Shown piece by piece: positions 1-64,000 of a stretch of DNA of 64,000 nt. The translations under genes were made by a program, and so were the position numbers. The notes under the pieces were generated by a model that saw only the letters and a list, made by a program, of their open reading frames with translations, did not search any database and was not told the DNA's origin. Within the stretch, counting starts at the first letter, position 1. Each line of letters begins with the position of its first letter. This DNA comes from a virus, in UHGV virus genome UHGV-0120889. The stretch is one strand, 5' to 3'.

Positions 1-22
1 TTCTACGTCTGTACTCTGCCAT
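1..22 (-). CDS. N-terminal tip of a leftward gene continuing beyond the window (partial)
   Basis: ATG at 22..20 overlaps the TAA stop of the 22..402 gene (coupled overlap); rest of ORF lies outside window. Confidence 0.25.
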
Positions 23-402
23 TATTCTAACCCTTGCTGTTCCTTGTAAAGATCAACCGGGGTGCCGTATACAAGTTGTAGCTCAGATCTCGCCCCAAGG
101 TTATATCTTCCAACCCTGCCCCAATATTGATCGTCTTTAAACGACAGCGCCATCAATCTACCTTTCGGTAAATCGTCTCTGTAATGCAGTCCGTCTAAAA
201 TATCTTGACAAGCTGTTACTTTTCTGGTTACTAAAGGGCTGTCACCTACCGGACCAAGAGATAACCACCAGGACTCATCCCTCTCATTCCATTGCATACG
301 CATTTCATACGTCTCATTGTCTAAAACAACACGCATGGTTTGATCAGGAAAGCCGTCAATGTCCCACACAAAGGTGATTATGCACCAATCTTTAAGTTCC
401 AT
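22..402 (-). CDS. hypothetical tail/baseplate-region protein (126 aa)
   Basis: ORF track; tightly packed in late operon downstream of tape-measure gene; no motif recognised. Confidence 0.45.
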   Translation of the reverse strand: MELKDWCIITFVWDIDGFPDQTMRVVLDNETYEMRMQWNERDESWWLSLGPVGDSPLVTRKVTACQDILDGLHYRDDLPKGRLMALSFKDDQYWGRVGRYNLGARSELQLVYGTPVDLYKEQQGLE

Positions 403-414
403 TACACGCTCCCC

Positions 415-1326
415 TTATTTTCCGTTAACTTTGTTGTAGTTTCCCTGCTCAGATGGGACTATGGTAGAAGGTCTTCCATATTCCTGATAATACCAATCCG
501 CAGCAGATTGAGTAACACCGTTTTCATCCGTCCACATCATAGATTTGTAGGGCTGCCACTCTTCTGCGGCATTTGTTGATGCAGTGTCTGCAAATGCCCC
601 TGTGTCCCTCTTGTTACCTACGTTACTGCCATTCTTACAGTCGTTGACAGCACCTTTTTGCTGGGTCTTGCCTACTTTCTTAGGGTTGCTGTATACAGTT
701 GCATTAACAACCTTGTTCAAGTAGAATGTGCGGAACTCTGTAAGTTCTACATCAAACACCATCGCAGCACCTTCACCAACAGACTTGTTGGCAGAAAGGC
801 TGGTTATGATGTAGTTCTCAAGGAGTCTCTCCTCGGTAACCAAAGAAACCAACTGGCGCTTATTAATGATCTCAGTCAAAGCCTCCAGTGCAGCGCCTGG
901 TCGCATAGACGCTGCAGGGTTTTTAGAGTCAGTATTCCTGTCAATGTAGTTTTGCTCATAGATTATATGTGGTGATGTATTTACCCTACCAGTAAAAGAA
1001 AATACACCATCTTTAATTACAGCGTGGTCTGACAGGGTAGATTTATCTTCCACCGCAAACCCAGTCTTATCAACAGAATGTTTGAAAGAGTAATTCTCAA
1101 CCTGATCGAAGATGATGGCAAGATCGTTAGTAAAGTTTTTACCCTTCATCTCCGTATTGCGACCACCATAGTTAAGACCGCTGACAAACATAGTGTACTT
1201 TACATCGCTTTCAGTTTGCTGTTCTGCCTTTTCAGCCTTTGGAGATTTAACCTCTTGAGGCTTGTACAGGTCTTTTTCATCAACTATATTGCTTGGCATA
1301 ACCTCTCCAGGACACTCCGATACCAT
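415..1326 (-). CDS. putative distal tail/baseplate protein (303 aa)
   Basis: ORF immediately downstream of tape-measure gene; position-based call only. Confidence 0.45.
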   Translation of the reverse strand: MVSECPGEVMPSNIVDEKDLYKPQEVKSPKAEKAEQQTESDVKYTMFVSGLNYGGRNTEMKGKNFTNDLAIIFDQVENYSFKHSVDKTGFAVEDKSTLSDHAVIKDGVFSFTGRVNTSPHIIYEQNYIDRNTDSKNPAASMRPGAALEALTEIINKRQLVSLVTEERLLENYIITSLSANKSVGEGAAMVFDVELTEFRTFYLNKVVNATVYSNPKKVGKTQQKGAVNDCKNGSNVGNKRDTGAFADTASTNAAEEWQPYKSMMWTDENGVTQSAADWYYQEYGRPSTIVPSEQGNYNKVNGK

Positions 1327-1364
1327 CTAAATATTGTATCATAAAATAGCCGTTTTTACAACAC

Positions 1365-1392
1365 CGATAAAATAAAGGGGGCCGGAGCCCCC
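1365..1392 (-). terminator. rho-independent terminator-like hairpin downstream of tape-measure gene
   Basis: GGGGGC-CGGA-GCCCCC stem-loop (1377..1392) followed on minus strand by U-rich tract (plus 1365..1376). Confidence 0.55.
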
Positions 1393-1405
1393 TATGTGCT
1401 GTTTA

Positions 1406-3742
1406 TTACCAAAGATCTGTTGACATAAAGTTAATATCTTTGTTATTCTCCCACTCAAGTTTTGCATCAAGTATTTTGCTAAACTCACCCTCATCTATTG
1501 AAATCGTGATTTTCCCATCACTAATCTCTAAAGGTAGCATTTCCATAGTTCTTAATTGAGAAGCAAAACCAGGGCCACCTGGCAACGGAAAAGTACCGCC
1601 CGGTAAGGTGTCCAAAGGATTAACAAATCCGTTACCTCCCGATATGATATCTTTGCGAATCATATCGCTGATAGTATCCAGCTGCTGATTTCTTTCACTT
1701 AGTGGGTTGTAACGGTCATTAAATAATTCCCCGGCGCTTAGTATTGTACCGATAATACCCAGCTTACCGAGCAGACCAACTTTGCCACCAGGTGTCTTGA
1801 GGCCACCTCCCCCTTTTCCTGCCGGAGCGCCACCACCAGATCCTTCTGTAGTAGCGGCACCTGCTACTCCAGCTGCACCCCTTAAAGATCTAAGGTATTT
1901 AAAGGTTTTTACAAGCATAGATACCATGACAAAACCTTTTGTTAGGGCGTTGACGACCAGCATGATGGCAGCAGCAAACCCTGCCCATTTAGCATAGCTA
2001 AAGGTGTCATGAAGCTCTTCAGAATATTCCTTCGTCTTAGCTGTTATGAACCCCCATTTAATCCCCCATTCAAGGAAAAACATGCGGATCTTGACTATAG
2101 TGTTGTTCAGTTCACCAACTACCCAGTTAAGGCCTCTCACAAACCCGCTAACAAAATCACCAGAGGCATCCCACACAAATTGCAGAGTCTCACCAGTGCG
2201 GATTAGTGTATAATAGAACTCTGTTAGTTCGTCAGACCAACGGGTGAACAGTTTCTGACGAGTCAGTTCGATAAAGGTTTTCAGTCTGTTTTCTGCCAGC
2301 ACGTTAGACTTCTGCATTCTTTCATAACCAGCTGCAGATGCCTCGTTCATGTACTTAGCCACATACTTCATGATCTTGGCTGTTTTAACCTCACCTTTCT
2401 TCATCATGTCCATGAACTGATCCATGGAAAGTTCAGAAAGACCAAAAGCCTCTTTGGTGGCCTTGATAAAAGGTTCGTATGCACCAGGCAATGCTTCAGC
2501 AAGTTGTTGCTTCAGTTCTTCGGACATTACCTGTCCTTTCCCGAGCATCTGTTGGATTGCCATAATACCGCGCTGGTATTTTACCTCATCGGCACCATAA
2601 GCAGCAGCATACTGGGAGTATGCAGAAAACAGCTCATGCACTTCCTGATTTGTCATCTGGTTTTTGGCGTTTACCGACATCTGGGCGTAACCTTGAAGAC
2701 CAGATTTGAGATCAAAACCAAGACGCATAGCCTCTTGCTGGACAAACGCAACCTCACTGTTGGCTTTGTTTGGATCTCCAGTGACAGCAGTAAGAGCAGC
2801 ACTTGCCCCCTCCATCATGTGACCGGATCTGTTAACCGCAGCAAATCCAGAAAAAGCTGTATACGCAGCTGTTGCATTAATAACAGATCTACGTAAGTCT
2901 CTCATGGCATCGCCTAGTGTAAGCGTTTGGCTGGTGGCGCTTTTAAACCCAGACTGCAGCGCTGACAGGTGGGCGTTAAAGGTTGACTTCTTCATCTCCC
3001 CGCGAGCAAACCTGGACTCTAACTCTGAGTATCCTGGCAAGCTTCCACGGAATCCGGCCCCATACTTGGCAGAAAGTCTTATCGCGGAGTTGTAGAGGTG
3101 GGTTCTCCTTGCCTCACGATCCGACATAAGCCTATTATCCATACCAGCTTTACTGTCTCTTCTTAGCTGTCTATGATAACGATTCATAGCGGCTGTCTGA
3201 GCTTTCACAAGGTTAGGGTCGGAAGCCACACCACCCATATTAGGGTTACCTGGGATATATTTGAAAGATTTGGCATTAGCCAAAACTCTTGCCTTAGGTG
3301 CCTTATAACCACCGTAAGACACTGGTGCAGATTTGGCAGCCTTTTTGGCCTCTTTAGCTTGCTGCTGGTAGAACTTACGCATCCTAGCCATTTCTGGATT
3401 TTTAGCGGTAAGATTACCTACAGCTTGTTTACGTCTCGCATTCTCCCTACGTTCTATTGCAGCCCTTACTGCAGCCTCTTTCTTGGCCTGTGCTACGCTC
3501 TCTCTGTGCAGTTTAGCATTTGCCTGAGATTGCTGTCTGGCAACCCTCTGCATTGTCTGCTGGGTTTTAACAGCTACCGCCTGCCATCTACTCATGGGGT
3601 TGGCTGAGTTAAAATCCTCGCCCAGTTTCCTGAACTCCCTCCCAATACTGCGAATTTTCTCTACAGCTTTTTTGTAGGAGGAGTTCTCTATCTCAAAGCC
3701 AATCTTGTTGACTGTTGTGGCAACTATTTTGTTTGTAGCCAT
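1406..3742 (-). CDS. tail tape measure protein (778 aa)
   Basis: Longest ORF of the tail module; Ala/Gln/Lys-rich helical N-terminal half, Gly-rich block (GSGGGAPAGKGGGGLKTPGG); preceded by chaperone-like ORF pair. Confidence 0.85.
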   Translation of the reverse strand: MATNKIVATTVNKIGFEIENSSYKKAVEKIRSIGREFRKLGEDFNSANPMSRWQAVAVKTQQTMQRVARQQSQANAKLHRESVAQAKKEAAVRAAIERRENARRKQAVGNLTAKNPEMARMRKFYQQQAKEAKKAAKSAPVSYGGYKAPKARVLANAKSFKYIPGNPNMGGVASDPNLVKAQTAAMNRYHRQLRRDSKAGMDNRLMSDREARRTHLYNSAIRLSAKYGAGFRGSLPGYSELESRFARGEMKKSTFNAHLSALQSGFKSATSQTLTLGDAMRDLRRSVINATAAYTAFSGFAAVNRSGHMMEGASAALTAVTGDPNKANSEVAFVQQEAMRLGFDLKSGLQGYAQMSVNAKNQMTNQEVHELFSAYSQYAAAYGADEVKYQRGIMAIQQMLGKGQVMSEELKQQLAEALPGAYEPFIKATKEAFGLSELSMDQFMDMMKKGEVKTAKIMKYVAKYMNEASAAGYERMQKSNVLAENRLKTFIELTRQKLFTRWSDELTEFYYTLIRTGETLQFVWDASGDFVSGFVRGLNWVVGELNNTIVKIRMFFLEWGIKWGFITAKTKEYSEELHDTFSYAKWAGFAAAIMLVVNALTKGFVMVSMLVKTFKYLRSLRGAAGVAGAATTEGSGGGAPAGKGGGGLKTPGGKVGLLGKLGIIGTILSAGELFNDRYNPLSERNQQLDTISDMIRKDIISGGNGFVNPLDTLPGGTFPLPGGPGFASQLRTMEMLPLEISDGKITISIDEGEFSKILDAKLEWENNKDINFMSTDLW

Positions 3743-3752
3743 GGTTTCCTCA

Positions 3753-3792
3753 TAATAAAAAGGGCCAGATCCCAGAAAAGGAATCCGGCCCT
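3753..3792 (-). promoter_or_regulatory. hairpin plus U-tract immediately upstream of tape-measure RBS (terminator/attenuator-like)
   Basis: Imperfect palindrome AGGGCCAGATCCC...GGAATCCGGCCCT at 3761..3792 with A-tract 3753..3760 on plus strand; sits between chaperone stop and tape-measure start. Confidence 0.4.
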
Positions 3793-3796
3793 TAGA

Positions 3797-4045
3797 TTAT
3801 CCTCTCCTGCGCTTAGCTTTCGCAGCAGCTGCGGCAGCCTTCTGCTCCCGCTCCATTTCCCTGTTTTGGACGGTATCTAGGAATTCTTCGATATCAAGAT
3901 ACTCACAGAGCTTCAGGAAATACGCCATATCTGCAAGATTTAGCGATTCAAAATTTTCCCCTTTGAAATTCTTGAGCACCCTGCACCAAAGAAAGTCGAA
4001 CCAGTTGAGTGAACTGTTCTTGGCTGCCCACTCACTGGCCCTCAC
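3797..4045 (-). CDS. tail assembly chaperone, downstream frame (possible frameshift extension)
   Basis: Small ORF between chaperone-like gene and tape measure; its frame stays open upstream into the 3' end of the 4057..4530 gene. Confidence 0.4.
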   Translation of the reverse strand: MRASEWAAKNSSLNWFDFLWCRVLKNFKGENFESLNLADMAYFLKLCEYLDIEEFLDTVQNREMEREQKAAAAAAKAKRRRG

Positions 4046-4056
4046 AACAGCCTTGC

Positions 4057-4530
4057 TTATTCCTGCTCTTCCGGAGTCTGATCCAGGTTGTTCACCTGCT
4101 GAATCATACCCATCTGCTGTAACATCTCCAGAAGGCTTCCTAAACCGTCTTGTGTGAAAAAACAGCCGTAGTTAACCTCCAGAACCTTACCTGCCAGCTT
4201 AATCATCTCCAGCAGATGCCCTGCAAACACAACATCCGGGTTAAGCTTATCCACACCATCTACGGTAATATCTTCGAACAAGATTTTAAATAGCTCTTCA
4301 ATAGAGTTATCATCAAGTTCTTGGAACAGGTAAGCCAGAGCTGTAGGAAGGACCTCTGCCATGTTCTGACCGCCTGAGATAATAGATCCACCGATAGCAC
4401 CTAGCGGGACAGCCACAATCTTACCGATTTTAGGCATGTTTTTCATTGCTTTCATCGGTCCCCAGTGGGTGATCACAAAGTTGTGCCCTGCTAAATCAAT
4501 CTCTGTTGTAGGTCTAAAGTTTATAGCCAT
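4057..4530 (-). CDS. tail assembly chaperone (157 aa)
   Basis: Conserved position between tube gene and tape measure; acidic C-terminus. Confidence 0.5.
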   Translation of the reverse strand: MAINFRPTTEIDLAGHNFVITHWGPMKAMKNMPKIGKIVAVPLGAIGGSIISGGQNMAEVLPTALAYLFQELDDNSIEELFKILFEDITVDGVDKLNPDVVFAGHLLEMIKLAGKVLEVNYGCFFTQDGLGSLLEMLQQMGMIQQVNNLDQTPEEQE

Positions 4531-4640
4531 TTTATAGCATCCTTATTAGTCATGTTGTGCACCATATTTGTGTATTTTACCATGATTATGGTGCATTGTC
4601 AATTTAACCTTTCAAGCAATTCAAGAACGTGTGTCAAAAC

Positions 4641-4675
4641 CATAAAAGCAAAAAGCCCCACCCGAAGGTGAGGCT
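4641..4675 (-). terminator. rho-independent terminator after tail tube gene
   Basis: AAGCCCCACC-CGAA-GGTGAGGCTT hairpin 4652..4675 with minus-strand U-tract (plus A-tract 4641..4651). Confidence 0.6.
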
Positions 4676-4692
4676 TATGCTAAAGTGTGCCC

Positions 4693-5166
4693 TTAGATAA
4701 TACCTGCAAGACCTGCGAGGCCAGTAAGAGCACCAGTGATGTTATCACGGTTGAGCCATGCATCCAGAATACCGATATCCCAGTCCAGCTGACCTACTTC
4801 GGTTCCGTAAGTCAGGTCAGGCTGTTTCTGGATCCAACCAATTGTGGAAATACCAGGGCCCTGGCTACCTTCCAGCAGAACCGGGAAGAATACCAGGCCA
4901 GTAATCGATGCCTGTTTCTGCCAGTCAGAAAGGTAAGCGTTCCATACAGAAGTGTTCTGCAAAGATACAGTCATAACACCAGATTGGTTACGAGACAGGG
5001 CAGCAGACATTTCGCCATCCACACCAACGTGAGGGTAGATGTTGTCTTCGTTTCTTGAAACAACGATCTTGGTGTCAGCAGCGAAGCCAGTGACACGCTG
5101 CTGCATCAGATACAGTTTGACCTTTTTAGGATCATAAGCATAAGGAGTTAAAATTTGAGTTTCCAT
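4693..5166 (-). CDS. tail tube protein (157 aa)
   Basis: Small ORF directly downstream of the 458-aa sheath-sized gene and upstream of chaperones (myovirus order sheath-tube-chaperones-tape measure). Confidence 0.55.
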   Translation of the reverse strand: METQILTPYAYDPKKVKLYLMQQRVTGFAADTKIVVSRNEDNIYPHVGVDGEMSAALSRNQSGVMTVSLQNTSVWNAYLSDWQKQASITGLVFFPVLLEGSQGPGISTIGWIQKQPDLTYGTEVGQLDWDIGILDAWLNRDNITGALTGLAGLAGII

Positions 5167-5176
5167 CTAGTCTTCC

Positions 5177-6553
5177 TTATTCAGTCATTGCAACAGCATT
5201 GGTGGATTTAGAACCAACTTTGTCCAGAAGGACGTTGATCCGGATACGAACGAAGTGCAGGGCGTTGTTATACACCAGTTCTACTTTCACACCTTCCAGA
5301 ACACGAGCAGCCAACTGATTGGTTGGAATCTCTGCACGTTTAGGAACTGTGATGATCGGGTCGTAGAACACATTGTTGTCTTCGTCAAAACCTGTCAGGA
5401 TCGCACCATTCTTAATGCCAGTGTTGATTGGGTTGTTCATCAGGACAGACTTGATAACCGGAAGATCATCATCAGACATCTTCATGCTTAAACCCATGTT
5501 GGAGCGACGATGCATGTACCCAAACATAGATTCTTCAGATCTGAACTTGATCCAGTGTGCAAAACGAATAGCGTCTGCATACTGACCTGAAGCACACTTA
5601 CCTTCCCAGAAAGCGCCAACACCGTTAATCATTCTGTAGAAGTTAACGTGGTTTTCCCAAATAGCCATACGCTGAGTTAAAGTCAGAGACGGTGCAATCA
5701 CACCTGGCATCTGTTTTAAGTGCAAGCTGTCGCCGTAGGACGGATCGTTGGATGCCATAGCACCTATGATACCACCCTCCGGGAAGTCCTTATCTGCACG
5801 AGGATCGTACATGCCAACACTGTCATATTGTGCAGCTTTCAGTTTGGTAGCGATGTTACTATCTTTGCCAGTCACATCTTCTGCAGTAGAGTAGACGTGC
5901 AGCTTGTAGTTGGCCTGAGCCCACTTAGCACATGCTTCAATGTCGGTGTGGTCTTCATGGCACAGGAAGTACCAATTGTCCCGCTCAGCATTGATCTTAT
6001 CAACTACTGTAGAAGGTTTTTCAGCATTGGCGATATTTTTAATTGTATAGTTACCAGTATGATAACCTACAGTGCAGTCACCAGTGATGGTGATAACACC
6101 GTCTTCAGCCGCTACAGTAATATCGTCCAAGTTATCATCTGCTTCGATTTTAGTCTTCATGGACTCTGCGATCTGAGTTGCAGCTGTCCCACCAGAGATA
6201 GGAACTATCAAAGAGGTATTGTAGCCACCTTTTGCAATAGTCATTACTACATCGGTATCAGCTGCGGCAGCAATACCTTTAAAATCTACAGTGGTTTTTT
6301 CTTTGGCCTGTCTGCCGATCATAACATATTGTGGAGGGAATACACCACCAAAAGCTTTTGCTGCAAACTCATACGCTGCAGAGCCTTGTGCGAAACCATC
6401 TTCCACCATCTGATCCAGCTCCGCATATACGCGAGCTCGCTCAGTAAAGTTGTTGTGGATAGCGATGAACAGGGGAGTTTCGAAACCTACAGTGTCAATA
6501 GGTTGGGTTCCGAGGTTAACTGTAACATCTACCACTTTATCTAAATATGGCAT
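5177..6553 (-). CDS. tail sheath protein (458 aa)
   Basis: Size and position upstream of tube gene; large ORF with no antisense competition; call by synteny. Confidence 0.6.
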   Translation of the reverse strand: MPYLDKVVDVTVNLGTQPIDTVGFETPLFIAIHNNFTERARVYAELDQMVEDGFAQGSAAYEFAAKAFGGVFPPQYVMIGRQAKEKTTVDFKGIAAAADTDVVMTIAKGGYNTSLIVPISGGTAATQIAESMKTKIEADDNLDDITVAAEDGVITITGDCTVGYHTGNYTIKNIANAEKPSTVVDKINAERDNWYFLCHEDHTDIEACAKWAQANYKLHVYSTAEDVTGKDSNIATKLKAAQYDSVGMYDPRADKDFPEGGIIGAMASNDPSYGDSLHLKQMPGVIAPSLTLTQRMAIWENHVNFYRMINGVGAFWEGKCASGQYADAIRFAHWIKFRSEESMFGYMHRRSNMGLSMKMSDDDLPVIKSVLMNNPINTGIKNGAILTGFDEDNNVFYDPIITVPKRAEIPTNQLAARVLEGVKVELVYNNALHFVRIRINVLLDKVGSKSTNAVAMTE

Positions 6554-6625
6554 TTGTTTCCTCTTAATATCTGTGCACGGATATCAAACACGCAGTGTAA
6601 TCATTACACTACACAATTATAACGA

Positions 6626-7177
6626 TTACTGACCACTGTCTGTAACCGATTTATCAGAATTGGGTGAAGGGAAGTGTGTGGTTATTTCAGCCTTAATTCC
6701 CTGAAGATCCTCAAAAGCCCCAATGTCTGTCTCAACAAACCTTACGTTAAATGTCAGCATTACCGTGGCTCTATTTTCATACGTCTGCTTATTCAACGGC
6801 ACTCTTTGAGGTGAGATTGTTGAATTGTTAGAGTAGGCAAAGCACGATCCCAGAGGGAAATACTTGTCATAAAACATTGGAAGGTTTATTGCTTGCAATA
6901 CTCTGCTAAGTGCAGCATATGCCCTGCCGCGATAAGCTGTTAACAGATAAGTAACAGTGTAACTGTGGGTGACGTAAGCATTACCTTCCGCATCTTGAAA
7001 CTCATTATCTTCCCAAGTGGTGGGATTGATCGCCAGGGTTTGCAAAAGTACAAACTCACCTTCCGGCTTCGGTATGGTAGAGCTTTCTGCCAGAACTACA
7101 GTTCTTCCTGTGGCAACCTTGACAAGCTTAGCGATGGTTGTTTCAAGATCAGAAAAAACTTTTTCGAAAGCTTCCAT
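6626..7177 (-). CDS. hypothetical virion protein (neck/tail-completion region)
   Basis: ORF track; between capsid genes and sheath gene. Confidence 0.4.
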   Translation of the reverse strand: MEAFEKVFSDLETTIAKLVKVATGRTVVLAESSTIPKPEGEFVLLQTLAINPTTWEDNEFQDAEGNAYVTHSYTVTYLLTAYRGRAYAALSRVLQAINLPMFYDKYFPLGSCFAYSNNSTISPQRVPLNKQTYENRATVMLTFNVRFVETDIGAFEDLQGIKAEITTHFPSPNSDKSVTDSGQ

Positions 7178-7602
7178 CAGTTTTCTCCTTCAGGCTCTTC
7201 TACCACAAAAAATCTATATCTTCCACCACCAGACGTGACATAAGCATCACATTTTAAAACGGTAAACCACTTCAGGTCACCACGGATGTCAGGCAGTTGA
7301 ATTTGATCAGCCATTGCATATGTTCCTTCGTCTGGACTATACAACTTGGTTGAGGAGTAAACTGTAAAAGCCTCGTACTGTCTGTCACCCTCAGGATTTA
7401 TCTGGGAGGAGTAATCTTTAGCTGCCCTTCCTGTCAACGGCTGCACAACACACTCTAAGACATCAAACTCTTCATACTCAAGTTCTAACCCCTCGTTGGC
7501 AAAAGGGCCACCAACTGTTTTGTTATACACTCTGTGGCGACCTTTGAATGTTTTACGAGGTATTAGTCTGTTCTTTCCTATCAGCTTATAACCTGCTGCC
7601 AC
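7177..7602 (-). CDS. hypothetical virion protein (neck region)
   Basis: ORF track; start overlaps stop of neighbour (coupled). Confidence 0.4.
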   Translation of the reverse strand: MAAGYKLIGKNRLIPRKTFKGRHRVYNKTVGGPFANEGLELEYEEFDVLECVVQPLTGRAAKDYSSQINPEGDRQYEAFTVYSSTKLYSPDEGTYAMADQIQLPDIRGDLKWFTVLKCDAYVTSGGGRYRFFVVEEPEGEN

Positions 7603-7618
7603 TCAACCCCCCTTATTT

Positions 7619-8089
7619 TTACTGTCCGATTTTAAAGGTTGCAGATTCAAGCAGCACATCGTAATGCCGCATAGCCTCGTTGAAGCCTTTCTCTTGTGCC
7701 CACTGCTCGCTAACAGTAGGATTACTAAACTGCCCAGCCTCAATAACAAACTGGATAGCTTTGGCCCCTGTGTCCCCCATCTGCTTAAGAATAGCCTCTG
7801 CACTCGATCCCCTAGCCATAGCTCTCAACAATTTTTCTGTCAAGGTCTGTAGTTGAGTACTATGAAATGCAAAAGCTGTCTCCATGAAATTGCGAACAGG
7901 CAGCCCGTTCCAACCGAAGTTGTGAATGGCTGCCAATGTTGCCATATTTAAGCCTGACGGGTGAGGTTCGTCATAAAAGCCGTAGGTTATTGTTTTACTT
8001 TCAAGTCTCACAAGCTCTTTGTAGAAGCGATCTAAACGCTTTAGGTTGAACCTTGTTTGACATTTAACCTTTAGCATTATATCCCTCAC
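7619..8089 (-). CDS. hypothetical virion protein (head-tail joining region)
   Basis: ORF track; late operon position. Confidence 0.4.
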   Translation of the reverse strand: MRDIMLKVKCQTRFNLKRLDRFYKELVRLESKTITYGFYDEPHPSGLNMATLAAIHNFGWNGLPVRNFMETAFAFHSTQLQTLTEKLLRAMARGSSAEAILKQMGDTGAKAIQFVIEAGQFSNPTVSEQWAQEKGFNEAMRHYDVLLESATFKIGQ

Positions 8090-8130
8090 TAATGTATTTT
8101 ACCACAAAGATGCATCAAAAGCAACAATTT

Positions 8131-8808
8131 TTAAAAACTGCGTTTGCGTCTTGGGTGGCGAGGAGGTTGGTTATTTAGACCACTGATAGGTGTAATCCCC
8201 TGGACATCGAACGGTCCGTTGCTGTTTTCATTAAATTTAACCCGAATTCCTTCGTCTACACGAACACCACCAATGATAATCATTCTGCTGTAAGCATCTA
8301 ACTCAGAATCTACATAGTCTGGGTGTGCCAGCAGCCAATCAAGAAAATCCTTCCATTGGGCGTAGGAAGATCCACCACGAATCTCTATGGTCTCATCACC
8401 TATTTTTTCCAGACGGGAAGTTATACTTGCATTACCACTGGACACTTCCTGCATCATCAGCCACCGCACAAGTTGCACAAGAACATTGTACTTAAGCAGC
8501 GGTAGCTTATCAGGATCTGCCGGATAATTTAGTTTCAACTTCTCCATGTCAAGGAATGTTTTAATTACCTCATCAGGGAGAGTTTCCTCATCAACATTGC
8601 CAAGCAATAACCTCATAATATCAATAAGAGGTTGGTCTGGATCAGGTTCCGGAGGCACAGGATCTTCTTTTGGTGGTTCTTCTGGGGTATCGACTACACC
8701 ATCATGGTTAGGCGGTGACGGGATAATCTCTTCATCTTCATACCATGCCATTTGAAAATACCTCGTAAAAATAAAGCCCCATTCCTGATTTGGAAGGGGC
8801 CTTAACAA
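8131..8808 (-). CDS. hypothetical virion protein
   Basis: ORF track; acidic Pro-rich central segment (PEEPPKEDPVPPEPDPDQP). Confidence 0.4.
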   Translation of the reverse strand: MLRPLPNQEWGFIFTRYFQMAWYEDEEIIPSPPNHDGVVDTPEEPPKEDPVPPEPDPDQPLIDIMRLLLGNVDEETLPDEVIKTFLDMEKLKLNYPADPDKLPLLKYNVLVQLVRWLMMQEVSSGNASITSRLEKIGDETIEIRGGSSYAQWKDFLDWLLAHPDYVDSELDAYSRMIIIGGVRVDEGIRVKFNENSNGPFDVQGITPISGLNNQPPRHPRRKRSF

Positions 8809-8810
8809 AA

Positions 8811-9638
8811 TTATGCCAGTGCAGCCTCAAAATCTTTCATCATATTTTGGAAAGTTTTTGCCTTACTTAAGGTAACACCGTACTCTTTAGCGAAGGTTTG
8901 GAGTGCATCTTTTGAACCACTTTTGTCATCTTCGTTGTTAAGAGCTGCGGCCTGTTTAAGGATTTCATCCTTATTCTCAACGGCTACAAATGAGGAAGAG
9001 GATACAGTCACATCTTGCGGATCTGCTACAGTAACTTCACCGTCACCACCAGGTTCAGTAGGACCTACAGGTGGCTCCGGCTCTGGTTCAGGCGGTGGAG
9101 CTATCGTAGAGACCAGTCCAAGATTTACAACCTGAGAACGTTTCTTAGGCCACTCAATGGTGAAAGTTTGGGTATCTTCTTCATAAACAATGTTGCATTG
9201 CTCATCGTTTATGGTCACTTTTTTAGGCATACCTTCAGGGTCCCACAGATGGCCCTCTGCCACGGAAACTTTGAAAGCAGCATCTACCTCTTTAAACACT
9301 GACGGAGTGAGTGTAATATTGACATCCCCGCTTTGCAGTGTTAAAGTGCTTTCATCAAGGTTCTCTGTGAAGAACAGAAGAATAACACCCATACGAATAG
9401 TTGAGATACCAGTATCAATTGGCAGGCCTGTGTGTTTTGCAATCTTCTCGAAGAAGTCTACAATCGTTCTGCACGGATAGTGAACACTGCCAATAACGAA
9501 TTCTGTTGGTGGCAGCAGGGCTGATAAACCAACATTGATTTCTGGATTGTATTGTGATAAAAATTGATAAAAACTTAACTGATTGTTGAAAACTCTTAAT
9601 AGAGGATCATACTCGACTGGATATACAGCTCTCTTCAC
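8811..9638 (-). CDS. hypothetical virion protein with Pro/Glu linker
   Basis: ORF directly downstream of major capsid gene; PPPEPEPEPPVGPTEPGGDG linker. Confidence 0.4.
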   Translation of the reverse strand: MKRAVYPVEYDPLLRVFNNQLSFYQFLSQYNPEINVGLSALLPPTEFVIGSVHYPCRTIVDFFEKIAKHTGLPIDTGISTIRMGVILLFFTENLDESTLTLQSGDVNITLTPSVFKEVDAAFKVSVAEGHLWDPEGMPKKVTINDEQCNIVYEEDTQTFTIEWPKKRSQVVNLGLVSTIAPPPEPEPEPPVGPTEPGGDGEVTVADPQDVTVSSSSFVAVENKDEILKQAAALNNEDDKSGSKDALQTFAKEYGVTLSKAKTFQNMMKDFEAALA

Positions 9639-9660
9639 GGGACACTCCTGTTAAACCCTA

Positions 9661-9694
9661 ATAAATAAAAAGGGGAGGGGAGAACCCCCTCCCC
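9661..9694 (-). terminator. strong rho-independent terminator after major capsid gene
   Basis: GGGGAGGGG-AGAA-CCCCCTCCCC hairpin 9672..9694, minus-strand U-tract (plus 9661..9671 ATAAATAAAAA). Confidence 0.7.
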
Positions 9695-9718
9695 ATATGG
9701 GATGAATCACCTTAGTGA

Positions 9719-10726
9719 TTATTCACTTTTCAGAGTTACTTTAACAACCAGCTCTGGACGGGTGTTAACTGCCAGCATAGAAGTTTCAGATTCAATCTTC
9801 TCTTCACGCAGGTATGCAGAGTGTTTATACCACATGTACAGTTCCTGTGCTGGAGTGTTTGCTTCGTTAACATCGTCTGCCGGAGCAAAGTGCAGCTGGA
9901 ACATCTGATCAATACCCATCGGCAGAATGCGAGCTTCTTTCTTAGGAATATTGCCAGAGATATCTTCGATAAAGGTGATACCTTTATGCTCAAACACACG
10001 GTATACGCTGTCTTGACCGCCAGCACCCAGACGGCGACGCAAAGGTTCCTGAGCAGAGCCGTAATAGGTGTATGCCAGTTCTACCAGCGGGTGATGAGTA
10101 ACAGCACTGAAGAACTCCGGTGAGCACAGGGCTACAATGCGATAGCCAGCTGCGTTATCACCAGCTTGCAGTGCGATGTGCAGACGAGCTTCTTCCAGAA
10201 CCTCCATAGGATCCTGATCTGCTTTTGCAGGGTCGATCTCAACAGACTTCTGAGACACACCCCACAGAGTGTAGTAATCATACTGGCAGGTAGCGTCACC
10301 AGGTGCATAGGATTTACCCAGAATAGCCTGGAACAGCGCTTTCTCACGCAGTGCTTCATGGGAAACACGGATACGGCGAACAACGCGGGTCACTACGTCC
10401 TGAACAGTTTTCGGAGCATCAGGGGTGAAGTAACGACGGAAGTTCTGGACATCTGCAGCAGTGATGCCTTTATCCAGAGGGAAGAACGGGATGTTCAGGT
10501 TTTTAACCTGAGCACGTTCATTACCAACGTAGTTACGCTCACCACCACGACGGCGTGCTGGAATGTCGGTTACAACTTCATCAACACGCTCAATCTGAGC
10601 AATTGTTGAGGTGCCGAGACGAGTTTCGAACAGATCCATACCGGTAATCAGGCGAAATTGACGCGGAACAAGGTCCAGAGTAGCACCTAAATCGACAATG
10701 CCAAATTCATCTTTACGAGTAATCAT
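9719..10726 (-). CDS. major capsid protein (335 aa)
   Basis: Size, position after scaffold/decoration-position genes and before a strong terminator; typical head-module order portal-protease-scaffold-(decoration)-capsid. Confidence 0.65.
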   Translation of the reverse strand: MITRKDEFGIVDLGATLDLVPRQFRLITGMDLFETRLGTSTIAQIERVDEVVTDIPARRRGGERNYVGNERAQVKNLNIPFFPLDKGITAADVQNFRRYFTPDAPKTVQDVVTRVVRRIRVSHEALREKALFQAILGKSYAPGDATCQYDYYTLWGVSQKSVEIDPAKADQDPMEVLEEARLHIALQAGDNAAGYRIVALCSPEFFSAVTHHPLVELAYTYYGSAQEPLRRRLGAGGQDSVYRVFEHKGITFIEDISGNIPKKEARILPMGIDQMFQLHFAPADDVNEANTPAQELYMWYKHSAYLREEKIESETSMLAVNTRPELVVKVTLKSE

Positions 10727-10778
10727 TTATTTCTCCAAAGTAAAACTTAAATATTTTTCCCGAACAATTTAGGGCTTA

Positions 10779-11165
10779 TTATTCACCAATAGTCTGGACG
10801 TGAACTTTGTTACCTAAAGCTTCCAACTTATCCAGAATTCTTTGGTCTGCTTTAGCTCCATCTGCACCTAACAGCATGTCTTTTGCAAAGGTGACACCAT
10901 GGACGGCAACAACCAGGTTATAGGATTGTCCTACTTCTAACGGTTTTGCAAGATGAACCGTACCAGCATCTTTGACAAGAGCACGGTCAACAAGAACGCC
11001 GTACACATCAGAACCGTCTGCGTTAGCGATGGTCCCGGTTTTTGTTACAACAGTGCCAGCGTGGTGATGCTCTGTCAGTGTTACCTTAATCTCTTTAAAA
11101 TTGTAGCCAGCATCGCTAGAATCAACTTTGCCGAGCACGATATCAGAATATTGAGCGGTAATCAT
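10779..11165 (-). CDS. hypothetical head protein (decoration-protein position)
   Basis: 128-aa ORF between scaffold-like and capsid genes; call by position only. Confidence 0.3.
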   Translation of the reverse strand: MITAQYSDIVLGKVDSSDAGYNFKEIKVTLTEHHHAGTVVTKTGTIANADGSDVYGVLVDRALVKDAGTVHLAKPLEVGQSYNLVVAVHGVTFAKDMLLGADGAKADQRILDKLEALGNKVHVQTIGE

Positions 11166-11185
11166 TTATTTCCCCCGTTAATGTC

Positions 11186-12163
11186 TTATTTGTTAGATTC
11201 TGCACGTGCACGAGCAAGTGCTTTTGCAACGTTTTCAGCAAGAATTTCTTCTGCGGATTTTGCAATATCATCCACAACAGGTTCGCCATCATTACCATGT
11301 TCAGTGGTGGCAAACTCTTCTTTGGTTTTATGCACCTCTGCTTCCAGCTCTTCAATTTTTGCTTGAGCTTTCTCCAGCATAGCTACGATAGGTTCGTTAG
11401 CTTTTTCCAGCATGAAGTCAACTAGGGTTGCATGATCTTCTTCACCAACAAAGCTTAAAGCTTGAGCCTTAGTCAGCATTTTAGCTTTTTCAACTTCAAC
11501 CTGGGCCTTGATGATTTCTTCAGCTTTACTCTGGGTTGCTTTCAGCTCTTCTACTTGCTTCAGCAGATCCAGATACTCTTTAGTTTTGGTTACGTCCACC
11601 GGATTCTCCTCGGTATTTGCGGATTTTGCAACATCATCCACCTCGGCAGTTTTATCCACCTCAGCAGGTTCCTGTACCGCCTTGATCAGGTTCCCTTCTT
11701 TATCGAAGAGATCAGCGGTTACTTGTTCAAAAATCTGTTGTGTTTTTAACAGGCTGTACTGATCTACCACACTAAGCTGCTTACCTTCTTTTGCAGCTTT
11801 ATGAATGGTCACGTTATCACAACGCTCTTCCAGCCATGCAATACAAGACTCTGCGTCAGCTTGCGCCCATTCCCAATCAGGATGCTCTTTGGCCCAAGCC
11901 TCCTCTTCAATCTCAAAACCAAGCATGTGTGCAAGTGCTTTAGCATCATCATACCACATATCGAAGAAACGACGCAGGTATTCTTCAAAACTAAGCTCCA
12001 CAGTAACTTGGCGAAGTGCCTTAACAATATCGTCTGTTAACTGCTCAGGCTTAAGATCACTCTTCATCAAAAGAGATACAGGTCTGTTGTTAGCGCTATA
12101 GCCTTGCGCCTTATGGCACAGGGCAATCCCCTTCTCTTTAATAGTAATCGTTTTTTCAGACAT
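11186..12163 (-). CDS. putative scaffolding protein (325 aa)
   Basis: C-terminal half strongly helical, Glu/Lys/Ala-rich (coiled-coil-like); located between protease-like gene and capsid gene. Confidence 0.45.
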   Translation of the reverse strand: MSEKTITIKEKGIALCHKAQGYSANNRPVSLLMKSDLKPEQLTDDIVKALRQVTVELSFEEYLRRFFDMWYDDAKALAHMLGFEIEEEAWAKEHPDWEWAQADAESCIAWLEERCDNVTIHKAAKEGKQLSVVDQYSLLKTQQIFEQVTADLFDKEGNLIKAVQEPAEVDKTAEVDDVAKSANTEENPVDVTKTKEYLDLLKQVEELKATQSKAEEIIKAQVEVEKAKMLTKAQALSFVGEEDHATLVDFMLEKANEPIVAMLEKAQAKIEELEAEVHKTKEEFATTEHGNDGEPVVDDIAKSAEEILAENVAKALARARAESNK

Positions 12164-12594
12164 TATTCATTGCCCTCTTCTACAACACTGATCCCGAAGT
12201 TTACGTTGGTAATTTCACCAGTTTCTTCATCAACATTACCTGTTGCCTGAATGCTTAGGCCACCAACAATGCCAGCCTTCTTAGCTTCCCATAATTCAGG
12301 ATTATTGTATTTAACTTTAGCAACCCAAGAGCCAGCCTTGATGACCTGCTCAGTGCCAATTACTACAACATCAAACTCTTCTTGAATCCACGTCTTTTCA
12401 ATAGTGAAAGCATCTGTAGAGGTCAAGTGAAAAAGGTTTTCAGAAACTAGGCCTGCGGCGTATGCTGCGTCCCAGTTATCTTTAGCCTTTTTGATGGTGT
12501 CTTTACTCATCCACTCACCGTGAGCATCTTTAGTGTCAGGCTCGTAGATGATTTCGTAGGAAATCATTTCTTCCTGTGGCATCTTATTCCCCAT
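12163..12594 (-). CDS. putative prohead protease, HK97-like (start chosen at internal ATG 12594)
   Basis: Motifs resembling HK97-family prohead protease (LFHL...; GIVGGLSIQA; FGISVVE); upstream part of the long ORF would overlap portal so internal start preferred. Confidence 0.45.
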   Translation of the reverse strand: MGNKMPQEEMISYEIIYEPDTKDAHGEWMSKDTIKKAKDNWDAAYAAGLVSENLFHLTSTDAFTIEKTWIQEEFDVVVIGTEQVIKAGSWVAKVKYNNPELWEAKKAGIVGGLSIQATGNVDEETGEITNVNFGISVVEEGNE

Positions 12595-12649
12595 GTGGAT
12601 TATTTTATCACGCCAAAGGAGGTTTTGCAACCCCCTGTGTTGATAATTT

Positions 12650-14206
12650 TTAATTTTCCATGTTGGATATGGAATTATCTCTGGTTGATGACATCTTAGA
12701 AGTGCCGTTGCCAGTGGATCCTGCAGCCATTCCATCACCAGCCCTACTGATGTCCTGGCCCAAGAGCTTCATCAGCTCTTCCTGATCCATGTCCTCGTCA
12801 AATCTTTCATCAAACCCGCCTACTTCAAGAATCTTATTAATTACTGCAGGAGTTTTTGGCAAGTAACCTACAGCACCGATCCTCTGGACAAACTTGGAGA
12901 AGCTCTCCATATCCACTTCTTCAATCAGACCAGGTTTCAGTTTAGGCATATCATCATCTTCAAGGATGATACCATTCAATGCCAGAAGCTGCGGAATAAG
13001 ATCTTTATTGAAGGCCTCAGTGATAATATCTATATCACGCTGAACAAAATGACCATGGATAGACTGTTTTGACTCAGACAGAGAGAAGGACCCAACGTTA
13101 TCGTTACCGAGGTTAATAAAGCCAGCACCGAAACGGTCAAGAATCGCCTTCTTACGGGCATCAATCAAATCTTTAGTGGAATACTGCTTACCCATACCGT
13201 CAACCCCCTTCAGGGTCATGGAGTAAAGCTCTTTACCAGACTTATCTCTATCAGACGGAAGTATAAAGAAACTTTGCTCACCACTATGGGCGTTTGCTGC
13301 GTCAAGCATAAGGTCTGCAACCATTCTCCCTTCCATTGAATTCGGGTCAATGCTGGCCTTGTTCAAAATATTGGAAGGAATTTTCAGCTCAAGCACACCA
13401 CCAAGGTCTTTGGAACAGCCAACAACCTCAAGGTTTTCAATCAGAACTTTCTCACGGAAAGATCTGTAGCAACCTATCATCGGTGACACACCTGCAGGGT
13501 TAGATTCTGTTCCTGACAGGGTCATGAGCATAAGCTTTTTAGCAGGGATGAAAATTTCAGGCTCATTAAAGCCTTTTGAAGGCATTGCAGCAAGAGGTCC
13601 AGCCCAGCGTGCATTCTGAGTGTTTAGAAATGCATTAGGTGATTGATAAATACCTGTCAGTGTTCTACTATTCTTGTCAAAGACAAACGGCTCTGATCTG
13701 GACAAACTGGCCTGAGGTCGGAATGCAATTTTATCAATAAGAAGCATCCCGGCATATTTACCTTCTTTCTCTCTGCGGTATACTTTCTCAAACAGTGAAA
13801 AACCATACTCGTTAAAGGTAGCTGCACTTCTTGCAATATCTCGAAGAGTTTGTTGGTTTGCCAAATTACGCAAAGAATACTCTATAAGCTCGGCAGCTTT
13901 CTTAGAGTCTTCACTTTTAACATTATAAAGGATCTTAAAATCATTAAATGCTTTCGTGATGAAAACATATTTTGTATCTAAGGCAGTAGCAACTGTGGAA
14001 TCACATTTCATAGTCTCCACTGTAGCAATCAGCTGAGGCCAACGCAATTCCTCAACCATCATAGATTGCGATTCTGCCATAATTTGGGAAAGTGCGCCAG
14101 AACCGATCTCACTCATACGAACATTATGAGTTGGTGCGCCTGCGTTCCCAGATTTATTCACAGTTTTGGCTGTGGCGTTGTGTTTCCTGCGGTTCTTTTT
14201 GGACAC
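12650..14206 (-). CDS. portal protein (518 aa)
   Basis: Large ORF between terminase and head-maturation genes; size typical of portal; synteny-based. Confidence 0.65.
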   Translation of the reverse strand: MSKKNRRKHNATAKTVNKSGNAGAPTHNVRMSEIGSGALSQIMAESQSMMVEELRWPQLIATVETMKCDSTVATALDTKYVFITKAFNDFKILYNVKSEDSKKAAELIEYSLRNLANQQTLRDIARSAATFNEYGFSLFEKVYRREKEGKYAGMLLIDKIAFRPQASLSRSEPFVFDKNSRTLTGIYQSPNAFLNTQNARWAGPLAAMPSKGFNEPEIFIPAKKLMLMTLSGTESNPAGVSPMIGCYRSFREKVLIENLEVVGCSKDLGGVLELKIPSNILNKASIDPNSMEGRMVADLMLDAANAHSGEQSFFILPSDRDKSGKELYSMTLKGVDGMGKQYSTKDLIDARKKAILDRFGAGFINLGNDNVGSFSLSESKQSIHGHFVQRDIDIITEAFNKDLIPQLLALNGIILEDDDMPKLKPGLIEEVDMESFSKFVQRIGAVGYLPKTPAVINKILEVGGFDERFDEDMDQEELMKLLGQDISRAGDGMAAGSTGNGTSKMSSTRDNSISNMEN

Positions 14207-14238
14207 AAGCTTTACCCCTCAAAACAGTATAACAAAAT

Positions 14239-14258
14239 AGCCCTCGTGTTAGAGGGCT
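14239..14258 (-). other. stem-loop between terminase and portal genes
   Basis: AGCCCTC-GTGTTA-GAGGGCT hairpin; weak U-tract so terminator function uncertain. Confidence 0.3.
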
Positions 14259-14308
14259 AGTATCTCCGATTACTCTATTCTACCACATCTAATTAAGATT
14301 GGCAACAC

Positions 14309-15397
14309 TTAGATAAAACGCTTGAACATAGAAGGTGATGAGATTGATGGAATCACACAAGGAAGTGCTACTTCCTCTTTCTCCAGGAAATTAATAGCAG
14401 AAGCTACACAGTCAGCCCAGTCGTCTTTTCTGTTAAATGTTGATCTTTCCCCGTTGAATTTTTCAAGTTCAGTCAGAAATGCTTCCAGAGTATCAGGATG
14501 GAAACTGGATTTTACAATCCTCACCATTCCTTGTTGGGCAAGATTGGCAAAAGGTGAGAACCTTGTCAGTTTAGATTTGTTGGAAGGCATTGGGTCTTCT
14601 TCAACCCTAAACCCTTCGGCAAGCAAGGATCTGGAGGAGGTTAAGAACTCACTCTTACCTGCCTGACCGGGGTCCACAGAGAATACGATTATACAATCAT
14701 CACCATCAAACTGCGCCTGTTTCCTGATGATCACATCTCGTTCACCAGCCTTTTTACAGAACTTGCCTTCTAGACCTGTGGAATACCTCCCGTCATCCAC
14801 GTTCTCAGGACAATAATCACCGGACAGGTAATAAAAGCCGTCGCTATCTTTACTTACCTTAACACTGGCGGTAAAGTCAGGAAATTTATTACCGGAAGTT
14901 CTCTCGGTTCCTGCCTTATCCCATGCCCTGCAAGATACTGATCCAAGGGGTACTCTATCGGCATCACGAAGGAAAGATCTTTGAAAATAGTTTGCGCCCT
15001 CAGGCTTTGCAAACCAGTTACCATGAAGAAGCTGAGCTTTTTCCAGTTCCGGCAGACCTTCAAGGAAAGCAAGGTATTCTGGGTTGTCTCTTAAGCAAAC
15101 AGGATTATCGAATATTGTTGCGCCTATAAACGAGAATGACAACGGTCTTGGCTTGATCTCCACACCAAGTCCGTTAACCGTGGTGTATTTCTCTATCAAC
15201 TCTTCTTTAGAGTCCCCCCAGATAAATTCACCGTCGCGTCGGATAAAATATCTTTTCTTACCGCATTTCTCCGGATCTGGATACCCTTCATCGTCCAACC
15301 ACCACCTAACCAGTTTGGCAAGCATGTGTTCTGAATCGGGGTTACAGCTGATAACCATTCTTGATGGATACTTTGACTGAGATCGCAGACGAGACAT
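14309..15397 (-). CDS. terminase large subunit, C-terminal (nuclease) segment; 5' boundary approximate (exon 2)
   Basis: Same strand, immediately downstream of the ATPase segment after a ~340 bp ORF-less gap; frame open upstream of first Met to 15433. Confidence 0.75.
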   Translation of the reverse strand: MSRLRSQSKYPSRMVISCNPDSEHMLAKLVRWWLDDEGYPDPEKCGKKRYFIRRDGEFIWGDSKEELIEKYTTVNGLGVEIKPRPLSFSFIGATIFDNPVCLRDNPEYLAFLEGLPELEKAQLLHGNWFAKPEGANYFQRSFLRDADRVPLGSVSCRAWDKAGTERTSGNKFPDFTASVKVSKDSDGFYYLSGDYCPENVDDGRYSTGLEGKFCKKAGERDVIIRKQAQFDGDDCIIVFSVDPGQAGKSEFLTSSRSLLAEGFRVEEDPMPSNKSKLTRFSPFANLAQQGMVRIVKSSFHPDTLEAFLTELEKFNGERSTFNRKDDWADCVASAINFLEKEEVALPCVIPSISSPSMFKRFI

Positions 15398-15746
15398 CAG
15401 ATAGTCTATCTGCTCCCATTCGAATTGTGTCGTTTATGTTCGGGCAAGGTCGCTAGTCTTGCCCCGCCATTTTCAGGCAGCTGCATGTCTCCATGCAGAC
15501 CAGACTATATCTTATAAGCGACAACAACCGCTTATCCTCCCGTTTCGAATCGCTTGATTCTACGTCTTTCGACTAGTCGTTGAACGTTCATCCTCTCGGA
15601 TGCTTCGCTGCGGATTATCTAAATTAACACACTGTTACCATACCTTCGATCTCTCTTCGAAGCCTCTATCATGTTACCATGACAGGTTGGTGGTATTAAT
15701 AGTAAAGATTTCCCCGCAATTAGGGAGGTTTTACGAGAGCTACAAA
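15398..15746 (-). other. ORF-less intervening sequence inside terminase large subunit gene (putative self-splicing intron)
   Basis: No ORF in any frame; multiple perfect hairpins (CTGCATG/CATGCAG, CTTCGA/TCGAAG, GGGCAAG/CTTGCCC); separates Walker-A/B ATPase part from C-terminal part. Confidence 0.5.
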
Positions 15747-16175
15747 TTAACCCTCATCGAAGCAAACCATGGTGTACTCAAGCCCTTGATGGTTAAGCTT
15801 ATCTTGTACATACTCCATGTGGCAGTATTTTACAACAGCTCCCTTTTTGCTTCTATCCCACTTGCCAGTGTTCGGATCAAACCGTGGAAAAATGAACTTA
15901 TGATCCTTCTCTCTGAACTTTGGCTTAATGTTTTCAGGCAGATCACTATAAATAGCTACCGCTTTAGGCCATAGTCCACCCTCACCTTCCAACTGCGGGG
16001 TTGTTCTTCGGAACATAACCACAGAGCTGTGGGGGTCATCAATAATTTTAAGTGGCATCAATTGCAAGAGGAACGACTTGCCAGACCCTGCGGCACCGCC
16101 GATTACCAAAATATCTGCATCGTTTTCGAGGATCATCTTCTGCTTTTCAGAACACGGTCCGTAAATCTTAGACAT
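15747..16175 (-). CDS. terminase large subunit, N-terminal ATPase segment (exon 1; 3' boundary approximate)
   Basis: Walker A VIGGAAGSGKSF and Walker B-like VCFDE motifs characteristic of large terminase ATPase domain. Confidence 0.8.
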   Translation of the reverse strand: MSKIYGPCSEKQKMILENDADILVIGGAAGSGKSFLLQLMPLKIIDDPHSSVVMFRRTTPQLEGEGGLWPKAVAIYSDLPENIKPKFREKDHKFIFPRFDPNTGKWDRSKKGAVVKYCHMEYVQDKLNHQGLEYTMVCFDEG

Positions 16176-16462
16176 TAACCGCTCTCCTTTGGAAACAGTG
16201 TTCTAATATAGTCTTGCAAAATGATCAATTTAGCTCTATCATTGCTACAAGACAGATTATTATCCCTCATAATGCCAGAATTCACTGCATCTGGCGCACC
16301 TTTCTTCAAAGGCATAGCTTTAGCAGGTGGTTTCATGGCACCTTCCGGGGGTTTAACAATCAACCTTCCTACATCCGGAGGGTCAATCTTGTATTCTCTC
16401 TCAACGTTGGTTGCACACCCACATAATAACAAGCACACAATAAACAGTGTAGCAACTCTCAT
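16175..16462 (-). CDS. o-spanin (Rz1-like outer-membrane lipoprotein)
   Basis: Signal peptide with lipobox-like LLLCGC, Pro-rich mature region, 4-bp overlap with preceding Rz-like gene. Confidence 0.6.
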   Translation of the reverse strand: MRVATLFIVCLLLCGCATNVEREYKIDPPDVGRLIVKPPEGAMKPPAKAMPLKKGAPDAVNSGIMRDNNLSCSNDRAKLIILQDYIRTLFPKESG

Positions 16463-16857
16463 CGATCCTCCTGATTGATACTCTCATTATAAATATCTAT
16501 AAGCTGATCAGGGAGTGTTGACTTCTTGCCTTCAGGTGACTGGAGGTAGATAATCTGCTTTTCTTTACCTGCCTTCTCAGCCATATTTAATTTATCCTGC
16601 AGATCAGAAAGGGATTTTTCAAGGTTTTTAACCTCCTCTGCGTGGCCCATTTTAATTTTGTCGGCCTGCTTTTGTTGCTGATCAAGGATCCGTTCCCACT
16701 TTAACTCTGTTGCTGACACACCCTCTTGGTAGGCTTCATTAAGCTTAAAGTTAAACCAATATACGGCTCCAAGATAAGCTGTACCTAGCGCAGCTGCAAA
16801 AACTAAACCTTTTATGATCCCTCTATACCTACTCAGCCATGTTAAAACTGAAATCAT
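16459..16857 (-). CDS. i-spanin (Rz-like)
   Basis: N-terminal TM helix (LVFAAALGTAYLGAVYWF) followed by charged coiled-coil region; paired with lipoprotein gene. Confidence 0.55.
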   Translation of the reverse strand: MISVLTWLSRYRGIIKGLVFAAALGTAYLGAVYWFNFKLNEAYQEGVSATELKWERILDQQQKQADKIKMGHAEEVKNLEKSLSDLQDKLNMAEKAGKEKQIIYLQSPEGKKSTLPDQLIDIYNESINQEDR

Positions 16858-16870
16858 TTTAAGGCTCCAG

Positions 16871-16906
16871 AAACGAAAAAACCCCGCAGCTATACAGCTA
16901 ACGGGG
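16871..16906 (-). terminator. rho-independent terminator upstream of spanin genes
   Basis: CCCCG...CGGGG hairpin 16882..16906 followed on minus strand by U-tract (plus 16871..16881). Confidence 0.5.
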
Positions 16907-16962
16907 CGGGTTAAAATTGAGTAACCTAAATAGATCGAAACTAACTAAAAGGAGACTAATAC

Positions 16963-17232
16963 TTATCGAGGCACTCGGTGGATGATTCTAACAGTAACTG
17001 CATTTTCATTCATCAAGTATGCATCTACATCTCTGTAAATATAAAACTTCTGCTCACTATCAACAACACAAGCTACCGCCCCTTCAGAGTTGTCTTCAAA
17101 AAAGACCACCACTGCATCGCAGCTGAGTTCATGATATGACTCTCGAAGATTTACAGCCAGAGGATTGAAATCGTCACGAAAATCTACGGTATGGGTTGGA
17201 TTTACACGCTCTACAATTTTAAGTGTATACAT
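16963..17232 (-). CDS. hypothetical protein (90 aa)
   Basis: Internal ATG at 17232 with AAGGAA RBS; longer ORF-track start would run into tRNA-Pro. Confidence 0.45.
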   Translation of the reverse strand: MYTLKIVERVNPTHTVDFRDDFNPLAVNLRESYHELSCDAVVVFFEDNSEGAVACVVDSEQKFYIYRDVDAYLMNENAVTVRIIHRVPR

Positions 17233-17278
17233 TTTAAAGGTTCCTTTTGTTTGTATATGTTTAAAGTATAACTGAAAG

Positions 17279-17355
17279 TGGTCTCCACGGAGTGATTCGA
17301 ACACTCGACCTCCTGATCCCAAATCAGGCGCTCTACCAAGCTGAGCTACGCGGAG
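17279..17355 (-). tRNA. tRNA-Pro (anticodon UGG)
   Basis: Manual cloverleaf: acceptor CTCCGCG/CGTGGAG, D-arm GCTC..GAGC, anticodon loop UUUGGGA, T-loop TTCGAAT, encoded CCA. Confidence 0.85.
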
Positions 17356-17366
17356 TATTTATTATT

Positions 17367-17441
17367 TGGTGGCCCTGGGTGGAATTGAACCACCGTCTGG
17401 CGATTATGAGTCGCTTGCTTGAACCTTCCAGCTACAGGGCC
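17367..17441 (-). tRNA. tRNA-Met (anticodon CAU; could be Ile-lysidine type)
   Basis: Acceptor GGCCCTG/CAGGGCC, anticodon loop CUCAUAA, T-loop TTCAATT, encoded CCA. Confidence 0.8.
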
Positions 17442-17442
17442 A

Positions 17443-17518
17443 TGGTGCTGATGGCAGGACTTGAACCTGCAACCTATTGATTACAAATCAATTGCACTAC
17501 CAATTGTGCTACATCAGC
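17443..17518 (-). tRNA. tRNA-Thr (anticodon UGU)
   Basis: Acceptor GCTGATG/CATCAGC, D-arm GCAC..GTGC, anticodon stem ATTGA/TCAAT loop UUUGUAA, T-loop TTCAAGT, CCA. Confidence 0.85.
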
Positions 17519-17524
17519 AAAAAA

Positions 17525-17623
17525 GGTGCTAGGTGATGGAATCGAACCACCTATGTATTCAACGACTACCTCGTCTATTTTCAGGATTAAAAATCCTCGC
17601 CCTTGCCAAAGGGCTTACCTAGC
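17525..17623 (-). tRNA. atypical tRNA-like gene (possible anticodon UUU; ~30-nt extra arm)
   Basis: Acceptor GCTAGGT/ACCTAGC, D-arm GCCC..GGGC, T-arm GGTGG-TTCGATT-CCATC present, but 99 nt long with oversized variable region and no encoded terminal A. Confidence 0.3.
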
Positions 17624-17721
17624 TCAGTATGTTGACCATGTTGCTAGTCGGCGATGACGACTGTAACATTTGATAATCCGGTTCTGCTTCCGGCTTTCGC
17701 TTAATTACAAGGTCAACAATA

Positions 17722-17812
17722 TGGCTGAGGGTAATGGAATCGAACCATCATCGAGTCATCCTCAACGGGACGGTTTTCAAGACCGCTTGAGCACCATTGC
17801 TCCCTACCCTCA
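17722..17812 (-). tRNA. tRNA-Ser (anticodon UGA), type II
   Basis: Anticodon arm GCGGT-CUUGAAA-ACCGT, long variable arm, T-loop TTCGATT, acceptor TGAGGGT/ACCCTCA, CCA. Confidence 0.75.
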
Positions 17813-17926
17813 TTTATAAACAATACTGATAATGACACTGATTTTCGAGCAGTTAGTGACTAGTATAAACGACGATAAATATCAATGCCATTATCTGTAT
17901 GATTTATGCATTTAAAACTATAAATT

Positions 17927-18013
17927 TGGTGGGGAGTGGTGGAGTCGAACCACCCGAGTCGTAATGACAATAGATTTACAGTCTACACCGCTACCTCTAC
18001 GGGATAACTCCCC
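17927..18013 (-). tRNA. tRNA-Tyr (anticodon GUA), type II
   Basis: Anticodon loop CUGUAAA and variable arm TGTCATTACGACTCG closely resemble bacterial tRNA-Tyr; acceptor GGGGAGT/ACTCCCC, CCA. Confidence 0.85.
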
Positions 18014-18017
18014 AATT

Positions 18018-18092
18018 TGGCACCCCGTACTGGACTCGAACCAGTGTCAACGGCTTAGAAGGCCGCTGCTTTATCCACTAAGCTAACAGGGC
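18018..18092 (-). tRNA. tRNA-Arg (anticodon UCU)
   Basis: D-arm GCTT..AAGC, anticodon arm GCGGC-CUUCUAA-GCCGT, T-arm ACTGG-TTCGAGT-CCAGT, CCA. Confidence 0.8.
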
Positions 18093-18150
18093 ACTGGGTG
18101 GCTTTCTTTTACACCTTAGCCGCCAGAAAAGGTGGGAGACCATGTTTACA

Positions 18151-18179
18151 ATATTACACTGTTAAGCAAAGTTTGTCAA
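18151..18179 (-). promoter_or_regulatory. sigma70-type promoter for tRNA cluster
   Basis: Minus strand TTGACA (18179..18174) - 17 bp - TAATAT (18156..18151), just upstream of first tRNA. Confidence 0.6.
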
Positions 18180-18188
18180 GAAAATATT

Positions 18189-18527
18189 TTAGCTATTGCT
18201 AACAGGTTGTATTTCTGTGGTAAATGGCATAAAAGGTGCTGGTTTTTCAGCCTCTTCTACTACCACCTCTTCCTCTTCACCAAACATCTCATCATATTCT
18301 TCCTGCATTCGGTCTGCCTTATCAAGAACATACTCTGCAATGCTTTGACGAATATTTTGTTTGGTTTTCGGGTCCAACATCAGCTCTCTTAGAACTTTGT
18401 GAGCTTCTGGAACCATCGCTATAAAAGATTCCTTCATATCGAGGATGTTCTTCTCTAGCTGAATGGCGTTGGACTCCTCTTTCAGAGGTCTGCCTCTACG
18501 GCGACGCTTTTTAGTTGTATCCGCCAT
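18189..18527 (-). CDS. hypothetical basic/acidic protein (112 aa; internal start)
   Basis: ATG 18527 with GGAGG RBS; N-terminal KKRRRRGRPLK basic patch, acidic C-terminus. Confidence 0.5.
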   Translation of the reverse strand: MADTTKKRRRRGRPLKEESNAIQLEKNILDMKESFIAMVPEAHKVLRELMLDPKTKQNIRQSIAEYVLDKADRMQEEYDEMFGEEEEVVVEEAEKPAPFMPFTTEIQPVSNS

Positions 18528-18877
18528 GTTTCCTCCATTATCACGTGATAGGTGGATTTTATCATAGCAAATACTGATTGTCAAGTTCGCCGCAGGGTGG
18601 TATTCCCTGCGACTTGTCCAGCGTCCTGGACCAGCAAGACCCAACAAGTGGGTTTTCCAGCTATACCCATTACCGCGCACAGGCTCGACCTTATTACAGG
18701 TTGGCTGGGGTCACATCGTCATGTGCTGGCTGCCCCTACCATTTTAAGTGTGGTGCACTATCAAGCCCTCTAAGGGGAACTCAGCTTTCTCCGAACCCTG
18801 TTTCAAAGCATCCGGAGATAAAAAGCCATCAAATTCATCTTTAAATTGGATATTCATCATGATACACGAAAACAACC

Positions 18878-19120
18878 TCATTGTAAAGCACAAATAAATA
18901 AAACATACTTGATTTGTTTGTTATCGGGCTCAGGGTAGAAGTAGAAGATCTTGCTATCACCGATCTGAACACCACCATCCCAACAGCATAGCCCATAACC
19001 CGTATTCATACAAGCTAAGTCGTTGGCAAAATCTATTGCATCATCCAGTGCACGAAATTCACCTTCATCTTCTAAATAATCCTCATTCATGGAACGAAAA
19101 ACGAGCTTAACCTTAAACAT
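18878..19120 (-). CDS. hypothetical protein (80 aa)
   Basis: ORF track. Confidence 0.4.
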   Translation of the reverse strand: MFKVKLVFRSMNEDYLEDEGEFRALDDAIDFANDLACMNTGYGLCCWDGGVQIGDSKIFYFYPEPDNKQIKYVLFICALQ

Positions 19121-19196
19121 AGCATTACCTGTAGACCTCGTAAGTTAAAATTGTATCACATCATATTGCAGATCTTATCAGGTAACATTATTTTTG

Positions 19197-19406
19197 TCAA
19201 CAGATTCCGGCCTTATCCCTCCTGTCTGCGTATTCTTTAATCGCAACCTCATCTGCATTGGTGACTAAATCTTCAAAGTAACTCTCAAGCTCCTCGTCAA
19301 TGTCAGGAAACCAACTCTTTTTCCTATCAGTGTGAATCGCAGACTTGTTGAATTTATTACAGTTCTTTGCTACCGGATTGTTCATTAATCGCCCCTCAGC
19401 GTTCAT
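19197..19406 (-). CDS. hypothetical protein (69 aa)
   Basis: ORF track; overlaps upstream gene stop. Confidence 0.35.
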   Translation of the reverse strand: MNAEGRLMNNPVAKNCNKFNKSAIHTDRKKSWFPDIDEELESYFEDLVTNADEVAIKEYADRRDKAGIC

Positions 19407-19974
19407 AGTAAATCTTATTTAACATTACCTCATCCTTTGCAGAAAGAATACCGAGATATGCATCACCGAACCTACCTGCAACAACCTCTACATGATACAT
19501 AACTTCGTTAATATCGTCAAGAGTGATAACTGGATGACCGTACCTCTCTGAGTATTGTCTCAGAGTGCGATGTAGGGAATCATCATCGTAGGCAGACTTT
19601 TTAATATCACAAACACGACGAATAGCCTTGATGTCGAAAAACCCTGTGCGATACCAACCAAGAAAAAGGTTTCGTACAGTGTCAACACCTACATCAACAC
19701 CGTCAAGAACCTTATCTACAAGATAGCTGTCATCCTTTGGACCTGCTTCCTTAGTTCGAATGTAGTTGCCATCTTTTCCTGGTGACAGCTCCTTCTCATC
19801 ACCAACCTGAATGCCATCATTTGGCGGTGTTAACCACTTATCCGGATGCTTACGATCACGAGCGTTAGAATGATTACGCTGGAAACCTGGCTTCCACTTG
19901 AAAGTTTTCTCCATCTGTTCTTCATTCTGATAACGTTTTGCAATCTTTTCACGGTCATCTTTGCGTGGACTCAT
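19396..19974 (-). CDS. hypothetical protein (192 aa)
   Basis: ORF track; GAGGAGG RBS upstream of ATG at 19974. Confidence 0.5.
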   Translation of the reverse strand: MSPRKDDREKIAKRYQNEEQMEKTFKWKPGFQRNHSNARDRKHPDKWLTPPNDGIQVGDEKELSPGKDGNYIRTKEAGPKDDSYLVDKVLDGVDVGVDTVRNLFLGWYRTGFFDIKAIRRVCDIKKSAYDDDSLHRTLRQYSERYGHPVITLDDINEVMYHVEVVAGRFGDAYLGILSAKDEVMLNKIYYER

Positions 19975-20480
19975 AGCTGCCTCCTCTTCAAGTTATAGAA
20001 AAACTCACTGTATCGCTTTGTAACGAGCTTTTCTATCAAACTGGTGCGATTGCCTTACCTGGTATAGTTTATATAGCTGTGGAGCGATTTAGGGGCCTTC
20101 TTGTCCGTTTCCACACATAAACTTCATCCAAGCTCGCGCGGGAGACTCTCAACCGACTCCTTACGGCGCTGGCAAGCTTTCGTCGGTGGTCCACATCAGT
20201 GCTCGGCCTTTGGCCTGCGCTATCGCTTCGCTCCCACACATGTTAACAGACCTTCATGTATGCACTTCTGTTATTGTGTGCACCAAGGAGGCCCGGCATC
20301 TCGCCCCTCGTAGGCGAGTGCCAATGAAGGGCCGACACTACCTATAGTAAGTAATAAATTTAAAACATGGTACTTAGGATCTAGTATATTCTACATAAGT
20401 TAAGTATATGTACTTAGTACCATAAGTACTAGATCTTTTATTTTTTTTTTATTATTTAGTTATTTTAGTTATATTCTTTA

Positions 20481-20567
20481 TGTGTCCGTATCACGGACAG
20501 TTAGTGTCCGTATTACGGACAGATGTGTCCGCGTGACGGACAGTAGTGTCCGTATCACGGACAGTTA
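20481..20567. repeat. array of four 17-bp palindromes TGTCCGT-N3-ACGGACA at ~21-22 bp spacing (operator/iteron-like)
   Basis: Read directly: TGTCCGTATCACGGACA, TGTCCGTATTACGGACA, TGTCCGCGTGACGGACA, TGTCCGTATCACGGACA. Confidence 0.8.
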
Positions 20568-20630
20568 CTAACCTCTGTTCCAGAGTGAACATAAAACATA
20601 CGAATCCTTATAGTACAGATATTTAAGTTT

Positions 20631-20990
20631 TTACTGGTCTAACCAGTTGTTGACATTCGAATAACTTCTTCTGGTGGCAAAACTTTGGAAAATGTGCATC
20701 TTTTTACCTCTCCCTTGTGTGGATATTTCAACCACTCCTGCACATTCTAAAGTTTTAACGCACGCTGCTGCTTTTGTTTTCTTTATCCCAATATCTGCTG
20801 CAATTTTCCTTGTGCTGGGCGTGAAGCGTGAATTTCCTCCAAGCTTATACCAGTTGTGCAGGTAGCAGTATACGATCTTGTCATATAAGTCAAGAACAAC
20901 AACCTCACCAGTTGTGTCATTCAAAACTTTTGACATAGACAGTATTTCAAGGGGGACTTTAAGATATAGCAGCTTATCCCCATCTTTCAT
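20631..20990 (-). CDS. putative HTH DNA-binding protein (119 aa)
   Basis: Helix-turn-helix-like segment (RKIAADIGIKKTKAAACVKTLECAGVV); adjacent to palindrome array. Confidence 0.45.
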   Translation of the reverse strand: MKDGDKLLYLKVPLEILSMSKVLNDTTGEVVVLDLYDKIVYCYLHNWYKLGGNSRFTPSTRKIAADIGIKKTKAAACVKTLECAGVVEISTQGRGKKMHIFQSFATRRSYSNVNNWLDQ

Positions 20991-21037
20991 ATCTCCTGAT
21001 TCTCCTTGTGTGGCAATTTTCTTTAAAATAGCAGGGA

Positions 21038-21592
21038 TTACTCCACGCTGTCAATAGCAAGACTCATTGCAATACGGTATGCCTCTTCTAATGGTAAGAG
21101 TCTCCCCCACACATCCCAACCGACATCAAACTGCCTGCCAAACAACTGCTGTGTGGTTCCGTGAGCATGACCGAACAGTTGGACCGATCCGTGAGGCTTT
21201 CTGTTCCACTTTGCAAACTGGTAATGGCTCATACAGATCAAATTCTTGTTGTGGCGAAGCTCGTAATAATCTACAACCTCATGACCGAACTCTTTCATAA
21301 TTCTGACAGTCGTCCTTGTGTCATGGTTACCACGAACAAGAATAATATGTCCGTTCAACATATTTAGAACATCTGGGAGCAATTTGTTAATATTCTTATC
21401 ATTAGTGCACGCAATATCTCCTAAGTGAAACACAGTGTCTGCAGGTGACACAACAGAGTTCCACTTGGTGATGATCCCCGCATTCATACTGTCAAGATTG
21501 TGATCATACTGAGATCTGTGTTTTTGACATGAGTCAAACTCCATGACCCGCTGGTGGAGAAAGTGTGTGTCGCTTGTTACAAAGTATTTCAT
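21038..21592 (-). CDS. calcineurin-like metallophosphoesterase (putative polynucleotide 2',3'/3'-phosphatase)
   Basis: Metallophosphatase motifs VTSDTHF, HLGDIA, VRGNHD, GHAHG; start at internal ATG 21592 with GAGGAA RBS. Confidence 0.65.
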   Translation of the reverse strand: MKYFVTSDTHFLHQRVMEFDSCQKHRSQYDHNLDSMNAGIITKWNSVVSPADTVFHLGDIACTNDKNINKLLPDVLNMLNGHIILVRGNHDTRTTVRIMKEFGHEVVDYYELRHNKNLICMSHYQFAKWNRKPHGSVQLFGHAHGTTQQLFGRQFDVGWDVWGRLLPLEEAYRIAMSLAIDSVE

Positions 21593-21599
21593 ACATTCC

Positions 21600-22010
21600 T
21601 CATTTAAGTTTAATGCAGTTTTTAAGCTGGCGTTCCATACGATCCACAACCCTGTCTGGAACATCATGAATGCTTTTACTACCATGGCGGTTTTCAACCA
21701 CGATTACGGTATAACTATACCCATGACTGATCGCCATGTCAATATATTCTTGCACATATTTTTCTTTTGTAAATGTATTACTTACCACGATACGGTCGTA
21801 TCCCATACGCATCATATCTTCTACGTTATCTTTGCACCATTTTGCTGCAAGTGTTACTTTACTTGCATCCCAGTTGTAATTTCCATCATCGTCGTACCAG
21901 AACATGTCGTTCTCAAAATGTGGATACAGACCTTCTAAAGATAGCGCACTTGCCAGTGTTGATTTGCCAGACCCTGGTAGACCACGCACGATATATAGCA
22001 TTTTAGACAT
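21600..22010 (-). CDS. P-loop polynucleotide 5'-kinase-like protein
   Basis: Walker A GLPGSGKST, VVSNTF and ENRHGSKS...R motifs resembling Pnk kinase domains; ATG 22010 with GGAGG RBS. Confidence 0.55.
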   Translation of the reverse strand: MSKMLYIVRGLPGSGKSTLASALSLEGLYPHFENDMFWYDDDGNYNWDASKVTLAAKWCKDNVEDMMRMGYDRIVVSNTFTKEKYVQEYIDMAISHGYSYTVIVVENRHGSKSIHDVPDRVVDRMERQLKNCIKLK

Positions 22011-22110
22011 AGTAATCCTCCGTTTTAATTTCAACGATAGTATACCTAACTGTTTTGTTAATTTCAAGTGTTGACACTAGGTTATTTGTGTGGCAGGATA
22101 GACTGACAAA

Positions 22111-23046
22111 ATGACAAATGAGGAACGTATGATGAAGTATTTTAATGCAGACGACCTAGTTGACAAAGGTCTTGTAACCAGCAGATATCACCCAGACCTT
22201 GGGTTAAAGATCTATAAATATGCCAGAAAAGTATTCTACAACAACTTATGGCATTTGTCTCCTCGATTACTGGAGTGCCGAGGCATTGTTGTCGGTAATG
22301 AAGGAAATGTTGTGGCATGGCCCTTTACAAAAGTGTTTAACTTGGGAGAAAACTCCACCAACCTGCCTGACAATAAGCTTGTGACGGCGGTAGAGAAAAA
22401 GAACGGATTCCTTGGTGTGGTGTCATCTCATAAAGGTGAACTATTGTTCTCAACAACCGGGTCTCTTGATTCTCCATATTGTAACCTTGCAAAGGAAACC
22501 ATCCAGGAGCAATGTGGTAATTTAGATCTTATCAAGAAGGTTATGGGCAATGAAAATATGACATTCATGTTTGAAATTTGTCACCCATCAGATCCGCATA
22601 TTGTTCAGGAAGATCATGGCGCATATTTGATAGGTTGCAGATATAATGATTCTGGAATAATGCTACCAGAAGCAGCTTTAGATTGGATTGCCAAATACCT
22701 TGGTGCAAAACGTCCTCACACTGTGCGTGAAATTCCGTTCAGTTATGCAAAAGAATTAGCTGCAGAAACAAGAGGTGAAGGGTATATGATTCGTAAGCCT
22801 TACTACCCTTATGATCTGCAGCTGAAGATTAAGTCTCCATACTATCTGGCACAGAAGGCCGTAATGAGGGGTAAAGCTTGGAAGATTTGGGATGATGATA
22901 TCTTTAAACGTGTTGACGAAGAGTTTTACGGCATGGTAAACTTCATTCGTAACAACTACACAGAGGATGTATGGAACTGCCTCCTGGAGCAGGAACGCCG
23001 TGAGATACTCGATTACTATTTCCACAACGAGAACTATATGCAATGA
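22111..23046 (+). CDS. RNA ligase, Rnl1-like nucleotidyltransferase
   Basis: Motif I KKNGF (lysine ~97), motif IV EGYMIRK, motif V LKIKSPYY; divergent from kinase/phosphatase genes. Confidence 0.6.
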   Translation: MTNEERMMKYFNADDLVDKGLVTSRYHPDLGLKIYKYARKVFYNNLWHLSPRLLECRGIVVGNEGNVVAWPFTKVFNLGENSTNLPDNKLVTAVEKKNGFLGVVSSHKGELLFSTTGSLDSPYCNLAKETIQEQCGNLDLIKKVMGNENMTFMFEICHPSDPHIVQEDHGAYLIGCRYNDSGIMLPEAALDWIAKYLGAKRPHTVREIPFSYAKELAAETRGEGYMIRKPYYPYDLQLKIKSPYYLAQKAVMRGKAWKIWDDDIFKRVDEEFYGMVNFIRNNYTEDVWNCLLEQERREILDYYFHNENYMQ

Positions 23047-23393
23047 AGAAGTTGATTGTGTGGCTAGATGACTTGAGAGATCCGTCAAAGTACGGGCTCC
23101 AAGACGCTGTTTGGCTAAAGAATTCCTCCGAGTTTATAGATTTTATTAACGATAATAGAAAGCTCTACAGACGCGTTTCTGAGTGGCATATGGACAACGA
23201 CCTTGGAGAGGTATTCGAAGGGTACGATTGCCTATCTATGTTGGAGGAAAAATTTGTATTTGGTAAGCCTCCTGTAGTTGACAACGTGAAGATTTTCGTG
23301 CATACTTCTAACCCATCAGCGGCTCGTAAATTCATGCTTGCAGCTGACTCGTTTAAAAAGTTTGGAATAGAGATTAAACAAAACATCTACTGA
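23043..23393 (+). CDS. hypothetical protein (116 aa)
   Basis: ORF track; overlaps ligase stop. Confidence 0.45.
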   Translation: MKKLIVWLDDLRDPSKYGLQDAVWLKNSSEFIDFINDNRKLYRRVSEWHMDNDLGEVFEGYDCLSMLEEKFVFGKPPVVDNVKIFVHTSNPSAARKFMLAADSFKKFGIEIKQNIY

Positions 23394-23401
23394 GGACACT
23401 T

Positions 23402-24163
23402 ATGCGACGACTGATTATTATCTCCGGTGCTGGTTTGAGCGCTGAATCTGGTATTCCCACTTTCCGATCTGGTAGCACTGCAATGTGGGAGAATTTCAGC
23501 ATCGATGAGGTGTGCAACATCCACACCTTTGCCAAGAACTACTATAAGGTGCATGACTTTTACAATGCACGTCGTGTAGCTTTAGGCAGTGTTGAGCCTA
23601 ACCTTGCACATCTTCGGATCGCTGAGTGGTATTCCCGCTGGTCTGGTCGTGTGATCAACCTTACCACCAATGTAGATGATTTGCTGGAGCGTGCTGGTGT
23701 AAAACATGAAGATATTTTACATGTCCACGGGTATTTGCCAGAAATAGTCTATGAGGACGATGAAGGAAGTGACGTCATTAAGGACATTGGATACTCTGAG
23801 GTAGACGCAGGAAAGTATACCTGGGTTAAGCCTAATGTGGTGTTCTTCGGAGAAGTAGCTCCGAAGTATACAGACATGTATGACCTGTTGACTTCTCTTA
23901 CGAGCAATGATATGGTTATCCTTGTAGGGTGCTCCAACACAGTTATCAATTTTAACTGGGAGCTATTCCCTGCCTGCAATAAGGGAACCAAACTACTGAT
24001 CGTTAATAAATACGACTCACAGCATCTAGAGGAGAATGGCATTTCACGTAGTGATATTTACCAGTATGAGGATCGTGGCATCCCAGTTTGGTTTAACGGT
24101 GCGGTTGATGCCTTCTCTGATAAAACATTCATTGAGACTGTAGAAAACTTTATGGAACTTTAA
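23402..24163 (+). CDS. Sir2-family (sirtuin-like) NAD-dependent protein
   Basis: NAD-binding motif ISGAGLSAESGIPTFRS, catalytic HG (LHVHGYL), FFGE and LVGCS motifs; no CxxC zinc-ribbon pairs visible. Confidence 0.7.
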   Translation: MRRLIIISGAGLSAESGIPTFRSGSTAMWENFSIDEVCNIHTFAKNYYKVHDFYNARRVALGSVEPNLAHLRIAEWYSRWSGRVINLTTNVDDLLERAGVKHEDILHVHGYLPEIVYEDDEGSDVIKDIGYSEVDAGKYTWVKPNVVFFGEVAPKYTDMYDLLTSLTSNDMVILVGCSNTVINFNWELFPACNKGTKLLIVNKYDSQHLEENGISRSDIYQYEDRGIPVWFNGAVDAFSDKTFIETVENFMEL

Positions 24164-24176
24164 AAGGAGACCTTTA

Positions 24177-24890
24177 ATGCTGAATACTAAATTAATTGAC
24201 AACCTGGAAAAACTATCCCAACCTGAAAACTACCTTTGGTCTGCCAACTGGGTGGAAAACTGGAACCGTGTGGCAGCTAAAGTGAAAAAATCATACACAC
24301 CATTCGAATTACAGCTTAGCTTCATTAAGGAAGAGTTCAATGAAGTTTTGGAAGAGCTGGAGAAAGGTGATGGTGGAGATCACCTGCTAAAGGAGGCCTG
24401 CGATCTTCACGTTGTCACAAGTTATGCAGCTTATCTTGTTAATGACAATCACGAAAAGTGGTCAAACCTGTTTGATAATCCACGAGGTCTTAAGTTCAAG
24501 ATCGGTGAGTTCTATGACACACTGATCGCTGCGAAAAACACATCCAAGCAAAGAGCGTCAGCTTACCGTTTAGCGGAGTTGTCAACAGCTTTGCTGTTCC
24601 AGCTTCGCGGCGATGTGTGCGGGATGATGCGTAAGGTTCTCAAATCGAATGACAGCAAGTTTGCACGGGTCAACCATCTACGGTATTCACACGGTGCCAG
24701 TGCAGATATGCCTGCTGAACAACTCATAGAGTTGGAGATTAAAGATCTTGAGCGACGCTTTGATGGTCGATATGAAGGTTTTGTTGCTAAGGAAGAATTC
24801 TACAACGGTAATAAAGTTATCATATTCCTTGACAGTAAAGGTAAGATCATGAAGCCTTCGAGCTTCAAGGATGTAGCAGAGTATATTTAA
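24177..24890 (+). CDS. hypothetical protein, possibly MazG-like NTP pyrophosphohydrolase
   Basis: EEFNEVLEELEKGDGGDHLLKEACDLHVV resembles MazG EExxE...D motif; weak. Confidence 0.35.
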   Translation: MLNTKLIDNLEKLSQPENYLWSANWVENWNRVAAKVKKSYTPFELQLSFIKEEFNEVLEELEKGDGGDHLLKEACDLHVVTSYAAYLVNDNHEKWSNLFDNPRGLKFKIGEFYDTLIAAKNTSKQRASAYRLAELSTALLFQLRGDVCGMMRKVLKSNDSKFARVNHLRYSHGASADMPAEQLIELEIKDLERRFDGRYEGFVAKEEFYNGNKVIIFLDSKGKIMKPSSFKDVAEYI

Positions 24891-24897
24891 CAACATG

Positions 24898-24920
24898 GCC
24901 GGGATTACCCGGCTTTACTT
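24898..24920 (+). terminator. rho-independent terminator
   Basis: GCCGGG-ATTA-CCCGGC hairpin followed by TTTACTT. Confidence 0.6.
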
Positions 24921-24923
24921 GTT

Positions 24924-25262
24924 GTGGAAAGTATGCAAGTGAGGCAGATAGTTATGTACAAGCACTCTAGAGATCTTGAAAACGATGCTGTGTTTGGGGA
25001 TCAGATGAAAGAGTTGGTTAAACTTATAGGCAGGATAGAGGATAAGTTTGACACTAAGATCTACATCGACAGCAAAGTATTCAACCACAAAATATGGACA
25101 AATCTGTGTGTTGGACTACATGGAGATAAAGATGTGGTAAATTTAGTTGTAATTAAGTTCATAGTGTGGCAGAATAAAACTATAAATTATTACGATCCAC
25201 ACCTGCTTGTTTACCCAATAAAAGATCTATTAGATAAGGAGGACTGCAATGCCGTTATTTAA
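24924..25262 (+). CDS. hypothetical protein (112 aa)
   Basis: ORF track (start may be ATG at 24933). Confidence 0.4.
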   Translation: MESMQVRQIVMYKHSRDLENDAVFGDQMKELVKLIGRIEDKFDTKIYIDSKVFNHKIWTNLCVGLHGDKDVVNLVVIKFIVWQNKTINYYDPHLLVYPIKDLLDKEDCNAVI

Positions 25263-25518
25263 TCTTGCTAAACCTGTAGAAGCACACCAGTTTGACGGAA
25301 GCTCTTCATCAGTATCTGATCTGCAACGGTGGATTGATACAGGTGTGTTTACATCGTCACCTGTTCGGACCAGAGATCTTCGTCGCATGTGTGAGCTTGT
25401 AGAGCCGTTTGGTAACCTAGTCTTGTACCAGGGTGATTGGCTTGTTGATTTTATGGGGGACTGGTTGGTAATGAGTAAAGAAGAGATGTTTAAAATTTTT
25501 AAGGAAGAGGCCGAGTAA
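25249..25518 (+). CDS. hypothetical protein (89 aa)
   Basis: ORF track; stop overlaps ligase start. Confidence 0.4.
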   Translation: MPLFNLAKPVEAHQFDGSSSSVSDLQRWIDTGVFTSSPVRTRDLRRMCELVEPFGNLVLYQGDWLVDFMGDWLVMSKEEMFKIFKEEAE

Positions 25519-26801
25519 TGCATCAAATCAAAACAACACTGTACGCACTGAACAAAGATGGCAGCTACCAACAGTGGAAAGTATTCACGGATGGTGATAA
25601 GGTTATCGTAGAGTTTGGCAAGCTTGATGGTAAACTGCAATACAAAGAGACGATCTGCACACCTAAGAACGTGGGTCGCGCCAATGAAACTACAGCTGAG
25701 CAACAGGCCGAGCTGGAAGCGATCAGTAAGTGGGAAAAACAGGTCCGACTCGGGTACGTGGAAAGTATGGAAGATTGTGAGCAAGGTGTTGATCTTTTAC
25801 CCATGTTGGTGCATGACTACCTGAAGCGTGGCAAGGCACTTAAATTACCTTGCTGGATCTTGCGTAAGTTAGATGGCCTTCGTCTACTTGTTGTTTTCCA
25901 GAATGGTGAGCCTAAATTTATTTCCCGTGGTAATAAGTCCTACCCTATTCAAGGAAAGCTTCTGGAGCAACTTCGCTCTTTCCACCTAACCACCGGGATT
26001 AAACAGCTCGACGGAGAGCTCTATATTCATGGTCTACCTCTGCAGAAAATAGTGTCTCTTGCTAAACGGTGGCGCACACAGGAAGAAATTCAGGCCGAGA
26101 TCGATAAAGACTACAAGGCAGATAAAAAACGCCGTCAGGCTGCGATTAAAGCAGGTTTAGCAACATACAAAAACTTCAACAAGGTGGACATTCCTGTTGA
26201 TGTTGAGCCTGTTCGTGATGATTTGCGTTACGGAGGGTACTGCAGCTACGACTTAGAGTATCATATTTTCGATATTCCTAGCGATAAGGTGTGGTGGGAT
26301 CCTGAAACAGAGTCTGGTCGCTGTAAGGATCTTATGGAGGCAAACGGTGCTATTACTTCTTTGATGCTTGATCATATTAAGGTTGTTGATGCAGAGCTTG
26401 CATATACGGTTGATCGGTGCGAAGAGTCTGTTGGTATATTTATGTCTGAAGGATATGAAGGTACCATTATGCGTAACTTCTGTGGTAAATATGAGTATGG
26501 TCAGCGAACATCTGAAGCATTGAAATGGAAAAAGTTCAACGACGCAGAGGTGAAAGTTATTGACGTTGAGAAAGATAAGAATGATGAAGGTGTTCTTATC
26601 TGTGTTGACAAGGAAGGTGTTGTTGTTAAAATGAAGATGAAAGGCACGCACGAGGAGCGTAGCTATGACAGGATGCAGGAAATGATCGGCAAGTTTGTCA
26701 CCTTCAAATATCAAGCAAGGACAGAAGACAACAACTACCAATTCCCTGTCGGTATCTGCGTCCGAAATGTTAACCCAGATACTTGGGAGGTTCTGGAATG
26801 A
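25518..26801 (+). CDS. ATP-dependent DNA ligase-like nucleotidyltransferase (427 aa)
   Basis: Motif I KLDGLR, motif IV EGTIMRN, motif V LKWKKF; larger than the Rnl1-like protein. Confidence 0.6.
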   Translation: MHQIKTTLYALNKDGSYQQWKVFTDGDKVIVEFGKLDGKLQYKETICTPKNVGRANETTAEQQAELEAISKWEKQVRLGYVESMEDCEQGVDLLPMLVHDYLKRGKALKLPCWILRKLDGLRLLVVFQNGEPKFISRGNKSYPIQGKLLEQLRSFHLTTGIKQLDGELYIHGLPLQKIVSLAKRWRTQEEIQAEIDKDYKADKKRRQAAIKAGLATYKNFNKVDIPVDVEPVRDDLRYGGYCSYDLEYHIFDIPSDKVWWDPETESGRCKDLMEANGAITSLMLDHIKVVDAELAYTVDRCEESVGIFMSEGYEGTIMRNFCGKYEYGQRTSEALKWKKFNDAEVKVIDVEKDKNDEGVLICVDKEGVVVKMKMKGTHEERSYDRMQEMIGKFVTFKYQARTEDNNYQFPVGICVRNVNPDTWEVLE

Positions 26802-26925
26802 TGTAGGATGGTTTAGTAGGTAACGGTAGCCAATTGAATGATGGTTTTTCAATTGGCACCTACATAACCACACTATGCAGTGTTGTTGATCGGGTTAGTT
26901 ATGAGCAAACTGGAGAGTATGAAAA

Positions 26926-27396
26926 ATGAAACTTGATAAAAATGTTCAACGAAAAGCTTTCTTGGATATGATCGCATATTCGGAAGGAACAGATAATGGT
27001 AGACAACCTACCAAGGATCGGGGGTACGATGTCATAGTCGGCGGCAAGCTGTTCAGCGATTACAGCAAGCATCCAGGTGTTTACGTTAAGCTAAATGCTA
27101 AACTTACCTCCTCCGCTGCTGGTCGTTACCAGGTTTTGGAGAAGTTTGCTAAACACTACATGAAACAGCTAGGATTACCAGATTTTGGCCCTGCCAGTCA
27201 GGACAAGATTGCGTTGCAACTGATCCGTGAGTGCAAGGCTCTCGCCGACATTGACGAAGGGCGTATCCACGAAGCTATCCGCAAATGCCGTTCCCGCTGG
27301 GCTTCGTTACCCGGCGCTGGATATGGTCAGCATGAACAGAAGATCGAGAAGTTGATCGAGGTGTTTAAAAAGGCAGGCGGCATTGTCCTGGATTGA
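26926..27396 (+). CDS. endolysin, lambda R-type lytic transglycosylase
   Basis: Near-identical motif string to lambda R: QRKAFLDM, SEGTDNGRQ, GYDVIVGG, GRYQ, WASLPGAGYGQ. Confidence 0.85.
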   Translation: MKLDKNVQRKAFLDMIAYSEGTDNGRQPTKDRGYDVIVGGKLFSDYSKHPGVYVKLNAKLTSSAAGRYQVLEKFAKHYMKQLGLPDFGPASQDKIALQLIRECKALADIDEGRIHEAIRKCRSRWASLPGAGYGQHEQKIEKLIEVFKKAGGIVLD

Positions 27397-27459
27397 TCAT
27401 TGACATAACCACACGGACGTGGTATTGTTACCTCATAAAATGTTATGGAGTGTTTAACC

Positions 27460-27666
27460 ATGAAAGATTTTCTGTTGGCAATTTTGTTCATGGCAGCATG
27501 TCTGGCCTGTGGTGTCGTGTTTGCAGGTGAAACAGCGTATCTTGTCGATGTGTATCGGGACAATGGTAAACGTATTTGCCTTTATGAGACAAGCCAAGGT
27601 GAGCTCTACGAGCTTGTGAAACAAGGCGAGGCAGGTTCCTGCCCTCGCACCCATTTCTTTGAATAA
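27460..27666 (+). CDS. small secreted/lipoprotein-like protein (68 aa)
   Basis: ATG 27460 with GGAG RBS; N-terminal hydrophobic signal-like segment with Cys (LFMAACLACGVVFAG). Confidence 0.4.
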   Translation: MKDFLLAILFMAACLACGVVFAGETAYLVDVYRDNGKRICLYETSQGELYELVKQGEAGSCPRTHFFE

Positions 27667-27675
27667 GGGGGATAC

Positions 27676-28140
27676 GTGGAAGACGGACGTTTAATGAGGT
27701 CTGAACGCAGGCTTATTGTGCAACTGATCCCAGAAACAGCTTGGTATAATAACCTCCGAAACGCTGTGAAGAAGAGTGAGTGGGATAAGATCCGTAAGAA
27801 GTGCTACAGAGAGGCAAACTACACTTGCGAGGTGTGCGGCGGTAAAGGCAGCAAACATCCAGTGGAGTGTCATGAACTTTACACTTTCGAAGAGGGAGTG
27901 ATCCGGCTTGTCGGACTGATAGCGTTGTGCCCAGATTGTCACACATCGGTACATCCTGGATTAGCAAATATCCGTGGAAAGTATGCTCAGGCAGTTAATC
28001 AGTTGGCTAAGGTGAATAAGATCACCAGAGGTATGGCAGAGGCGTATTACCGAGACTGCTTTGCAGAGTGGCGCGAGCTTAGTAAAGTTCCAGAATGGAA
28101 GACTGACTTTTCGTGGATAGAGGGTTACCTTGATAGCTAA
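27676..28140 (+). CDS. zinc-finger protein, possibly HNH-like nuclease
   Basis: CEVCGG...HPVECHELY...CPDCHTSVH Cys/His arrangement. Confidence 0.35.
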   Translation: MEDGRLMRSERRLIVQLIPETAWYNNLRNAVKKSEWDKIRKKCYREANYTCEVCGGKGSKHPVECHELYTFEEGVIRLVGLIALCPDCHTSVHPGLANIRGKYAQAVNQLAKVNKITRGMAEAYYRDCFAEWRELSKVPEWKTDFSWIEGYLDS

Positions 28141-28423
28141 GAGATCTGTAAAAGAGAAATTCGATAAGACAGCTTTTGTATTCGATACACCTCTGGACGA
28201 TATCATCAGGGGTATGCAAGCCTTGTATCGGAAGGCTGAATCTGAGCAGTTGTCTGAATCAGAACTTTACTGGCTTGGTTGGTGGGAGTTAAACCTGCCT
28301 AAAGCTGAAAGCTCTTGTCTGAGAACTGTTAAAACGTGCGCCCAAGAAAACGCTGCACTTGGAATCTACCACAAAAGGAAAAGATCAACAAAAAGCTCTC
28401 CAAGAAAGACTAAAAAGTCTTGA
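28130..28423 (+). CDS. hypothetical protein (97 aa)
   Basis: ORF track; basic C-terminus. Confidence 0.4.
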   Translation: MIAKRSVKEKFDKTAFVFDTPLDDIIRGMQALYRKAESEQLSESELYWLGWWELNLPKAESSCLRTVKTCAQENAALGIYHKRKRSTKSSPRKTKKS

Positions 28424-28449
28424 CAAAAGTGTTATTAATCTGATATTAT
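28420..28449 (+). promoter_or_regulatory. sigma70-type promoter
   Basis: TTGACA (28420) - 18 bp - TATTAT (28444). Confidence 0.55.
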
Positions 28450-28482
28450 CGGTCAGATATCTATAAACTAGGAGAACTAGGT

Positions 28483-28791
28483 ATGCTTAAAATTTTTATT
28501 GTTGAAGATAAAGATATTGTCCAGTTGTATGCAAACGAGAATCATAAAGGTATGATTCTGAAGAAGGCAAGCAACCTTCATGAAAACACAATTCAACCTG
28601 GCGATGTAATTAAGATCTGTGGTTATATGATACCGGACTCCTTGATGAAAATAACCCACCACTGGGGGTCTAATCCGTTCCTTTTTGAAAAGTATTGGGA
28701 TGTTGAGTCACTTATTGCAGGGAGTGATGATGCATTCCATTACAGCATCCAACCATCTTGCAGAATAACTAACAGGAGGGTCTTTGAGTAG
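28483..28791 (+). CDS. hypothetical protein (102 aa)
   Basis: ORF track; AGGAGAA RBS. Confidence 0.45.
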   Translation: MLKIFIVEDKDIVQLYANENHKGMILKKASNLHENTIQPGDVIKICGYMIPDSLMKITHHWGSNPFLFEKYWDVESLIAGSDDAFHYSIQPSCRITNRRVFE

Positions 28792-29923
28792 AGAATATCC
28801 ACTTATTGAGTCCATAGATTGTCTGGCTGATCTTCTTGAACCTGACGCTATAGTTTATTATGACTTCGATCAGGTTGCATATCAAGCTGCAGCAAGTTGT
28901 GAAAAAAGGACAATTGAGGTAACACACAAAGCCTCCGGACGTAAGAAGATGTTTAAAACACGAACAGAGTTCTGGGGGCGGCAGAAGAACACCGTTGGTG
29001 GTTGGCTAAAAGCTGAGAATACCAACCGTGAAGCCGCATGTAAAAAGTCTGGTAAGGAGTTTATTCCGTGGACACGTGAAGATTTTGATGTCTTGGATAT
29101 CCAAACACCTGACCCTGTAGAGAACTGCTTGCACACAATAAAATGTAAGGCAAATGCAGTTCTTAACTATCTTGGTATTCCGGAAGAGCGATGTGTCGGG
29201 GTGTTGGGAGGCACAGGTAACTTCAGACTAGATCTTCCAATGCCGGAAAGATACAAAGCCAACCGTAACAATACTCTTCGACCACTGCTGCTTGGAGATG
29301 CAAGACAGTATCTCCAAAAGCAGTATAATGCTCAAGTGATCAACGGTATCGAGGCTGATGACTGGTTAGCTATCCAGCAATTTGAAGGTTGGAACCACTA
29401 CCAAAAAACAGGTAAGTTCAACAAGTTTATTATCTCTATTGATAAGGACCAAAGAACACTACCGGGGCTTGTGTTCGATCCCATGCGAAACGATAAGGGA
29501 GATTTTGTAAGGGAAACCCCTATGCTGATCGATAACGGTATGGGGAACATCTTCATGAAGCCTAATGGAGAGGTTGGTGGTTACGGAATGCTGTTCTTCG
29601 GATACCAAATGCTGTGTGGTGACTCTGCTGACAACATCAAGCCGTATCAAGGACTTATCGGTAAGGGTAAGTTCGGAGATGCCTCAGCATTCTACCTACT
29701 GTCTCAGTGCAGCACTCCAAAGGAGATGTGGGTGGCTATTATTGATCAGTACAAGAAGTGGTTCCCGAAAGGTGTTGTTAAGTATACTGACTTCAATGGT
29801 ATTGATCGTAGAATCTCCGTAGGTCAATGGATGAGTATAATTTTTGACTGTTTGTATATGAAGCGAACATTCAATGATCAAACAAAACTTGTTAACGTTC
29901 TTAGAAATGTTGGAGCAATTTGA
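28784..29923 (+). CDS. 5'-3' exonuclease / flap endonuclease (FEN family)
   Basis: GIEADDWLA and LCGDSADNIKPYQGLIGKGKFG (H3TH GDxSDNIPGV-like) motifs. Confidence 0.7.
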   Translation: MSREYPLIESIDCLADLLEPDAIVYYDFDQVAYQAAASCEKRTIEVTHKASGRKKMFKTRTEFWGRQKNTVGGWLKAENTNREAACKKSGKEFIPWTREDFDVLDIQTPDPVENCLHTIKCKANAVLNYLGIPEERCVGVLGGTGNFRLDLPMPERYKANRNNTLRPLLLGDARQYLQKQYNAQVINGIEADDWLAIQQFEGWNHYQKTGKFNKFIISIDKDQRTLPGLVFDPMRNDKGDFVRETPMLIDNGMGNIFMKPNGEVGGYGMLFFGYQMLCGDSADNIKPYQGLIGKGKFGDASAFYLLSQCSTPKEMWVAIIDQYKKWFPKGVVKYTDFNGIDRRISVGQWMSIIFDCLYMKRTFNDQTKLVNVLRNVGAI

Positions 29924-30255
29924 TGACTAAAAATTCTGTAGATAACGCAATTATGGAAGCTGTTTTTGAGGATGATCACACAACAGGGACACTTAAAACA
30001 AAAAATACATTCGTTGTTGCCACAGGTATGTGGCGGTTGTATGAAGATGACACCATTTCATACATCCTGTACACGGATGATTACGCAGATGACCGTGTAT
30101 GGTCTGCTGTTTTAAAAGAGGATTGTGAGCTGATTGAGGGCGAGCGGTTATGCATGTTCACCAGTGTGGAAACAGATGTTAAGCTTTGCTCTCTCGTATT
30201 GTTCAAAGATAAGGCTTATGCTCCTGATGAAGGAGAGGAGGATGAGGAAGCATGA
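29920..30255 (+). CDS. hypothetical acidic protein (111 aa)
   Basis: ORF track; C-terminal EGEEDEEA. Confidence 0.4.
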   Translation: MMTKNSVDNAIMEAVFEDDHTTGTLKTKNTFVVATGMWRLYEDDTISYILYTDDYADDRVWSAVLKEDCELIEGERLCMFTSVETDVKLCSLVLFKDKAYAPDEGEEDEEA

Positions 30256-30881
30256 GAGAGCGTCTATTATCCATAGACCAGTCGTTGACACACACAGCTT
30301 GCGTTGTATGGGACGATGGAAAGCCTGTTCATAAGGTTGTGTTACGAACTCAAAGCTCATCTGCAAAAGAGAAGAAACCAGGGACGGTTTCTTTTGCAAC
30401 AGCTGCTGAGCGTATTGACTGGATCTGCAAACAGGTCAGATATTATATCCACACGCACGGCGTTGACACTGTAGTTATGGAAGGGCTTTCCTTTGGATCA
30501 CGCGGGGATGCCACACGTGAACTGGCTGGGTTGTTTTACGGTCTTGAAGTTATGCTTTGGGATGCCTTAGCTGATTGTGAAAATGACGGCCTGTTTAAGG
30601 TCCACACAGTGACACCAACAACTGCCAAAAAGTTTGCTCGTGGTCATCTTCCTGAGGAACTTGCTTTCGAGGAGAAGAAAAAGCTTGACAAAAAGACAGG
30701 TAAAGAGCATACTGTGAAGAAACCTGTTACGATGGATAAAAAGTTGATGGTTAAGGCCTGCGAAGTATCTGAACCTGGGTTCCTAGATGGGATCAATTTG
30801 GTACAAGGTAAGGCCGATCTCGCAGATGCTTATTGGATAGGCAGGGCGCATCTGGAGGGATTATCGCAAAGCGTAAAATAA
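30252..30881 (+). CDS. RuvC-like Holliday junction resolvase
   Basis: RuvC-pattern acidic residues: LLSIDQS (D), VVMEGLSF (E), DLADAYWIGRAHL (D) with overall RuvC-like spacing. Confidence 0.55.
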   Translation: MRERLLSIDQSLTHTACVVWDDGKPVHKVVLRTQSSSAKEKKPGTVSFATAAERIDWICKQVRYYIHTHGVDTVVMEGLSFGSRGDATRELAGLFYGLEVMLWDALADCENDGLFKVHTVTPTTAKKFARGHLPEELAFEEKKKLDKKTGKEHTVKKPVTMDKKLMVKACEVSEPGFLDGINLVQGKADLADAYWIGRAHLEGLSQSVK

Positions 30882-31438
30882 GAAAGAAAGCTGTCAAAGC
30901 CCCCGTTCATAACGGGTGGTTAAAAGATTCTAAGGACATAGCCAACTTTCGAAAAGAATTGTCAGAGGAGCAGGATGGTCTTGATCCTATCTTGTGCGAG
31001 CCACTTCGTAAGCCTTGTTTGGATCATGACCATCTGACTGGTCGTTGCAGGGGTGTTTTGTCCCAATGCACTAATACCTTTGAGGGGTATGTGCTTAAAT
31101 ACTGGATGAAATACTGTAACGAGTATACAGATTGCAGTTTATCAGAGGCGTTGCGCCGGATGGCTGACTATTTGGAGAAAGACTACAGCGACTTCCCGCT
31201 CCACAAAAACTACAGAGATGATATGACAAAGTTCTTGAGGAGATGCTCTAAAGCTACGATCATTGCACGAGCAGAATCAGATTTCAATCTTGTCATTAAT
31301 CCGGAGTGCACCAAGCATGAGGCTATTGAGTTCTACATGCAGGAGTTTATAAAGAAAACTGAGGAGAGAGATTTCTATGGGGATGAAAAAGGTATTCAAT
31401 CCTTGCGATTCAGTTCTGATCAGGATGAAATACCGTAA
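30833..31438 (+). CDS. endonuclease VII-like (T4 gp49-type) protein; start uncertain
   Basis: CEPLRKPCLDHDHLTGRCRGVLSQCTNTFEG matches endo VII H-N-H/zinc motif (LDHDH...RG.LC..CN); no clean ATG, TTG at 30833. Confidence 0.5.
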   Translation: MDRQGASGGIIAKRKIRKKAVKAPVHNGWLKDSKDIANFRKELSEEQDGLDPILCEPLRKPCLDHDHLTGRCRGVLSQCTNTFEGYVLKYWMKYCNEYTDCSLSEALRRMADYLEKDYSDFPLHKNYRDDMTKFLRRCSKATIIARAESDFNLVINPECTKHEAIEFYMQEFIKKTEERDFYGDEKGIQSLRFSSDQDEIP

Positions 31439-31598
31439 CTGGAAAGGTGTTGTTGCAGATCGCTGCGTTACTGAGCCTAATTTATGGTTTGGCTCTACAG
31501 AGTATCATAAAGAAGAGCAATGGTTGATGCGTGCCTTCGATGTAGACAAGGGCGAATATCGTGACTTCGCTTTAAAAGACATTCTTCAGTTTTACTAA
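31377..31598 (+). CDS. hypothetical protein (73 aa)
   Basis: ORF track; overlaps 3' end of previous gene in another frame. Confidence 0.3.
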   Translation: MGMKKVFNPCDSVLIRMKYRNWKGVVADRCVTEPNLWFGSTEYHKEEQWLMRAFDVDKGEYRDFALKDILQFY

Positions 31599-31610
31599 GG
31601 AATCTTAACG

Positions 31611-32594
31611 ATGATGACAAAGTTAACTCTTGAGCAAATTTTAACACTAAAGCAACAGGGATACACTAATAGACAAATTGCTCGTGAATTTTTAGGCCGT
31701 GAGTCACGTGAGAGCTGGATCCGACTACAGCTTAAACGTGCACAAGAGAATATGTCAGAGATTCTAGGAGAAGCAACGGAGCGCTTCCTTGAAGAGCACA
31801 AAGGTGCTAAAGTTTGGGTGTATGATACAGAGACATCTCCAACAAACGGCTGGTTCTTTGGGCACTATAAGACCAACATTCAAACCTGCGGTATTGAAAT
31901 TATGCCCTACATGCTAACTTTCGCAGGTAAGTGGTTAGACAGTCCTAGTGTGGTTGACTGCGCTCTTCCTGATTACAAAATGTGGGATGAGGATATTCAC
32001 AATGATCTCGAATTGATTCAGGATTTGTGGTATTATCTGGATAAATGTGATGTCGCAGTAGCCCACAATTCAGGTTTTGACTGTGGGTGGGCCAACCAAC
32101 GATTTGCATTTCACGGATTGCCTCCAACAAGCCCCTACAAAGAGGTTGACACCCTTAAAATGATCAAGAAGGCATTCCGTTTGAATGCAAACACTTTGGA
32201 GTATGCATGCAAATACTTCCAACTTGCCCGACAGAAACTGATTGACCACACATTTGAAATGTGGATCAAGTGTGTTCACGGTGATCTTGAGGCGTTTAAA
32301 CAGATGCGGGAGTACAATGTTGGCGATATCCTATCTCTGGAAGGCCTGTATTTGCTGGCTCGCCCGTTTGCTAAGCAGCACCCCAACATGTCATTGTACT
32401 ACCAGGATGAGGAGCCAAAAGTTCGTTGCCCACGCTGTGGTGGAGAACACCTTCACGAGGAAGAAGCTTTGGCGTATACTCAACTGAGTGCATTTAAAAC
32501 ATACCGCTGCGAAGGTTGTGGATCTGTTGTTCGTGACCGTAACAACATCCGCACCAGAGAAGAAATGAAAAATACCCTGATTCAGATAATCTAA
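31611..32594 (+). CDS. DnaQ-like DEDD 3'-5' exonuclease with N-terminal HTH and C-terminal zinc ribbon
   Basis: Exo I VYDTETS, Exo II AHNSGFD, Exo III YNVGD; N-terminal QQGYTNRQIAREF HTH; CPRCGG...CEGCGS. Confidence 0.55.
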   Translation: MMTKLTLEQILTLKQQGYTNRQIAREFLGRESRESWIRLQLKRAQENMSEILGEATERFLEEHKGAKVWVYDTETSPTNGWFFGHYKTNIQTCGIEIMPYMLTFAGKWLDSPSVVDCALPDYKMWDEDIHNDLELIQDLWYYLDKCDVAVAHNSGFDCGWANQRFAFHGLPPTSPYKEVDTLKMIKKAFRLNANTLEYACKYFQLARQKLIDHTFEMWIKCVHGDLEAFKQMREYNVGDILSLEGLYLLARPFAKQHPNMSLYYQDEEPKVRCPRCGGEHLHEEEALAYTQLSAFKTYRCEGCGSVVRDRNNIRTREEMKNTLIQII

Positions 32595-32602
32595 CAATTA
32601 TA

Positions 32603-32630
32603 GGGAGGCTTGCGCCTCCCTTTTCCTTTT
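32603..32630 (+). terminator. rho-independent terminator
   Basis: GGGAGGC-TTGC-GCCTCCC perfect hairpin followed by TTTTCCTTTT. Confidence 0.75.
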
Positions 32631-32639
32631 GGAGGAACT

Positions 32640-33458
32640 TTGAGCAAGAAAGAGTCCAACGACAAATACTACACAAACCCTGAGTATGCAGAATATCTTG
32701 TTGGTAAAGTAAAAGATAAGTATGGGAATTGTGCATACGTTGAGCCTTCTGCTGGAAGGGGTTCTTTTTCAAAACTATTTTCAGAGATACTGTCGTACGA
32801 TTTAGTACCAGATCCTGAATTTGAAGGACCAACACCGTGCATTCAGGCAAACTTCTTGGAGGTGCATCCCAAGGCAGATGTCTTCATAGGTAACCCACCA
32901 TTTGGCAAGAATTCATCCTTAGCTTGCAAATTCTTTAACCATTGTGCATCATTGCTAGAGCTTGGAGGGGCTATAGCCTTCATCTTGCCACGGACATTTG
33001 AAAAAATATTTTTTGCAAACAAACTGGACATGTCGATGCACCTTGTCTACAGCGAAAGGTGCCCTAAGAATTCGTTTTTACTTAATGGCAAACCTTATGA
33101 CGTGCCATGTGTTTTCCAAATTTGGGAGAAAAAGGCGTGCAATAGGGATCCTGTAGAGATTGGAGAGAATAAGTTATTTTCTTTTAGCACACCAGATGAC
33201 TACGACTTCTGTGTAAGACGTGTTGGGTATAATGCTGGAAAAGTATTGGGGGATGATGACCCAAAATCTGAAGAATCAACATATTTCATAAAATCTTTAG
33301 TTAACGGTGTTGACAGAGTGTTTGCTGAATGCTATTCTTCTTTTCAAGAAGAAGCAGGTAAGACTGCTGGAATGAAGAGTATAGGTAAGAAAGAACTACA
33401 ATACATTTTGGAGACCAGGTATGATCAAAAGCATAGACTTGACCAAAGAACTTACTGA
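32640..33458 (+). CDS. DNA methyltransferase (NPPF motif; N6-adenine or N4-cytosine), TTG start
   Basis: Motif I VEPSAGRGSF and motif IV FIGNPPFG; GGAGG RBS then in-frame TTG after the terminator. Confidence 0.55.
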   Translation: MSKKESNDKYYTNPEYAEYLVGKVKDKYGNCAYVEPSAGRGSFSKLFSEILSYDLVPDPEFEGPTPCIQANFLEVHPKADVFIGNPPFGKNSSLACKFFNHCASLLELGGAIAFILPRTFEKIFFANKLDMSMHLVYSERCPKNSFLLNGKPYDVPCVFQIWEKKACNRDPVEIGENKLFSFSTPDDYDFCVRRVGYNAGKVLGDDDPKSEESTYFIKSLVNGVDRVFAECYSSFQEEAGKTAGMKSIGKKELQYILETRYDQKHRLDQRTY

Positions 33459-33879
33459 TGCAAAAGCTTTTGGTGAGACAGCGGTACAAAGAGGACAGGC
33501 GATGGGACTGGCACTACCTTTCGTCTTAAAAGAGCACTTTACAGATTTTCAACTTATCAAAGGTGATAAGGGAATGCTTATCCTGGAGCATAAGTTGAGT
33601 AAGAAACGCTATAAAGTCGTTTTTAATTCTAAAGCTCCAACAAAACTGGGATTCAGAACTTACAATCTTAACCCATCCTACACTAAGGGTGTTGGAAGGG
33701 TAGAACAACAGCATTTCAGTGCCAGAGCTTCTTTAGCCCCTTTGATGCTAAATTTCTCAGGGGTGGCTTTAGGATACCTTGATAAGAAAAGGGTTCTTCA
33801 TGTTCGTTTCACAGACTTTGTAACGCTTTTAGCTAACAACGAGGTTGATGAGAAGGGACGTGTAAAAACAAACTTCTAA
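33421..33879 (+). CDS. hypothetical protein (152 aa)
   Basis: ORF track. Confidence 0.4.
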   Translation: MIKSIDLTKELTDAKAFGETAVQRGQAMGLALPFVLKEHFTDFQLIKGDKGMLILEHKLSKKRYKVVFNSKAPTKLGFRTYNLNPSYTKGVGRVEQQHFSARASLAPLMLNFSGVALGYLDKKRVLHVRFTDFVTLLANNEVDEKGRVKTNF

Positions 33880-33894
33880 TAACGCATAGTATGA

Positions 33895-34098
33895 TTGGAG
33901 ACCGAAATGACACTAGAGTTAACAATTCCAGACAGCTTTTCAGAAAACTTTATCCCAGAAATGATGAGTAAGATGCGATCATTGCTTGATCAGATTGAGG
34001 AGGCTGTTTGGGAAGACGATGCTGTAGTGGCTAACGAGCTGGTAGATAAGTGTAAAAGTATTATTGATGCAGTTGAAGAATACCACGGAGGTTTTTAA
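33895..34098 (+). CDS. hypothetical protein (67 aa)
   Basis: ORF track; GGAG RBS; stop overlaps next start. Confidence 0.4.
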   Translation: METEMTLELTIPDSFSENFIPEMMSKMRSLLDQIEEAVWEDDAVVANELVDKCKSIIDAVEEYHGGF

Positions 34099-34715
34099 TG
34101 GATATTATTGTTCTTAACGCCCCACCCAGCAGTGGTAAGGATCACATTGCAGATCTCTTGTTGGAAGCTATTCCTAACTCACACCACCGTGAGGTTAAGG
34201 AAATGCTCTTCAGTGTGGCAATTAAGGCAGCTGGTGTAACTCCTCAACTCTGGAATGCACTTTATGACGACCGCCACTACAAAGAAGAGCCTTGCCCTTT
34301 CTTAATGATAGACGGCAAGCATGTTTCTCCGCGAGAATGGATGATCCATTGTAGTGAAAATCTGATTAAACCTATCTTTGGTGAAGATGCTTTCGGTAAA
34401 GCCGCAGTCGCATCTTTGAAGAAAGATTTCCCTGAAGGTAAAGGGGTTATTGTTTACTCCGATGGGGGATTCAAAGAGGAGCTGGCATGCCTTAGCGAGT
34501 ACGCATACAGCACAGGTGGAGATCTGTTGTTGTTCCGTATTCACCGTGTAGGATATGACTGGGGAAATGATTCCAGAACCTATCTAAGTCTGGAAAAGAA
34601 CGGAATAAAAGGGGTTGAGTTTGATGTTGTAAACCCTGAAGGTGCACCTTGGGAGTGTGCATCGGAGATTGTGTGCAAGTATATTGATGCTAAAGAGGCC
34701 CAAGAAGAATGTTAA
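34098..34715 (+). CDS. deoxynucleoside monophosphate kinase-like P-loop protein
   Basis: N-terminal IIVLNAPPSSGKDHIADLL resembles T4 gp1 dNMP kinase P-loop (LSG..SGKDT.A). Confidence 0.5.
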   Translation: MDIIVLNAPPSSGKDHIADLLLEAIPNSHHREVKEMLFSVAIKAAGVTPQLWNALYDDRHYKEEPCPFLMIDGKHVSPREWMIHCSENLIKPIFGEDAFGKAAVASLKKDFPEGKGVIVYSDGGFKEELACLSEYAYSTGGDLLLFRIHRVGYDWGNDSRTYLSLEKNGIKGVEFDVVNPEGAPWECASEIVCKYIDAKEAQEEC

Positions 34716-35302
34716 TCGGAATTGATGTAGATCTGACACTGGTAGATTCAGGAACAGCATGGTGGGAGTGGTTGGAGCGTTTGTATGGTCCAGCCAGTAA
34801 GACAGTAGCTAAACCTTCTAATGGGCTAATGTATTACGATCTGTCAAAGTATTGGCCTGATCGTCCCAAAGAAAACATCATAGGACCTTTTGATTTCTGG
34901 AGTGATCCGTTCCTCTACGACTTCCTTAAGCCTGAAGAGGGGGCTATTGAGGTTATGAAAGATTTGGTGGCTCGTGGTCACAAGCTTGCATTTATCTCGG
35001 TATGCAAGAAAGGTCACCTTGCATCTAAATCAAGGTTCTTAAAGCGTTGGACCAGTGATTTTATGGATCTGGACGATCACACCCAGGGCCACGGCTTCTA
35101 CGCCACACATTTCAAAGGGAATGTGGCTGTAGATGTTATAATTGACGACAGGCATGAATACCTGAACCAATTCGCTTCACGACCTGAAGTTATTAAAATC
35201 CTAAAAGATACGCCTTATGAGCAATTCGAGGAGTTAAAGGTCAGTGTTGACTATACCGCTAATAGCTGGTATAAAATAGGAAAATTTTTAGAAGGTATTT
35301 GA
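34709..35302 (+). CDS. HAD-superfamily phosphatase (5'-nucleotidase-like)
   Basis: HAD motif I IDVDLTLVD (DxDxT), motif IV-like VDVIIDD. Confidence 0.5.
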   Translation: MLIGIDVDLTLVDSGTAWWEWLERLYGPASKTVAKPSNGLMYYDLSKYWPDRPKENIIGPFDFWSDPFLYDFLKPEEGAIEVMKDLVARGHKLAFISVCKKGHLASKSRFLKRWTSDFMDLDDHTQGHGFYATHFKGNVAVDVIIDDRHEYLNQFASRPEVIKILKDTPYEQFEELKVSVDYTANSWYKIGKFLEGI

Positions 35303-35303
35303 A

Positions 35304-35504
35304 ATGGGCAGATGTTCTAAAGGTGGCGATCCTGTAGTCAGATACGGTGACTGGCTAGAGGTGTATGATCTAGGAGGTAAGCTAGTGTATGCCTCTAGGA
35401 TCACCCAAGATATGTGCTCTGACATGTTCAACAGATACCTTGCATTTAAGGCCAACATAAACCCAGACGAAATTTCCAAAATTAAAACAAGGAGAGCTAA
35501 ATAA
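35304..35504 (+). CDS. hypothetical protein (66 aa)
   Basis: ORF track. Confidence 0.4.
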   Translation: MGRCSKGGDPVVRYGDWLEVYDLGGKLVYASRITQDMCSDMFNRYLAFKANINPDEISKIKTRRAK

Positions 35505-36487
35505 TGCTAAAACTGTGCACTGCAAAGATTATTGCTGACAGCATTTCCGAGAAAGGTAAGCGTATCACCACTTTTGAACTAGAGTATCCTCGAATTATTC
35601 ACTCAGAGCTTATGACGCACCGAGTGTTCAGCCGAAACGCCATGTCTTCCCGTGCAGTGCCTGTCGGCAAGATGCTGCAACAGATTGTGGAGAATCCGGC
35701 AATGCCAGTTCGCTTCGGTGTAAATAAGCGAGGAATGGAAGATGGTGGGGAACACGATCAAAAGATCCGTGTAGAGTACACTGACATGGAGCTAACTCCT
35801 GAAGAGTTTTGGAAAGAAGCTGCAAAAAACGCCGCTTGGCATGCAGAGAAGTTCGCCCTTGCTGGTTACCATAAGCAAGTATGTAACCGCTTAGTGGAGC
35901 CGTTCCAGCGCATGAAAACAGTTGTAACAAGCACCGAGTGGAATAATTTTTTCCACCTCCGTTGCTGGCACGATGCGGATCCTACGATTCAGATGTTAGC
36001 TAATTGTATGTGGGAGGCTCTTGAGAATAGCACTCCTGAAATCCTTAAACCGGGTCAATGGCACACCCCATATGTAGAGCACGTTTATTTGGACGGAGAG
36101 TTTAACTACGCTGTACGTGACACAGAAGGAAAGCTCTGCATTCTCGATACTAAAGAAGCTCTGTCTATCAGTGCTAGTTGCTGTGCACAAGTATCTTATC
36201 GAAATATTGACAGCACGTTTGAAAAGGCAGATAGTGTGGCTAAAAAATTGATTGGTGGGGATCGTATTCATGCAAGCCCTTACGAGCACCAGGCAACACC
36301 TATGGATCACGATAACGCAATGGAACGTTTAAACTACTACCTGTCTTCATGTGAAATCACACAAGACATCAGTACTTGGCAGGAAGGTGTAACCCATCAA
36401 GACCGTGATGGTAAATTCTGGTCTGCCAACTTTTGTGGGTGGGTTCAGCACAGACAACTGCTTAATAACCACTTCGTGAAAGGTTAA
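35504..36487 (+). CDS. thyX: flavin-dependent thymidylate synthase-like (ThyX-like)
   Basis: THRVFSRNAMSSRAVP resembles ThyX RHR...S.R signature; sits in nucleotide-metabolism block. Confidence 0.45.
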   Translation: MLKLCTAKIIADSISEKGKRITTFELEYPRIIHSELMTHRVFSRNAMSSRAVPVGKMLQQIVENPAMPVRFGVNKRGMEDGGEHDQKIRVEYTDMELTPEEFWKEAAKNAAWHAEKFALAGYHKQVCNRLVEPFQRMKTVVTSTEWNNFFHLRCWHDADPTIQMLANCMWEALENSTPEILKPGQWHTPYVEHVYLDGEFNYAVRDTEGKLCILDTKEALSISASCCAQVSYRNIDSTFEKADSVAKKLIGGDRIHASPYEHQATPMDHDNAMERLNYYLSSCEITQDISTWQEGVTHQDRDGKFWSANFCGWVQHRQLLNNHFVKG

Positions 36488-36516
36488 TCCTATCACAGCG
36501 ATAGGTAACTTTTGTG

Positions 36517-36545
36517 TTGACTAATAGTATTAGATAATCTATAAT
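36517..36545 (+). promoter_or_regulatory. sigma70-type promoter
   Basis: TTGACT (36517) - 17 bp - TATAAT (36540). Confidence 0.6.
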
Positions 36546-36546
36546 A

Positions 36547-37047
36547 ATGGCTCACTTTGTTGGTGAGCCAGAAATGGAGACAGATATGAGTAATGTTATG
36601 ATTCCTAAAAAGACATTTATTTCAGTTACTTTAGATTTTCTATCTACCGTCCCAGGGTTTAACGTTCGCACACGAAACGGTCTCCGAGCTGCACTCTTTG
36701 CCGTAGGGTTTGATTTAAAAAGTATTGATGTTCTTCGTGGAAAAAACGTTCGATGCAAAAATAAGCCAACACATTATCGAAAGGCAGATGTATTTGCTGG
36801 TGTCATGCGTGCAGACTTTAGATACCCACAAATGTATAACGGTGTAGATATTTTAGATGTAGATAAAGCACCTGGTGAGGCAATGCTTGTTCAAGATCTC
36901 CCGTATGATATCCCTGTAGAGGATCGTGTTAATGTAAGAAAGTATACAAAACAATCTGAAAAGGCTGAAGATATTCATATTGTTGATGAACCTTTCAATT
37001 TTGAAGATCTGCATCGCCTGGAAAAATTATTCGGTATTGAAAGCTAA
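36547..37047 (+). CDS. hypothetical protein (166 aa)
   Basis: ORF track. Confidence 0.4.
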   Translation: MAHFVGEPEMETDMSNVMIPKKTFISVTLDFLSTVPGFNVRTRNGLRAALFAVGFDLKSIDVLRGKNVRCKNKPTHYRKADVFAGVMRADFRYPQMYNGVDILDVDKAPGEAMLVQDLPYDIPVEDRVNVRKYTKQSEKAEDIHIVDEPFNFEDLHRLEKLFGIES

Positions 37048-37057
37048 GGTGGTGAAG

Positions 37058-37288
37058 ATGAGTCATAACTCCAAGTGGAAGGATCTTGGTTTTGCAAGTC
37101 GGGCAGAGTATGTTGGTTGGCTTTGGTTCAATGGCCTGACAAACGATATTAAAATGTATGATGATGTCTATTATGACGAGTATACAGGTAAAATTATAAA
37201 TATCTCTGTAGAAGAGGATACTTTTATCCAGCAAGATACTGATACCTGCCTTGATAAATACGTTAGTGAAGTGGAGGAAGCAAATTGA
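37058..37288 (+). CDS. hypothetical protein (76 aa)
   Basis: ATG 37058 with AAGGTGG RBS; stop overlaps nrdA start. Confidence 0.4.
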   Translation: MSHNSKWKDLGFASRAEYVGWLWFNGLTNDIKMYDDVYYDEYTGKIINISVEEDTFIQQDTDTCLDKYVSEVEEAN

Positions 37289-39600
37289 TCACCAAGGTAA
37301 TTAAAAGCAACGGATGTGAAGTGGCATTCGATCCAGAACGTTTAAATAAGGCAGCTATTTTCGGTGACGATGGTAACGGCAATTGGTCACATATTGCACT
37401 GGATGCCTACAAGCGGTTGTATGATGGATGTACAACCAAAGAAGTTAACCAAGCTATTATAGACTCTTGTGTTAGCCGTAAAGACGAAGCACATTCCCGT
37501 ATGGCTGGTCGTGTTCTTATTGGTCAGATCTATAAAGAGGCTTTTGGAGGGTTTACAAAGATCCCTTCCTTACCATCATTTTACAATGACATGGTTGAGA
37601 AAGGTTATTGGGAGGATATGGGTTATAGCTTTACCGAGCTGAACACTTTAGACGCTGTTATTGACCACAGTAAAGATCTCGGTTATGGCTATGCAGTCCT
37701 TAAACAGTTTCGCGACAAATACGGGATCAAGGATACTCTTAAAGACACCTTGTTTGAATCTCCCCAGATGATGTTTATGGGGATAGCAATGGCTGTCATG
37801 AAGAATATGCCGAAAGAACGTCGTATCAACGATGTTGTAAAATTATACACTTATCTGTCCGACTTAAAGATCAATGCCCCAACACCGTACTTAAACGGGC
37901 TGCGTACAGGTAAGACAGGGTATGCATCTTGTTGTGTAATAAAAGCTGACGATACAGCAAAATCTATTGGTGTGGCACGTGAAGTTGCGTACACAATGAC
38001 GGTTAACCAAGCAGGTATCGGCTACTACTTATCCTCAAGATCTGCAGGCGATGGTGTTCGTGGTAACACTATTAAACATATGGGTAAGATTCCATATTAT
38101 CGAGGTATTGATGCTGGGGTTAAGGAGAACAGACAACAATCACGTGGTGGTTCTGCAACAGTATCATTCCTTGCACTGGACCCGCAGATTGATGAGCTAA
38201 TCCGTTTGAGAAACCCTATGACTGTTGCTTCAAAAAGAATCAACACCATGGACTACTCCATCGGTATTAATAGGTCGTTTATCAACCGTGTGGCTAAGAA
38301 TTTAGATTGGATGCTTGTTTCTTATAAGCACGCGCCTCAACTGCATGAGGGTATCTTCACCATGTCTATGGAGGAGTTTGATGCAGAGGTTGATCGTATT
38401 GCTAAAGATGACAGTATTCCTAAAACATGGATCCGAGCCAGAGATCTTGCTGTTGAACTGATCACGCAGCGTACTGAGGTGGGAAGGCTGTATGTATACT
38501 GGACAGATGAGATGAATAGGCATACACCTTTTAAAGATGTGATCTATTCAAGCAACCTGTGTGCAGAAATAGCCCTCCCGACAAAAGGCTATTCAGATAT
38601 GCGTAATATCTTCAAGTACGATGTTGATGATGGTGAGGTTGCATTGTGCTTCCTGTCATCTCTTGTAGCTGGAAGGGTTACCCCAGAGGAGTATGAGGAT
38701 GTTGCATACTACACGGTGCTTATGATTGACAATGTTATGGAAATCATGACATATCCGTATGAAAATATGGAGAGCACTGTTAAAAAACGCAGATCCATCG
38801 GGGTTGGCCTTACCAATGTTGCACATTTTATTGCCAGCCACAAGGTTACTTACGGATCTCCTGAAAGTAAACAGCTCGTTCACGATCTTGCAGAACTTCA
38901 CAGCTACAGCTTGCATAAGGCAAGTTTACGGTTGGCAAAAGAGCGTGGTGTCTGCGAGTGGATGCATAAAACAAAATATCCAGAAGGTTGGTTACCAATC
39001 GACACCTATAACAAAGAGGTCGATAGCGTGGTGAAAGATCCTTCTCTTAAACAGGATTGGGAAGGGTTACGTAAAGAAATCATTGAGAATGGTGGGCTAC
39101 GTAATAGCGTTCTTGAAGCATATATGCCTAATGAAAGCTCTTCGCTGGCAACAAACACCACTAACGGGGTTTATCCTGTCCGTGAGCACATTATCTTTAA
39201 AAAGTCGCCACAAGGGCAGGTGCTGTTTATCGTTCCTGACTATGATGAGTTGAAAGAGTATTACACCTCGGCTTGGGACGTTGATACTAACGACATGATC
39301 GATATGTATGCCGTGATTCAAAAATTCACAGGTCAGGCAATCAGCGCGGATTTATACATAGACTACACCAAGTTGAAAGATGGTAAAATTTCAATGAAGG
39401 AGCAGTTAGGGTACCTTATCCGTGCCACTAAATTCGGGATGAAGACATGGTATTATTTAAACTCTAGGGTTGGTGCTGGTGACTCCTTGGCAGAGGAACT
39501 TCATGCCAAGAAACAGGCTGAAGATGAAACCAGAAAGAACTATCCTTTGATTGCAGATAGTTCAGTTGAAGATCCGTATTGCGAAAGCTGTGCACTATAA
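37285..39600 (+). CDS. nrdA: ribonucleoside-diphosphate reductase large subunit (class Ia NrdA)
   Basis: 771 aa; active-site region SSNLCAEIALP and C-terminal Cys pair (CESCAL) typical of class I RNR alpha; followed by nrdB. Confidence 0.8.
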   Translation: MITKVIKSNGCEVAFDPERLNKAAIFGDDGNGNWSHIALDAYKRLYDGCTTKEVNQAIIDSCVSRKDEAHSRMAGRVLIGQIYKEAFGGFTKIPSLPSFYNDMVEKGYWEDMGYSFTELNTLDAVIDHSKDLGYGYAVLKQFRDKYGIKDTLKDTLFESPQMMFMGIAMAVMKNMPKERRINDVVKLYTYLSDLKINAPTPYLNGLRTGKTGYASCCVIKADDTAKSIGVAREVAYTMTVNQAGIGYYLSSRSAGDGVRGNTIKHMGKIPYYRGIDAGVKENRQQSRGGSATVSFLALDPQIDELIRLRNPMTVASKRINTMDYSIGINRSFINRVAKNLDWMLVSYKHAPQLHEGIFTMSMEEFDAEVDRIAKDDSIPKTWIRARDLAVELITQRTEVGRLYVYWTDEMNRHTPFKDVIYSSNLCAEIALPTKGYSDMRNIFKYDVDDGEVALCFLSSLVAGRVTPEEYEDVAYYTVLMIDNVMEIMTYPYENMESTVKKRRSIGVGLTNVAHFIASHKVTYGSPESKQLVHDLAELHSYSLHKASLRLAKERGVCEWMHKTKYPEGWLPIDTYNKEVDSVVKDPSLKQDWEGLRKEIIENGGLRNSVLEAYMPNESSSLATNTTNGVYPVREHIIFKKSPQGQVLFIVPDYDELKEYYTSAWDVDTNDMIDMYAVIQKFTGQAISADLYIDYTKLKDGKISMKEQLGYLIRATKFGMKTWYYLNSRVGAGDSLAEELHAKKQAEDETRKNYPLIADSSVEDPYCESCAL

Positions 39601-39607
39601 TTTTAAA

Positions 39608-39627
39608 GGGGCTTCGGCCCCATTTTA
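39608..39627 (+). terminator. hairpin/attenuator between nrdA and nrdB
   Basis: GGGGC-TTCG-GCCCC followed by ATTTTAG; short U-tract, nrdB RBS immediately after. Confidence 0.4.
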
Positions 39628-39638
39628 GAGGTAGAATA

Positions 39639-40727
39639 ATGGCTGTATTTAATGCTGAGAACACCGCTCATAAAACTGGTGACTATCCGCTGTTTCTGGG
39701 ACAGCAAATGGGTATGTACGACTCTATCAACAAAAAATATCCACAACTGTTTGAACTATACAAAAAACAAAAAGAGCAAGATTGGGCAGAGGATGAAGTG
39801 GATTTGTCGCAATCTATTTCAGATTTTGTAACATGCTCAAAATCAACTTATGACGTGATGGTGCAGACCTTGATGTGGCAATGGGAGGCTGATAGCGTTG
39901 CGGCAAGATCGATCATCTGCCTCTTTTCACCATTCATCACTAATAGTGAGCTTTTCACTCTATTGATGAAACAGTCAGAGATTGAAGTTCTTCACGCACT
40001 AACTTACTCAGAGATTGTTAGACAATGCCTCCCCAATGCCCGTGAGATTATAGAAGAGATTCAGGAAAACCAAAACGTTCTGAGCAGATCCGGCGTTATT
40101 GTCAAATACATGCAAGAGCTTGAGGTTATTGGTGCAAAATACCGCCTGGATCCTTCTAGTGTTGAAGAAGATATTGTGCGGAAATGCATTCTTAGAGCGC
40201 TTTTTGCGCTTTTAGCTCTGGAAAGTATTGAGTTTATTGCAAGTTTTGCATGCACTTTCGCAGTAGCTGAACAGGGTATCTTTGTTCAGGTGGCGCAGCT
40301 TGTTCAAAAAATCATGCTTGACGAAATGCTACATTCGAAAGGTGATTTTGCCATCATTGATATCTTGCTTAATGATCCCGCATGGGAGAAAAGCTTCCTT
40401 GAGATAAAGGGGGAGTTAAAAGAGATTCTTGATGAAGTACGAACCAAAGAGTACGGTTGGAGTGACTATATTTTCAGCGAAGGAAGAGCGATTATAGGTC
40501 TTAACTCACCGTTGCTTAAAGAGTGGGTTGACTATAACTGCTCACCGATTTATGATTACTACGACATCGACAAAGACTTTGTGCCGCCAACAAAGGACCC
40601 GCTACCGTTTATGCAGGTGTGGATGAAACCTTCATTACAACAGACGGCGAACCAAGAAATGTCGAACACTGACTACCGCGTCAACACAACTGTTAACGAC
40701 GCTGAAGAAGAAATTTGGGAGTTTTAA
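39639..40727 (+). CDS. nrdB: ribonucleoside-diphosphate reductase small subunit (NrdB)
   Basis: ATG 39639 with AGAGG RBS; 363 aa helical protein adjacent to nrdA; di-iron ligand-like E/H motifs (MLDEMLHSKGD). Confidence 0.7.
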   Translation: MAVFNAENTAHKTGDYPLFLGQQMGMYDSINKKYPQLFELYKKQKEQDWAEDEVDLSQSISDFVTCSKSTYDVMVQTLMWQWEADSVAARSIICLFSPFITNSELFTLLMKQSEIEVLHALTYSEIVRQCLPNAREIIEEIQENQNVLSRSGVIVKYMQELEVIGAKYRLDPSSVEEDIVRKCILRALFALLALESIEFIASFACTFAVAEQGIFVQVAQLVQKIMLDEMLHSKGDFAIIDILLNDPAWEKSFLEIKGELKEILDEVRTKEYGWSDYIFSEGRAIIGLNSPLLKEWVDYNCSPIYDYYDIDKDFVPPTKDPLPFMQVWMKPSLQQTANQEMSNTDYRVNTTVNDAEEEIWEF

Positions 40728-40730
40728 TAT

Positions 40731-41009
40731 ATGAGCTGCGAAAAATCTTTTTTCATCATCATTTACGGTAAGGATAACTGCCCACATTGTGTCAGAGCAA
40801 AAGAATTTGCAATCAGCAAAGGTCTGCCTTTTGTATATAAGACACTTGGCGAGGGCTACACAAAAGAAGAGCTTATTGAGAAGTGCAGTCCAATCGTCCC
40901 CCGAACGTTGCCGCAGATCTTCTTAGAAAGCGATCTTGACAGTATCCATATAGGCGGTGCCGACGATTTCATCTCTTTTGTTAAGAATGGTTTTGGAGAG
41001 AAAAAGTGA
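40731..41009 (+). CDS. glutaredoxin/NrdH-like redoxin
   Basis: CPHC active-site motif in 92-aa protein between nrdB and nrdD. Confidence 0.65.
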   Translation: MSCEKSFFIIIYGKDNCPHCVRAKEFAISKGLPFVYKTLGEGYTKEELIEKCSPIVPRTLPQIFLESDLDSIHIGGADDFISFVKNGFGEKK

Positions 41010-41869
41010 AAGTTGTAAAACGGGACGGTAGAGAAGAGTTCTATAACGGAATTAAGGTGATCAAGGCGGCAGAGTCCGCCTTACTTGAGTCTGGACATAC
41101 TGAAGAAGAAGCTTACCGGATCGCTTGTGCGGTTAATGAAGTTGTTGCTAACAATCTGCCAACCGACCAGTGCACGATCTCTGTAAAAAATATCCATATC
41201 CTTGTTGAAGATGCTCTTATGGATATGGGTTTAAAATGTGCAGCCAGAGAATACATCCAGTATAGACAGACAAGAGATAATAACAGAGAGGCAGGTGGAA
41301 AACTACTTGCAGATATTAGTGGCTTCTTGGATCGAACTTGTGATGAATTTACAAAAGAAAACGCAAATAAGCCCACTAATCATGTACACACTCATCGTGA
41401 CCTGCTTGCAGGCATCCTTAGCAAACACCTTGCATCAACACAGATCCTGCCAGACCGTGTTTCAGAAGAGCACAATAAAGGCTTCATCCATGTGCATGAT
41501 CTTGACTACTTGATCAGTCCGTTAACAAACTGTTGTTTGGTAAATTATCCAGATATGTTGGAAAACGGATTCAACATTGGCAACGCCCATGTCAGTAAGC
41601 CGAAGTCAATAGGGGTTGCAACAACAATCCTTAGTCAAATCTCTAGCGCGGTAGCTAGTGCTCAATATGGTGGTCAGACTATGAGCCATATTGATCATTA
41701 TCTGGCACAGTATGCTGAAGCAACCTATGAGAAGAACCTTAAATTTTGCCAGGAACATTGGTTGCCGGATGCTGAAACTGTTGCAATGCAAATGACAGAT
41801 AAAGATGTATTTGACAGCATGCAGACTTTGCTCTATCAAATCAATACGTTAACCTCTGTCAACGGTTAA
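41006..41869 (+). CDS. nrdD: anaerobic ribonucleoside-triphosphate reductase NrdD, exon 1 (3' boundary approximate)
   Basis: ATP-cone start MKVVKRDGREE, IHVHDLD and NCCL motifs; ORF ends where intron-like sequence begins. Confidence 0.7.
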   Translation: MKVVKRDGREEFYNGIKVIKAAESALLESGHTEEEAYRIACAVNEVVANNLPTDQCTISVKNIHILVEDALMDMGLKCAAREYIQYRQTRDNNREAGGKLLADISGFLDRTCDEFTKENANKPTNHVHTHRDLLAGILSKHLASTQILPDRVSEEHNKGFIHVHDLDYLISPLTNCCLVNYPDMLENGFNIGNAHVSKPKSIGVATTILSQISSAVASAQYGGQTMSHIDHYLAQYAEATYEKNLKFCQEHWLPDAETVAMQMTDKDVFDSMQTLLYQINTLTSVNG

Positions 41870-42717
41870 CAAACTGGCCGTTGTAAAACTCTCCTAACCT
41901 CATAAGAGGGGTCGGTAAATCCGGCTAACGGGGAACGCTAAGGCGAAAGCTATGCCAATCCCGTGACTAGTTCTTACAGGAGTTGGAACGGTTGTAACGA
42001 CTAACGAAAGGCAGAGATGCTTGACAAACATTTCTGAACCAAGTAGTGTAGGGGTTAGTTGAAATACTAACTTCGAAATGGAGAGGCTCTATGAAAAAGA
42101 TCATTCTTAATGGTGAAGAATCGAACTATGTGATTGATGAGGTTGGAAACGTATACGGAAAACGTGGAATGCTACACCCAATATTGTGGGGAGGTTATGG
42201 AAAAGGTAACAAGCATGTTAAACGCCGTTATATGTACTCTTTCAACCACAAAGGTAAAAAGATTCGAATCCAAACCTCAAGGGTTGTTGCCTTGTATTGT
42301 TTGCCAGATGTCCCAGAAGACCCTGAAAACTGGGAAGTGAATCATAAAGATGGCAATACATTGAATGATCATCCGTCTAACCTAGAGTGGGTTTTGCCGG
42401 AAGATAATAAGAGACATGCTTTCCGAACAGGACTTTGTCCAGGTAAGTGCTATAGGAAAGTGCAGGCATACAAAGGGAAAATCTTGGTGGGTGAATATCC
42501 TTCACTCTATGCCTGTGCAAAAGCCTTAAATTTGAACGTAGGTAACGTTCACAGGGCTATCGAAGGAAATGCCGAAGGTAAGCATCTCACAATAAAGGGT
42601 TATTATCTTATTGAAGTAGAGTAAGAGATAGTCTGGCCCTGTGGAAACACAGGGAGGAGACAGCAGACTCCATTCATCACATTAAGTTTAGGACTAGATA
42701 CCTCGGTCTTTGGTAGA
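41870..42717 (+). mobile_element. putative group I intron in nrdD carrying an HNH homing endonuclease gene (boundaries approximate)
   Basis: ~850 bp interrupts nrdD between N- and C-terminal halves; contains free-standing HNH ORF; flanking non-coding parts are structured. Confidence 0.55.
42091..42624 (+). CDS. HNH homing endonuclease (intron-encoded)
   Basis: Classic HNH motif EVNHKDGNTLNDHPSNLEWV; located inside nrdD intervening sequence. Confidence 0.75.
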   Translation: MKKIILNGEESNYVIDEVGNVYGKRGMLHPILWGGYGKGNKHVKRRYMYSFNHKGKKIRIQTSRVVALYCLPDVPEDPENWEVNHKDGNTLNDHPSNLEWVLPEDNKRHAFRTGLCPGKCYRKVQAYKGKILVGEYPSLYACAKALNLNVGNVHRAIEGNAEGKHLTIKGYYLIEVE

Positions 42718-43926
42718 ATGATTACCAAAAACTACTTGAAAGTCCACAAAATGGGTCTTGGTGAAGAACGTATCACACCTGTGTTCCCTAAAGTGCTGTT
42801 CTTCCTGGAAGAGGGTGTCAACATGAACCCTGGGGATCCTAACTATGATTTGAAACGATTAGCTCTGGAATGCTGTGCAGAACGTATCTATCCTGACTTC
42901 GTATCTGTACCACTAAATAGAAAAGTGACAGGCTCGACAGATGGCAAAGTAACTAGCATGGGTTGCAGGAGTTTTCTTAGCAAATACAATGACTTGGAAA
43001 CAGGCGAGGAGAAATACCTTGGCAGATTTAACTTAGGCGTTGTTAGCCTTAACCTGCCAATGATTGCGGCAAAAGCTAAAACGGAAGGTGTTGATTTCTT
43101 TGCAGTTCTTGACGAATACCTGGATCTTGCATACGAGGCTCACCTTGTAAGGGTTAATCGTCTAAAAGGGACAAAGGCAGGGCAGAACCCTATCATGTGG
43201 TGTGAAGGCGCTCTTGCTCGCCTGGACCCTGAAGAGAGTATTGATAAACTCTTCTATGACGGGTACGCTTCCATCAGTATTGGGTATATTGGTGTGTATG
43301 AAACCTGTCAGATTTTGGGCAGAGAGGGTGACAAGGCTTTAGCTCTTGGAATCCTTCAGCACATGAGAGATGCTTGTGAGCGACACAAGAAGGAAAGTAG
43401 ACTAGCGTTTAGCTTGTACGGCACCCCTTCTGAGAGTCTATGCTATAAAGCTGCAACCTGTCTGGATCGTGAATATCCTGAAGTGTTGAAGCACGAGCAT
43501 GAATATCTCACCAACAGTTTCCATCAGCCAGTATGGATCAATAGCTCTCCTTTTGATAAGTGGGAGTATGAGGAAGGTTTTGCTATGATCTCCTCTGGTG
43601 GCAACATCGGATACGTAGAGACACCAAATCTGAAAAACAACTTAGATGCTTTGGAAGCTCTTGTTGATTTCGGATATAAACACATTATGTATTTTGGTAT
43701 TAACCAACCTGTGGATAAATGTCTCAAGTGTGGTTTCTCTGGTGAGTTCAGTGCAACAGCTAAAGGCTTTGTATGCCCAGAGTGTGGAAACCATGAAGAG
43801 GGAACGATCAGTGTAATTCGACGTGTGTCTGGATACCTTTCCAGTCCTAACTCCCGTCCTTACAATAAAGGTAAGCAAGCGGAAGTTATCGAGCGAGTTA
43901 AGCACTACGGAAGTTGTGGTTGCTGA
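42718..43926 (+). CDS. nrdD: NrdD exon 2 (5' boundary approximate; frame open from 42625)
   Basis: C-terminal zinc ribbon CLKCGFSG...CPECGN and glycyl-radical motif RRVSGYL. Confidence 0.7.
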   Translation: MITKNYLKVHKMGLGEERITPVFPKVLFFLEEGVNMNPGDPNYDLKRLALECCAERIYPDFVSVPLNRKVTGSTDGKVTSMGCRSFLSKYNDLETGEEKYLGRFNLGVVSLNLPMIAAKAKTEGVDFFAVLDEYLDLAYEAHLVRVNRLKGTKAGQNPIMWCEGALARLDPEESIDKLFYDGYASISIGYIGVYETCQILGREGDKALALGILQHMRDACERHKKESRLAFSLYGTPSESLCYKAATCLDREYPEVLKHEHEYLTNSFHQPVWINSSPFDKWEYEEGFAMISSGGNIGYVETPNLKNNLDALEALVDFGYKHIMYFGINQPVDKCLKCGFSGEFSATAKGFVCPECGNHEEGTISVIRRVSGYLSSPNSRPYNKGKQAEVIERVKHYGSCGC

Positions 43927-43989
43927 TTCTTGACAAAAGCCACAAGAATGTGGCATATTATTGACACACAGTGAGCTAGGAGGTGCAGT

Positions 43990-44106
43990 ATGTCATCAGG
44001 TATTTATAAAATTTGCAAGTGCGGCTGTAGTTGTAATCTTCGTTGGTGCAAGGCACTAGACGATTTTATTTGGCATTGCCCTAAATGTGATGCGGAGTAT
44101 CTATGA
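43990..44106 (+). CDS. small Cys-rich zinc-ribbon-like protein (38 aa)
   Basis: AGGAGG RBS 6 nt upstream; CKCGCSC...WHCPKCD; stop overlaps nrdG start. Confidence 0.45.
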   Translation: MSSGIYKICKCGCSCNLRWCKALDDFIWHCPKCDAEYL

Positions 44107-44576
44107 ACATTGCTGGATACACAGAAATATCTTACACCGAAGGACCAGGTATTAGAACTGCCTTGTGGGTATCTGGGTGCCCACACGCTTGCCCTGGTTG
44201 CTTTAATCAGGCATTTTGGTCAAAAGATAAGGGGAGGAAGTTCACTGAAGAAGACTTGCAAAAAATCTTGTCAGATTTAGATAACCCGTCTGTGTGCGGT
44301 ATCTCTCTACTAGGTGGAGAACCCTTAGCATACTATAATGAGCCAGATATTATTAGCCTGATGGAGAAAATTAAGGAAAAATTTGGTGACAAGAAAACTA
44401 TTCTTGTATATACTGGGTTCACATTTGACCATATCTCTAGTGATGTTCTTAAACTGGCTGATATCATCATTGACGGTAAGTATGTAAAAGATTTACCAAC
44501 CAAGAAACCGTTCCGAGGCAGTGATAACCAAAGAATGTTTAAAAAAGTATCAGGCGGTTGGGTTCAGGTAGACTAG
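44103..44576 (+). CDS. nrdG: anaerobic RNR activating protein NrdG (radical SAM)
   Basis: CPHACPGC cluster motif near N-terminus; 157 aa; directly after nrdD. Confidence 0.75.
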   Translation: MNIAGYTEISYTEGPGIRTALWVSGCPHACPGCFNQAFWSKDKGRKFTEEDLQKILSDLDNPSVCGISLLGGEPLAYYNEPDIISLMEKIKEKFGDKKTILVYTGFTFDHISSDVLKLADIIIDGKYVKDLPTKKPFRGSDNQRMFKKVSGGWVQVD

Positions 44577-44579
44577 TTG

Positions 44580-44609
44580 TTGACAAAGCTTTGTTGAGTT
44601 GGTTATAAT
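44580..44609 (+). promoter_or_regulatory. sigma70-type promoter
   Basis: TTGACA (44580) - 18 bp - TATAAT (44604). Confidence 0.6.
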
Positions 44610-44638
44610 TGCCGTAATGAAAGCAGAGGAGGTGCCAA

Positions 44639-44752
44639 ATGGCTAAAAAAGCCTTGAAGAAGGCGTACAAGAAAGAGATTGCGCTTGAGCTTAAGAAAAA
44701 ACACAAGCGTGAAAAGAAACATCATGAAGATGAAGAGGGGGTGCAACAGTGA
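44639..44752 (+). CDS. small highly basic protein (37 aa)
   Basis: GAGGAGG RBS; Lys-rich MAKKALKKAYKKEIALELKKKHKREKKHH. Confidence 0.4.
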   Translation: MAKKALKKAYKKEIALELKKKHKREKKHHEDEEGVQQ

Positions 44753-45099
44753 CACAAGAACGTATCGATTTGGCTAATAAGTTTGTAGATCTCATTTTGC
44801 CACGGTTAGTTACTCAACATGCAGATGCTATTTCTACTAATCTTGATGGCTTACGCCTAATGCTGAATCGCACAGATGACCCTCGTATTCGGGCTGATTT
44901 AGAAGCCTCTGCCAACAAACTGGAAAAGTTCTTGCAAGTAGACACGCAAGAAGCCTTGCACAAGATTATGGTGGAAGGTTTCTCTAAAGAATTTACCATT
45001 AAAGAGCTTAAGGAGCTGATCCACCAAGAAGAGATGAATATCCGAGTTCAGGCTGTTGCAAGCAGCATGGAAGCGGCTATTGAAAAACTGTTGCAGTAA
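44749..45099 (+). CDS. hypothetical protein (116 aa)
   Basis: ORF track (GTG start overlapping previous stop). Confidence 0.4.
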   Translation: MTQERIDLANKFVDLILPRLVTQHADAISTNLDGLRLMLNRTDDPRIRADLEASANKLEKFLQVDTQEALHKIMVEGFSKEFTIKELKELIHQEEMNIRVQAVASSMEAAIEKLLQ

Positions 45100-45137
45100 A
45101 AGTACTTGGCACATCTCAATCTGAAAGGAGTCCCAAC

Positions 45138-45926
45138 ATGGGTCGAGCTAAAGAAACAAAACGCATGCGTGATGAAGCTAGAGAGGCTCGCAAATCTGAT
45201 CGCCTGCGTAAGGCTGCTGAGAAATTTGCTGACGAAAGAGAGCACACCGCTCCAGCTCTCCGACCAATGAATAAGAAGCAGCAAAAGTATCTTGATTATC
45301 TAGGGTCACGTAAGATTATTATTGTAAACGGTGTGTTTGGATCTGGTAAGACATTCATGGCATCTGCATATGCAGGTGATCTTCTGCGTAAGAACGAGAT
45401 TGATAAGATTATTGTTGCACGTCCTTACGTTCAGACAGGAAAGACTTCAGGATTTAAACCTGGAAATGCAATGCAGAAACTGTGGCCCTATCTTCGAAGC
45501 ATGATGGACACGATTTGTCGTCGTGTTGGCAAAGGTGCTTTTGCCGCAATGCTGGGAGACGGTCAGAACAGCCGTATCGAGATTTGTGAAGTTGAAAGCA
45601 TTCGTGGTCGTAGTTTCGATGAGCGATGCTTTGTCCTGATTGACGAGGCACAGCAAACTAACCCTGAAGAAATGTTGTCAATTATCACAAGGATCTCTGA
45701 TCAAGCCACCCTTGTAATTATGGGTGATAATAGCCAACGTGACATCCCTGGTAAATCTGGCCTTGCATGGGTGACGGATTTCTTTACTCGTCATCCAGAT
45801 CCTGAGGTTGGAATGATCAGCTTTGATAGTCCAGACGATGTCGTTCGTTCTGGGTTGGGTCGTCAGATCGCACTCAATCTTATTGAGGATCGTGCAAATC
45901 ATATTTGGACCCCTGTTTCCGAGTAA
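45138..45926 (+). CDS. phoH: PhoH-like ATPase
   Basis: Walker A GVFGSGKTFMA, PhoH-like layout, Walker B-like VLIDEAQ. Confidence 0.75.
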   Translation: MGRAKETKRMRDEAREARKSDRLRKAAEKFADEREHTAPALRPMNKKQQKYLDYLGSRKIIIVNGVFGSGKTFMASAYAGDLLRKNEIDKIIVARPYVQTGKTSGFKPGNAMQKLWPYLRSMMDTICRRVGKGAFAAMLGDGQNSRIEICEVESIRGRSFDERCFVLIDEAQQTNPEEMLSIITRISDQATLVIMGDNSQRDIPGKSGLAWVTDFFTRHPDPEVGMISFDSPDDVVRSGLGRQIALNLIEDRANHIWTPVSE

Positions 45927-45970
45927 TACAGAAGGGTGGTTATTCCACCCTTAAATATCTAAAACAGTTG

Positions 45971-45999
45971 TTGACAAATAGGTAAGCTTTAGATATTAT
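45971..45999 (+). promoter_or_regulatory. sigma70-type promoter
   Basis: TTGACA (45971) - 17 bp - TATTAT (45994). Confidence 0.6.
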
Positions 46000-46027
46000 T
46001 ATCGGACAAAACAGAGAGAAGGACAGT

Positions 46028-46339
46028 ATGGCTACAATACAAGAGAAACTGAATAAAATATACTGCCTGTTTGTCTATAACGGCGAGACAATTTTGGCAA
46101 ATAAAGGATCCAAGAATGTGTGGACCAAGGACAGTGGTGGTAATATAATTAACTTAGCGTTGCTACGTGAGCGCCGACACAGATTCTTTATCGAGTCTCG
46201 AATTATTGAAAGCAGCACTTGCTACAGAACAGGCGATAAAGTAATTGTTGACAATGATACGTGGTATGTGGTAGACTGGCAATCATTGAGTTGTGATGCT
46301 TCTGACAATCGTAAGTATTCCCTAGTGATTGCTAAATAA
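46028..46339 (+). CDS. hypothetical protein (103 aa)
   Basis: ORF track. Confidence 0.4.
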   Translation: MATIQEKLNKIYCLFVYNGETILANKGSKNVWTKDSGGNIINLALLRERRHRFFIESRIIESSTCYRTGDKVIVDNDTWYVVDWQSLSCDASDNRKYSLVIAK

Positions 46340-46399
46340 AGGTAAATGTGAATCAGGTTTAAATAAATAGCTTTCAACTTCCAATATTAAGGATTTCTC

Positions 46400-47449
46400 A
46401 TGAATTTAACACCTCGCAGCACCATGGTACACGGCATGAAAGAAAAACAGAACGGTTTCGAACCTATGAGTAATAAAATGTTTGGTATGCCGGGTGGTAT
46501 TATGGAAACATACAGCTACCCAACACCTGTTGTTGACCACGTTCTTTATATCGACGATTTGGAAGACCTGCAGGATCATATGTCTCGTCTGCAGACGATC
46601 CGTATGGCTCAGCCGGAAGAAAGCATTCGGGTGATCATCAATAGCCCTGGGGGTTGCGTGAACATTGCAATGGCTTATCTACAGGCATTCCGCGAGTCTC
46701 AGGCAAGCGTTGTTGCACATGCTGAAGGGATGTGCTGCTCTGCGGGAACAATCTTATGGCTGGGTTGTAAAGAACGCACTGTGGCTCCGGACACAGAATT
46801 TATGTTCCACTACTATCAAGGTGGCACCTATGGTAATGGTGTGAACATGAATACTCAGGTCAGCTACTGGAAAAAACGTTTTGAACGCCTGATCGAAAAA
46901 TACTACGGTGGGGTGCTGACAGAAGATGAGATCGCATCCATCACAGCTGGTGGTGAAGTGTGGTTGGACGGAGAGGAGCTGGCAGCTCGAACTGGAGCCA
47001 TCGTTCTGGATGAAGGCAACATACAGCGCATCCAGAACGGACAAAAACCTAAAAAGCTTTTGGCAAAAGGTGATGAAGAAGGTGTGCTAGGTGAAGCAGG
47101 TCTTCCGGAGATTCACCAGTGCACCTCTTTAGATGAGCTAGTTCATGCTGTTGAATCTGCAAAAGCGGGTGGTTCGAAAGGTGATGTTCACACTGTGTTC
47201 CTGAACCTGCAGATGGAAAGTGGTGAGACCGTTAAGATTGCCTTAGGCGAGATTACCTCAGAAGATCTGCAGCGATTCTCTGTCGTTGAACTTCAAGACA
47301 TTCTGTCCCAATTGAAGACAACCCTGAACGGCGGTGAAGAGGTTAAGGTAAAAGATAAGACTCGCAAGCGTCTGGTGGACAATATTATTAAAACAGCAAA
47401 AGAGCTCAATGAAAAAATCCTGGGTGCAGGAATTGTCGAAGAAGCTTAA
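46400..47449 (+). CDS. ClpP-like serine protease (S14/S49 fold) with N- and C-terminal extensions
   Basis: INSPGGCV, GMCCSAGTIL (Ser) and FMFHYYQGG (His) align with ClpP catalytic core motifs. Confidence 0.65.
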   Translation: MNLTPRSTMVHGMKEKQNGFEPMSNKMFGMPGGIMETYSYPTPVVDHVLYIDDLEDLQDHMSRLQTIRMAQPEESIRVIINSPGGCVNIAMAYLQAFRESQASVVAHAEGMCCSAGTILWLGCKERTVAPDTEFMFHYYQGGTYGNGVNMNTQVSYWKKRFERLIEKYYGGVLTEDEIASITAGGEVWLDGEELAARTGAIVLDEGNIQRIQNGQKPKKLLAKGDEEGVLGEAGLPEIHQCTSLDELVHAVESAKAGGSKGDVHTVFLNLQMESGETVKIALGEITSEDLQRFSVVELQDILSQLKTTLNGGEEVKVKDKTRKRLVDNIIKTAKELNEKILGAGIVEEA

Positions 47450-47462
47450 ACATTAATTCTAA

Positions 47463-47487
47463 AGCCCTCTTCGGAGGGCTTTTATGA
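47463..47487 (+). terminator. rho-independent terminator
   Basis: AGCCCTC-TTCG-GAGGGCT hairpin followed by TTTATGAT. Confidence 0.55.
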
Positions 47488-47500
47488 TCTGGAGATTTGC

Positions 47501-48034
47501 ATGACTTGTGCTCGAAAACCTGATGAACAACGTAACGCCTACGATGAGTATGTGACACCGGAGTGGTGTGCAGAAGGGCTGTACGACCTTATTCCGTTCC
47601 CAGAAGACTGGACCTACTTAGAGCCTTGCAGGAATAGTGCCTCAGGTGTGTTCTACTCCCGTATGCCGTTAGGATCTGCATGGGGAGAAATCCAAGAAGG
47701 TGTTGACTATCTGAATACAGAATACAACCATGTTGACTGTATTATCACCAACCCACCATACAGTTTGGCTCGTGAGTTTGTAGACAAGGCGTTGAAAGAT
47801 GCTGACGTAGTTATTATGCTTTTGCGTCTTAATTTTCTGGAAAGCAAAGCCAGATTTGAATGGTGGCTTGATAATGCACCTACCACTGTGATCACAATAT
47901 CTAAGCGTCCATCTTTTCAATCAAATGGCAGAACTGACGGGCAAGCATATGCATATTTTGTGTGGGATAAGAAAAACCGTTTAGGCTTGCCGCCATTTAT
48001 GTGGTTGGCACCCCCAGAGGTAGACCTGAAATGA
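47501..48034 (+). CDS. small DNA N6-adenine methyltransferase-like protein (NPPY)
   Basis: Motif IV IITNPPY plus upstream YVTPEW; 177 aa. Confidence 0.55.
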   Translation: MTCARKPDEQRNAYDEYVTPEWCAEGLYDLIPFPEDWTYLEPCRNSASGVFYSRMPLGSAWGEIQEGVDYLNTEYNHVDCIITNPPYSLAREFVDKALKDADVVIMLLRLNFLESKARFEWWLDNAPTTVITISKRPSFQSNGRTDGQAYAYFVWDKKNRLGLPPFMWLAPPEVDLK

Positions 48035-48315
48035 AAATGAGTGCTAAGGACAAATTACACCAGCTAGCGCTAAAACGCCCTGTAACGCTCCCTGACGAGC
48101 TTAACTCCATTTATGATGCGATTGTAGGGGAGATACAAAATAAAGCGTTAGCAGGCTTTCTGGGGTGCGGATTTTCGATAAATCTACCCTCGCATCTCTC
48201 AGATTACTTCCCGCACATTGTTGGAGATTTAAGGGCAGGAGGTCTGCAGGTAGATGTTGTTGGCATCTCCCCAGAGAAAAATAATACGGTTGCCTACTTG
48301 ACAGTAACCTGGTAG
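48031..48315 (+). CDS. hypothetical protein
   Basis: ATG 48031 overlapping methyltransferase stop (ATGA). Confidence 0.4.
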   Translation: MKMSAKDKLHQLALKRPVTLPDELNSIYDAIVGEIQNKALAGFLGCGFSINLPSHLSDYFPHIVGDLRAGGLQVDVVGISPEKNNTVAYLTVTW

Positions 48316-48351
48316 TTGTGTATTGTTGTTTTCAACAAGAGGGGGTCATTT

Positions 48352-48591
48352 ATGTACAAGTCATTTTCAATCTACTCAAGACAGGCGAAACACTACACAG
48401 AGATCCTGATCACTCAGAAAAAATTTGTGGAAGGTGAGTGGGAATATCACCATAAAATGTTGCGTCCAGACTGGGTTTTTGATAGACTTATTGCTATGAT
48501 CCCTCTCGGAGAAGTATACCCTCTGACAGCCCATCGCGATGCTTGGGATTTAATTGATTACATAGATTCATTTAAGGAGCCTAGATTATGA
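48352..48591 (+). CDS. hypothetical protein
   Basis: ATG 48352 with GAGGGGG RBS. Confidence 0.4.
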   Translation: MYKSFSIYSRQAKHYTEILITQKKFVEGEWEYHHKMLRPDWVFDRLIAMIPLGEVYPLTAHRDAWDLIDYIDSFKEPRL

Positions 48592-48986
48592 AGATTGAGA
48601 TTACTAAAGAAGGTAAGAAAGTGTCCGGCAACTATGCAACAGTAATTCGGGATTTAATGTTTGAAGCCACCAAGATCGGTACATCTAAAGTTGGTCAAAC
48701 TGTTAGTGTGAAAAGTAATATCTCCACAGGAGAGAAGGTATTCATTGTGGTCAAAGGGCAGGATCCCGTGGAAGGAACAGTGGGCCGAGGTGGCTACCTG
48801 TGCATTTCTGAAGAGCCGCGTATGTTAGTGGCTGACGCTACTATGGGTGGGAAACGTGTGTGCGAGGCGGATGAGGTAATGATTATCCAACCTGTTGATC
48901 CAGATGACCCAGCAACTTGGGTGGTAGGAAATGAAATCTTCTCTTTAGAAGAGTTATCCTTCCCAGCACCGCGCTCTGTTCAGTAA
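48588..48986 (+). CDS. hypothetical small protein (MKIEIT N-terminus)
   Basis: ORF track. Confidence 0.45.
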   Translation: MKIEITKEGKKVSGNYATVIRDLMFEATKIGTSKVGQTVSVKSNISTGEKVFIVVKGQDPVEGTVGRGGYLCISEEPRMLVADATMGGKRVCEADEVMIIQPVDPDDPATWVVGNEIFSLEELSFPAPRSVQ

Positions 48987-49023
48987 TAATTTATCTTACC
49001 AGGGACGGTAGGTAGGAGGTAGC

Positions 49024-49257
49024 ATGAAAGTTAAATTTCTTACAGATTTAGGGTACCCTTCCTTGGTTGACTGTGTTGGTAAAATTGTGGAAGCAAAACG
49101 GCTATCTGCAAACGAGAATGTTGTCCTGGTTAAAGGGAAGGATTTACTAGCTGCAGGTGCAGAGTCTGGCAGGATCTCTCCTGATTATATGTATTACCTA
49201 TCTTTAAGTAATCTGCCAGAGCGAGGCGGTAAAGGCCTTGAAGTTGTGGAGGAGTGA
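49024..49257 (+). CDS. small acidic protein, paralog family member
   Basis: MKVKFLTD N-terminus and acidic C-terminus GLEVVEE shared with other family members. Confidence 0.45.
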   Translation: MKVKFLTDLGYPSLVDCVGKIVEAKRLSANENVVLVKGKDLLAAGAESGRISPDYMYYLSLSNLPERGGKGLEVVEE

Positions 49258-49787
49258 CAGGTATGCTTCTGATTAACTGGGAAGACCTCTATGGGGACAA
49301 AGACCCTGTTGCGTTTGTTGATCGTAGGTGGAGATACACTGAAGAACAACTGGCGGCAAAAAATTTAACTGCAAAACGCAGAAAGATCATCCAGTGCAAG
49401 TACAAATACGCACAGTTTGCTGCAAAAGTGTCTCCACAAATCGAGAGCTTTGTGCTTAAATTGTATGACGAGTACCTCAAATTCAAATTGGATTTTGTGC
49501 AGGTGTACCGTGCACAGGTACGACCAGATACCAACATATGTAGATGGAAGGTTGTTTGTGACGGTAAAGATTTGCCGCTCAGCTTGACAATTGAGTGGCG
49601 TTATGGGTATCATGAGTGTGGTCTGTATGATATTTGGGATGTCATTGTAGATCCTGCTAAGCACCTGAACACAGAGGAGCTGGAATATATCAATAAGATT
49701 ATTCTTGATATGTTTTTCAGCTACACCCGTGAAAACTCTGGGAAAGAACGGGATAATTTTCTTGACACCCTCAGCGACCATTTGTAG
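49254..49787 (+). CDS. hypothetical protein (177 aa)
   Basis: ORF track. Confidence 0.45.
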   Translation: MTGMLLINWEDLYGDKDPVAFVDRRWRYTEEQLAAKNLTAKRRKIIQCKYKYAQFAAKVSPQIESFVLKLYDEYLKFKLDFVQVYRAQVRPDTNICRWKVVCDGKDLPLSLTIEWRYGYHECGLYDIWDVIVDPAKHLNTEELEYINKIILDMFFSYTRENSGKERDNFLDTLSDHL

Positions 49788-49790
49788 TAT
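49762..49790 (+). promoter_or_regulatory. sigma70-type promoter (overlaps 3' end of previous gene)
   Basis: TTGACA (49762) - 17 bp - TAGTAT (49785). Confidence 0.45.
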
Positions 49791-49817
49791 ACAATTTAAC
49801 CTACAAAGGGAGGCCCA

Positions 49818-50045
49818 ATGAGTATAAATGTTGTGCTAATAGGTTACCTGGTAATATCCGTTATAACAGCGGTATTCTTGACAGGTATATGCATCGTGTC
49901 CAGACGAAGGGTGAAGTTTGATGATTTTATCACCATCATCACTGCTGCGCCTTTTTGGCCTGTTGTTATCTTCATCGTAATAATGTGCCTAGTTGATTAC
50001 TACAAGAATATCCGGAAGGAGAGTAGGGATGGAGACCACACCTAA
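49818..50045 (+). CDS. small membrane protein (two predicted TM helices)
   Basis: Hydrophobic stretches VVLIGYLVISVITAVFLTGICIV and IITAAPFWPVVIFIVIMCLV. Confidence 0.45.
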   Translation: MSINVVLIGYLVISVITAVFLTGICIVSRRRVKFDDFITIITAAPFWPVVIFIVIMCLVDYYKNIRKESRDGDHT

Positions 50046-50181
50046 AACTGTTTATACTGTTCTTAAAGAGATTGCGTTCTACGCAGATCTTAGCCAGGCA
50101 CCTTTATGGGAAAAGAGCATGTATTTAAAATGGTGCGTTAATTTAGGGAGACCTTCCAGTGTTTCAAGCCATGTTTATTGA
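50029..50181 (+). CDS. hypothetical small protein
   Basis: ATG 50029 with GGAAGGAG RBS; overlaps previous gene by 17 nt. Confidence 0.35.
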   Translation: METTPKTVYTVLKEIAFYADLSQAPLWEKSMYLKWCVNLGRPSSVSSHVY

Positions 50182-50278
50182 GATGCTATCTGGGGTATTG
50201 TTACTGGTAGCCATCTTAGGTGGTGCAGTTCTGATGTATAACTATCTTGAAAAAGGAGACAGCAATGGCAAAAAATAA
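50171..50278 (+). CDS. micro-ORF encoding hydrophobic peptide (35 aa)
   Basis: MFIEMLSGVLLLVAILGGAVLMYNYL; no clear RBS. Confidence 0.3.
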   Translation: MFIEMLSGVLLLVAILGGAVLMYNYLEKGDSNGKK

Positions 50279-50450
50279 ATCTTTAGAGCAGGCTGAAAAC
50301 CTTCTCCACGAGCTGGTAAAGGAGTGGAAAGTTGAATACTCAGATTTTAATGCACGAGAGGGTGAAGATTATTGGCCTACGGAGCGCTCAGAGGGCGAAT
50401 GGTATCAAGATTTTATAGAGTGGTTATATCAGACGTGCGATGAGGGGTGA
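50265..50450 (+). CDS. hypothetical protein
   Basis: ATG 50265 with AAGGAG RBS. Confidence 0.45.
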   Translation: MAKNKSLEQAENLLHELVKEWKVEYSDFNAREGEDYWPTERSEGEWYQDFIEWLYQTCDEG

Positions 50451-50908
50451 CGATGTTTGTTAAATATGTAAAAACGTGCCTCAACAGTCTTGGCAGAGAG
50501 CATTGGTACACCTTACTTGAAAAAGGAGAAATTTTAACAAAATCTGGAAAGATAACTTTGATACCCTTGGACGATAAAGACCCGTCACTCCTTGTCATAG
50601 ATGATTACGTTACAGGTGTGTCGTACGAGGTCTCTGTGGAGAGGTTAATACGCAGAGCTGGCGGCCCTTATGACCGAAGAGAGTATATTTTCGATTCTGT
50701 TACAGAGAAGGAAGATCCGTCTCTAATGTTCAGGATGGTAATCAGGGATATGAAATCATCTATAAATAGGATCGTAAAGGACATTAAGGAGCCTTTTAGG
50801 GTAAAAGTTAAGAAGTTTTTTGATTCTAAGATTAACATACTTGCCGTTGTGCTAGGCGTAATTCAACTTCTGTTAATTTTGCACTATCTTGAACTGTTGT
50901 TTAAGTAG
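50447..50908 (+). CDS. hypothetical protein with C-terminal TM segment
   Basis: ORF track; C-terminal NILAVVLGVIQLLLILHYL. Confidence 0.45.
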   Translation: MTMFVKYVKTCLNSLGREHWYTLLEKGEILTKSGKITLIPLDDKDPSLLVIDDYVTGVSYEVSVERLIRRAGGPYDRREYIFDSVTEKEDPSLMFRMVIRDMKSSINRIVKDIKEPFRVKVKKFFDSKINILAVVLGVIQLLLILHYLELLFK

Positions 50909-50968
50909 TGTGCAATAAGGCACAAAGGATGTGCCATAACTAAATAAACTAAGAAAGAGGTAGAGAGA

Positions 50969-51316
50969 ATGCCAAAGATTAAATCGATATTAATGTGGGT
51001 AGCTGTTGTAGCTTTTGTAGGATACTGGACTTGGGAAACTGAATTAAAAGATATTGGATATACTAGTTTTGAGAGCAAGGCGTGCATTGGTATAACCGAT
51101 GCGTTCAGGCAAAATGCTATGGATCACGAATGTGTTGATGCAGATATAGATGAGAAACTGTCTAAGGACAAAGATTTTTACCATGGGCATGCTTTGCTTG
51201 ATAGTGGTGATACTGTAGAGTTCTGGTCGTGGTTCCGTGAAGATGGAACAATAAAAACAGCAGTAAAGATCTCTAACAAAGAGTTAATGCTGTTGCAGCA
51301 GAAGGAGGCTCAATGA
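50969..51316 (+). CDS. hypothetical protein with N-terminal TM/signal segment
   Basis: AGAGG RBS; N-terminal ILMWVAVVAFVGYW. Confidence 0.45.
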   Translation: MPKIKSILMWVAVVAFVGYWTWETELKDIGYTSFESKACIGITDAFRQNAMDHECVDADIDEKLSKDKDFYHGHALLDSGDTVEFWSWFREDGTIKTAVKISNKELMLLQQKEAQ

Positions 51317-51600
51317 TCTGGATATCCTATGCTGATGGCACCATGCTGTATACTGCAGGTACCAGATATGAAGTTCAGGAGAACGATAAAAAATTTATCG
51401 TAAGAACATTTGACAAGGACGACAACCTTTTGCTAGAATTGACTTACAAGGTTGGAGAGGTATCCAATATCCAATTGGATTGTGGTCATAAAGATAATCC
51501 ACTCAAAAAACCTGGAATAGGCAAGGCTTCAGAAGAACGTTTGTCTCGTATTGCAGAAAGCGTTTCTACACAAAAATCTAAGAAGGGGACTAGAAAATGA
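51313..51600 (+). CDS. hypothetical protein
   Basis: ORF track; coupled overlap. Confidence 0.4.
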   Translation: MIWISYADGTMLYTAGTRYEVQENDKKFIVRTFDKDDNLLLELTYKVGEVSNIQLDCGHKDNPLKKPGIGKASEERLSRIAESVSTQKSKKGTRK

Positions 51601-51791
51601 AAAACTTACGTTTTAACACTTATTACTACAACACATTGAATGATTTGTACTATATTGTTCGAAGTAAAAGTCCTGAAACAGTCCTATTCTGCCGTGAACC
51701 TTTCAAAGGGGAGGAAGTAGAGTCTGAGATGAATGTTAGCCAAATCACCTCTTTGTTGCTCTCAGGCGCAATGGAAGAAGCAATATTCTAA
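51597..51791 (+). CDS. hypothetical protein
   Basis: ORF track; coupled overlap. Confidence 0.4.
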   Translation: MKNLRFNTYYYNTLNDLYYIVRSKSPETVLFCREPFKGEEVESEMNVSQITSLLLSGAMEEAIF

Positions 51792-51809
51792 ACCGGGCGG
51801 GAGGGTTTT

Positions 51810-51995
51810 ATGAAGCACTATTGCCTGTCTGGTAGAATGGGTGCAGATTGTGATTGGGTTTTCTTAAAACTTGTCAGCATTCGAGAGTTCATCCCAGAGG
51901 AAGAGCAAGAAAGCGAGCTGATGTCATGGATCAACCATTATGGTAACACTTTTCGACATGTTAAGGTAGAAGAGTTGCCAAGCGAGGCTGATTGA
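51810..51995 (+). CDS. hypothetical protein
   Basis: ORF track. Confidence 0.4.
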   Translation: MKHYCLSGRMGADCDWVFLKLVSIREFIPEEEQESELMSWINHYGNTFRHVKVEELPSEAD

Positions 51996-51997
51996 CT

Positions 51998-52087
51998 ATG
52001 ATTGCATCAATATTAACGTTTATGGGTGGCGTGGCATTCGGATTCATTGTTTGCCTGTTTATAGTGATTATGTCTATGCGAGGCTGA
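51998..52087 (+). CDS. micro-ORF encoding hydrophobic peptide (29 aa)
   Basis: MIASILTFMGGVAFGFIVCLFIVIMSMRG; fills gap between genes. Confidence 0.35.
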   Translation: MIASILTFMGGVAFGFIVCLFIVIMSMRG

Positions 52088-52090
52088 ATT

Positions 52091-52387
52091 ATGAAACTTT
52101 TTGAGTGGTTTAAAAAGTTTAAATATAAAGCTGTAGCCATCGTGCCGTGGTCAATTCAGTGGGTTGATGAAGGTGGTCTACCAATACCTGGTGACAAAGA
52201 TACTGGGTACTGGATTATGATGGAGAACGGGTTTGGAAAGCGAAAGTATACGTGCACAAACTCTACTCGATCTGCACTTAATAGAGTGCCTGGTTACAAA
52301 CTTATGGTTGTGTGGAAAATGTCAGGCGTCCCTCCAGCCAATGCTCAATTTCTTACTGACAATCCTACCACGGTAGAGGAAGATTGA
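52091..52387 (+). CDS. hypothetical protein
   Basis: ORF track. Confidence 0.4.
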   Translation: MKLFEWFKKFKYKAVAIVPWSIQWVDEGGLPIPGDKDTGYWIMMENGFGKRKYTCTNSTRSALNRVPGYKLMVVWKMSGVPPANAQFLTDNPTTVEED

Positions 52388-52671
52388 TAATGAAAAAGAT
52401 TAACAGTAGTGAAGTCGAGTTTAAACTTGTCGGAAAAGGCACTTACTGGGAAGTTCGTCAAAAGGTATATTTGTTCGGTCTTATTCCTTACTGGTCTAAA
52501 TTCTACTGGGGAGCTAACGAGTGGGGAAGATACGCCACCAAATCAATGGCACTTATTGGTATAGCAGAGTACATTGCAGCCAGAGATAGGGTTGGAGACA
52601 CTTATTACTATACTGCGGACGATATTCGTAACAGTGTTTACGTCCCACAACCACCTGATAGAGACCGTTGA
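52384..52671 (+). CDS. hypothetical protein
   Basis: ORF track. Confidence 0.4.
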   Translation: MIMKKINSSEVEFKLVGKGTYWEVRQKVYLFGLIPYWSKFYWGANEWGRYATKSMALIGIAEYIAARDRVGDTYYYTADDIRNSVYVPQPPDRDR

Positions 52672-52882
52672 TGAAAGTTAAAGTTTTAGATTCAAGCTTC
52701 TATATTGGTCAGGAGCCCTTAGTGGGGAAGTGTTTACTGCTGTCCCTAACGAAGATTACCCCGACCTTTTAAAAATAAAAGGAGCAGACCTGATCACCGC
52801 TGGTGCACCTGAATATTATTTCGGGGAAGAGTCCTATTATACCTTTGGGGTAGGGTCAGATGCAGATATTGTAGAGCTGTGA
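52671..52882 (+). pseudogene. frameshifted member of the small acidic protein family (or programmed -1 frameshift)
   Basis: 33-codon ORF MKVKVLDSSFYIGQEP... stops at 52770; -1 frame continues KIKGADLITAGAPEYYFGEESYYTFGVGSDADIVEL with family-type C-terminus; junction in TTTTAAAAATAAAA run. Confidence 0.4.
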
Positions 52883-52894
52883 TGGGTAACCGTT

Positions 52895-53293
52895 GTGAAA
52901 AATAAACTGTTCAAAGTTACAATGAAAATTCGCGGAGCTTGGAGCGTAAAGCAAGGGCGTATTCCAGAATTTGAGAAAGACTTCTACGTAGTCTCCACCT
53001 CGGAGGAGGCTGCATGCTGGCAAGCTGGCTATGCCTATGCAAGAACCTGGTACGAAGGATACCAGACTGGGGGCTATGACGGAGAAATTATCAGCAAGGG
53101 TGTAGAAGAAATTAATGTGTTGACAAGTGAAAAAGTTTTTGTTATAGTGCATCCAGATTCCAGAGTGAAGCATTACTGGAATGCCAGAACAAAAACTTGG
53201 ACACCGTTTGCAGATTCTGCTACGCCACTTTTAAACCAGAAAGCTCTTGACTCTGCCCCAAGTTATGGGGTTGTTGAAGAAAAGCTAAACTGA
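52895..53293 (+). CDS. hypothetical protein, paralog of 55100..55495
   Basis: Shared C-terminal motif HP.S...YW.....WTP....AT.L with 55100..55495. Confidence 0.45.
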   Translation: MKNKLFKVTMKIRGAWSVKQGRIPEFEKDFYVVSTSEEAACWQAGYAYARTWYEGYQTGGYDGEIISKGVEEINVLTSEKVFVIVHPDSRVKHYWNARTKTWTPFADSATPLLNQKALDSAPSYGVVEEKLN

Positions 53294-53310
53294 AACAGTG
53301 AGGTGCCACT

Positions 53311-53601
53311 ATGATGGATTTAGTTCTGAATATTGATAACGCAGGAGAGCTTAAAGACGATGGTGTAACAAGCATGGACAAACCCTGCTCTGCCGAGGTT
53401 GACTCAAAATGGACCTACAAGTTTGACGGAGAGATCTTCGCAAATGATGAGAAGGTTGTAGATGCTGCAGCCATTTTGAACGCTTTAGGGTACGACCCTG
53501 TGAATTCTTTGATCAAGGATCCTGTTGAGTTTGCAGAGTATGTTCGAAAAATGGCAGATCTTGCTGTGGATATTTTAAAAACTATCGATAACAAGCTGTA
53601 A
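53311..53601 (+). CDS. hypothetical acidic protein
   Basis: ORF track; AGGTG RBS. Confidence 0.4.
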   Translation: MMDLVLNIDNAGELKDDGVTSMDKPCSAEVDSKWTYKFDGEIFANDEKVVDAAAILNALGYDPVNSLIKDPVEFAEYVRKMADLAVDILKTIDNKL

Positions 53602-53607
53602 AAACTG

Positions 53608-53636
53608 TTGACACAACGCTTCAGATTTAGTATCAT
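53608..53636 (+). promoter_or_regulatory. sigma70-type promoter
   Basis: TTGACA (53608) - 17 bp - TATCAT (53631). Confidence 0.55.
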
Positions 53637-53683
53637 TGTTTTCAAAGAGGGTTTGGTTCCCTCTTCTTTAAAAGGAACACGTT

Positions 53684-54001
53684 ATGCAAATTGAAATCAC
53701 TGGCAACGTAGAAATCACTGAAGGTATGGTGTCTTTCATTTCCCACAAAATGTCTAAGCTGGAGCGTTTGCACCCCTCTGCCAACTATGCACGTGTGAGT
53801 GTAAAAGTTGAAAATGATCACCAGGAAGTTATGGCGTTCATTTTTGACAATTCCGGAAAAGAAGTTATTGCCAAAGCTAAAGGTAGCGATGCTTACGAGG
53901 CAACTGACCGTATGGTAGATGTTGCAGCACGTCAGCTGGCTAAATGTGGTGGAAAGAAAGGTAAGGGGAAAGGCAAAGTAAAGATTGACTTTGTAGAATG
54001 A
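53684..54001 (+). CDS. ribosome hibernation promoting factor / RaiA (YfiA) homologue
   Basis: MQIEITGNVEITEGMVSFISHKMSKLE...AKGSDAYEATDRMVDVAARQLAK matches HPF/YfiA family pattern (ITG..EIT....KL....D.Y.A.D....RQL.K). Confidence 0.7.
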   Translation: MQIEITGNVEITEGMVSFISHKMSKLERLHPSANYARVSVKVENDHQEVMAFIFDNSGKEVIAKAKGSDAYEATDRMVDVAARQLAKCGGKKGKGKGKVKIDFVE

Positions 54002-54138
54002 GGTGCTACAATGAGCGTGATTAAGAAATTAGTCCCAAATGTAGAGATTGCATGCTTTGAAATTATGTTTGCAATCGCAGTTGTAGTTAATGTGTTAGGT
54101 TACGGCTATTAATATCAAATAATTGAGGAGACCTCTAA

Positions 54139-54408
54139 ATGAAAATTAAATTATTCAAAACTGAGCTGGCAGACAAAAACTGTGGACTGGTTGAAGGCAT
54201 GATTGTTGAAGCACAACCAGTGGACTATATGAAGGTGGTTCGTGATGCCCTGGGTGAAGGTTTTGATCTGATGGAGCCAGCTCTGCGAGAAGATGTTATC
54301 GAGATGGCTAAAAAGCACACACCTGAGGGTTTGGTGGTGTTTGTTGCACCTGGTAATGGAGAAGAGTTGATTGTAACTCCTGATGTGTATGAGATTGTAG
54401 AGGAATAA
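54139..54408 (+). CDS. small acidic protein, paralog family member
   Basis: MKIKLFKT N-terminus; C-terminus TPDVYEIVEE. Confidence 0.45.
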   Translation: MKIKLFKTELADKNCGLVEGMIVEAQPVDYMKVVRDALGEGFDLMEPALREDVIEMAKKHTPEGLVVFVAPGNGEELIVTPDVYEIVEE

Positions 54409-54499
54409 TCCTGCTTGGATTAGCATACTTCCTCGCTAAGGAAGATTTGTAATTATTTGTGGGAAAGGAATCCCAATCTCTTACCAGAGGTGATACTAT

Positions 54500-54763
54500 A
54501 TGATTGTTTATTTTAAAACTTCAGGTGGATACCCTGATTCTCAAAGCTTGATCGGAAAAACGTGCACAGCATACTCACCTCTTGATGAGGAGGTAAGTGA
54601 TATTCTACGAAATATGTATCGGATTGACCCCCAAGAAGCTTTTGATCAAAACCTTGTATTTGTCAAGGGCTCAGACATGAAGTCTTTGGGAGCATTCCCT
54701 GAAGCAGATGATGATGCCGTTTATTCGTTCATGACTCCTTTTGAAGCTATGGTTGTTGGGTGA
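54500..54763 (+). CDS. hypothetical small protein
   Basis: ORF track. Confidence 0.4.
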   Translation: MIVYFKTSGGYPDSQSLIGKTCTAYSPLDEEVSDILRNMYRIDPQEAFDQNLVFVKGSDMKSLGAFPEADDDAVYSFMTPFEAMVVG

Positions 54764-54767
54764 TAAT

Positions 54768-55100
54768 ATGAAAGTACGCTTTATTGGTGAAACAATTCCT
54801 GTGCATCTCCGGTCTCCTGAGGATTCTGCAGATCTTGCATCTCAAAAGGCGAGAGGTTATGATAAGAAAGTAACCTCAACTGATGTAGTGCTTGAGGCTA
54901 CTAGTCTACCTGACCCTGCTGCATTCTTTAATCATTATGGGTACTATTTCAGCAATCTGATGAATATCGGTGAGCTTGTGTTTATTAGTGGTGGAGAGAT
55001 TGTTAGCAAGCTTGGCGGCGATCCGGATGTCTTTCATGAAACCTGTCCTTTTGCATTTGTGGTAGGTTCAGATGTGGAAGTTATTGAGGAGGTGCGGTAA
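54768..55100 (+). CDS. small acidic protein, paralog family member
   Basis: MKVRFIGE N-terminus at internal ATG 54768; C-terminus SDVEVIEEVR. Confidence 0.4.
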   Translation: MKVRFIGETIPVHLRSPEDSADLASQKARGYDKKVTSTDVVLEATSLPDPAAFFNHYGYYFSNLMNIGELVFISGGEIVSKLGGDPDVFHETCPFAFVVGSDVEVIEEVR

Positions 55101-55495
55101 TGGTAAGCCTATACCGTGTTGAGTATAGCTCAGATACTGTATACAACGTAAGAAGCAAAGATCGCAGCGACAGAGTGCAAGAAATGTATGTTCTTGCCGA
55201 CAGTCCGTTATCTGCAGCGTTCAAGGCAGGGGCTCTTGCATCTCGTTGGAAATTTGAAGGCGGATCTTTCTATGAAGAAACCCTTGAAGATTCTGTTGTT
55301 ATTTCTTCTGTAGAGGTTTCAGATGACTACGAAGGGAAAAAGTTCGTAATGCGGCACCCACACAGCAACATTGCGTACTACTGGGATGTTCTGAACAACG
55401 AGTGGACCCCAGATCTTCAGAAGGCTACTGTGCTAACACCGTTTTTGGCAGATAAGTTCCCACCAGAAGGTAATTTATCCGCACTGTTTCAGTAA
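55100..55495 (+). CDS. hypothetical protein, paralog of 52895..53293
   Basis: Shared RHPHSNIAYYWDVLNNEWTP...KATVLTPFL motif block. Confidence 0.45.
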   Translation: MVSLYRVEYSSDTVYNVRSKDRSDRVQEMYVLADSPLSAAFKAGALASRWKFEGGSFYEETLEDSVVISSVEVSDDYEGKKFVMRHPHSNIAYYWDVLNNEWTPDLQKATVLTPFLADKFPPEGNLSALFQ

Positions 55496-55513
55496 TTTTC
55501 TTGCACACAGGTG

Positions 55514-55544
55514 TTGACAACGCCAACCCTGTGTGAAATAATAC
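55514..55544 (+). promoter_or_regulatory. sigma70-type promoter
   Basis: TTGACA (55514) followed 18-19 bp later by ATAATA/TAATAC. Confidence 0.45.
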
Positions 55545-55574
55545 CTTCATCTTAACAAGACAGGAGACCGATTG

Positions 55575-55832
55575 ATGAAGATTAAATTGAAAAACCTTGA
55601 AACGGCAGAGATTCAGGACGGTGTTGATTTCCGTTCTAAAGATGGTGACATCTTAGAGGTAAATATTCCAACCTACGAGCTGATTAAAGGTTTTGGCAAC
55701 GTTCCGGAAGAGGATATTACAGAAATTCTTATGATGTTGATTCTTGACGGAACTGTGTTTGTAGGTGAAGGTGAGAACGCTATTGCAATCCCAGGCCATT
55801 TTTATGAAGTAGTTGACGAAGAGGTGCTGTAA
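55575..55832 (+). CDS. small acidic protein, paralog family member
   Basis: ATG 55575 with GGAGA RBS; MKIKLKN N-terminus; C-terminus FYEVVDEEVL. Confidence 0.45.
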   Translation: MKIKLKNLETAEIQDGVDFRSKDGDILEVNIPTYELIKGFGNVPEEDITEILMMLILDGTVFVGEGENAIAIPGHFYEVVDEEVL

Positions 55833-56183
55833 ATGAAAGTAGAAATTACTGGTTTTGATGTTAATGTGGTTCCGGAAGATATTTTAGCTAAACTTCCGGA
55901 AGGTTTTGGTAACGGTGTTGTGGTGGATGCTGTTCCTCCTACTAAAGACATTCTGCTGCAGTATGGTGTAGCAGAGGAAGATGTCGATAAAGTTCTTACA
56001 ATGATGGCAATCGATCGTGTTGTCGTTGTTAAAGGTCTCGATAATTTTGAGAGTGATCCACTGATTATTCGTGGAGATGACTACAAAATCATCGATAATG
56101 AAGGCCAAGAGTTCTATGAGCCTTGTGCAGAAGATATTCTTAACTTATTACTGGAAGCAGGCACCGAAGAGGAGGACGAATAA
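55833..56183 (+). CDS. small acidic protein (MKVEITG N-terminus)
   Basis: ORF track; acidic C-terminus EEEDE. Confidence 0.4.
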   Translation: MKVEITGFDVNVVPEDILAKLPEGFGNGVVVDAVPPTKDILLQYGVAEEDVDKVLTMMAIDRVVVVKGLDNFESDPLIIRGDDYKIIDNEGQEFYEPCAEDILNLLLEAGTEEEDE

Positions 56184-56512
56184 TGAAGATTGACCCGTTA
56201 CTGAAGGCTCGTGCAGAAAAAGCGTACACCATTAAGTTGACCAACTTGGTTCCTACTTGTCATCCGGATGTAGGTTGGCCCGAAGGTTTGGTGGAGGGAA
56301 CTGTAACAGCTGCATACCTTCCTAACATCAAATACCTCATGGAAATCTTGGAGCTGGATGAGGAAACGGCAGAAGAGTTCCAGTTGGACATGAAACAAAG
56401 TGGGACTCTGGTTATTCACGGGTGGTACAATACTAAAGATGTAGAAGACCCTCTGGTAACTTCTAATCTGGCATATGAAATCTTAGGGCCTTTGAACCTG
56501 GAGGAAGACTAA
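56183..56512 (+). CDS. small acidic protein
   Basis: ORF track; coupled overlaps on both sides. Confidence 0.4.
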   Translation: MKIDPLLKARAEKAYTIKLTNLVPTCHPDVGWPEGLVEGTVTAAYLPNIKYLMEILELDEETAEEFQLDMKQSGTLVIHGWYNTKDVEDPLVTSNLAYEILGPLNLEED

Positions 56513-56799
56513 TGAAAGATCTGGTTAAGATTAAGATTAAAGATACCAATGGAGAACTCAGCCATTTTGGAATTAATGATGGTGACGAGCTGATCGCACA
56601 CCTGCCTACCAAGGAGGTTGTAAGCAAAGCAGTTGCCGGAGAAGAAGCTGCAATGCAGGCTGCAGGTGTGGATGAAAACTATGTAGCTATGTGCATGTGC
56701 CGAGATCAGGTTGTTCTGTATAAAGCGTATCGACCAAACGGAGCCACGGAGTGGCTTGTATTCCGACCCGAAGGATATGAAATCTTAGAGGCACTATGA
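56512..56799 (+). CDS. small acidic protein, paralog family member
   Basis: MKDLVKIKIKD N-terminus; C-terminus PEGYEILEAL. Confidence 0.4.
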   Translation: MKDLVKIKIKDTNGELSHFGINDGDELIAHLPTKEVVSKAVAGEEAAMQAAGVDENYVAMCMCRDQVVLYKAYRPNGATEWLVFRPEGYEILEAL

Positions 56800-56879
56800 T
56801 AAATCTTGCCAAGGTTGCAACGGCACTGTTAATTATTTGCTGGTCAGTAACCTTAACACTGTGTCTTGTATTTCAGTGA
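56796..56879 (+). CDS. micro-ORF encoding hydrophobic peptide (27 aa)
   Basis: MINLAKVATALLIICWSVTLTLCLVFQ; ATG overlaps previous stop (ATGA). Confidence 0.3.
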   Translation: MINLAKVATALLIICWSVTLTLCLVFQ

Positions 56880-56888
56880 GGTGCTTGT

Positions 56889-57152
56889 ATGAACATCCTG
56901 ATGTGGGTTATAGCAGTGGCGTTTGTTGCATGTTTTTGCTGCTGGGTTGCGGTGAGGATTTCTGTAGCTACCCTTCGGAAGTTGGGGTTCTCAGAATGGG
57001 ATATTAATATCCTTTCTTTTCGCAATGAAACAATCTCAGCCGCCCTGCTTTGTAAGAAATTTAAGTGGGAACCTTGTGAGGTCATGAGCTATCTAAGAAC
57101 AGGCGATATCCCTGAAAGATTTAAAAAAGTTCTTGACGGCAAGGATAAATGA
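56889..57152 (+). CDS. small membrane protein (N-terminal TM)
   Basis: GAGGTG RBS; N-terminal ILMWVIAVAFVACFCCWVAV. Confidence 0.45.
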   Translation: MNILMWVIAVAFVACFCCWVAVRISVATLRKLGFSEWDINILSFRNETISAALLCKKFKWEPCEVMSYLRTGDIPERFKKVLDGKDK

Positions 57153-57180
57153 CAGTATAGTGACTAACAAGAGGTGAGGG

Positions 57181-57321
57181 GTGACTGATTTTACTGAAGC
57201 TTTAATGATGGCCTTGTCTGTTTTAGCGCTATCGGTGTGTTTTGGGGCGTTATTCACATCTCTGGTTAAAGTTTTACATACAGTATTATTACCCAAGGAG
57301 CGCAGTAATGACGAAGATTGA
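57181..57321 (+). CDS. micro-ORF encoding hydrophobic peptide (46 aa; GTG start)
   Basis: GAGGTGAGGG RBS; ALMMALSVLALSVCFGALFTSLV; 3' end overlaps next gene. Confidence 0.3.
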   Translation: MTDFTEALMMALSVLALSVCFGALFTSLVKVLHTVLLPKERSNDED

Positions 57322-57559
57322 CTTGAATGCTGGTGATCATGTTGTTGTCAAATGCGTTGGAGATTATCTTGGATTCACAATCGGCAATACTTACGAGGCG
57401 GTAGTGGCGAAGGTTTATCATGATAAAGTCCTCAGTCTTGTATTTGACTGTGATGATGACGGAGATGACCGTTACGTCTGTGAGGTGCTGGCTCGTGACG
57501 ATAGTGAAGACCAGAAATTCCTGGTTATTGAACTGAACGGTATTTTTGTAGAACGTTAA
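57308..57559 (+). CDS. hypothetical protein (83 aa)
   Basis: ATG 57308 with AAGGAG RBS. Confidence 0.45.
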   Translation: MTKIDLNAGDHVVVKCVGDYLGFTIGNTYEAVVAKVYHDKVLSLVFDCDDDGDDRYVCEVLARDDSEDQKFLVIELNGIFVER

Positions 57560-57587
57560 TTTAAAACAACATAAGGAGACTCTTACT

Positions 57588-57893
57588 ATGGCTAAATCTA
57601 AAGTTGAACTGTTCACCTCTCTTCCTTCTGACACTGCAGAACGTGATCGCCTTCGCAAAACAATTGAAGAACTGGTGGAACTCCAGCTTCAGATTAAAGA
57701 TTTGAAAGATGCCATCAAGGATATCATTCTTGTTGAGAAGCAGGATCATCTGTATTCTCCTAAATTCATCAAATCTTTGGTGGCTACAGAGTTTGATATC
57801 CGCTACGAAGCTGAAAAACGTCGCGCTAAGATTGAAGAAGAGGTTGAGCACATGTCTGAGGCAGACATTCTGTTCAAACGCTCTGTAGAATAA
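57588..57893 (+). CDS. hypothetical coiled-coil protein
   Basis: AAGGAGA RBS; helical charged sequence. Confidence 0.45.
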   Translation: MAKSKVELFTSLPSDTAERDRLRKTIEELVELQLQIKDLKDAIKDIILVEKQDHLYSPKFIKSLVATEFDIRYEAEKRRAKIEEEVEHMSEADILFKRSVE

Positions 57894-57894
57894 T

Positions 57895-58266
57895 ATGGCA
57901 GAGGGGCCCCTCTTTCACTATTTGCAAAAGGAACCAGCTATGAGAATGCCAATCACTGTGAAAGAGCTAAATGAACGTGATGCAGGTGGTCTATGGCCTG
58001 CACGAAAAATCCGCTGCGTCTATATGAAAGAGAATCTTGAACATCTTGATCAACAGATCAAGGTCGGTGATATTTTCGAGGTCTTCTATTCCAATCGTCG
58101 CAACTGGGAAACCATTCAGCCTTCTGGTTTTGTTCTTGCCAAACTTGACACTGGAGAAGTGATTATTCCTGGGTTGGATATTGTCTTCGAAATTATCCAG
58201 GAGTGGGATCCGGATAAGATTAGATATGAAGAGTTATTCGGTGAAGGTATTATCAAACCTGTGTGA
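57895..58266 (+). CDS. hypothetical protein (start may be 57940)
   Basis: ORF track. Confidence 0.4.
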   Translation: MAEGPLFHYLQKEPAMRMPITVKELNERDAGGLWPARKIRCVYMKENLEHLDQQIKVGDIFEVFYSNRRNWETIQPSGFVLAKLDTGEVIIPGLDIVFEIIQEWDPDKIRYEELFGEGIIKPV

Positions 58267-58574
58267 GGTGGATTATGTCTACAAAGGCGGCTAAATACTC
58301 CTATATGCCATCAACCTCTGCAGAGGTAGACTTTAGTTTCGATGTGTTTCCACTGTTTGAGGTGGTTCTGGCATACCCAACAATACTATCTACTCCTGAA
58401 TCACTTGTGCCTGTTAAGTTGCAGAACGCTATGCATTCCATGCACTACAACAACAAATGTAGGCACAGATGGTGTCAGGACGAGGAAAAAGATTTGGATA
58501 GTTTGAGAGATTTTGACAGTCACCTTTTGACACCTTTCAGCTACTCCAACCTTGATAAGCCCTCGTGGGTATAG
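58263..58574 (+). CDS. hypothetical protein
   Basis: ORF track. Confidence 0.4.
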   Translation: MRWIMSTKAAKYSYMPSTSAEVDFSFDVFPLFEVVLAYPTILSTPESLVPVKLQNAMHSMHYNNKCRHRWCQDEEKDLDSLRDFDSHLLTPFSYSNLDKPSWV

Positions 58575-58598
58575 CAAAATATCAAATTTAAGACACCT

Positions 58599-58627
58599 AG
58601 GACGCTCTGTGGCGTCCTTTTCTTTAT
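58599..58627 (+). terminator. rho-independent terminator ending the plus-strand gene block
   Basis: AGGACGC-TCTGTG-GCGTCCT hairpin followed by TTTCTTTATC. Confidence 0.65.
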
Positions 58628-58787
58628 CTGGTGCACGATTGCATACCTTGGGTAGTTAATCTCATTACAGAGCGTTTAAGAGCTCCCTACAAACAACTCC
58701 ATATTTCGAGCGTAGCGAGAACGCACGTCCGTTTTGACCCAAATCACCATACGCTCGGATTTTAACCAAACCCTCGCGGCGTTTCTG

Positions 58788-58816
58788 TTGACACATTGCC
58801 GATCCAGTGATAGTAT
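58788..58816 (+). promoter_or_regulatory. sigma70-type promoter
   Basis: TTGACA (58788) - 17 bp - TAGTAT (58811). Confidence 0.5.
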
Positions 58817-58848
58817 CCACACATAGTTTGTAGAATATGGAGTACACA

Positions 58849-58938
58849 ATGAGAACATTGTCCGAAGTTTTAGTGGTGATCCTGATGATCATTACGTCCA
58901 TAGTGGCTGTTGCCGGAATACTCACGGGTGGAACATGA
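58849..58938 (+). CDS. micro-ORF encoding hydrophobic peptide (29 aa)
   Basis: MRTLSEVLVVILMIITSIVAVAGILTGGT; stop overlaps next ATG (ATGA). Confidence 0.35.
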   Translation: MRTLSEVLVVILMIITSIVAVAGILTGGT

Positions 58939-59147
58939 TAAACACACATGCATCTGAAGAGACATCCAAAGGAGTGACTATATGTCCCTTGACTGAGCCA
59001 GTGAAAGAGGAAAACTTCGATTCTGAAGATTCTCCATCTTCGCTCCAGGTAGATCCTGAGGTTGATGACCTAACGTGGGAGGACATCGTAGATATCTGGT
59101 TCTCTATTATGCCTGAGCACGAAGAGTTCAGGGGCGGCAGACTATGA
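58935..59147 (+). CDS. hypothetical acidic protein (70 aa)
   Basis: ORF track. Confidence 0.4.
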   Translation: MINTHASEETSKGVTICPLTEPVKEENFDSEDSPSSLQVDPEVDDLTWEDIVDIWFSIMPEHEEFRGGRL

Positions 59148-59186
59148 AGCACCGAGCCCACACAGGTTCCTCATGCTAAAGCATGG

Positions 59187-60376
59187 CCTGAAGAGGCAAA
59201 CGTGCATAATTCCAGCGTATTGGAACGCATAAAACCCTGTTCACACTCTCATTTTCCAGAGGAGATTTCATGAAGATAGAAATATTTGGTGGAGCTGACA
59301 ACACTCGTGGCCTGATTTACCTTGAATTCGAGGAATCATACCTGCCAGAGGTGTTAAATATAGACTCTGTTGCTGAGGCTTTGGGAGTAAACCCTAAAGA
59401 ACTCCACTCTTGTGCTGAGATCGATGGTTGGGAAGAGACCATGAACATTGATTTCAGTGAAGTAGAGGATGAACCGCTGGACTGACACACAATTAGCTGC
59501 CCGGCTAAAGTGCTGGAAGCACCTATAACACATCTTTCAACTAAATTTCCTACCACCACAATCACTTACCTCCCACACATGACTGTTTGCTTGTTTAGTG
59601 AGCAGTCATGCCTTGACATTCTTGCCTATCTTGATAAAATTAAGTTCTTCTCTTTTCTTTTACCGAGTAATTCGGGTTTTCTGTTCTCTTCGGTTTGAAG
59701 GGGTATGGAGATACACCTGAGTGAACAGGGTGAACAACCGAACCTTTGGCTATGGCATTAGCATGGCGAAGCGGACGGGTGACGAAAGAGGGGCCGGAGG
59801 ACACCAGTCACTGCCATATGATATATGGGTGATAACCTGAAGAGTCTGAATAAGTGTTTAAGTACCAGTCAGAGGAAAAGGTGAATGGTAGCCGAAGGGG
59901 GAGGGGGGTTTCTTGTATCTTTAATTTGTATATTATGTATACACTTGTAAACCAACACCATCTGAATTTGTTTACCACAGAAAGCGGATAGAGACAAATA
60001 TTACCTATTAAACTTGAATTATTTATAGAAAATACCACAACACCACTTAAGTATTTGATTTTACACATAAATCCTACAGATATTCACCCTCCATATTTAA
60101 CATACTTGTAACATATTCCATACTCTACCTGTCTGATCAATTTCCCCAACTACACCCACCATATTTTCCCTGTCTGTACCACCCCTGACCCGCCGGGAGT
60201 CCCGTCATATCTGGCTTTCCAGCAAATATCACACCCACAAATATCATTGCCTGAAGAGGGTTTCATCCCATAATACATGCCTTACCTGAAGAGCGCTTCA
60301 TACACCACGTAAATTTTTTAATTGACCCCCTCCCCGCCGCCGGAGAGGTTGTCTTTTCCCACACAGACCTGAAGAG
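59187..60376. repeat. five dispersed copies of 9-mer CCTGAAGAG in an ORF-poor region
   Basis: Exact copies at 59187, 59836, 60250, 60285, 60368 (all same orientation). Confidence 0.8.
59270..59485 (+). CDS. small acidic protein (MKIEIFGG N-terminus)
   Basis: GGAG RBS; N-terminus like family members. Confidence 0.4.
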   Translation: MKIEIFGGADNTRGLIYLEFEESYLPEVLNIDSVAEALGVNPKELHSCAEIDGWEETMNIDFSEVEDEPLD

Positions 60377-60903
60377 TCAGTCAGAAATATCTGAATGGAC
60401 CCAATTCTGCCCTGTCATGAGCGGTAGCGACTGGAGTGCTGCCAGGCGGACGAAATGGGAATACTTCTCATTCTTATAATAATTCTCAAATATCGAGGCA
60501 GTGAGGAAAATTAATAGGTGAGGCCGTTCACACAGTGGCACAACATTTGCAACCTATCTTGTGGGGGTGAATGAGAATACCTATCATTGTGAGAATAGTT
60601 ATCATTACGGGCAATTTAACATAATACCCATTATGCGCACCACTGGCGATCCATACAGGGATTGATAACATGAGTTACAGTTTACGCATATAACAATCAT
60701 ATTTCTTACTATTTGTGTGGGATATAGTTAGCAGCCGATAGATTAGATATTGACCTGTGGACTTCCAACCATCTAGACGTCTAAACGCCCACACAACAAG
60801 GATTATACATACATTACTGAATGTAAACAGGGCCGCAAAAATGCTACCATACCAGTTTGTAAATTTTTCATGCAGCACTTGACAAAGAGGAGGAAAACTT
60901 GTC

Positions 60904-61028
60904 TGACATAATGTGACCTAACTGACACAACATGACACTTTTACACACCTATTAGTTTACACACTGGATTGTTTACATTCCTGATTGTTCACATGCTAAC
61001 CATTTACATGATTGACTGTTTACACACC
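60904..61028. repeat. iteron-like arrays: TGACA x4 then TTTACA(C/T) x6 at ~16-bp spacing
   Basis: TGACA at 60904-60937; (T)GTTTACA-type units starting 60940, 60955, 60972, 60988, 61003, 61019. Confidence 0.7.
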
Positions 61029-61036
61029 GATAATCA

Positions 61037-61287
61037 GCCATGCCATTCGTTTGCATGACAATAATTATACATGACAATAATCGCACTGATTATAATTAGC
61101 ATGACATAATATAAAAGCAGGGCAACTATTAGCAGATCTATAGTTGCCTTGCTTGTCATGTCATGATTAACTAAATACAAGGCAACTATGATCTGATTAA
61201 TAGTTTGCAGACAAACTATCACGGGGGTGATGGTTACTGCTTTTATATTATGTCGCGACTCCGTCGCGCCATGCCATTCGTTTGCAT
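61037..61287. repeat. 251-bp element bounded by perfect 20-bp direct repeats with nested inverted repeats
   Basis: GCCATGCCATTCGTTTGCAT at 61037..61056 and 61268..61287; inner 15-bp inverted repeat 61106..61120 / 61237..61251; palindromes GGCAACTAT-N10-ATAGTTGCC (61121..61148) and 61181..61208. Confidence 0.8.
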
Positions 61288-61949
61288 AGTTGCCTTATTG
61301 TTACAGGTAAAATAATTGTATTGTTAATTATTTCTTATCTTTCTATTAGTCATCTAATGATTCCAGTTAGTATAGTAACGTACAGTAAACATTAGACGAC
61401 TAAAGATTTCTCTGCTTATGATAACCTAACGTGACAATTTCAGACTGTTTACGAAAAATGTTGACACCTGAGCTGATTTATGTTATGCAGTTTACACGAA
61501 TAATTATTTTATGCAGGTATTGACTATTCCGTTATTCTATGGTTGGAATAAATACTTAGCAGACTATAGAATGGTGAGCGTACGTAAATTCTGAGATCTG
61601 TCGGCTATAGTTATACTCGATTTTTCACGTAGAACACGCTTTTTGGTTTGTGTAAGTGTATGACTTATAAAGATTTTTAGTTGTTGACAAGATATTGGAG
61701 ATGTGCATCAGATTAAATTTTGTGCAATAGCTACATTACGTGCACTTTTGGAAGAAAAAACGTGTAAAAATGGCCCTGCTACCACACAATGAAAGATTAT
61801 GCAATAGTTATTTTATATGTATATTTGTACAGTGTGTGGGATTAATGGCTAGTCAATTATTCCACTTGCCAGGTAGGGCCGTTTATGGTAGGAGAAGAGC
61901 AGACAAAAAGAAAGGGGCCTTTAAGCCCCTTGATAATTCAATTAAGAAA

Positions 61950-62369
61950 TTATAATGATTCGTATATTTCAAAAATCCGATTTGCCAGGTCGTTACGGTA
62001 GCGGAATTTTTCATCACGCTTGATCATTAAATCCTTATAGCCGTACTCTTTAAGCACTTCATTAACTTTATGGCGGCATACCTGCATATTATCTTGAGCG
62101 TCACCAATAAATCTGTTGCTATGGTGCATGGCTTTAATTTCTTCTTCCAGGACCAGGGCAACTATGCGGACCGGATCAAGCTGATAGGCGGTAACATCCA
62201 TGCGGCATTGTAAACGGCTTTTTACGTCTGCCACCGGATATACTGCAACCTCTTCCCCGTCAACATTGACAATAATTAGTTTACCATCGATTTCGAATCC
62301 TTTCGCCGCCGGACCGTGACAAAAAGCGTTATCAAAGCTATATGCCGGATTATTAGATTTAATGTTCAT
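61950..62369 (-). CDS. hypothetical protein (139 aa)
   Basis: ORF track. Confidence 0.45.
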   Translation of the reverse strand: MNIKSNNPAYSFDNAFCHGPAAKGFEIDGKLIIVNVDGEEVAVYPVADVKSRLQCRMDVTAYQLDPVRIVALVLEEEIKAMHHSNRFIGDAQDNMQVCRHKVNEVLKEYGYKDLMIKRDEKFRYRNDLANRIFEIYESL

Positions 62370-62513
62370 GGTGTTTTTACCTCTTAGTTAATTTTCTTAC
62401 AACTTCCCTTCAAAAAAGAATATAGCAAAACTGCCGATCCCTGTCAACCAGGGATAGCATAATTTTTATGTGATCAAGGGGCTTTATTGCCCCTGACCAT
62501 GTAACTTGTTGTA

Positions 62514-62777
62514 TTATTTGTTGCTCATCCAGTTTTCCCAAGCTGCCTGATAATCTGCCTCACTACGGCGGATCTCTTCTTGCTCTTCAAGGCGGATCTC
62601 TTCTTCCAGGTACCCCAAGATGTCAGCCTTTTTAGTCTGGCGTAGCATCCAGTCATCTTTTTTGCGAGTGAAGATCTTATAAGCTTTCTCGCAAACCTCT
62701 TTTTTGCTACCTTTCTGGACTTCAAGAACACGATAAGCCATATATTGAACTAATTTGAGCTGATCAAGACGTTTCAT
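62514..62777 (-). CDS. hypothetical protein (87 aa)
   Basis: ORF track. Confidence 0.45.
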   Translation of the reverse strand: MKRLDQLKLVQYMAYRVLEVQKGSKKEVCEKAYKIFTRKKDDWMLRQTKKADILGYLEEEIRLEEQEEIRRSEADYQAAWENWMSNK

Positions 62778-62837
62778 GATGTTTACCTCTTTGTGCGGTT
62801 CTGATTAGTGGGCCTTTTGGCCCGTGTCATTATCTTA

Positions 62838-63110
62838 TTACTTATGACGGCAGAGTTCAAGCGTTTTTAATTGATAATCTTCCTCAGCTTGGAGTACGAC
62901 CGCCTCGATCATTTCGTTGGCATTGTTAAAGCCATAACCTTTAGCGAACTCATCCGCGCCACCTTCGTGATCATGTTCTGCGTTCATCGCTTCCACAAAA
63001 TGGAATTCCAAATTGTTGAGGTAGGGGCTTGATGTTCCGTCCTCTTTTTCGATGAGATCCCAAATAGCATTAAAACGTGATTCGACTTCTTGATTAATCC
63101 AGCTTGACAT
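62838..63110 (-). CDS. hypothetical acidic protein (90 aa)
   Basis: ORF track. Confidence 0.45.
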   Translation of the reverse strand: MSSWINQEVESRFNAIWDLIEKEDGTSSPYLNNLEFHFVEAMNAEHDHEGGADEFAKGYGFNNANEMIEAVVLQAEEDYQLKTLELCRHK

Positions 63111-63327
63111 AGTGTTTTCCTCTCTCCTGGTTGTTGTGTGGGCACTTTTGCCCCTTCAAGATAAATGTTACCTCACCCCATGGCAGATGTCAACGGTTTT
63201 TATAGTTCTTATATGACAGGCAGGCCCGGTGATTGTCTCCCCCTGTTCCCAAGTGCCGCCCGTTTAATAAGAATAGCAAAAGGGGCCGAACAAGTCAACC
63301 CCAAAATCAGTACCAAAACACTTTTAT

Positions 63328-63639
63328 TTATACGGTCCGATCATTGGCCTTTGTCCAGGACCTGGCGATCCGTTTCCCGGTCACCTGGAACGGAGGCTGC
63401 ATTGTGTGTAATGAGTCCAGAGTAAGGGAGGACCGTTTACGGCGTATCTTCAGGATCGCTAACGTATTGTCCATCTCACGGCCAGGTCCTGGGCGGTATG
63501 GTGTGCCTCCAGCGTTAAGGTTGATGATCTCATGTATTGAGATCCGGCGTTGTTTTGCTTCCGCATCTTTGAAGATAGCCAGCGGAGGCGCTATGCGTTG
63601 CCGATACCAATCTAAAACGGTTGGCGTAATAGCGATCAT
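63328..63639 (-). CDS. hypothetical basic protein (103 aa)
   Basis: ATG overlaps stop of upstream gene (ATGA); unusually GC-rich. Confidence 0.4.
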   Translation of the reverse strand: MIAITPTVLDWYRQRIAPPLAIFKDAEAKQRRISIHEIINLNAGGTPYRPGPGREMDNTLAILKIRRKRSSLTLDSLHTMQPPFQVTGKRIARSWTKANDRTV

Positions 63640-63827
63640 ATTTTACCCCCTATGTAGTCCGGTCGGTTTTTCTCTGTCATACGCTTAAGCAATTCTTGCA
63701 TGTTGCTTATGGCTTGTAGTGTATCCTCTTCAAGGGATGAATCAAGATAATCAGGATCATTCTTCACCTTGCAATGATTATGATAACGCAGTACCGCCAG
63801 TACTTTTTTAACTTCTTCCGCTGTCAT
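63636..63827 (-). CDS. hypothetical protein (63 aa)
   Basis: ORF track. Confidence 0.4.
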   Translation of the reverse strand: MTAEEVKKVLAVLRYHNHCKVKNDPDYLDSSLEEDTLQAISNMQELLKRMTEKNRPDYIGGKI

Positions 63828-63835
63828 TATCGCGC

Positions 63836-63970
63836 CTAAAACAATGAGTTAATATATAACACCAGATCGCTGACTACCAGGACAACATTAATCAGCACAT
63901 ACCTAACCATAAAGGGAAAGATCGCCAACATTGCCGCCACGATCCCCATGGTAATAATTATCTTTCTCAT
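63836..63970 (-). CDS. small membrane protein (44 aa)
   Basis: ATG at 63970; hydrophobic MRKIIITMGIVAAMLAIFPFMVRYVLINVVLVV. Confidence 0.35.
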   Translation of the reverse strand: MRKIIITMGIVAAMLAIFPFMVRYVLINVVLVVSDLVLYINSLF

Positions 63971-64000
63971 GGTTAACGGTTCACGTAAGTTTTCCCGTTT

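Follow-up and report, generated by a model that had tools for sequence, protein, structure and literature searches.

A 319-nucleotide, ORF-less group I intron in the large terminase gene of a Vequintavirus-like genome

A structured gap between two terminase reading frames

The terminase large subunit (TerL) locus of the virus genome UHGV-0120889 raises the question of whether a protein encoded in two separate pieces is the product of one interrupted gene or of two genes. In a 64,000-nt stretch of this genome, referred to here as the window, a first-pass annotation made from the letters alone had described two minus-strand ORFs separated by an ORF-less interval with several perfect hairpins, and had read the interval as a small self-splicing group I intron lacking a homing endonuclease. 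Both ORFs appear in the ORF list at the positions given there, 15747..16175 (142 aa) and 14309..15397 (362 aa). The upstream one carries the Walker A motif GAAGSGKS and ends in ...MVCFDEG. The interval between them holds no sense-strand ORF of at least 30 aa and has several stop codons in each of the three frames. An intein was rejected, as stop codons occur in every frame, and so was a group II intron, no group II family being among the Rfam matches even at E values of up to 0.05. The hairpins are likewise present, with perfect stems of 7 bp (15442-15464, 15481-15498, 15514-15535) and of 6 bp (15644-15662). The predicted fold of the interval reaches -101.5 kcal/mol compared to -79.1 ± 5.1 kcal/mol for dinucleotide shuffles (z = -4.4), and 0 of 100 shuffles folded as well. 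The structured, ORF-less gap in TerL is real and goes beyond what is expected by chance.

Over the TerL locus of about 2.2 kb, the window is 100% identical to the Escherichia phages slur16 (LN881727 / NC_028248) and slur12, of which slur16 is an rV5-like Vequintavirus, and 99.9% identical to JohannBauhin. More than 100 further rV5-like Vequintavirus phages show 96-98% identity to the window at this locus. The minus-strand gene order in the window is i-spanin, o-spanin, TerL and portal. Upstream of this lysis/terminase block lies a cluster of seven tRNA genes (17279..18092), namely Pro, Met, Thr, Ser, Tyr, Arg and one odd tRNA-like gene of 99 nt (17525..17623, minus strand). ARAGORN reported the latter as tRNA-???, with a four-base anticodon (atcc) and none that is assignable; it scores 35.5 bits against the Rfam tRNA model. 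As a side observation, 18 GenBank records (MG0656xx) titled 'Campylobacter phage', with C. jejuni as host, are 97-98% identical to E. coli Vequintavirus at the TerL locus, and their C. jejuni host label looks doubtful.

Splice sites and architecture of the intron

The covariance-model search that had been proposed as a check returned the group I intron family RF00028 at 84.3 bits (gathering score 50; E = 5.5e-20) over model positions 1-253, the match spanning 15759..15481 on the minus strand. The helices P3, P4, P6, P7, P8 and P9 could all be assigned, and the Rfam alignment shows conserved motifs in J6/7 and J8/7. At the 5' end, the exon sequence GAGGGU faces the guide GCUCUC. Because the conserved U·G wobble falls on U 15750, the 5' splice site is placed at 15750|15749, and the intron therefore opens with UAA, the stop codon of the upstream ORF; the TAA at 15749..15747 constitutes its first three bases. 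At the 3' end, the element terminates in ...AUAAACG. Read upstream of its ATG, the exon-2 frame is open back to TAA-ACG, and the omega G at 15431 is the sole G on a codon boundary that continues the frame of exon 1. The U·G site and this frame-restoring G together therefore delimit an intron of 319 nt, 15749..15431.

The element itself thus stands, with limits at 15431..15749 (319 nt) instead of the 15398..15746 (349 nt, given as "~340 bp") of the first-pass annotation, whose boundaries were wrong by 3 nt on the 5' side and by 33 nt on the 3' side. On the minus strand, TerL exon 1 (15750..16175; 142 codons, ending in ...MVCFDEG) contains Walker A and Walker B, is covered by Terminase_6N from residue 25 onwards and is collinear with the intron-less genes of FFH2 and EduardKellenberger. 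The ORF-less intron (15431..15749), with its UAA start and its terminal G at 15431, is delimited by Rfam and by intron-less alleles. Exon 2 (14309..15430; 373 codons plus stop) starts with TQFEWEQIDYLMSRL..., as the frame is open from ATG 15397 back to 15430; it thus begins 33 nt upstream of that ATG and gains the residues TQFEWEQIDYL.

Excision restores a continuous host ORF encoding a TerL of 515 aa. The protein junction reads ...VCFDEG|TQFEWEQIDYLMSRL... between residues 142 and 143, and a peptide across it is, for example, VCFDEGTQFEWEQIDYLMSR. By exact protein match, the spliced product is identical to the deposited 'terminase large subunit' of several Vequintavirus phages. The Pfam domain Terminase_6N covers residues 25-294 of the spliced protein and crosses the junction, and the insertion site lies one codon past the Walker B Asp-Glu. 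Conserved catalytic sites of this kind are typical targets of mobile introns.

Comparison with uninterrupted genes, also suggested earlier as a means to locate the splice sites, places them exactly and in frame within the same genus. Whole-gene alignments with FFH2 and EduardKellenberger each contained one gap, whose limits (gene nt 427-745) coincide exactly with those of the predicted 319-nt intron. Counting the stop, 516 positions of their products align with the spliced product, and of these 514 and 515, respectively, are matches. Six more intron-less Vequintavirus alleles, read at base level, have the identical junction (eight in all). The alignments with more distant uninterrupted TerL genes, from Rheinheimera Barba phages, Salmonella PVP-SE1 and Klebsiella KB57, run through the junction unbroken and without gaps, and their span is the same in query and record.

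The junction itself was read in 17 alleles at window positions 15750 and 15428 (loci L001-L005, L007, L008 and L015-L022 included). All nine intron-plus alleles, among them both ORF-plus and ORF-less forms, read GGT|intron|ACA, and all eight intron-minus alleles read GGC-ACG. Both differences are synonymous. The base at -1 is accordingly U in 9/9 intron-plus and C in 8/8 intron-minus alleles, U being the base required by the P1 U·G pair. The group I reading of the first-pass annotation was upheld by the full-length match to RF00028 together with intron boundaries and a frame, both placed by relatives, that agree with it. The feature in the window is shown to be a group I intron with exact boundaries and a restored frame.

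For the individual helices, all on the minus strand, intron position i corresponds to window position 15750 - i. In P1 (15735..15757), the internal guide UAGCUCUC is paired with the exon end GAGGGU and the intron bases UA, as seen in the Rfam alignment and by direct reading, and a P10 of 3 bp between exon-2 ACA and intron UGU is possible. A P2 helix, looked for between P1 and P3, is absent and is deleted in the Rfam alignment; only GUAAAA separates P1 from P3. The 5' strand of P3 (CCUCCC, 15723..15728) has its partner GGGAGG at 15541..15536, according to Rfam, the fold and the covariation table. Rfam and the fold also give P4 (UGCGGG / UCCGCA, 15609..15718), which encloses P5 together with its extension, about 85 nt long; the extension has one hairpin of 8 bp, capped by GUAA, and one of 6 bp, and forms an insertion in the P5 loop of the Rfam alignment. 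P6/P6a (GCG/CGU; CAUCC-GAGA-GGAUG) at 15584..15608 is seen in the fold, with compensatory changes in relatives. The 5' strand of P7 (GACUA, 15574..15578) and its partner UAGUC (15507..15503) are invariant in four related introns; by analogy, P7 would be the guanosine-binding helix. Between P7 and the 3' strand of P3, the fold and the covariation table place P7.1 (GUC-GAAA-GAC) and P7.2 (GAAUC-AAGC-GAUUC) at 15547..15573. The 22-nt P8 hairpin (AUAAGCG ... CGCUUAU, 15514..15535) was found by the hairpin search and in the alignment of relatives. It is followed by P9 (CUGCAUG-GAGA-CAUGCAG), P9.1 and P9.2 (GGGCAAG ... CUUGCCC), which together occupy 15442..15498 and were assigned from the hairpins and from comparison with the T4 td intron. 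P9.1 and P9.2 lie at 15478..15442, with AACAUAAACG after P9.2.

The combination of P7.1/P7.2 with P9.1/P9.2 is a hallmark of subgroup IA. All four extra helices of subgroup IA2 (T4 td / nrdB / sunY), P7.1, P7.2, P9.1 and P9.2, were found; since P2 is absent, we term the intron IA2-like and not strict IA2.

Covariation was analyzed in a set of four introns, in which the window intron was joined by three relatives confirmed by Rfam. One is RudolfGeigy's intron at the second TerL site, with 95.6 bits; another comes from Bacillus phage BSP9, where it lies at the gene for the ribonucleotide reductase alpha subunit and scores 94 bits; the third, from Pseudomonas jumbo phage 2PS, scores 84.2 bits. 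RNAalifold on the raw MAFFT alignment of the four Rfam-delimited introns gave 19 pairs with double changes, the 5' half of the window intron being misaligned because of its 85-nt P5 extension. After realignment with the extension trimmed, P7.1, P7.2 and P8 were still scrambled, and the helices were therefore tabulated by hand. Of the 57 core pairs in this table, 28 carry compensatory double changes and three a change on one side only; the remaining 26 are invariant, and there are no non-canonical cells. The table script placed two short strands at earlier chance matches, and the pair table is independent of those positions. With four sequences and a hand-curated table that leans to the proposed structure, covariation is no more than supportive; what is decisive is the Rfam score in combination with the exact junction.

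Expression of the interrupted gene and competing explanations

We consider it very likely that an ORF-less, T4 td-like group I intron of subgroup IA interrupts TerL and that one pre-mRNA is spliced to yield one TerL of 515 aa. The gene would be transcribed as a single pre-mRNA, in which the intron would fold into a P1-P9 ribozyme core. P7 would bind an external guanosine, which would attack the phosphate after U 15750 of the P1 U·G pair; the terminal G (15431) would next take the guanosine site, and the 3'-OH of exon 1 would attack after this G. The exons would thereby be ligated and the intron released, and the spliced mRNA would be translated into a single 515-aa TerL. A ribosome on unspliced RNA would halt at UAA, the first intron codon, and because of the position of this codon such RNA would give only the 142-aa exon-1 product. 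We infer the splicing chemistry from family membership and from the reactions well established for group I introns. TerL is essential for phages and the phage isolates are viable, which argues that splicing takes place in vivo. The same is argued by the TerL intron of phage CB7, which is spliced (PMC7344957).

A variant of this reading accepts the group I intron as real and has its splicing in vivo depend on helpers, be they RNA chaperones, a protein encoded at another locus or ribosomes positioned at the UAA. It would fit an intron that has no P2 and a P10 of only 3 bp, and UAA as the first intron codon is common to the introns of T4 td and of nrdD in the window (see below). Efficient splicing of td in vivo is reported to benefit from translation of the upstream exon. 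Set against this, the T4 td intron is a close structural relative and self-splices in vitro, as is well established, and the large P5 extension with its GNRA-capped hairpin could stabilise the core without protein. Overall, a dependence on helpers seems rather unlikely.

Far less probable is that the element is a decayed, non-splicing relic and that the terminase consists of two polypeptides, an N-terminal ATPase and a C-terminal fragment, which assemble in trans. An ATG is available at 15397 for such a second polypeptide, and the split of Aeh1 nrdA by a non-splicing insertion that contains an endonuclease, as cited in PMC7344957, offers a precedent. The GenBank and RefSeq entries of slur16 also list two 'terminase large subunit' CDSs. 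The slur16 records are alone in keeping two such CDSs (526..954 and 1376..2392 in the NC_028248.1 piece); the second one starts at an internal ATG (window 15325), and 35 exon-2 codons are therefore omitted. A two-polypeptide terminase is hard to reconcile with an intact catalytic core that scores far over the Rfam threshold, with a U at -1 that is retained in every intron-plus allele, and with a break one codon past the catalytic Glu of Walker B, within a single Terminase_6N domain. Furthermore, the first 11 codons of exon 2 precede any start codon and are conserved at the protein level in intron-less alleles. An artefact was also considered, since errors are a frequent source of split ORFs, and nothing was found in its favour. 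The probability that a frameshift or chimeric insertion arose in a continuous gene by a sequencing or assembly artefact is negligible, as the 319-nt insert is a recognisable ribozyme and no frameshift of 1-2 nt, recurs at the same position with 96-100% identity in dozens of independently sequenced phages, and has an 883-nt form at the TerL site in two IMG/VR contigs.

The spliced single-chain TerL is also in line with earlier literature and records. The first-pass annotation had noted that introns in terminase genes are known from other phages, which is documented, Vequintavirus included (PMC3606486, PMC6658697, PMC7344957). Under the heading 'Introns in terminase', Kropinski et al. 2013 described the TerL of rV5 in three segments with introns and acknowledged D. 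Shub for help in locating the intron (PMC3606486); in the GenBank record of rV5 (DQ832317), TerL is ORF64ABC. The genome announcement of LL12 reports a TerL broken by predicted intron sequences (PMC6658697), and terminase introns occur in LL-H and many other phages (PMC3606486, PMC8785237). Joined TerL CDSs are deposited in GenBank for rV5, for JohannBauhin, which belongs to the same species as slur16, and for RudolfGeigy, the latter two being BASEL phages. The TerL intron of the window is therefore already known and is the same as the published rV5 intron. The slur16 records LN881727 and NC_028248 should carry a joined 515-aa TerL CDS like their sister records. The intron is a further case of a well-behaved group I intron that interrupts a phage gene at a codon of the catalytic site, and it illustrates that a ribozyme-interrupted gene is recognisable from raw sequence.

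Alleles, mobility and comparison with known introns

A mobile (homing) intron encodes its own endonuclease. The window copy encodes none, in keeping with the description of the element as free of a homing endonuclease: there is no sense-strand ORF of at least 30 aa, and stops occur in all frames. Within Vequintavirus, the same TerL site exists in three states, which are empty, occupied by the 319-nt ORF-less form (window, JohannBauhin, rV5, RudolfGeigy) or occupied by an 883-nt ORF-plus form. The latter is found in 241Ecol014PP, HdK5, JES2013 and others as well as in two IMG/VR contigs, the only two found in a scan of IMG/VR for intron-plus junctions. By BLAST counts, which are approximate, roughly 120 records are Vequintavirus-like, and the intron is present at no less than 90% identity in about 75 of them.

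The 883-nt form resembles the window intron in its site, its core and about 98% identity outside P8. It differs in having another, longer P8 stem, the loop of which encodes a 196-aa Endonuclease_7 protein (PF02945, E = 2e-21). This ORF lies at 1170..1760 in loci L003 and L005 (HdK5), in the place of window P8 (15514..15535), and its stop codon is inside the 3' strand of P7. The protein is presumed to be the homing endonuclease. Because the P8 stem sequences are wholly different, the ORF-less form is no simple ORF deletion. At the gathering threshold, Rfam missed the ORF-containing introns in loci L003, L005 and L013, since the ORF splits the model; the forms in L003 and L005 were mapped by alignment.

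A second group I site, after TerL nt 743 (codon phase 2, about window 15114), is empty in the window and occupied in some relatives. The second intron of rV5 measures 979 nt and contains an HNH ORF, as does that of HdK5, and the second intron of RudolfGeigy (1578..1804 in L004; Rfam 95.6 bits) is about 268 nt long and ORF-less. In Escherichia phage Av-05 (Avunavirus), a segment adjoining TerL (701..771 in L014) is 86% identical to intron positions 107-176, and the 879-nt piece examined gave no Rfam match at the gathering threshold. The sequence similarity suggests a related terminase intron in another genus of the subfamily.

The synonymous differences linked to the junction would fit exon co-conversion during homing, a resistant target site, or both. 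A more specific reading, which we regard as possible but rather doubtful, is that the intron-minus allele represents an 'immune' homing site that is resistant to cleavage or, owing to C at -1, incompatible with splicing, and that the ORF-less slur16 intron may spread only when a co-infecting relative provides its Endonuclease VII-type enzyme in trans. If true, the TerL locus would offer three naturally occurring alleles (empty, ORF-less, ORF-plus) with which the dynamics of introns and endonucleases could be followed in a non-T-even phage. Having the three alleles side by side in one genus, together with junction-linked synonymous changes, is of mild interest in itself.

The window contains a second group I intron, which interrupts the gene for the anaerobic ribonucleotide reductase NrdD (41006..41866 and 42664..43926, plus strand, split by direct reading). 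Rfam, run with permissive settings, picked it up as a group I match at 42367..42654 on the plus strand, below threshold and with only 28.7 bits, because an ORF splits the Rfam model. The intron comprises 797 nt (41867..42663, plus strand), starts with UAA and has a terminal G. Its 5' splice site follows the U·G-forming CAACGGU, which faces the P1 guide GCCGUUG, and its P8 loop holds a 177-aa ORF with the Pfam domain HNH_3 (PF13392; 42091..42624, plus strand). An exact look-up of the full spliced NrdD product gave no match. The junction was then verified by tblastn, in which ...SVNG|QTPFITL... aligns ungapped with uninterrupted NrdD in most of 2,465 matching phage records.

Among known introns, that of the T4 td (thymidylate synthase) gene is of subgroup IA2 and, like the window intron, has the P7.1/P7.2 and P9/P9.1/P9.2 architecture. 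The two are about 82% identical in the 3' third of the intron, from the 3' strand of P7 to the 3' splice site, with an equivalent end point, and share the 5' junction GGGU|UAAUU, the intron opening in both with a UAA codon that is in frame. Their 3' ends are alike, reading ...GAACAUAA(A)CG in the window and ...GAACAUAAUG in td. The host genes differ. The td intron has a P2 and an ORF for I-TevI (GIY-YIG), whereas the window intron has neither P2 nor ORF and instead carries the long P5 extension.

By published description, the introns of CB7 and LL-H are, like that of the window, group I introns in TerL; both differ from it in containing endonuclease ORFs. CB7 belongs to Certrevirus, a sister genus within the Vequintavirinae, and RT-PCR showed its TerL intron to be spliced in vivo (PMC7344957). 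The intron in the large terminase gene of LL-H is described as group I in a citation given in PMC3606486.

The closest counterpart is intron 1 of rV5, JohannBauhin and RudolfGeigy, which is the same element as that of the window, with identical insertion site, length (319 nt) and intron ends. Unlike the window, rV5 and RudolfGeigy carry a second TerL intron. Over the 2201-nt locus, these three phages are 97.6-99.9% identical to the window, and the intron ends of rV5 intron 1 depart from those of the window by a single base, 12 nt before the 3' end.

Follow-up and report, generated by a model that had tools for sequence, protein, structure and literature searches.

Dispersed lysis genes in an rV5-like Vequintavirus and a candidate holin encoded in the tail-fibre operon

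The lysis genes of this rV5-like phage are dispersed, and the most likely holin, with a probability of about one half, would be gp086, a small two-helix membrane protein that is encoded outside the window (the whole stretch of 64,000 nucleotides that was analysed). The window belongs to a Vequintavirus, a genus of rV5-like E. coli phages. It is 99.8% identical in nucleotide sequence to phage slur16 over positions 14000–29000, many other members of the genus are 96–99% identical to it over stretches of 15–16 kb, and the gene order is collinear with that of the Vequintavirus type members. Indels between slur16 and the window are found beyond about 18.7 kb, where a fixed coordinate offset no longer holds. 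The window ORFs for the membrane-protein scan were chosen de novo and not mapped from slur16 coordinates.

Scattered lysis genes and a missing holin are already published for the rV5-like phages. The rV5 genome paper (Kropinski et al. 2013, PMC3606486) reported dispersed lysis genes and no holin homologue, and the same arrangement was later reported for LL12 (PMC6658697), Gotham (PMC7471380), KPP-1 (PMC9862379) and CB7 (PMC7344957) and is also described in a spanin census (PMC6139136). rV5 and its relatives share with the window the Gp89-type lysin, the spanin pair beside an intron-split large terminase gene (TerL) and the lack of a holin homologue, and the content of the window does not differ from the published rV5 annotation. 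The scattered lysis genes thus repeat a published picture and change nothing by themselves. What this analysis adds is, outside the window, gp086 with its family phrog_1322 as a holin candidate and, inside it, the genus restriction and ambiguous topology of gp129 and the observation that the slot of ORF 27460 is kept in relatives with no endolysin there.

Both the time of lysis and the burst size depend on the holin. The Vequintavirinae are among the most often isolated therapeutic and biocontrol coliphages, and the gap in their holin annotation has existed since 2013. A concrete, testable candidate would close this gap and at the same time give a function to the widespread phrog_1322/DUF2644-like family.

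Spanin and endolysin loci

Table 1. Lysis-related and membrane-protein features of the window.
Feature	Coordinates	Strand	Basis
Large terminase exon 2 (nuclease part)	14309..15397	-	ORF; slur16 and inoa annotation
Group I intron inside the terminase gene	15481..15759	-	Rfam RF00028, 84.3 bits, E 5.5e-20
Large terminase exon 1 (ATPase N-terminus)	15747..16175	-	ORF; slur16 and inoa annotation
o-spanin (Rz1-like), 95-aa outer-membrane lipoprotein	16175..16462	-	phrog_1267 'Rz-like spanin', E 2.2e-22
i-spanin (Rz-like), 132 aa; periplasmic part a coiled-coil domain	16459..16857	-	phrog_4297 'Rz-like spanin', E 2.3e-49
Stem-loop with U6, intrinsic-terminator-like	16875..16907	-	RNA fold -16.9 kcal/mol, z -3.3
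Soluble lambda-R-type endolysin, 156 aa, orthologue of rV5 Gp89	26926..27396	+	PDB 1am7, E 1.5e-56; phrog_90, E 4.7e-56
Sigma70-like promoter TTGACA-17-TATTGT, TG-extended, between endolysin and ORF 27460	27400..27428	+	Consensus match alone, 10/12
68-aa protein with N-terminal signal peptide or signal anchor	27460..27666	+	phrog_4641 (no assigned function)
gp129, 75-aa two-TMD protein, orthologue of rV5 gp129	49818..50045	+	phrog_10061 (no assigned function)
Whole cluster of small membrane proteins	50159..52087	+	PHROG families function-less or genus-restricted
Small membrane protein, 39 aa	50159..50278	+	Hydropathy scan
153-aa protein with C-terminal anchor, 'virion structural protein'	50447..50908	+	Hydropathy scan, PHROG
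115-aa protein, N-terminal anchor and 90-aa domain with 2 Cys	50969..51316	+	Hydropathy scan
Small membrane protein, 31 aa	51992..52087	+	Hydropathy scan
87-aa single-TMD protein, genus-restricted	56889..57152	+	phrog_13956 (no assigned function)

The original prediction was that the lysis genes are dispersed, with Rz/Rz1-like spanin genes directly upstream of the terminase gene and a lambda-R-like endolysin on the other strand in the early region. Both loci were found where it had placed them, 10 kb apart (Table 1). The i-spanin has a single N-terminal transmembrane domain (TMD) at about residues 13–35 in the hydropathy scan and is charged and helical in the remainder; its gene is annotated as i-spanin in phage inoa and as Rz-like spanin in slur16. 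The o-spanin carries the lipobox L-C-G/C16 (LLCG/C), has 9 prolines in its 80 mature residues and one additional cysteine, and the alanine at position +2 would sort it to the outer membrane. The sequence tests thus agree with a two-component spanin, in the TMD layout of the i-spanin, in the lipobox, proline and cysteine content of the o-spanin and in the adjacency of the two genes. The rv5 spanin family has been given as the 'separated' type (PMC6139136). No match to the spanins was found in the Pfam scan, and they are unrelated in sequence to the Rz/Rz1 Pfam families.

The two spanin genes share 4 nt (ATGA) and open the large-terminase operon as its first cistrons. The o-spanin stop codon overlaps the ATG of terminase exon 1 (TAATG, base 16175), and exon 1 is probably translationally coupled to the o-spanin. 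The stem-loop ahead of the operon ends 18 nt before the i-spanin ATG, and no sigma70-like promoter was found between it and the i-spanin gene. Introns in TerL of rV5 have been described before (PMC3606486).

The endolysin aligns to the phage lambda R lysozyme/transglycosylase (1am7) over residues 4–154 and keeps the motif around the catalytic glutamate E19 of lambda, AYSEGTDNG as compared to AWSEGTDNG in lambda R. The assignment rests on the PDB and PHROG matches, as a Pfam-A search gave no match at E≤1. Its neighbours are ligase, exonuclease and polymerase genes, which agrees with the early region that had been predicted. The hydropathy scan showed no N-terminal hydrophobic segment, no TMD and no signal or SAR sequence, and from this lack of an export signal we infer that a hole-forming holin must exist.

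It had also been noted that there is no obvious holin, and this holds for the window. Searches of Pfam, PHROGs and NCBIfam gave no holin family for the ORFs around the spanin and endolysin loci or for the small membrane proteins of the window that were scanned, and a canonical holin adjoining the two loci was not found. Homologues of T4 T, RI or RIII were not detected, no holin is annotated anywhere in the slur16 RefSeq record (136.9 kb), and a literature search on rV5, PVP-SE1, phi92-like, Moby and RS138 phages found no experimentally defined holin. The suggestion was that a small membrane protein of the window, for example at 49818 or 56889, acts as the holin, or that the holin lies outside the window; of these two possibilities, the evidence favours the latter.

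The gp086 family as holin candidate

In slur16, gp086 is an 88-aa two-helix membrane protein that belongs to phrog_1322 and is distantly related to Pfam DUF2644. The gene is found on the late strand in the tail-fibre operon, where gaps of 9 and 11 nt separate it from its tail-fibre neighbours. It is placed some 22 kb leftward of the first base of the window, and its presence in this exact genome is deduced from near-identical relatives. It is conserved in 369 phage records, which comprise all Vequintavirinae as well as phi92- and Phapecoctavirus-like phages, with a nearly invariant membrane core and charged C-terminal tails of different length. The two helices are weakly hydrophobic, the loop between them has no K/R and 2 D/E, and the termini have 3 K/R each. 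By the positive-inside rule the predicted topology is N-in/C-in with an acidic loop; the same is predicted for the Mu-like member, and it would fit class II holins. In size, TMDs and charged C-terminus the family resembles holins, and it matches no curated holin model in Pfam, PHROGs or NCBIfam, the only matches being phrog_1322 'membrane protein' and, weakly, DUF2644.

Support for gp086 also comes from its distant relatives. A search with a profile of gp086-like sequences gave 64 representative relatives; all 62 that were aligned and scanned belong to phrog_1322, with the core motif SHTKxW[SA]N ... SKF[LI]SLK[YW]G, and 3 match DUF2644. The Mu-like members are located directly 3' of a soluble endolysin gene, often with a 4-nt overlap, and are followed by an i-spanin/o-spanin pair. 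Such cassettes are present in metagenomic contigs (L012, L014–L016, L019) and in the cultured phages RS138 of Ralstonia (ORF26-27-28) and Bise of Pseudomonas. In a census of 80 IMG/VR loci, 53 had an upstream ORF of at least 90 aa on the same strand, corresponding to 48 unique proteins. Of these 48, 35 are peptidoglycan hydrolases, which fall into six Pfam families (Peptidase_M15_4/VanY 11, Peptidase_M15_3 8, GH108 7, Amidase_2 5, Amidase_3 2, CHAP 2). This proportion describes the Mu-like branch and not the whole family, since the sample was seeded, through a narrower alignment, from Mu-like members. Eight loci were inspected closely. The endolysins lack a TMD in all eight, and in seven there is no other membrane ORF between endolysin and spanins. 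It is thus quite possible, if tentative, that the small two-helix proteins of phrog_1322 are an unrecognised, DUF2644-related holin family.

The recurrent adjacency to diverse endolysins and to spanins is a property of the Mu-like branch, not of the Vequintavirus gene itself, and the similarity that joins the two is distant (E of 1e-4 to 1e-7 with the profile and of 3e-4 to 7e-3 in pairwise tblastn); their functions may have become different. Even in the Mu-like cassettes another protein could be the hole-former, as a DUF2730-like membrane protein (the releasin family) also occurs there, and the remaining inspected locus, L098, has a second two-TMD ORF beside the family member. Furthermore, the core of gp086 is unusually well conserved for a holin, and in rV5-, phi92- and Plateaulakevirus-like phages the gene is invariably accompanied by tail-fibre genes. 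This location would also fit a membrane protein for fibre assembly or superinfection exclusion. In Busanvirus- and Menderavirus-type T4-like phages the protein has an N-extended form with three helices, encoded by a solitary gene on the opposite strand, next to the DNA polymerase gene. No mention of DUF2644 was found in the literature searched. The idea that DUF2644 corresponds to Mu gp19, gp20 or gp24 was discarded, as these three proteins did not match DUF2644 in Pfam scans.

The lysis genes of this genome are dispersed in the manner of T4 and not gathered in a lambda-style cassette. If gp086 is the holin, the protein would build up in the inner membrane until late in infection, when it would form holes that release the pre-made endolysin to the wall, after which the spanins would fuse or disrupt the outer membrane. 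A holin function of phrog_1322 would also supply the 'missing holin' reported in several Vequintavirinae genome papers. If the family is the holin of Mu-like phages with cytoplasmic endolysins as well, it would be a counterpart to the 'releasin' of Mu itself, which has no holin.

Membrane proteins of the window and lysis without a holin

It is unlikely, but conceivable, that the holin is instead gp129, which would make it a small holin of class II type whose gene, like that of T4, is distant from the endolysin gene. The rV5 protein is the only published holin guess, made from TMD prediction alone, and the sole rV5 protein that both TMHMM and Phobius call as two-TMD (PMC3606486). It has two strong TMDs and a charged C-terminus, it was found in every Vequintavirus record matched (116 records), and its gene is one of five for small membrane proteins that are grouped within 2.3 kb and could include regulators. 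However, gp129 is restricted to the genus Vequintavirus, with 55–98% identity there, whereas the spanins and gp086 are much more widely shared. Distances of 22 kb and 33 kb separate the gene from the endolysin and the spanins, respectively; neither linkage to an endolysin or spanin gene, in this genome or in relatives, nor homology to a proven holin was found, and searches of Pfam, PHROGs and NCBIfam gave no holin family related to the protein. Its topology is ambiguous, with 4 K/R in the 9-residue loop between the helices against 4 K/R in the C-terminal tail, and a C-out orientation, unlike that of known holins, is as likely as C-in. The CPT annotators of LL12 accepted no holin call (PMC6658697).

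The position of gp129 also speaks against it. Confirmed holins are, in principle, late genes (PMC9239132), whereas gp129 stands behind a near-consensus sigma70-type promoter (TTGACA-17-TAGTAT) among small genes of the DNA-metabolism, or early, strand. A distinctive late-promoter motif was sought in order to time the small membrane genes and none was found. The intergenic regions of the structural operons carry ordinary sigma70-like promoters, TG-extended TTGaca-N17-TG[GA]TAaAAT, like those of the DNA-metabolism strand, and do not permit a temporal sorting.

It is rather improbable that another protein of the window, encoded at 27460, 50969 or 56889, is the holin or a lysis regulator. The endolysin had been described as followed only by a small signal-peptide protein and no multi-TM holin, and ORF 27460 does encode a protein with a single N-terminal hydrophobic segment, directly downstream of the endolysin and 95–100% conserved within the genus. 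The product of ORF 50969, with its N-terminal anchor and an external 90-aa domain with two cysteines, has a layout like that of T4 T and RI, and rV5-like phages also have rIIA/rIIB. Against this, none of the three proteins matches a holin or antiholin model, and 50969 and 56889 belong to small, genus-restricted PHROGs. ORF 27460 is an exception, as phrog_4641 includes distant homologues in the subfamily; the functions are unassigned in all cases. In the Certrevirus-like relatives SSBI34 and ChuuTotoro, homologues of 27460 are likewise flanked by ligase and exonuclease genes, yet a lambda-R-like gene is absent for 3.5 kb around them, which suggests that the adjacency to the endolysin is an accident of insertion and not a conserved pairing, and makes the case for a holin or antiholin at 27460 on the basis of this adjacency a weak one.

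There is also little likelihood that these phages lyse the cell with no conventional holin, through an exported SleB-like Hydrolase_2 enzyme that starts the degradation of the wall, the lambda-R-like enzyme being accessory or escaping through membrane damage of another origin. Such an enzyme is encoded in slur16 at 35984..36484, just upstream of rIIA/rIIB and outside the window (Hydrolase_2, E 2e-19), and it has an N-terminal hydrophobic signal. It is conserved across the subfamily, in which the type of cytoplasmic endolysin varies between lambda-R-like, PVP-SE1 gp146-like and T5-like peptidase (PMC7344957; PMC11358711), and holin-less lysis has a precedent in Mu (PMC9239132). But the signal looks like an ordinary cleavable Sec signal and not a Gly/Ala-rich SAR domain, and the lambda-R-type enzyme is kept at about 96–100% identity across the genus, which argues that it is used and needs a hole. 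Certrevirus has a two-TMD ORF downstream of its SleB-like gene, which suggests that even this enzyme is associated with a holin.

Comparison with known lysis systems

The lysis genes of T4 (e, t, the spanin genes pseT.3/pseT.2, rI and rIII) are unlinked, and the tail-fibre genes 37-38 have the holin gene t as their immediate downstream neighbour. The rV5-like phages resemble T4 in their unlinked lysis genes, in a soluble endolysin encoded among non-late genes, in separated-type spanins and in the possession of rIIA/rIIB, and the place of t after the tail-fibre genes is comparable to that of gp086 between such genes. They differ from T4 in the candidate, gp086, whose two TMDs are short and which lacks a large periplasmic domain, and in the fusion of the spanin genes to the terminase operon. 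With lambda they share a close homologue of R and the same three-step logic of holin, soluble endolysin and two-component spanin, but there is no cassette like S-R-Rz/Rz1 and no S-like holin, and the spanins are separated and not embedded.

The Mu-like cassettes, in RS138, Bise and many IMG/VR contigs, contain a member of the same family as gp086, with the motif ..SHTKxW[SA]N.. and a match to phrog_1322 or, weakly, DUF2644. There the gene stands between endolysin and spanins, behind Mor, whereas the Vequintavirus genes for these three functions are separated by tens of kb. The class II holins include S68 of phage 21 and gp17.5 of T7. The gp086 family is like these in its length of 70–90 aa, in two TMDs with N-in/C-in orientation, in a first helix rich in Gly, Ala, Ser and Thr and in a charged C-terminal tail, but no sequence homology is detectable (no Pfam holin match). 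Since the partner endolysins are soluble and not of the SAR type, a pinholin mechanism would not suffice.

Dispersed lysis genes of an rV5-like phage

Bases 14000-29000 of the window are 99.8% identical to Escherichia phage slur16, our reference for genes beyond the window, and 96-99% identical to more than 100 other rV5-like phages (genus Vequintavirus); bases 48000-64000 show the same pattern of identity. About 20 GenBank records (MG0656xx) labelled 'Campylobacter phage', with Campylobacter jejuni as host, are 95-96% identical to the window over 15-16 kb. These host labels look doubtful, and the records may stem from contaminating coliphages. GC skew and ORF orientation divide the window into three blocks (see table).

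In the window are genes for a soluble lambda-R-type endolysin and for a two-component spanin that is co-transcribed with the terminase; it has no recognisable holin. As originally predicted, the spanin pair lies directly upstream of the large terminase gene (TerL), and both spanins have PHROG matches. The i-spanin has a single N-terminal transmembrane domain (TMD) and is otherwise charged and helical, and the o-spanin is Pro-rich with the lipobox LLCG/C16 and one additional Cys. The two genes share an ATGA overlap and the TerL ATG overlaps the o-spanin stop (TAATG), which implies translational coupling of the spanins and TerL as a single unit. TerL itself is split by a group I intron; some relatives (e.g. 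inoa) have a homing endonuclease ORF in the intron gap, which is absent from the window.

At 16875..16907 (minus strand) lies a strong stem-loop with a U6 tract behind it (-16.9 kcal/mol, z -3.3). Its end is 18 nt 5' of the i-spanin start codon, and no sigma70-like promoter was found between the two. The spanin-terminase operon would therefore need terminator read-through, antitermination or an unrecognised type of promoter. The intergenic regions of the structural operons at 4531..4692, 8078..8130, 12583..12649 and 14207..14308 (minus strand) have sigma70-like promoters whose -10 is TG-extended (TTGaca-N17-TG[GA]TAaAAT) and which are indistinguishable from those of the DNA-metabolism strand; no T4-type late promoter motif was evident in these regions. 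At 17525..17623 (minus strand), within a cluster of seven tRNAs, ARAGORN predicts a tRNA-like gene of 99 nt whose anticodon has four bases (atcc). Its Rfam score is just 35.5 bits, and it may be an unusual tRNA, one with an intron, or one resembling a frameshift suppressor. The 15-bp palindrome GTCCGT-N3-ACGGAC occurs four times at 20484..20562, with a spacing of 21-22 bp (7 strand-matches vs 0.04 expected), and the repeats look like an operator or iteron array. They sit in a 660-bp non-coding stretch, 19972 to 20635, and the legend of the rV5 genome-map figure has a 'non-coding' box (PMC3606486).

The endolysin was correctly placed 10 kb away on the other strand, in what the original prediction called the early region; its neighbours there are DNA-metabolism genes. 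Its catalytic Glu motif is kept and its N-terminus lacks a hydrophobic segment. The enzyme is therefore cytoplasmic and, by analogy with the established lambda paradigm, could act on the wall only through a hole in the inner membrane. The next gene encodes, also as predicted, a small signal-peptide-like protein with one N-terminal hydrophobic segment and not a multi-TM holin. The Certrevirus-like phages SSBI34 and ChuuTotoro have homologues of it in the identical slot between DNA ligase and exonuclease, with no lambda-R-like gene in the 3.5 kb around them; from this arrangement the adjacency looks like the outcome of an endolysin insertion rather than a conserved pairing.

Blocks, lysis genes and membrane protein candidates (window positions unless slur16 is named)
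Feature	Position	Strand	Match or basis
Structural and packaging block	1 to about 22000	-	GC skew, ORF orientation
DNA-metabolism genes and many small genes	about 22100-59000	+	GC skew, ORF orientation
Third block	remainder	-	GC skew, ORF orientation
TerL parts flanking intron	15747..16175 and 14309..15397	-	
Group I intron	15481..15759	-	Rfam RF00028, 84 bits, E 5.5e-20
o-spanin, 95-aa lipoprotein	16175..16462	-	phrog_1267, E 2.2e-22
i-spanin, 132 aa	16459..16857	-	phrog_4297 'Rz-like spanin', E 2.3e-49
Endolysin, full-length lambda R lysozyme homologue	26926..27396	+	PDB 1am7, E 1.5e-56
Membrane candidate, 68 aa	27460..27666		hydropathy scan; phrog_4641
Membrane candidate, 75 aa, two TMDs	49818..50045	+	hydropathy scan; gp129 orthologue
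Membrane candidate, 39 aa	50159		hydropathy scan
Membrane candidate, 153 aa, C-terminal anchor	50447		hydropathy scan; phrog_7821 'virion structural protein'
Membrane candidate, 115 aa, N-terminal anchor, external domain with two Cys	50969		hydropathy scan
Membrane candidate, 31 aa	51992		hydropathy scan
Membrane candidate, 87 aa	56889		hydropathy scan
Further candidates, a few tiny ORFs			hydropathy scan
SleB-like second muralytic gene	slur16 35984..36484 (outside window)	-	Hydrolase_2, E 2e-19
gp086, 88-aa 'membrane protein'	slur16 55021..55287 (outside window)		phrog_1322, E 2.7e-32

A membrane protein encoded among tail-fibre genes

The slur16 protein gp086 is flanked by tail-fibre genes, with spacers of 9 and 11 nt. 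By collinearity its gene would lie about 22 kb to the left of window position 1, and tblastn and hmmsearch found no member of the family in the window. It is conserved in 369 phage records, from all Vequintavirinae genera, phi92- and Phapecoctavirus-like phages and Aeromonas Plateaulakevirus, and in all these groups it sits in the fibre/baseplate module. This strict linkage also fits a role of gp086 in fibre assembly or exclusion. Metagenomic relatives have a membrane core that hardly varies and C-terminal tails that are variable and highly charged.

A gp086-like profile run over 1.84 billion representatives picked up 64 relatives with a common core (..SHTKxW[SA]NIG..T..F ... E ... Y..VA....SKF[LI]SLK[YW]G); all 62 scanned belong to phrog_1322, and three match Pfam DUF2644. 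Distant members in Mu-like phages have a soluble endolysin directly 5' (Peptidase_M15_4 in loci L012 and L014-L016, Amidase_2 in L019) and an i-spanin with embedded or overlapping o-spanin 3'. The cultured Ralstonia phage RS138 encodes, after GemA and Mor, an endolysin (ORF26), a membrane protein (ORF27) and an Rz-like spanin (ORF28), and the cultured Pseudomonas phage Bise has the same order.

An upstream neighbour, defined as an ORF of 90 aa or more on the same strand that ends at most 250 nt upstream, was found at 53 of 80 IMG/VR loci. These are 48 unique proteins, 35 of them peptidoglycan hydrolases in this sample biased towards the Mu-like branch: Peptidase_M15_4/VanY (11), Peptidase_M15_3 (8), Glyco_hydro_108 (7), Amidase_2 (5), Amidase_3 (2) and CHAP (2). 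Many pairs of hydrolase and family member show the typical 4-nt stop/start overlap. In eight loci inspected closely the endolysins have no TMD, and in seven the gp086-family member is the sole membrane ORF between endolysin and spanins. When one small membrane protein family accompanies endolysins of many unrelated enzyme types in cassettes that also hold spanins, this is the genomic pattern classically expected of a holin. The other 27 loci lack such an upstream ORF, and most of them carry N-terminally extended forms, on large contigs up to ~155 kb. Such N-extended, three-helix phrog_1322 members, seen in Acidovorax phage ACP17 (3393..3830) and in L013 and L023, are carried by T4-like phages (Busanvirus, Menderavirus and metagenomic relatives); in ACP17 and its T4-like relatives the gene stands alone on the opposite strand between DNA polymerase and dUTPase/regA.

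Judged from sequence and gene context, we give about an even chance (roughly 0.5) that gp086 is the holin of this phage group. DUF2730-type proteins are also present in Mu-like cassettes, which is a caveat, and the homology of Vequintavirus gp086 to the Mu-like member is, on sequence comparison, remote. As a holin, gp086 would be made late in infection together with the tail fibres, insert N-in/C-in, accumulate and trigger hole formation; the holes would release the endolysin, and the spanins would then remove the outer membrane.

Other candidates for the missing function

That the window holds no obvious holin was borne out: no small membrane protein scanned in it matched a holin model in Pfam, PHROGs or NCBIfam, and the RefSeq record of slur16 has no holin annotation in the whole genome. 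Most of the candidates from the hydropathy scan of coding-strand ORFs are small genus-restricted PHROGs of unknown function, except 27460 and 50447. The ORF at 49818, named as an example in the original prediction, is the orthologue of rV5 ORF129, whose product gp129 has been published as a putative holin (PMC3606486). It is a possible but weakly supported holin, and we find it unlikely: gp129 is confined to Vequintavirus (116 records, 55-98% identity), a near-consensus sigma70-type promoter lies 5' of it on the DNA-metabolism strand, and its orientation is ambiguous by the positive-inside rule (loop 4 K/R vs C-tail 4 K/R). That another of the small membrane proteins is the holin seems less probable still. 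Five of the candidates, gp129 included and mostly genus-restricted, are packed into 2.3 kb at 49818..52087 (plus strand): the two-TMD, 39-aa, C-anchored 'virion', N-anchored two-Cys and 31-aa proteins. This group may form a module for exclusion, lysis control or membrane remodelling.

Holin-independent lysis by the SleB-like enzyme, which has an N-terminal signal peptide and could be exported, is similarly improbable; these readings and gp086 together leave some of the probability unassigned. Its gene is directly upstream of rIIA/rIIB in slur16, the stop overlapping the rIIA start, with rIIB next. The gene is conserved across Vequintavirinae, and the type of cytoplasmic endolysin differs between genera.

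Comparison with described phages

The dispersed lysis genes and the missing holin were accurately described and soundly interpreted, but earlier papers had already reported the finding and its interpretation. Tracing the finding beyond its coordinates adds a specific and readily testable candidate to fill a gap flagged by several annotation groups. The rV5 genome paper reported Gp89 as the lysin and no holin homologue (PMC3606486), and the same absence was stated for LL12 (PMC6658697), Gotham (PMC7471380), KPP-1 (PMC9862379) and phiSalP219. In CB7, rV5 and PVP-SE1 the spanin pair adjoins the large terminase, with no lysis cassette (PMC7344957), and the spanin census lists the rv5 family under a separated architecture (PMC6139136).

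Follow-up and report, generated by a model that had tools for sequence, protein, structure and literature searches.

A maintained, abnormally built tRNA-like gene in the tRNA cluster of rV5-type coliphages

A 99-base element in the tRNA cluster of a viral genome sequence (UHGV-0120889; "the window" below means the whole 64,000-nucleotide stretch analyzed) is a real, evolutionarily maintained, abnormally built tRNA-like gene of rV5-type coliphages. The gene, whose product is called X RNA here, occurs in over 100 rV5-like genomes, four other genera carry diverged versions of it, and compensatory changes are seen in every stem, so that it stands beyond chance. The comparisons described below indicate that X RNA truly belongs, as an L-shaped molecule under selection, to the tRNA superfamily, and that it is the rV5 representative of a non-canonical family that spans the Vequintavirinae. 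It is a new structural variant within that superfamily, encoded by a gene that annotators saw without characterizing.

The reason for tRNA genes in phages has long been debated, and recent studies have shown certain phage tRNAs to serve in outlasting tRNA-cleaving immunity. The X RNA family, in which the "anticodon" has been rewritten several times on a fixed body (in phages that also encode RNA heal-and-seal enzymes), provides a test case for three matters: whether phages use non-decoding tRNA mimics as well, to what extent a tRNA core may depart from the canon and yet be used, and how automated annotation mislabels such genes. The rV5-like phages are present both in the BASEL collection and in therapeutic cocktails. 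No description of X RNA was found in the literature on rV5 and Vequintavirinae tRNAs, on PVP-SE1, on phage tRNAs versus anticodon nucleases, or on allo-tRNAs.

Location and construction of X RNA

The X RNA gene occupies 17525-17623, exactly the interval given by a first-pass annotation made from the sequence alone; its strand, which that annotation did not give, is minus, with the 5' end of the RNA at 17623. ARAGORN reports a 99-nt "tRNA-???" at precisely these coordinates, and 17527-17623(-) scores 35.5 bits (E=3.7e-5) with the Rfam tRNA model (RF00005), whose gathering score is 29. ARAGORN, a predictor that had been proposed as a check, reads a different, four-base anticodon ("atcc"). The Rfam alignment contains a 7-bp acceptor stem, a D arm, an anticodon stem of 4 bp (model position 27 is deleted) closing the loop UUUUUAA, an insertion of about 30 nt that precedes the T stem, and a T arm of canonical form, all much as first described. 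The unconstrained minimum-energy fold is a five-arm cloverleaf of -34.2 kcal/mol (z = -3.66), a value as good as which was reached by 0 of 200 shuffles.

The window phage is an rV5-like (phage slur16-like) Vequintavirus; its tRNA region matches that of Escherichia phage slur16 at 100% identity and dozens of further records at 98-99.7%. On the minus strand the cluster reads Arg(UCU), Tyr(GUA), Ser(UGA), a 98-nt spacer, X RNA, Thr(UGU), Met/Ile(CAU) and Pro(UGG), the anticodons other than that of X RNA being mostly for A-ending codons (UGG, UGU, UGA, UCU). A consensus scan places a candidate sigma-70-like promoter, TTGACA-17-TAATAT, upstream of the cluster at 18151..18179 (-). ARAGORN finds no second tRNA-Lys in the window besides X RNA, and the rV5 lineage, whose cluster has only six other tRNAs, has retained the X RNA gene. 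An RNA repair cassette, to which the first-pass annotation had drawn attention, is indeed encoded about 3.5 kb away, at 21038-23393: it comprises a metallophosphoesterase (calcineurin-type), an AAA_33 kinase, an Rnl1-type RNA ligase and a cyclic-phosphate-processing cREC domain, and a Sir2 protein is also encoded there.

Subdivisions of X RNA finer than those of the Rfam alignment were read from the sequence, the fold and the family comparison, and all lie on the minus strand. The 5' strand of the acceptor stem, GCUAGGU (17617..17623), pairs with the 3' strand ACCUAGC (17528..17534); pairing counts across the family show all seven pairs always formed in 18 sequences, and pairs 3:70, 4:69 and 6:67 changed on both sides. 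A8 and A9 follow (17615..17616), position 8 being invariantly A in all listed variants rather than the near-universal U. The D arm (17599..17614) has the stem GCCC/GGGC, three of whose four pairs covary, and the loop UUUGGCAA, with G18 and G19 present; U14-A21 and U15-A20 could add two pairs to the stem, for a total of 6 bp capped by a UGGC tetraloop. G26 (17598..17598) is invariant across the family. The anticodon-like arm (17583..17597) consists, according to the Rfam alignment, of the stem AGGA/UCCU, in which pair 27:43 covaries between A-U and G-C in the 18-sequence alignment, and the 7-nt loop UUUUUAA, with U33 and A37 present. The same alignment gives a putative anticodon UUU (Lys, AAA/AAG) at 17589..17591, and records of BASEL phages list the gene as tRNA-Lys, codon AAA.

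In the extra region a 15-nt hairpin stands between a 5' linker of 7 nt and a 3' linker of 9 nt. The 5' linker GAAAAUA (17576..17582) is predicted to be single-stranded, and GAAAA occurs in every listed variant except one, L077, which has GUAAAA. The hairpin is GACGA-GGUAG-UCGUU (17561..17575), and nearly all family members have one in this position. The 3' linker GAAUACAUA (17552..17560), likewise predicted to be single-stranded, contains the near-invariant AAUACAUA. The first-pass annotation had described a hairpin-bearing extra arm of about 30 nt, and a 31-nt region with a hairpin in the fold is what is found. After it comes the T arm (17535..17551), with the stem GGUGG/CCAUC and the loop UUCGAUU of the canonical T54-Psi55-C56 type; all five pairs are always formed, and 51:63 covaries. 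The gene ends with the discriminator A73 and CC (17525..17527): as had been noted from the sequence, the 3' end reads ...ACCUAGC-A-CC and the terminal A of CCA is not encoded. All six neighboring tRNAs encode CCA, so that the X RNA gene alone stops at CC. A U6 spacer (17519..17524, (-)) separates it from the first base of tRNA-Thr. U6 and an alternative 8-bp hairpin at 17530-17553 were flagged as terminator-like.

The 7-bp acceptor stem, 5-bp T stem, T loop, G18 G19 and the 19:56 elbow pair (18/18) are those of a canonical tRNA, and the departures lie elsewhere. In place of the U8/A14 reverse-Hoogsteen pair, all variants have A8 and U14. The anticodon stem is 4 bp instead of 5 bp, and copies from Seunavirus and Mydovirus reach five pairs only at the cost of a 6-nt loop. 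The variable region, at 31 nt, is of neither the class I (4-5 nt) nor the class II type, in which the arm attaches straight to the core. The D loop always begins with UU and ends with AA; the minimum-energy folds of all members draw a 6-bp D stem, and the Rfam tRNA-Sec model aligns relatives with a long D stem, while U14-A21 and U15-A20 never vary and hence yield no covariation evidence. No bacterial elongator tRNA is known to have an anticodon stem of 4 bp, long single-stranded linkers within a 31-nt extra region, or A8/U14, which makes a ribosomal function of X RNA doubtful.

The linkers show a pattern of their own. Across the family the 5' linker is about 7 nt (GAAAA plus two variable bases) and the 3' linker about 9 nt (R-AAUACAUA), and both are conserved in sequence while every helix is free to change. 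The invariance arises in part from the method, since the linker motif itself served in several of the scans. All members derived from blastn nonetheless keep the linker, and a pattern for the 5' half recovered 13 known members and the new L077, all with AUACAUAGG. L077, detected by the 5'-half pattern alone, has CAUACAUA at the 3' linker beside its altered 5' linker. An antisense-regulator role for the near-invariant linker was considered and rejected, since complementary sites in the window occur only at chance level.

Distribution of the family and covariation of its fold

Besides the close copies in rV5-like genomes, blastn searches yield more diverged ones in Avunavirus (Av-05, 93% identical), Seunavirus, Mydovirus and Henunavirus. 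Further members came from scanning viral and metagenomic contigs with sequence patterns, which brings the family to 30 distinct variants (29 sequences plus L077). All identified carriers are Vequintavirinae, and the contigs with metagenomic matches are mostly about as long as a phage genome; in a search of one representative genome for each of 185,579 bacterial and archaeal species, none matched the core motif. Some uncultured relatives carry X RNA with only one other tRNA in the flanking 12-13 kb, and Seunavirus and Mydovirus phages with X RNA also have canonical tRNA-Gly(UCC) and tRNA-Lys(UUU/CUU). Phage V18 has lost tRNA-Ser, part of tRNA-Tyr and the 5' half of X RNA, the deletion having joined the 5' part of tRNA-Tyr to the remaining 3' part of X RNA, which shows the gene to be dispensable, at least in laboratory culture. 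Public records label the gene variously as tRNA-???(atcc), tRNA-Lys, tRNA-OTHER, tRNA-Pseudo or tRNA-TERM/suppressor, or not at all.

Selection on the fold is seen in an alignment of 18 distinct X RNA sequences with 21 specified pairs. All 21 are standard pairs in 100% of cells, and nine have changed on both sides (three in the acceptor stem, three in the D stem, and one each in the anticodon stem, the T stem and the tertiary contacts). The covariation score of 0.405 compares with a column-shuffle mean of 0.152, a value at the observed level was reached in 0 of 500 shuffles, and sliding the registers by 1-3 columns gives at most 0.098. The most telling is the tertiary pair, 19:56: G19:C56 becomes U19:A56 in 6 of the 18 sequences, with the D-loop and T-loop changes falling in exactly the same six, so that the tRNA elbow is maintained. 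The extra hairpin (4-8 bp) has sequences and lengths unrelated between genera, is nonetheless predicted as a hairpin in nearly every member, and shows compensatory changes within subgroups (e.g. ACGA/UCGU vs ACGG/CCGU). Within the rV5 clade, substitutions either keep pairing (G.U to G-C, U-A to U.G) or fall in the extra-arm loop, position 9 or the 3' tail; there are none in the anticodon loop and none in the linkers.

These sequence comparisons indicate clear purifying selection on the X RNA fold across genera. The pairing kept and the covariation rule out a pseudogene in decay, and the suggestion of a degenerate tRNA, one of three offered by the first-pass annotation, does not stand. A second, that of a tRNA with an insertion, is fair as a description, but the extra region is ancient and conserved in the family and is not a recent insertion.

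State of the anticodon-like loop in each lineage

UUU is the best-supported reading of the anticodon loop of the window copy, as judged from the Rfam alignment. The four-base "atcc" of ARAGORN (position 37), found also in the GenBank records of slur16 and slur12, was rejected: its UCC is the 3' strand of the covarying anticodon stem, the homologues in Av-05 and NINP13076 are not called by ARAGORN, and the Rfam fold differs. The loop UUUUUAA matches that of host tRNA-Lys (CUUUUAA) at six of seven positions, while every pair of the anticodon stem differs. The identity set of E. coli LysRS is the U34 U35 U36 anticodon plus A73. The window copy has both UUU and A73; the isoacceptor anticodon is not kept in its orthologues.

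The loop UUUUUAA with A73 defines the rV5 type. Avunavirus has UUUAUAA with U73 or C73; Henunavirus and many uncultured relatives have YAUCAAA or AAUCAAG (annotated as opal suppressor) with U73; and Seunavirus and Mydovirus have C-CAUCCA-G, C-CAGCCA-G, C-CCUCCA-G, C-CUUCCA-G or C-CCUCAA-G, with U73 (C73 in one). Read as anticodons, these give UUU in rV5, UAU in Avunavirus, UCA in Henunavirus, and UCC or GCC in the irregular loops of Seunavirus and Mydovirus. U33 is present only in the rV5 type, the Av-05 type and one other variant. Orthologue loops measure 7 or 8 nt (6 nt should a fifth stem pair form), and within clades positions 34-37 are conserved as UCAA or UCCA. A73 is confined to the rV5 lineage, that is, it appears only together with UUU, the relatives having U73 or rarely C73 and no family member G73. 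Most relatives outside rV5 encode CCA.

The Lys-type anticodon that had been suspected thus holds for the window copy and the rV5 lineage but not for the orthologues, with their UAU, UCA, UCC or GCC. Comparison across the family indicates that "tRNA-Lys" is a lineage-specific state of X RNA. Since the anticodon is not kept, U33 is mostly absent and loops are irregular, the function at the level of the family is probably not ordinary decoding.

Two established tRNA classes with long extra arms were considered and rejected as a home for X RNA. The tRNA-Sec model (RF01852) scores 27-38 bits in relatives against a gathering score of 47, sub-threshold values no better than those of ordinary class II tRNAs; it is the best match for non-rV5 members, which fall below the gathering threshold for both the tRNA and tRNA-Sec models, and the window copy has UUU and a 4-bp stem. 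Class II (Leu, Ser, Tyr) is at odds with the anticodon UUU and discriminator A of the window copy and with the lack of G73 anywhere in the family.

Possible roles of X RNA

The reading that we tentatively favor, though it stops short of being probable, is that the rV5-type X RNA is a specialized tRNA-Lys-like molecule, a surrogate decoder or a decoy, in a conflict over host tRNA-Lys(UUU). X RNA would be co-transcribed with the six ordinary tRNAs from the candidate promoter upstream of tRNA-Arg; its canonical acceptor/T-arm half would allow excision by RNase P and 3' exonucleases, and the host CCA-adding enzyme would complete ...ACC to ...ACCA. In the rV5 lineage the family chassis (A8/U14, a D stem that can be lengthened, the short anticodon stem and a hairpin tethered by near-invariant linkers) bears a Lys loop of canonical appearance and has switched to A73. 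As a surrogate it would decode Lys while escaping nucleases that read the stem, which should miss X RNA because every anticodon-stem pair differs from that of the host tRNA. As a decoy it would be a look-alike that titrates tRNA-Lys-directed enzymes. Either role would complement the phage heal-and-seal RNA repair genes; phage T4 uses a comparable toolkit against PrrC, an anticodon nuclease that targets host tRNA-Lys.

AriB of PARIS reads and cuts the anticodon stem of tRNA-Lys(UUU), and phage T5's tRNA-Lys escapes through changes in that stem (PMC11464382); a bacterial Schlafen also cleaves tRNA-Lys(UUU) (PMC13056530). X RNA resembles phage tRNA-Lys(UUU) such as that of T5 in its 7-bp acceptor stem, 5-bp T stem with UUCGAUU loop, G18 G19 and 19:56, in a 7-nt loop with U33, UUU and A37, in A73, and in its place in a phage tRNA operon, and it shares with T5 tRNA-Lys an anticodon stem that differs from the host's. 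It differs in A8/U14, the 4-bp anticodon stem, the 31-nt variable region with its tethered hairpin, the incomplete CCA, and in having orthologues without a Lys anticodon. The PARIS-sensitive phage LF82_P8 was considered as counter-evidence, as an rV5-like phage, to a PARIS-proof tRNA-Lys; it is a Mosigvirus (T4-like) and so is irrelevant.

Several observations were counted against the Lys proposal: canonical tRNA-Gly(UCC) and tRNA-Lys coexist with X RNA in Seunavirus and Mydovirus, the near-invariant linkers have no role in it, and the V18 deletion shows the gene to be dispensable in the laboratory. E. coli reads AUA with a lysidine-modified CAU tRNA. The Av-05 version (UAU) fits a decoy poorly, as no E. 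coli tRNA resembles it.

The main rival, possible if somewhat unlikely, is that X RNA is a non-decoding tRNA mimic whose acceptor/T-arm/elbow half and linkers bind or inhibit a host or phage tRNA-binding protein. Candidate partners would be a nuclease, a toxin of the nucleotidyltransferase or acetyltransferase kind, or an enzyme of processing or modification, and the Lys-like loop would track the partner and not a codon. A body conserved while the loop and the extra hairpin change would fit such a role, as would linkers (GAAAA and AAUACAUA) conserved in sequence beside helices that covary, and positions 34-37 conserved within clades in lineages that mostly lack U33. So would the presence of X RNA beside canonical tRNA-Gly and tRNA-Lys in tRNA-rich relatives, and in contigs whose flanking 12-13 kb holds just one other tRNA. 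A pure mimic, however, requires neither the perfectly canonical loops of rV5 and Av-05 (UU-NNN-AA) nor the A73 that accompanies UUU, and the linker invariance is in part a product of the linker-containing retrieval pattern. In a broader form, which we hold to be rather unlikely, the X RNAs of the Vequintavirinae would be previously undescribed phage tRNA mimics that join a real tRNA elbow and acceptor end to a rebuilt core with A-rich linkers, their loops being re-targeted between lineages (Lys-, Ile-, opal/Sec- and Gly-like) so as to neutralize or evade different tRNA-directed immunity enzymes of the host; if true, they would be an RNA-based anti-defense factor and not a component of translation.

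Other small RNAs offer partial parallels. The stable RNAs C and D (species 1 and 2) of phage T4 are co-transcribed and co-processed with tRNAs, and their function was unknown for decades; X RNA is like them a small RNA in a phage tRNA cluster, and has a complete cloverleaf. No Tequatrovirus record was matched by X RNA in blastn searches. The regulatory pseudo-tRNA tRNA-Other of Bacillus cereus (PMC3399842) and the tRNA mimic YrlA are alike in having a tRNA shape that possibly acts outside translation, with no homology to X RNA, which in contrast keeps an anticodon-like arm and an NCCA end. The only Rfam match to YrlA in the region (25 bits vs a gathering score of 69) is on other tRNAs.

A recoding tRNA akin to allo-tRNAs, charged by SerRS or LeuRS through the extra arm and U73/A73 and inserting the wrong residue at Lys codons in the window phage and at Gly or UGA codons in relatives, is improbable. 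Mukai et al. 2017 argued for Ser identity of allo-tRNAs from features such as a long extra arm, a D arm with a long stem and tetraloop, diverse anticodons and U73 (PMC5389517). The X RNA family shares with tRNA-Sec and allo-tRNAs a D stem that may be long and end in a tetraloop, an extended extra arm, U73 in the majority of its members, and anticodons that differ among relatives and include UCA, and the Henunavirus copies are annotated as opal suppressors. It differs from them in an acceptor/T arrangement of 7/5, with covariation in both stems, instead of 8/5, 8/4 or 9/3 (position 8 cannot pair with 65), in a shorter anticodon stem, in a hairpin set off from the core by long conserved single-stranded linkers of 7 and 9 nt, unlike class II, and in its restriction to lytic enterobacterial phages. 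Proteome-wide Lys-to-Ser or Lys-to-Leu mistranslation would harm the phage. UGA read-through by UCA-type copies was rejected on the evidence of Erwinia phage pEp_SNUABM_01, which carries such a copy: across 50 kb of this phage there is no TGA avoidance (TGA stops in 17/47 long ORFs, vs 14/57 in the window) and no excess of long in-frame extensions.

Less probable still is a processing element, as the first-pass annotation had suggested, or a termination element, in which case X RNA would offer a cut site for RNase P or RNase Z or would form, with U6, an intrinsic terminator or attenuator. Its position within the operon, next to U6, and the terminator-like alternative hairpin are as this would predict, but ordinary neighboring tRNAs already supply sites for processing, only rV5 has the U tract and the alternative hairpin (Av-05 and other genera have CCA followed by unrelated sequence), and such a role would leave unexplained why the D arm, elbow pair, linkers and anticodon-like arm are conserved. 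A former tRNA inactivated by an insertion and carried passively is very improbable. The labels "pseudo" or OTHER in some records, the failure of ARAGORN to assign an amino acid and the viability of V18 after its loss would agree with it, against 100% pairing with both-sided changes at nine pairs (the tertiary one included) across five genera, an extra hairpin that stays a hairpin through complete sequence turnover, and a CCA encoded in most lineages. A quadruplet-decoding (frameshift) tRNA with anticodon AUCC, which the "anticodon (atcc) at position 37" of ARAGORN and of the two GenBank records would imply, can be dismissed almost entirely, as its register uses up the covariation-supported 3' strand of the anticodon stem.

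A conserved motif upstream of the X RNA

The 98-nt spacer (17624-17721) that separates tRNA-Ser(UGA) from the X RNA, the atypical 99-nt tRNA-like gene, contains a conserved motif, about 66 nt long and made up of two hairpins (17640-17706, minus strand), with the consensus AAUUAAGCGAA..CCGG-AAGCAGAA-CCGG..CAAAUG.UACAG-(U/G)CG-UCAUCGC-CG(A/C) and a compensatory change in its second hairpin. The motif matched no Rfam family. Matches at 83-88% identity occur in phage P7 (72367-72432) and in phage lambda (44866-44952), where the motif is part of the late leader, with orf-64 on one side and S on the other. In rV5 and P7 alike the motif is found directly 3' of a tRNA-Ser(UGA), a gene that carries no annotation in P7.

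Escherichia phage V18 (L031, about 546-640) carries a natural deletion that has taken out the 5' half of the X RNA, the spacer motif, tRNA-Ser and the 3' half of tRNA-Tyr. What remains of tRNA-Tyr, its 5' part, runs directly into the remaining 3' part of the X RNA; the junction reads …AAATCTATTG up to the breakpoint and GTCGTTGAATACATAGG… beyond it.

At the other end of the X RNA, the UAGGUG formed by its 3' linker and T stem can pair instead with CACCUA of the acceptor 3' strand. This alternative hairpin (region 17519-17553, minus strand) is followed by GCACC-U6, a combination flagged as terminator-like, and is restricted to the rV5 lineage.

Other tRNA and tRNA-like genes

In two sequences of KB57-like Mydovirus phages (L039:5383-5457 and L032:2598-2672), another unusual tRNA-like gene lies between tRNA-Thr and the X RNA; ARAGORN labels it "tRNA-??? 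(ga)". Its 5-bp stem is GUCCC/GGGAC and its 6-nt loop is ACGAUA. The X RNA may not be the only non-canonical tRNA-like RNA in these phages. Within the window, the tRNA with anticodon CAU (17367-17441, minus strand) bears conflicting labels: ARAGORN and the slur16 annotation call it tRNA-Met, and the BASEL records list it as a lysidine-type tRNA-Ile that reads codon AUA.

The window's E. coli rV5-like tRNA cluster also has matches of 98-99.5% identity in some 18 database records that bear the name "Campylobacter phage" (MG0656xx series); contamination or mis-assigned hosts probably account for them.

Accompanying protein-coding genes

An RNA repair-type gene cluster spans 21038-24163, with a metallophosphoesterase (21038-21697) and an AAA_33 P-loop kinase (21600-22067) on the minus strand, and an Rnl1-family RNA ligase (22111-23046), a cREC_REC cyclic-phosphate-processing domain (23043-23393) and a Sir2-family protein (23402-24163) on the plus strand. 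A relative whose X RNA is of the UCA type, Erwinia phage pEp_SNUABM_01 (L066), has two annotated proteins (296-826 and 5254-5760) known by their depositors' names only: a short one of 176 aa is entered as "prolyl-tRNA synthetase"-like, and one of 168 aa as a "putative (p)ppGpp synthase". Proteins of both kinds can act on tRNA.

Two regions of the window hold genes with a two-piece annotation, 14309-16175 (terminase) and 40998-43918 (anaerobic ribonucleotide reductase). The terminase large subunit is annotated as two pieces, 14309-15325 and 15747-16175 in slur16 locus coordinates, which agree closely with those of the window at this point; the reductase is likewise annotated as two pieces, separated by a gene for an HNH homing endonuclease, in slur16 locus coordinates that there run a few bases below the window's. 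The two-piece annotation of both genes, together with the HNH gene between the reductase pieces, suggests insertions, whether of introns, inteins or homing endonucleases.
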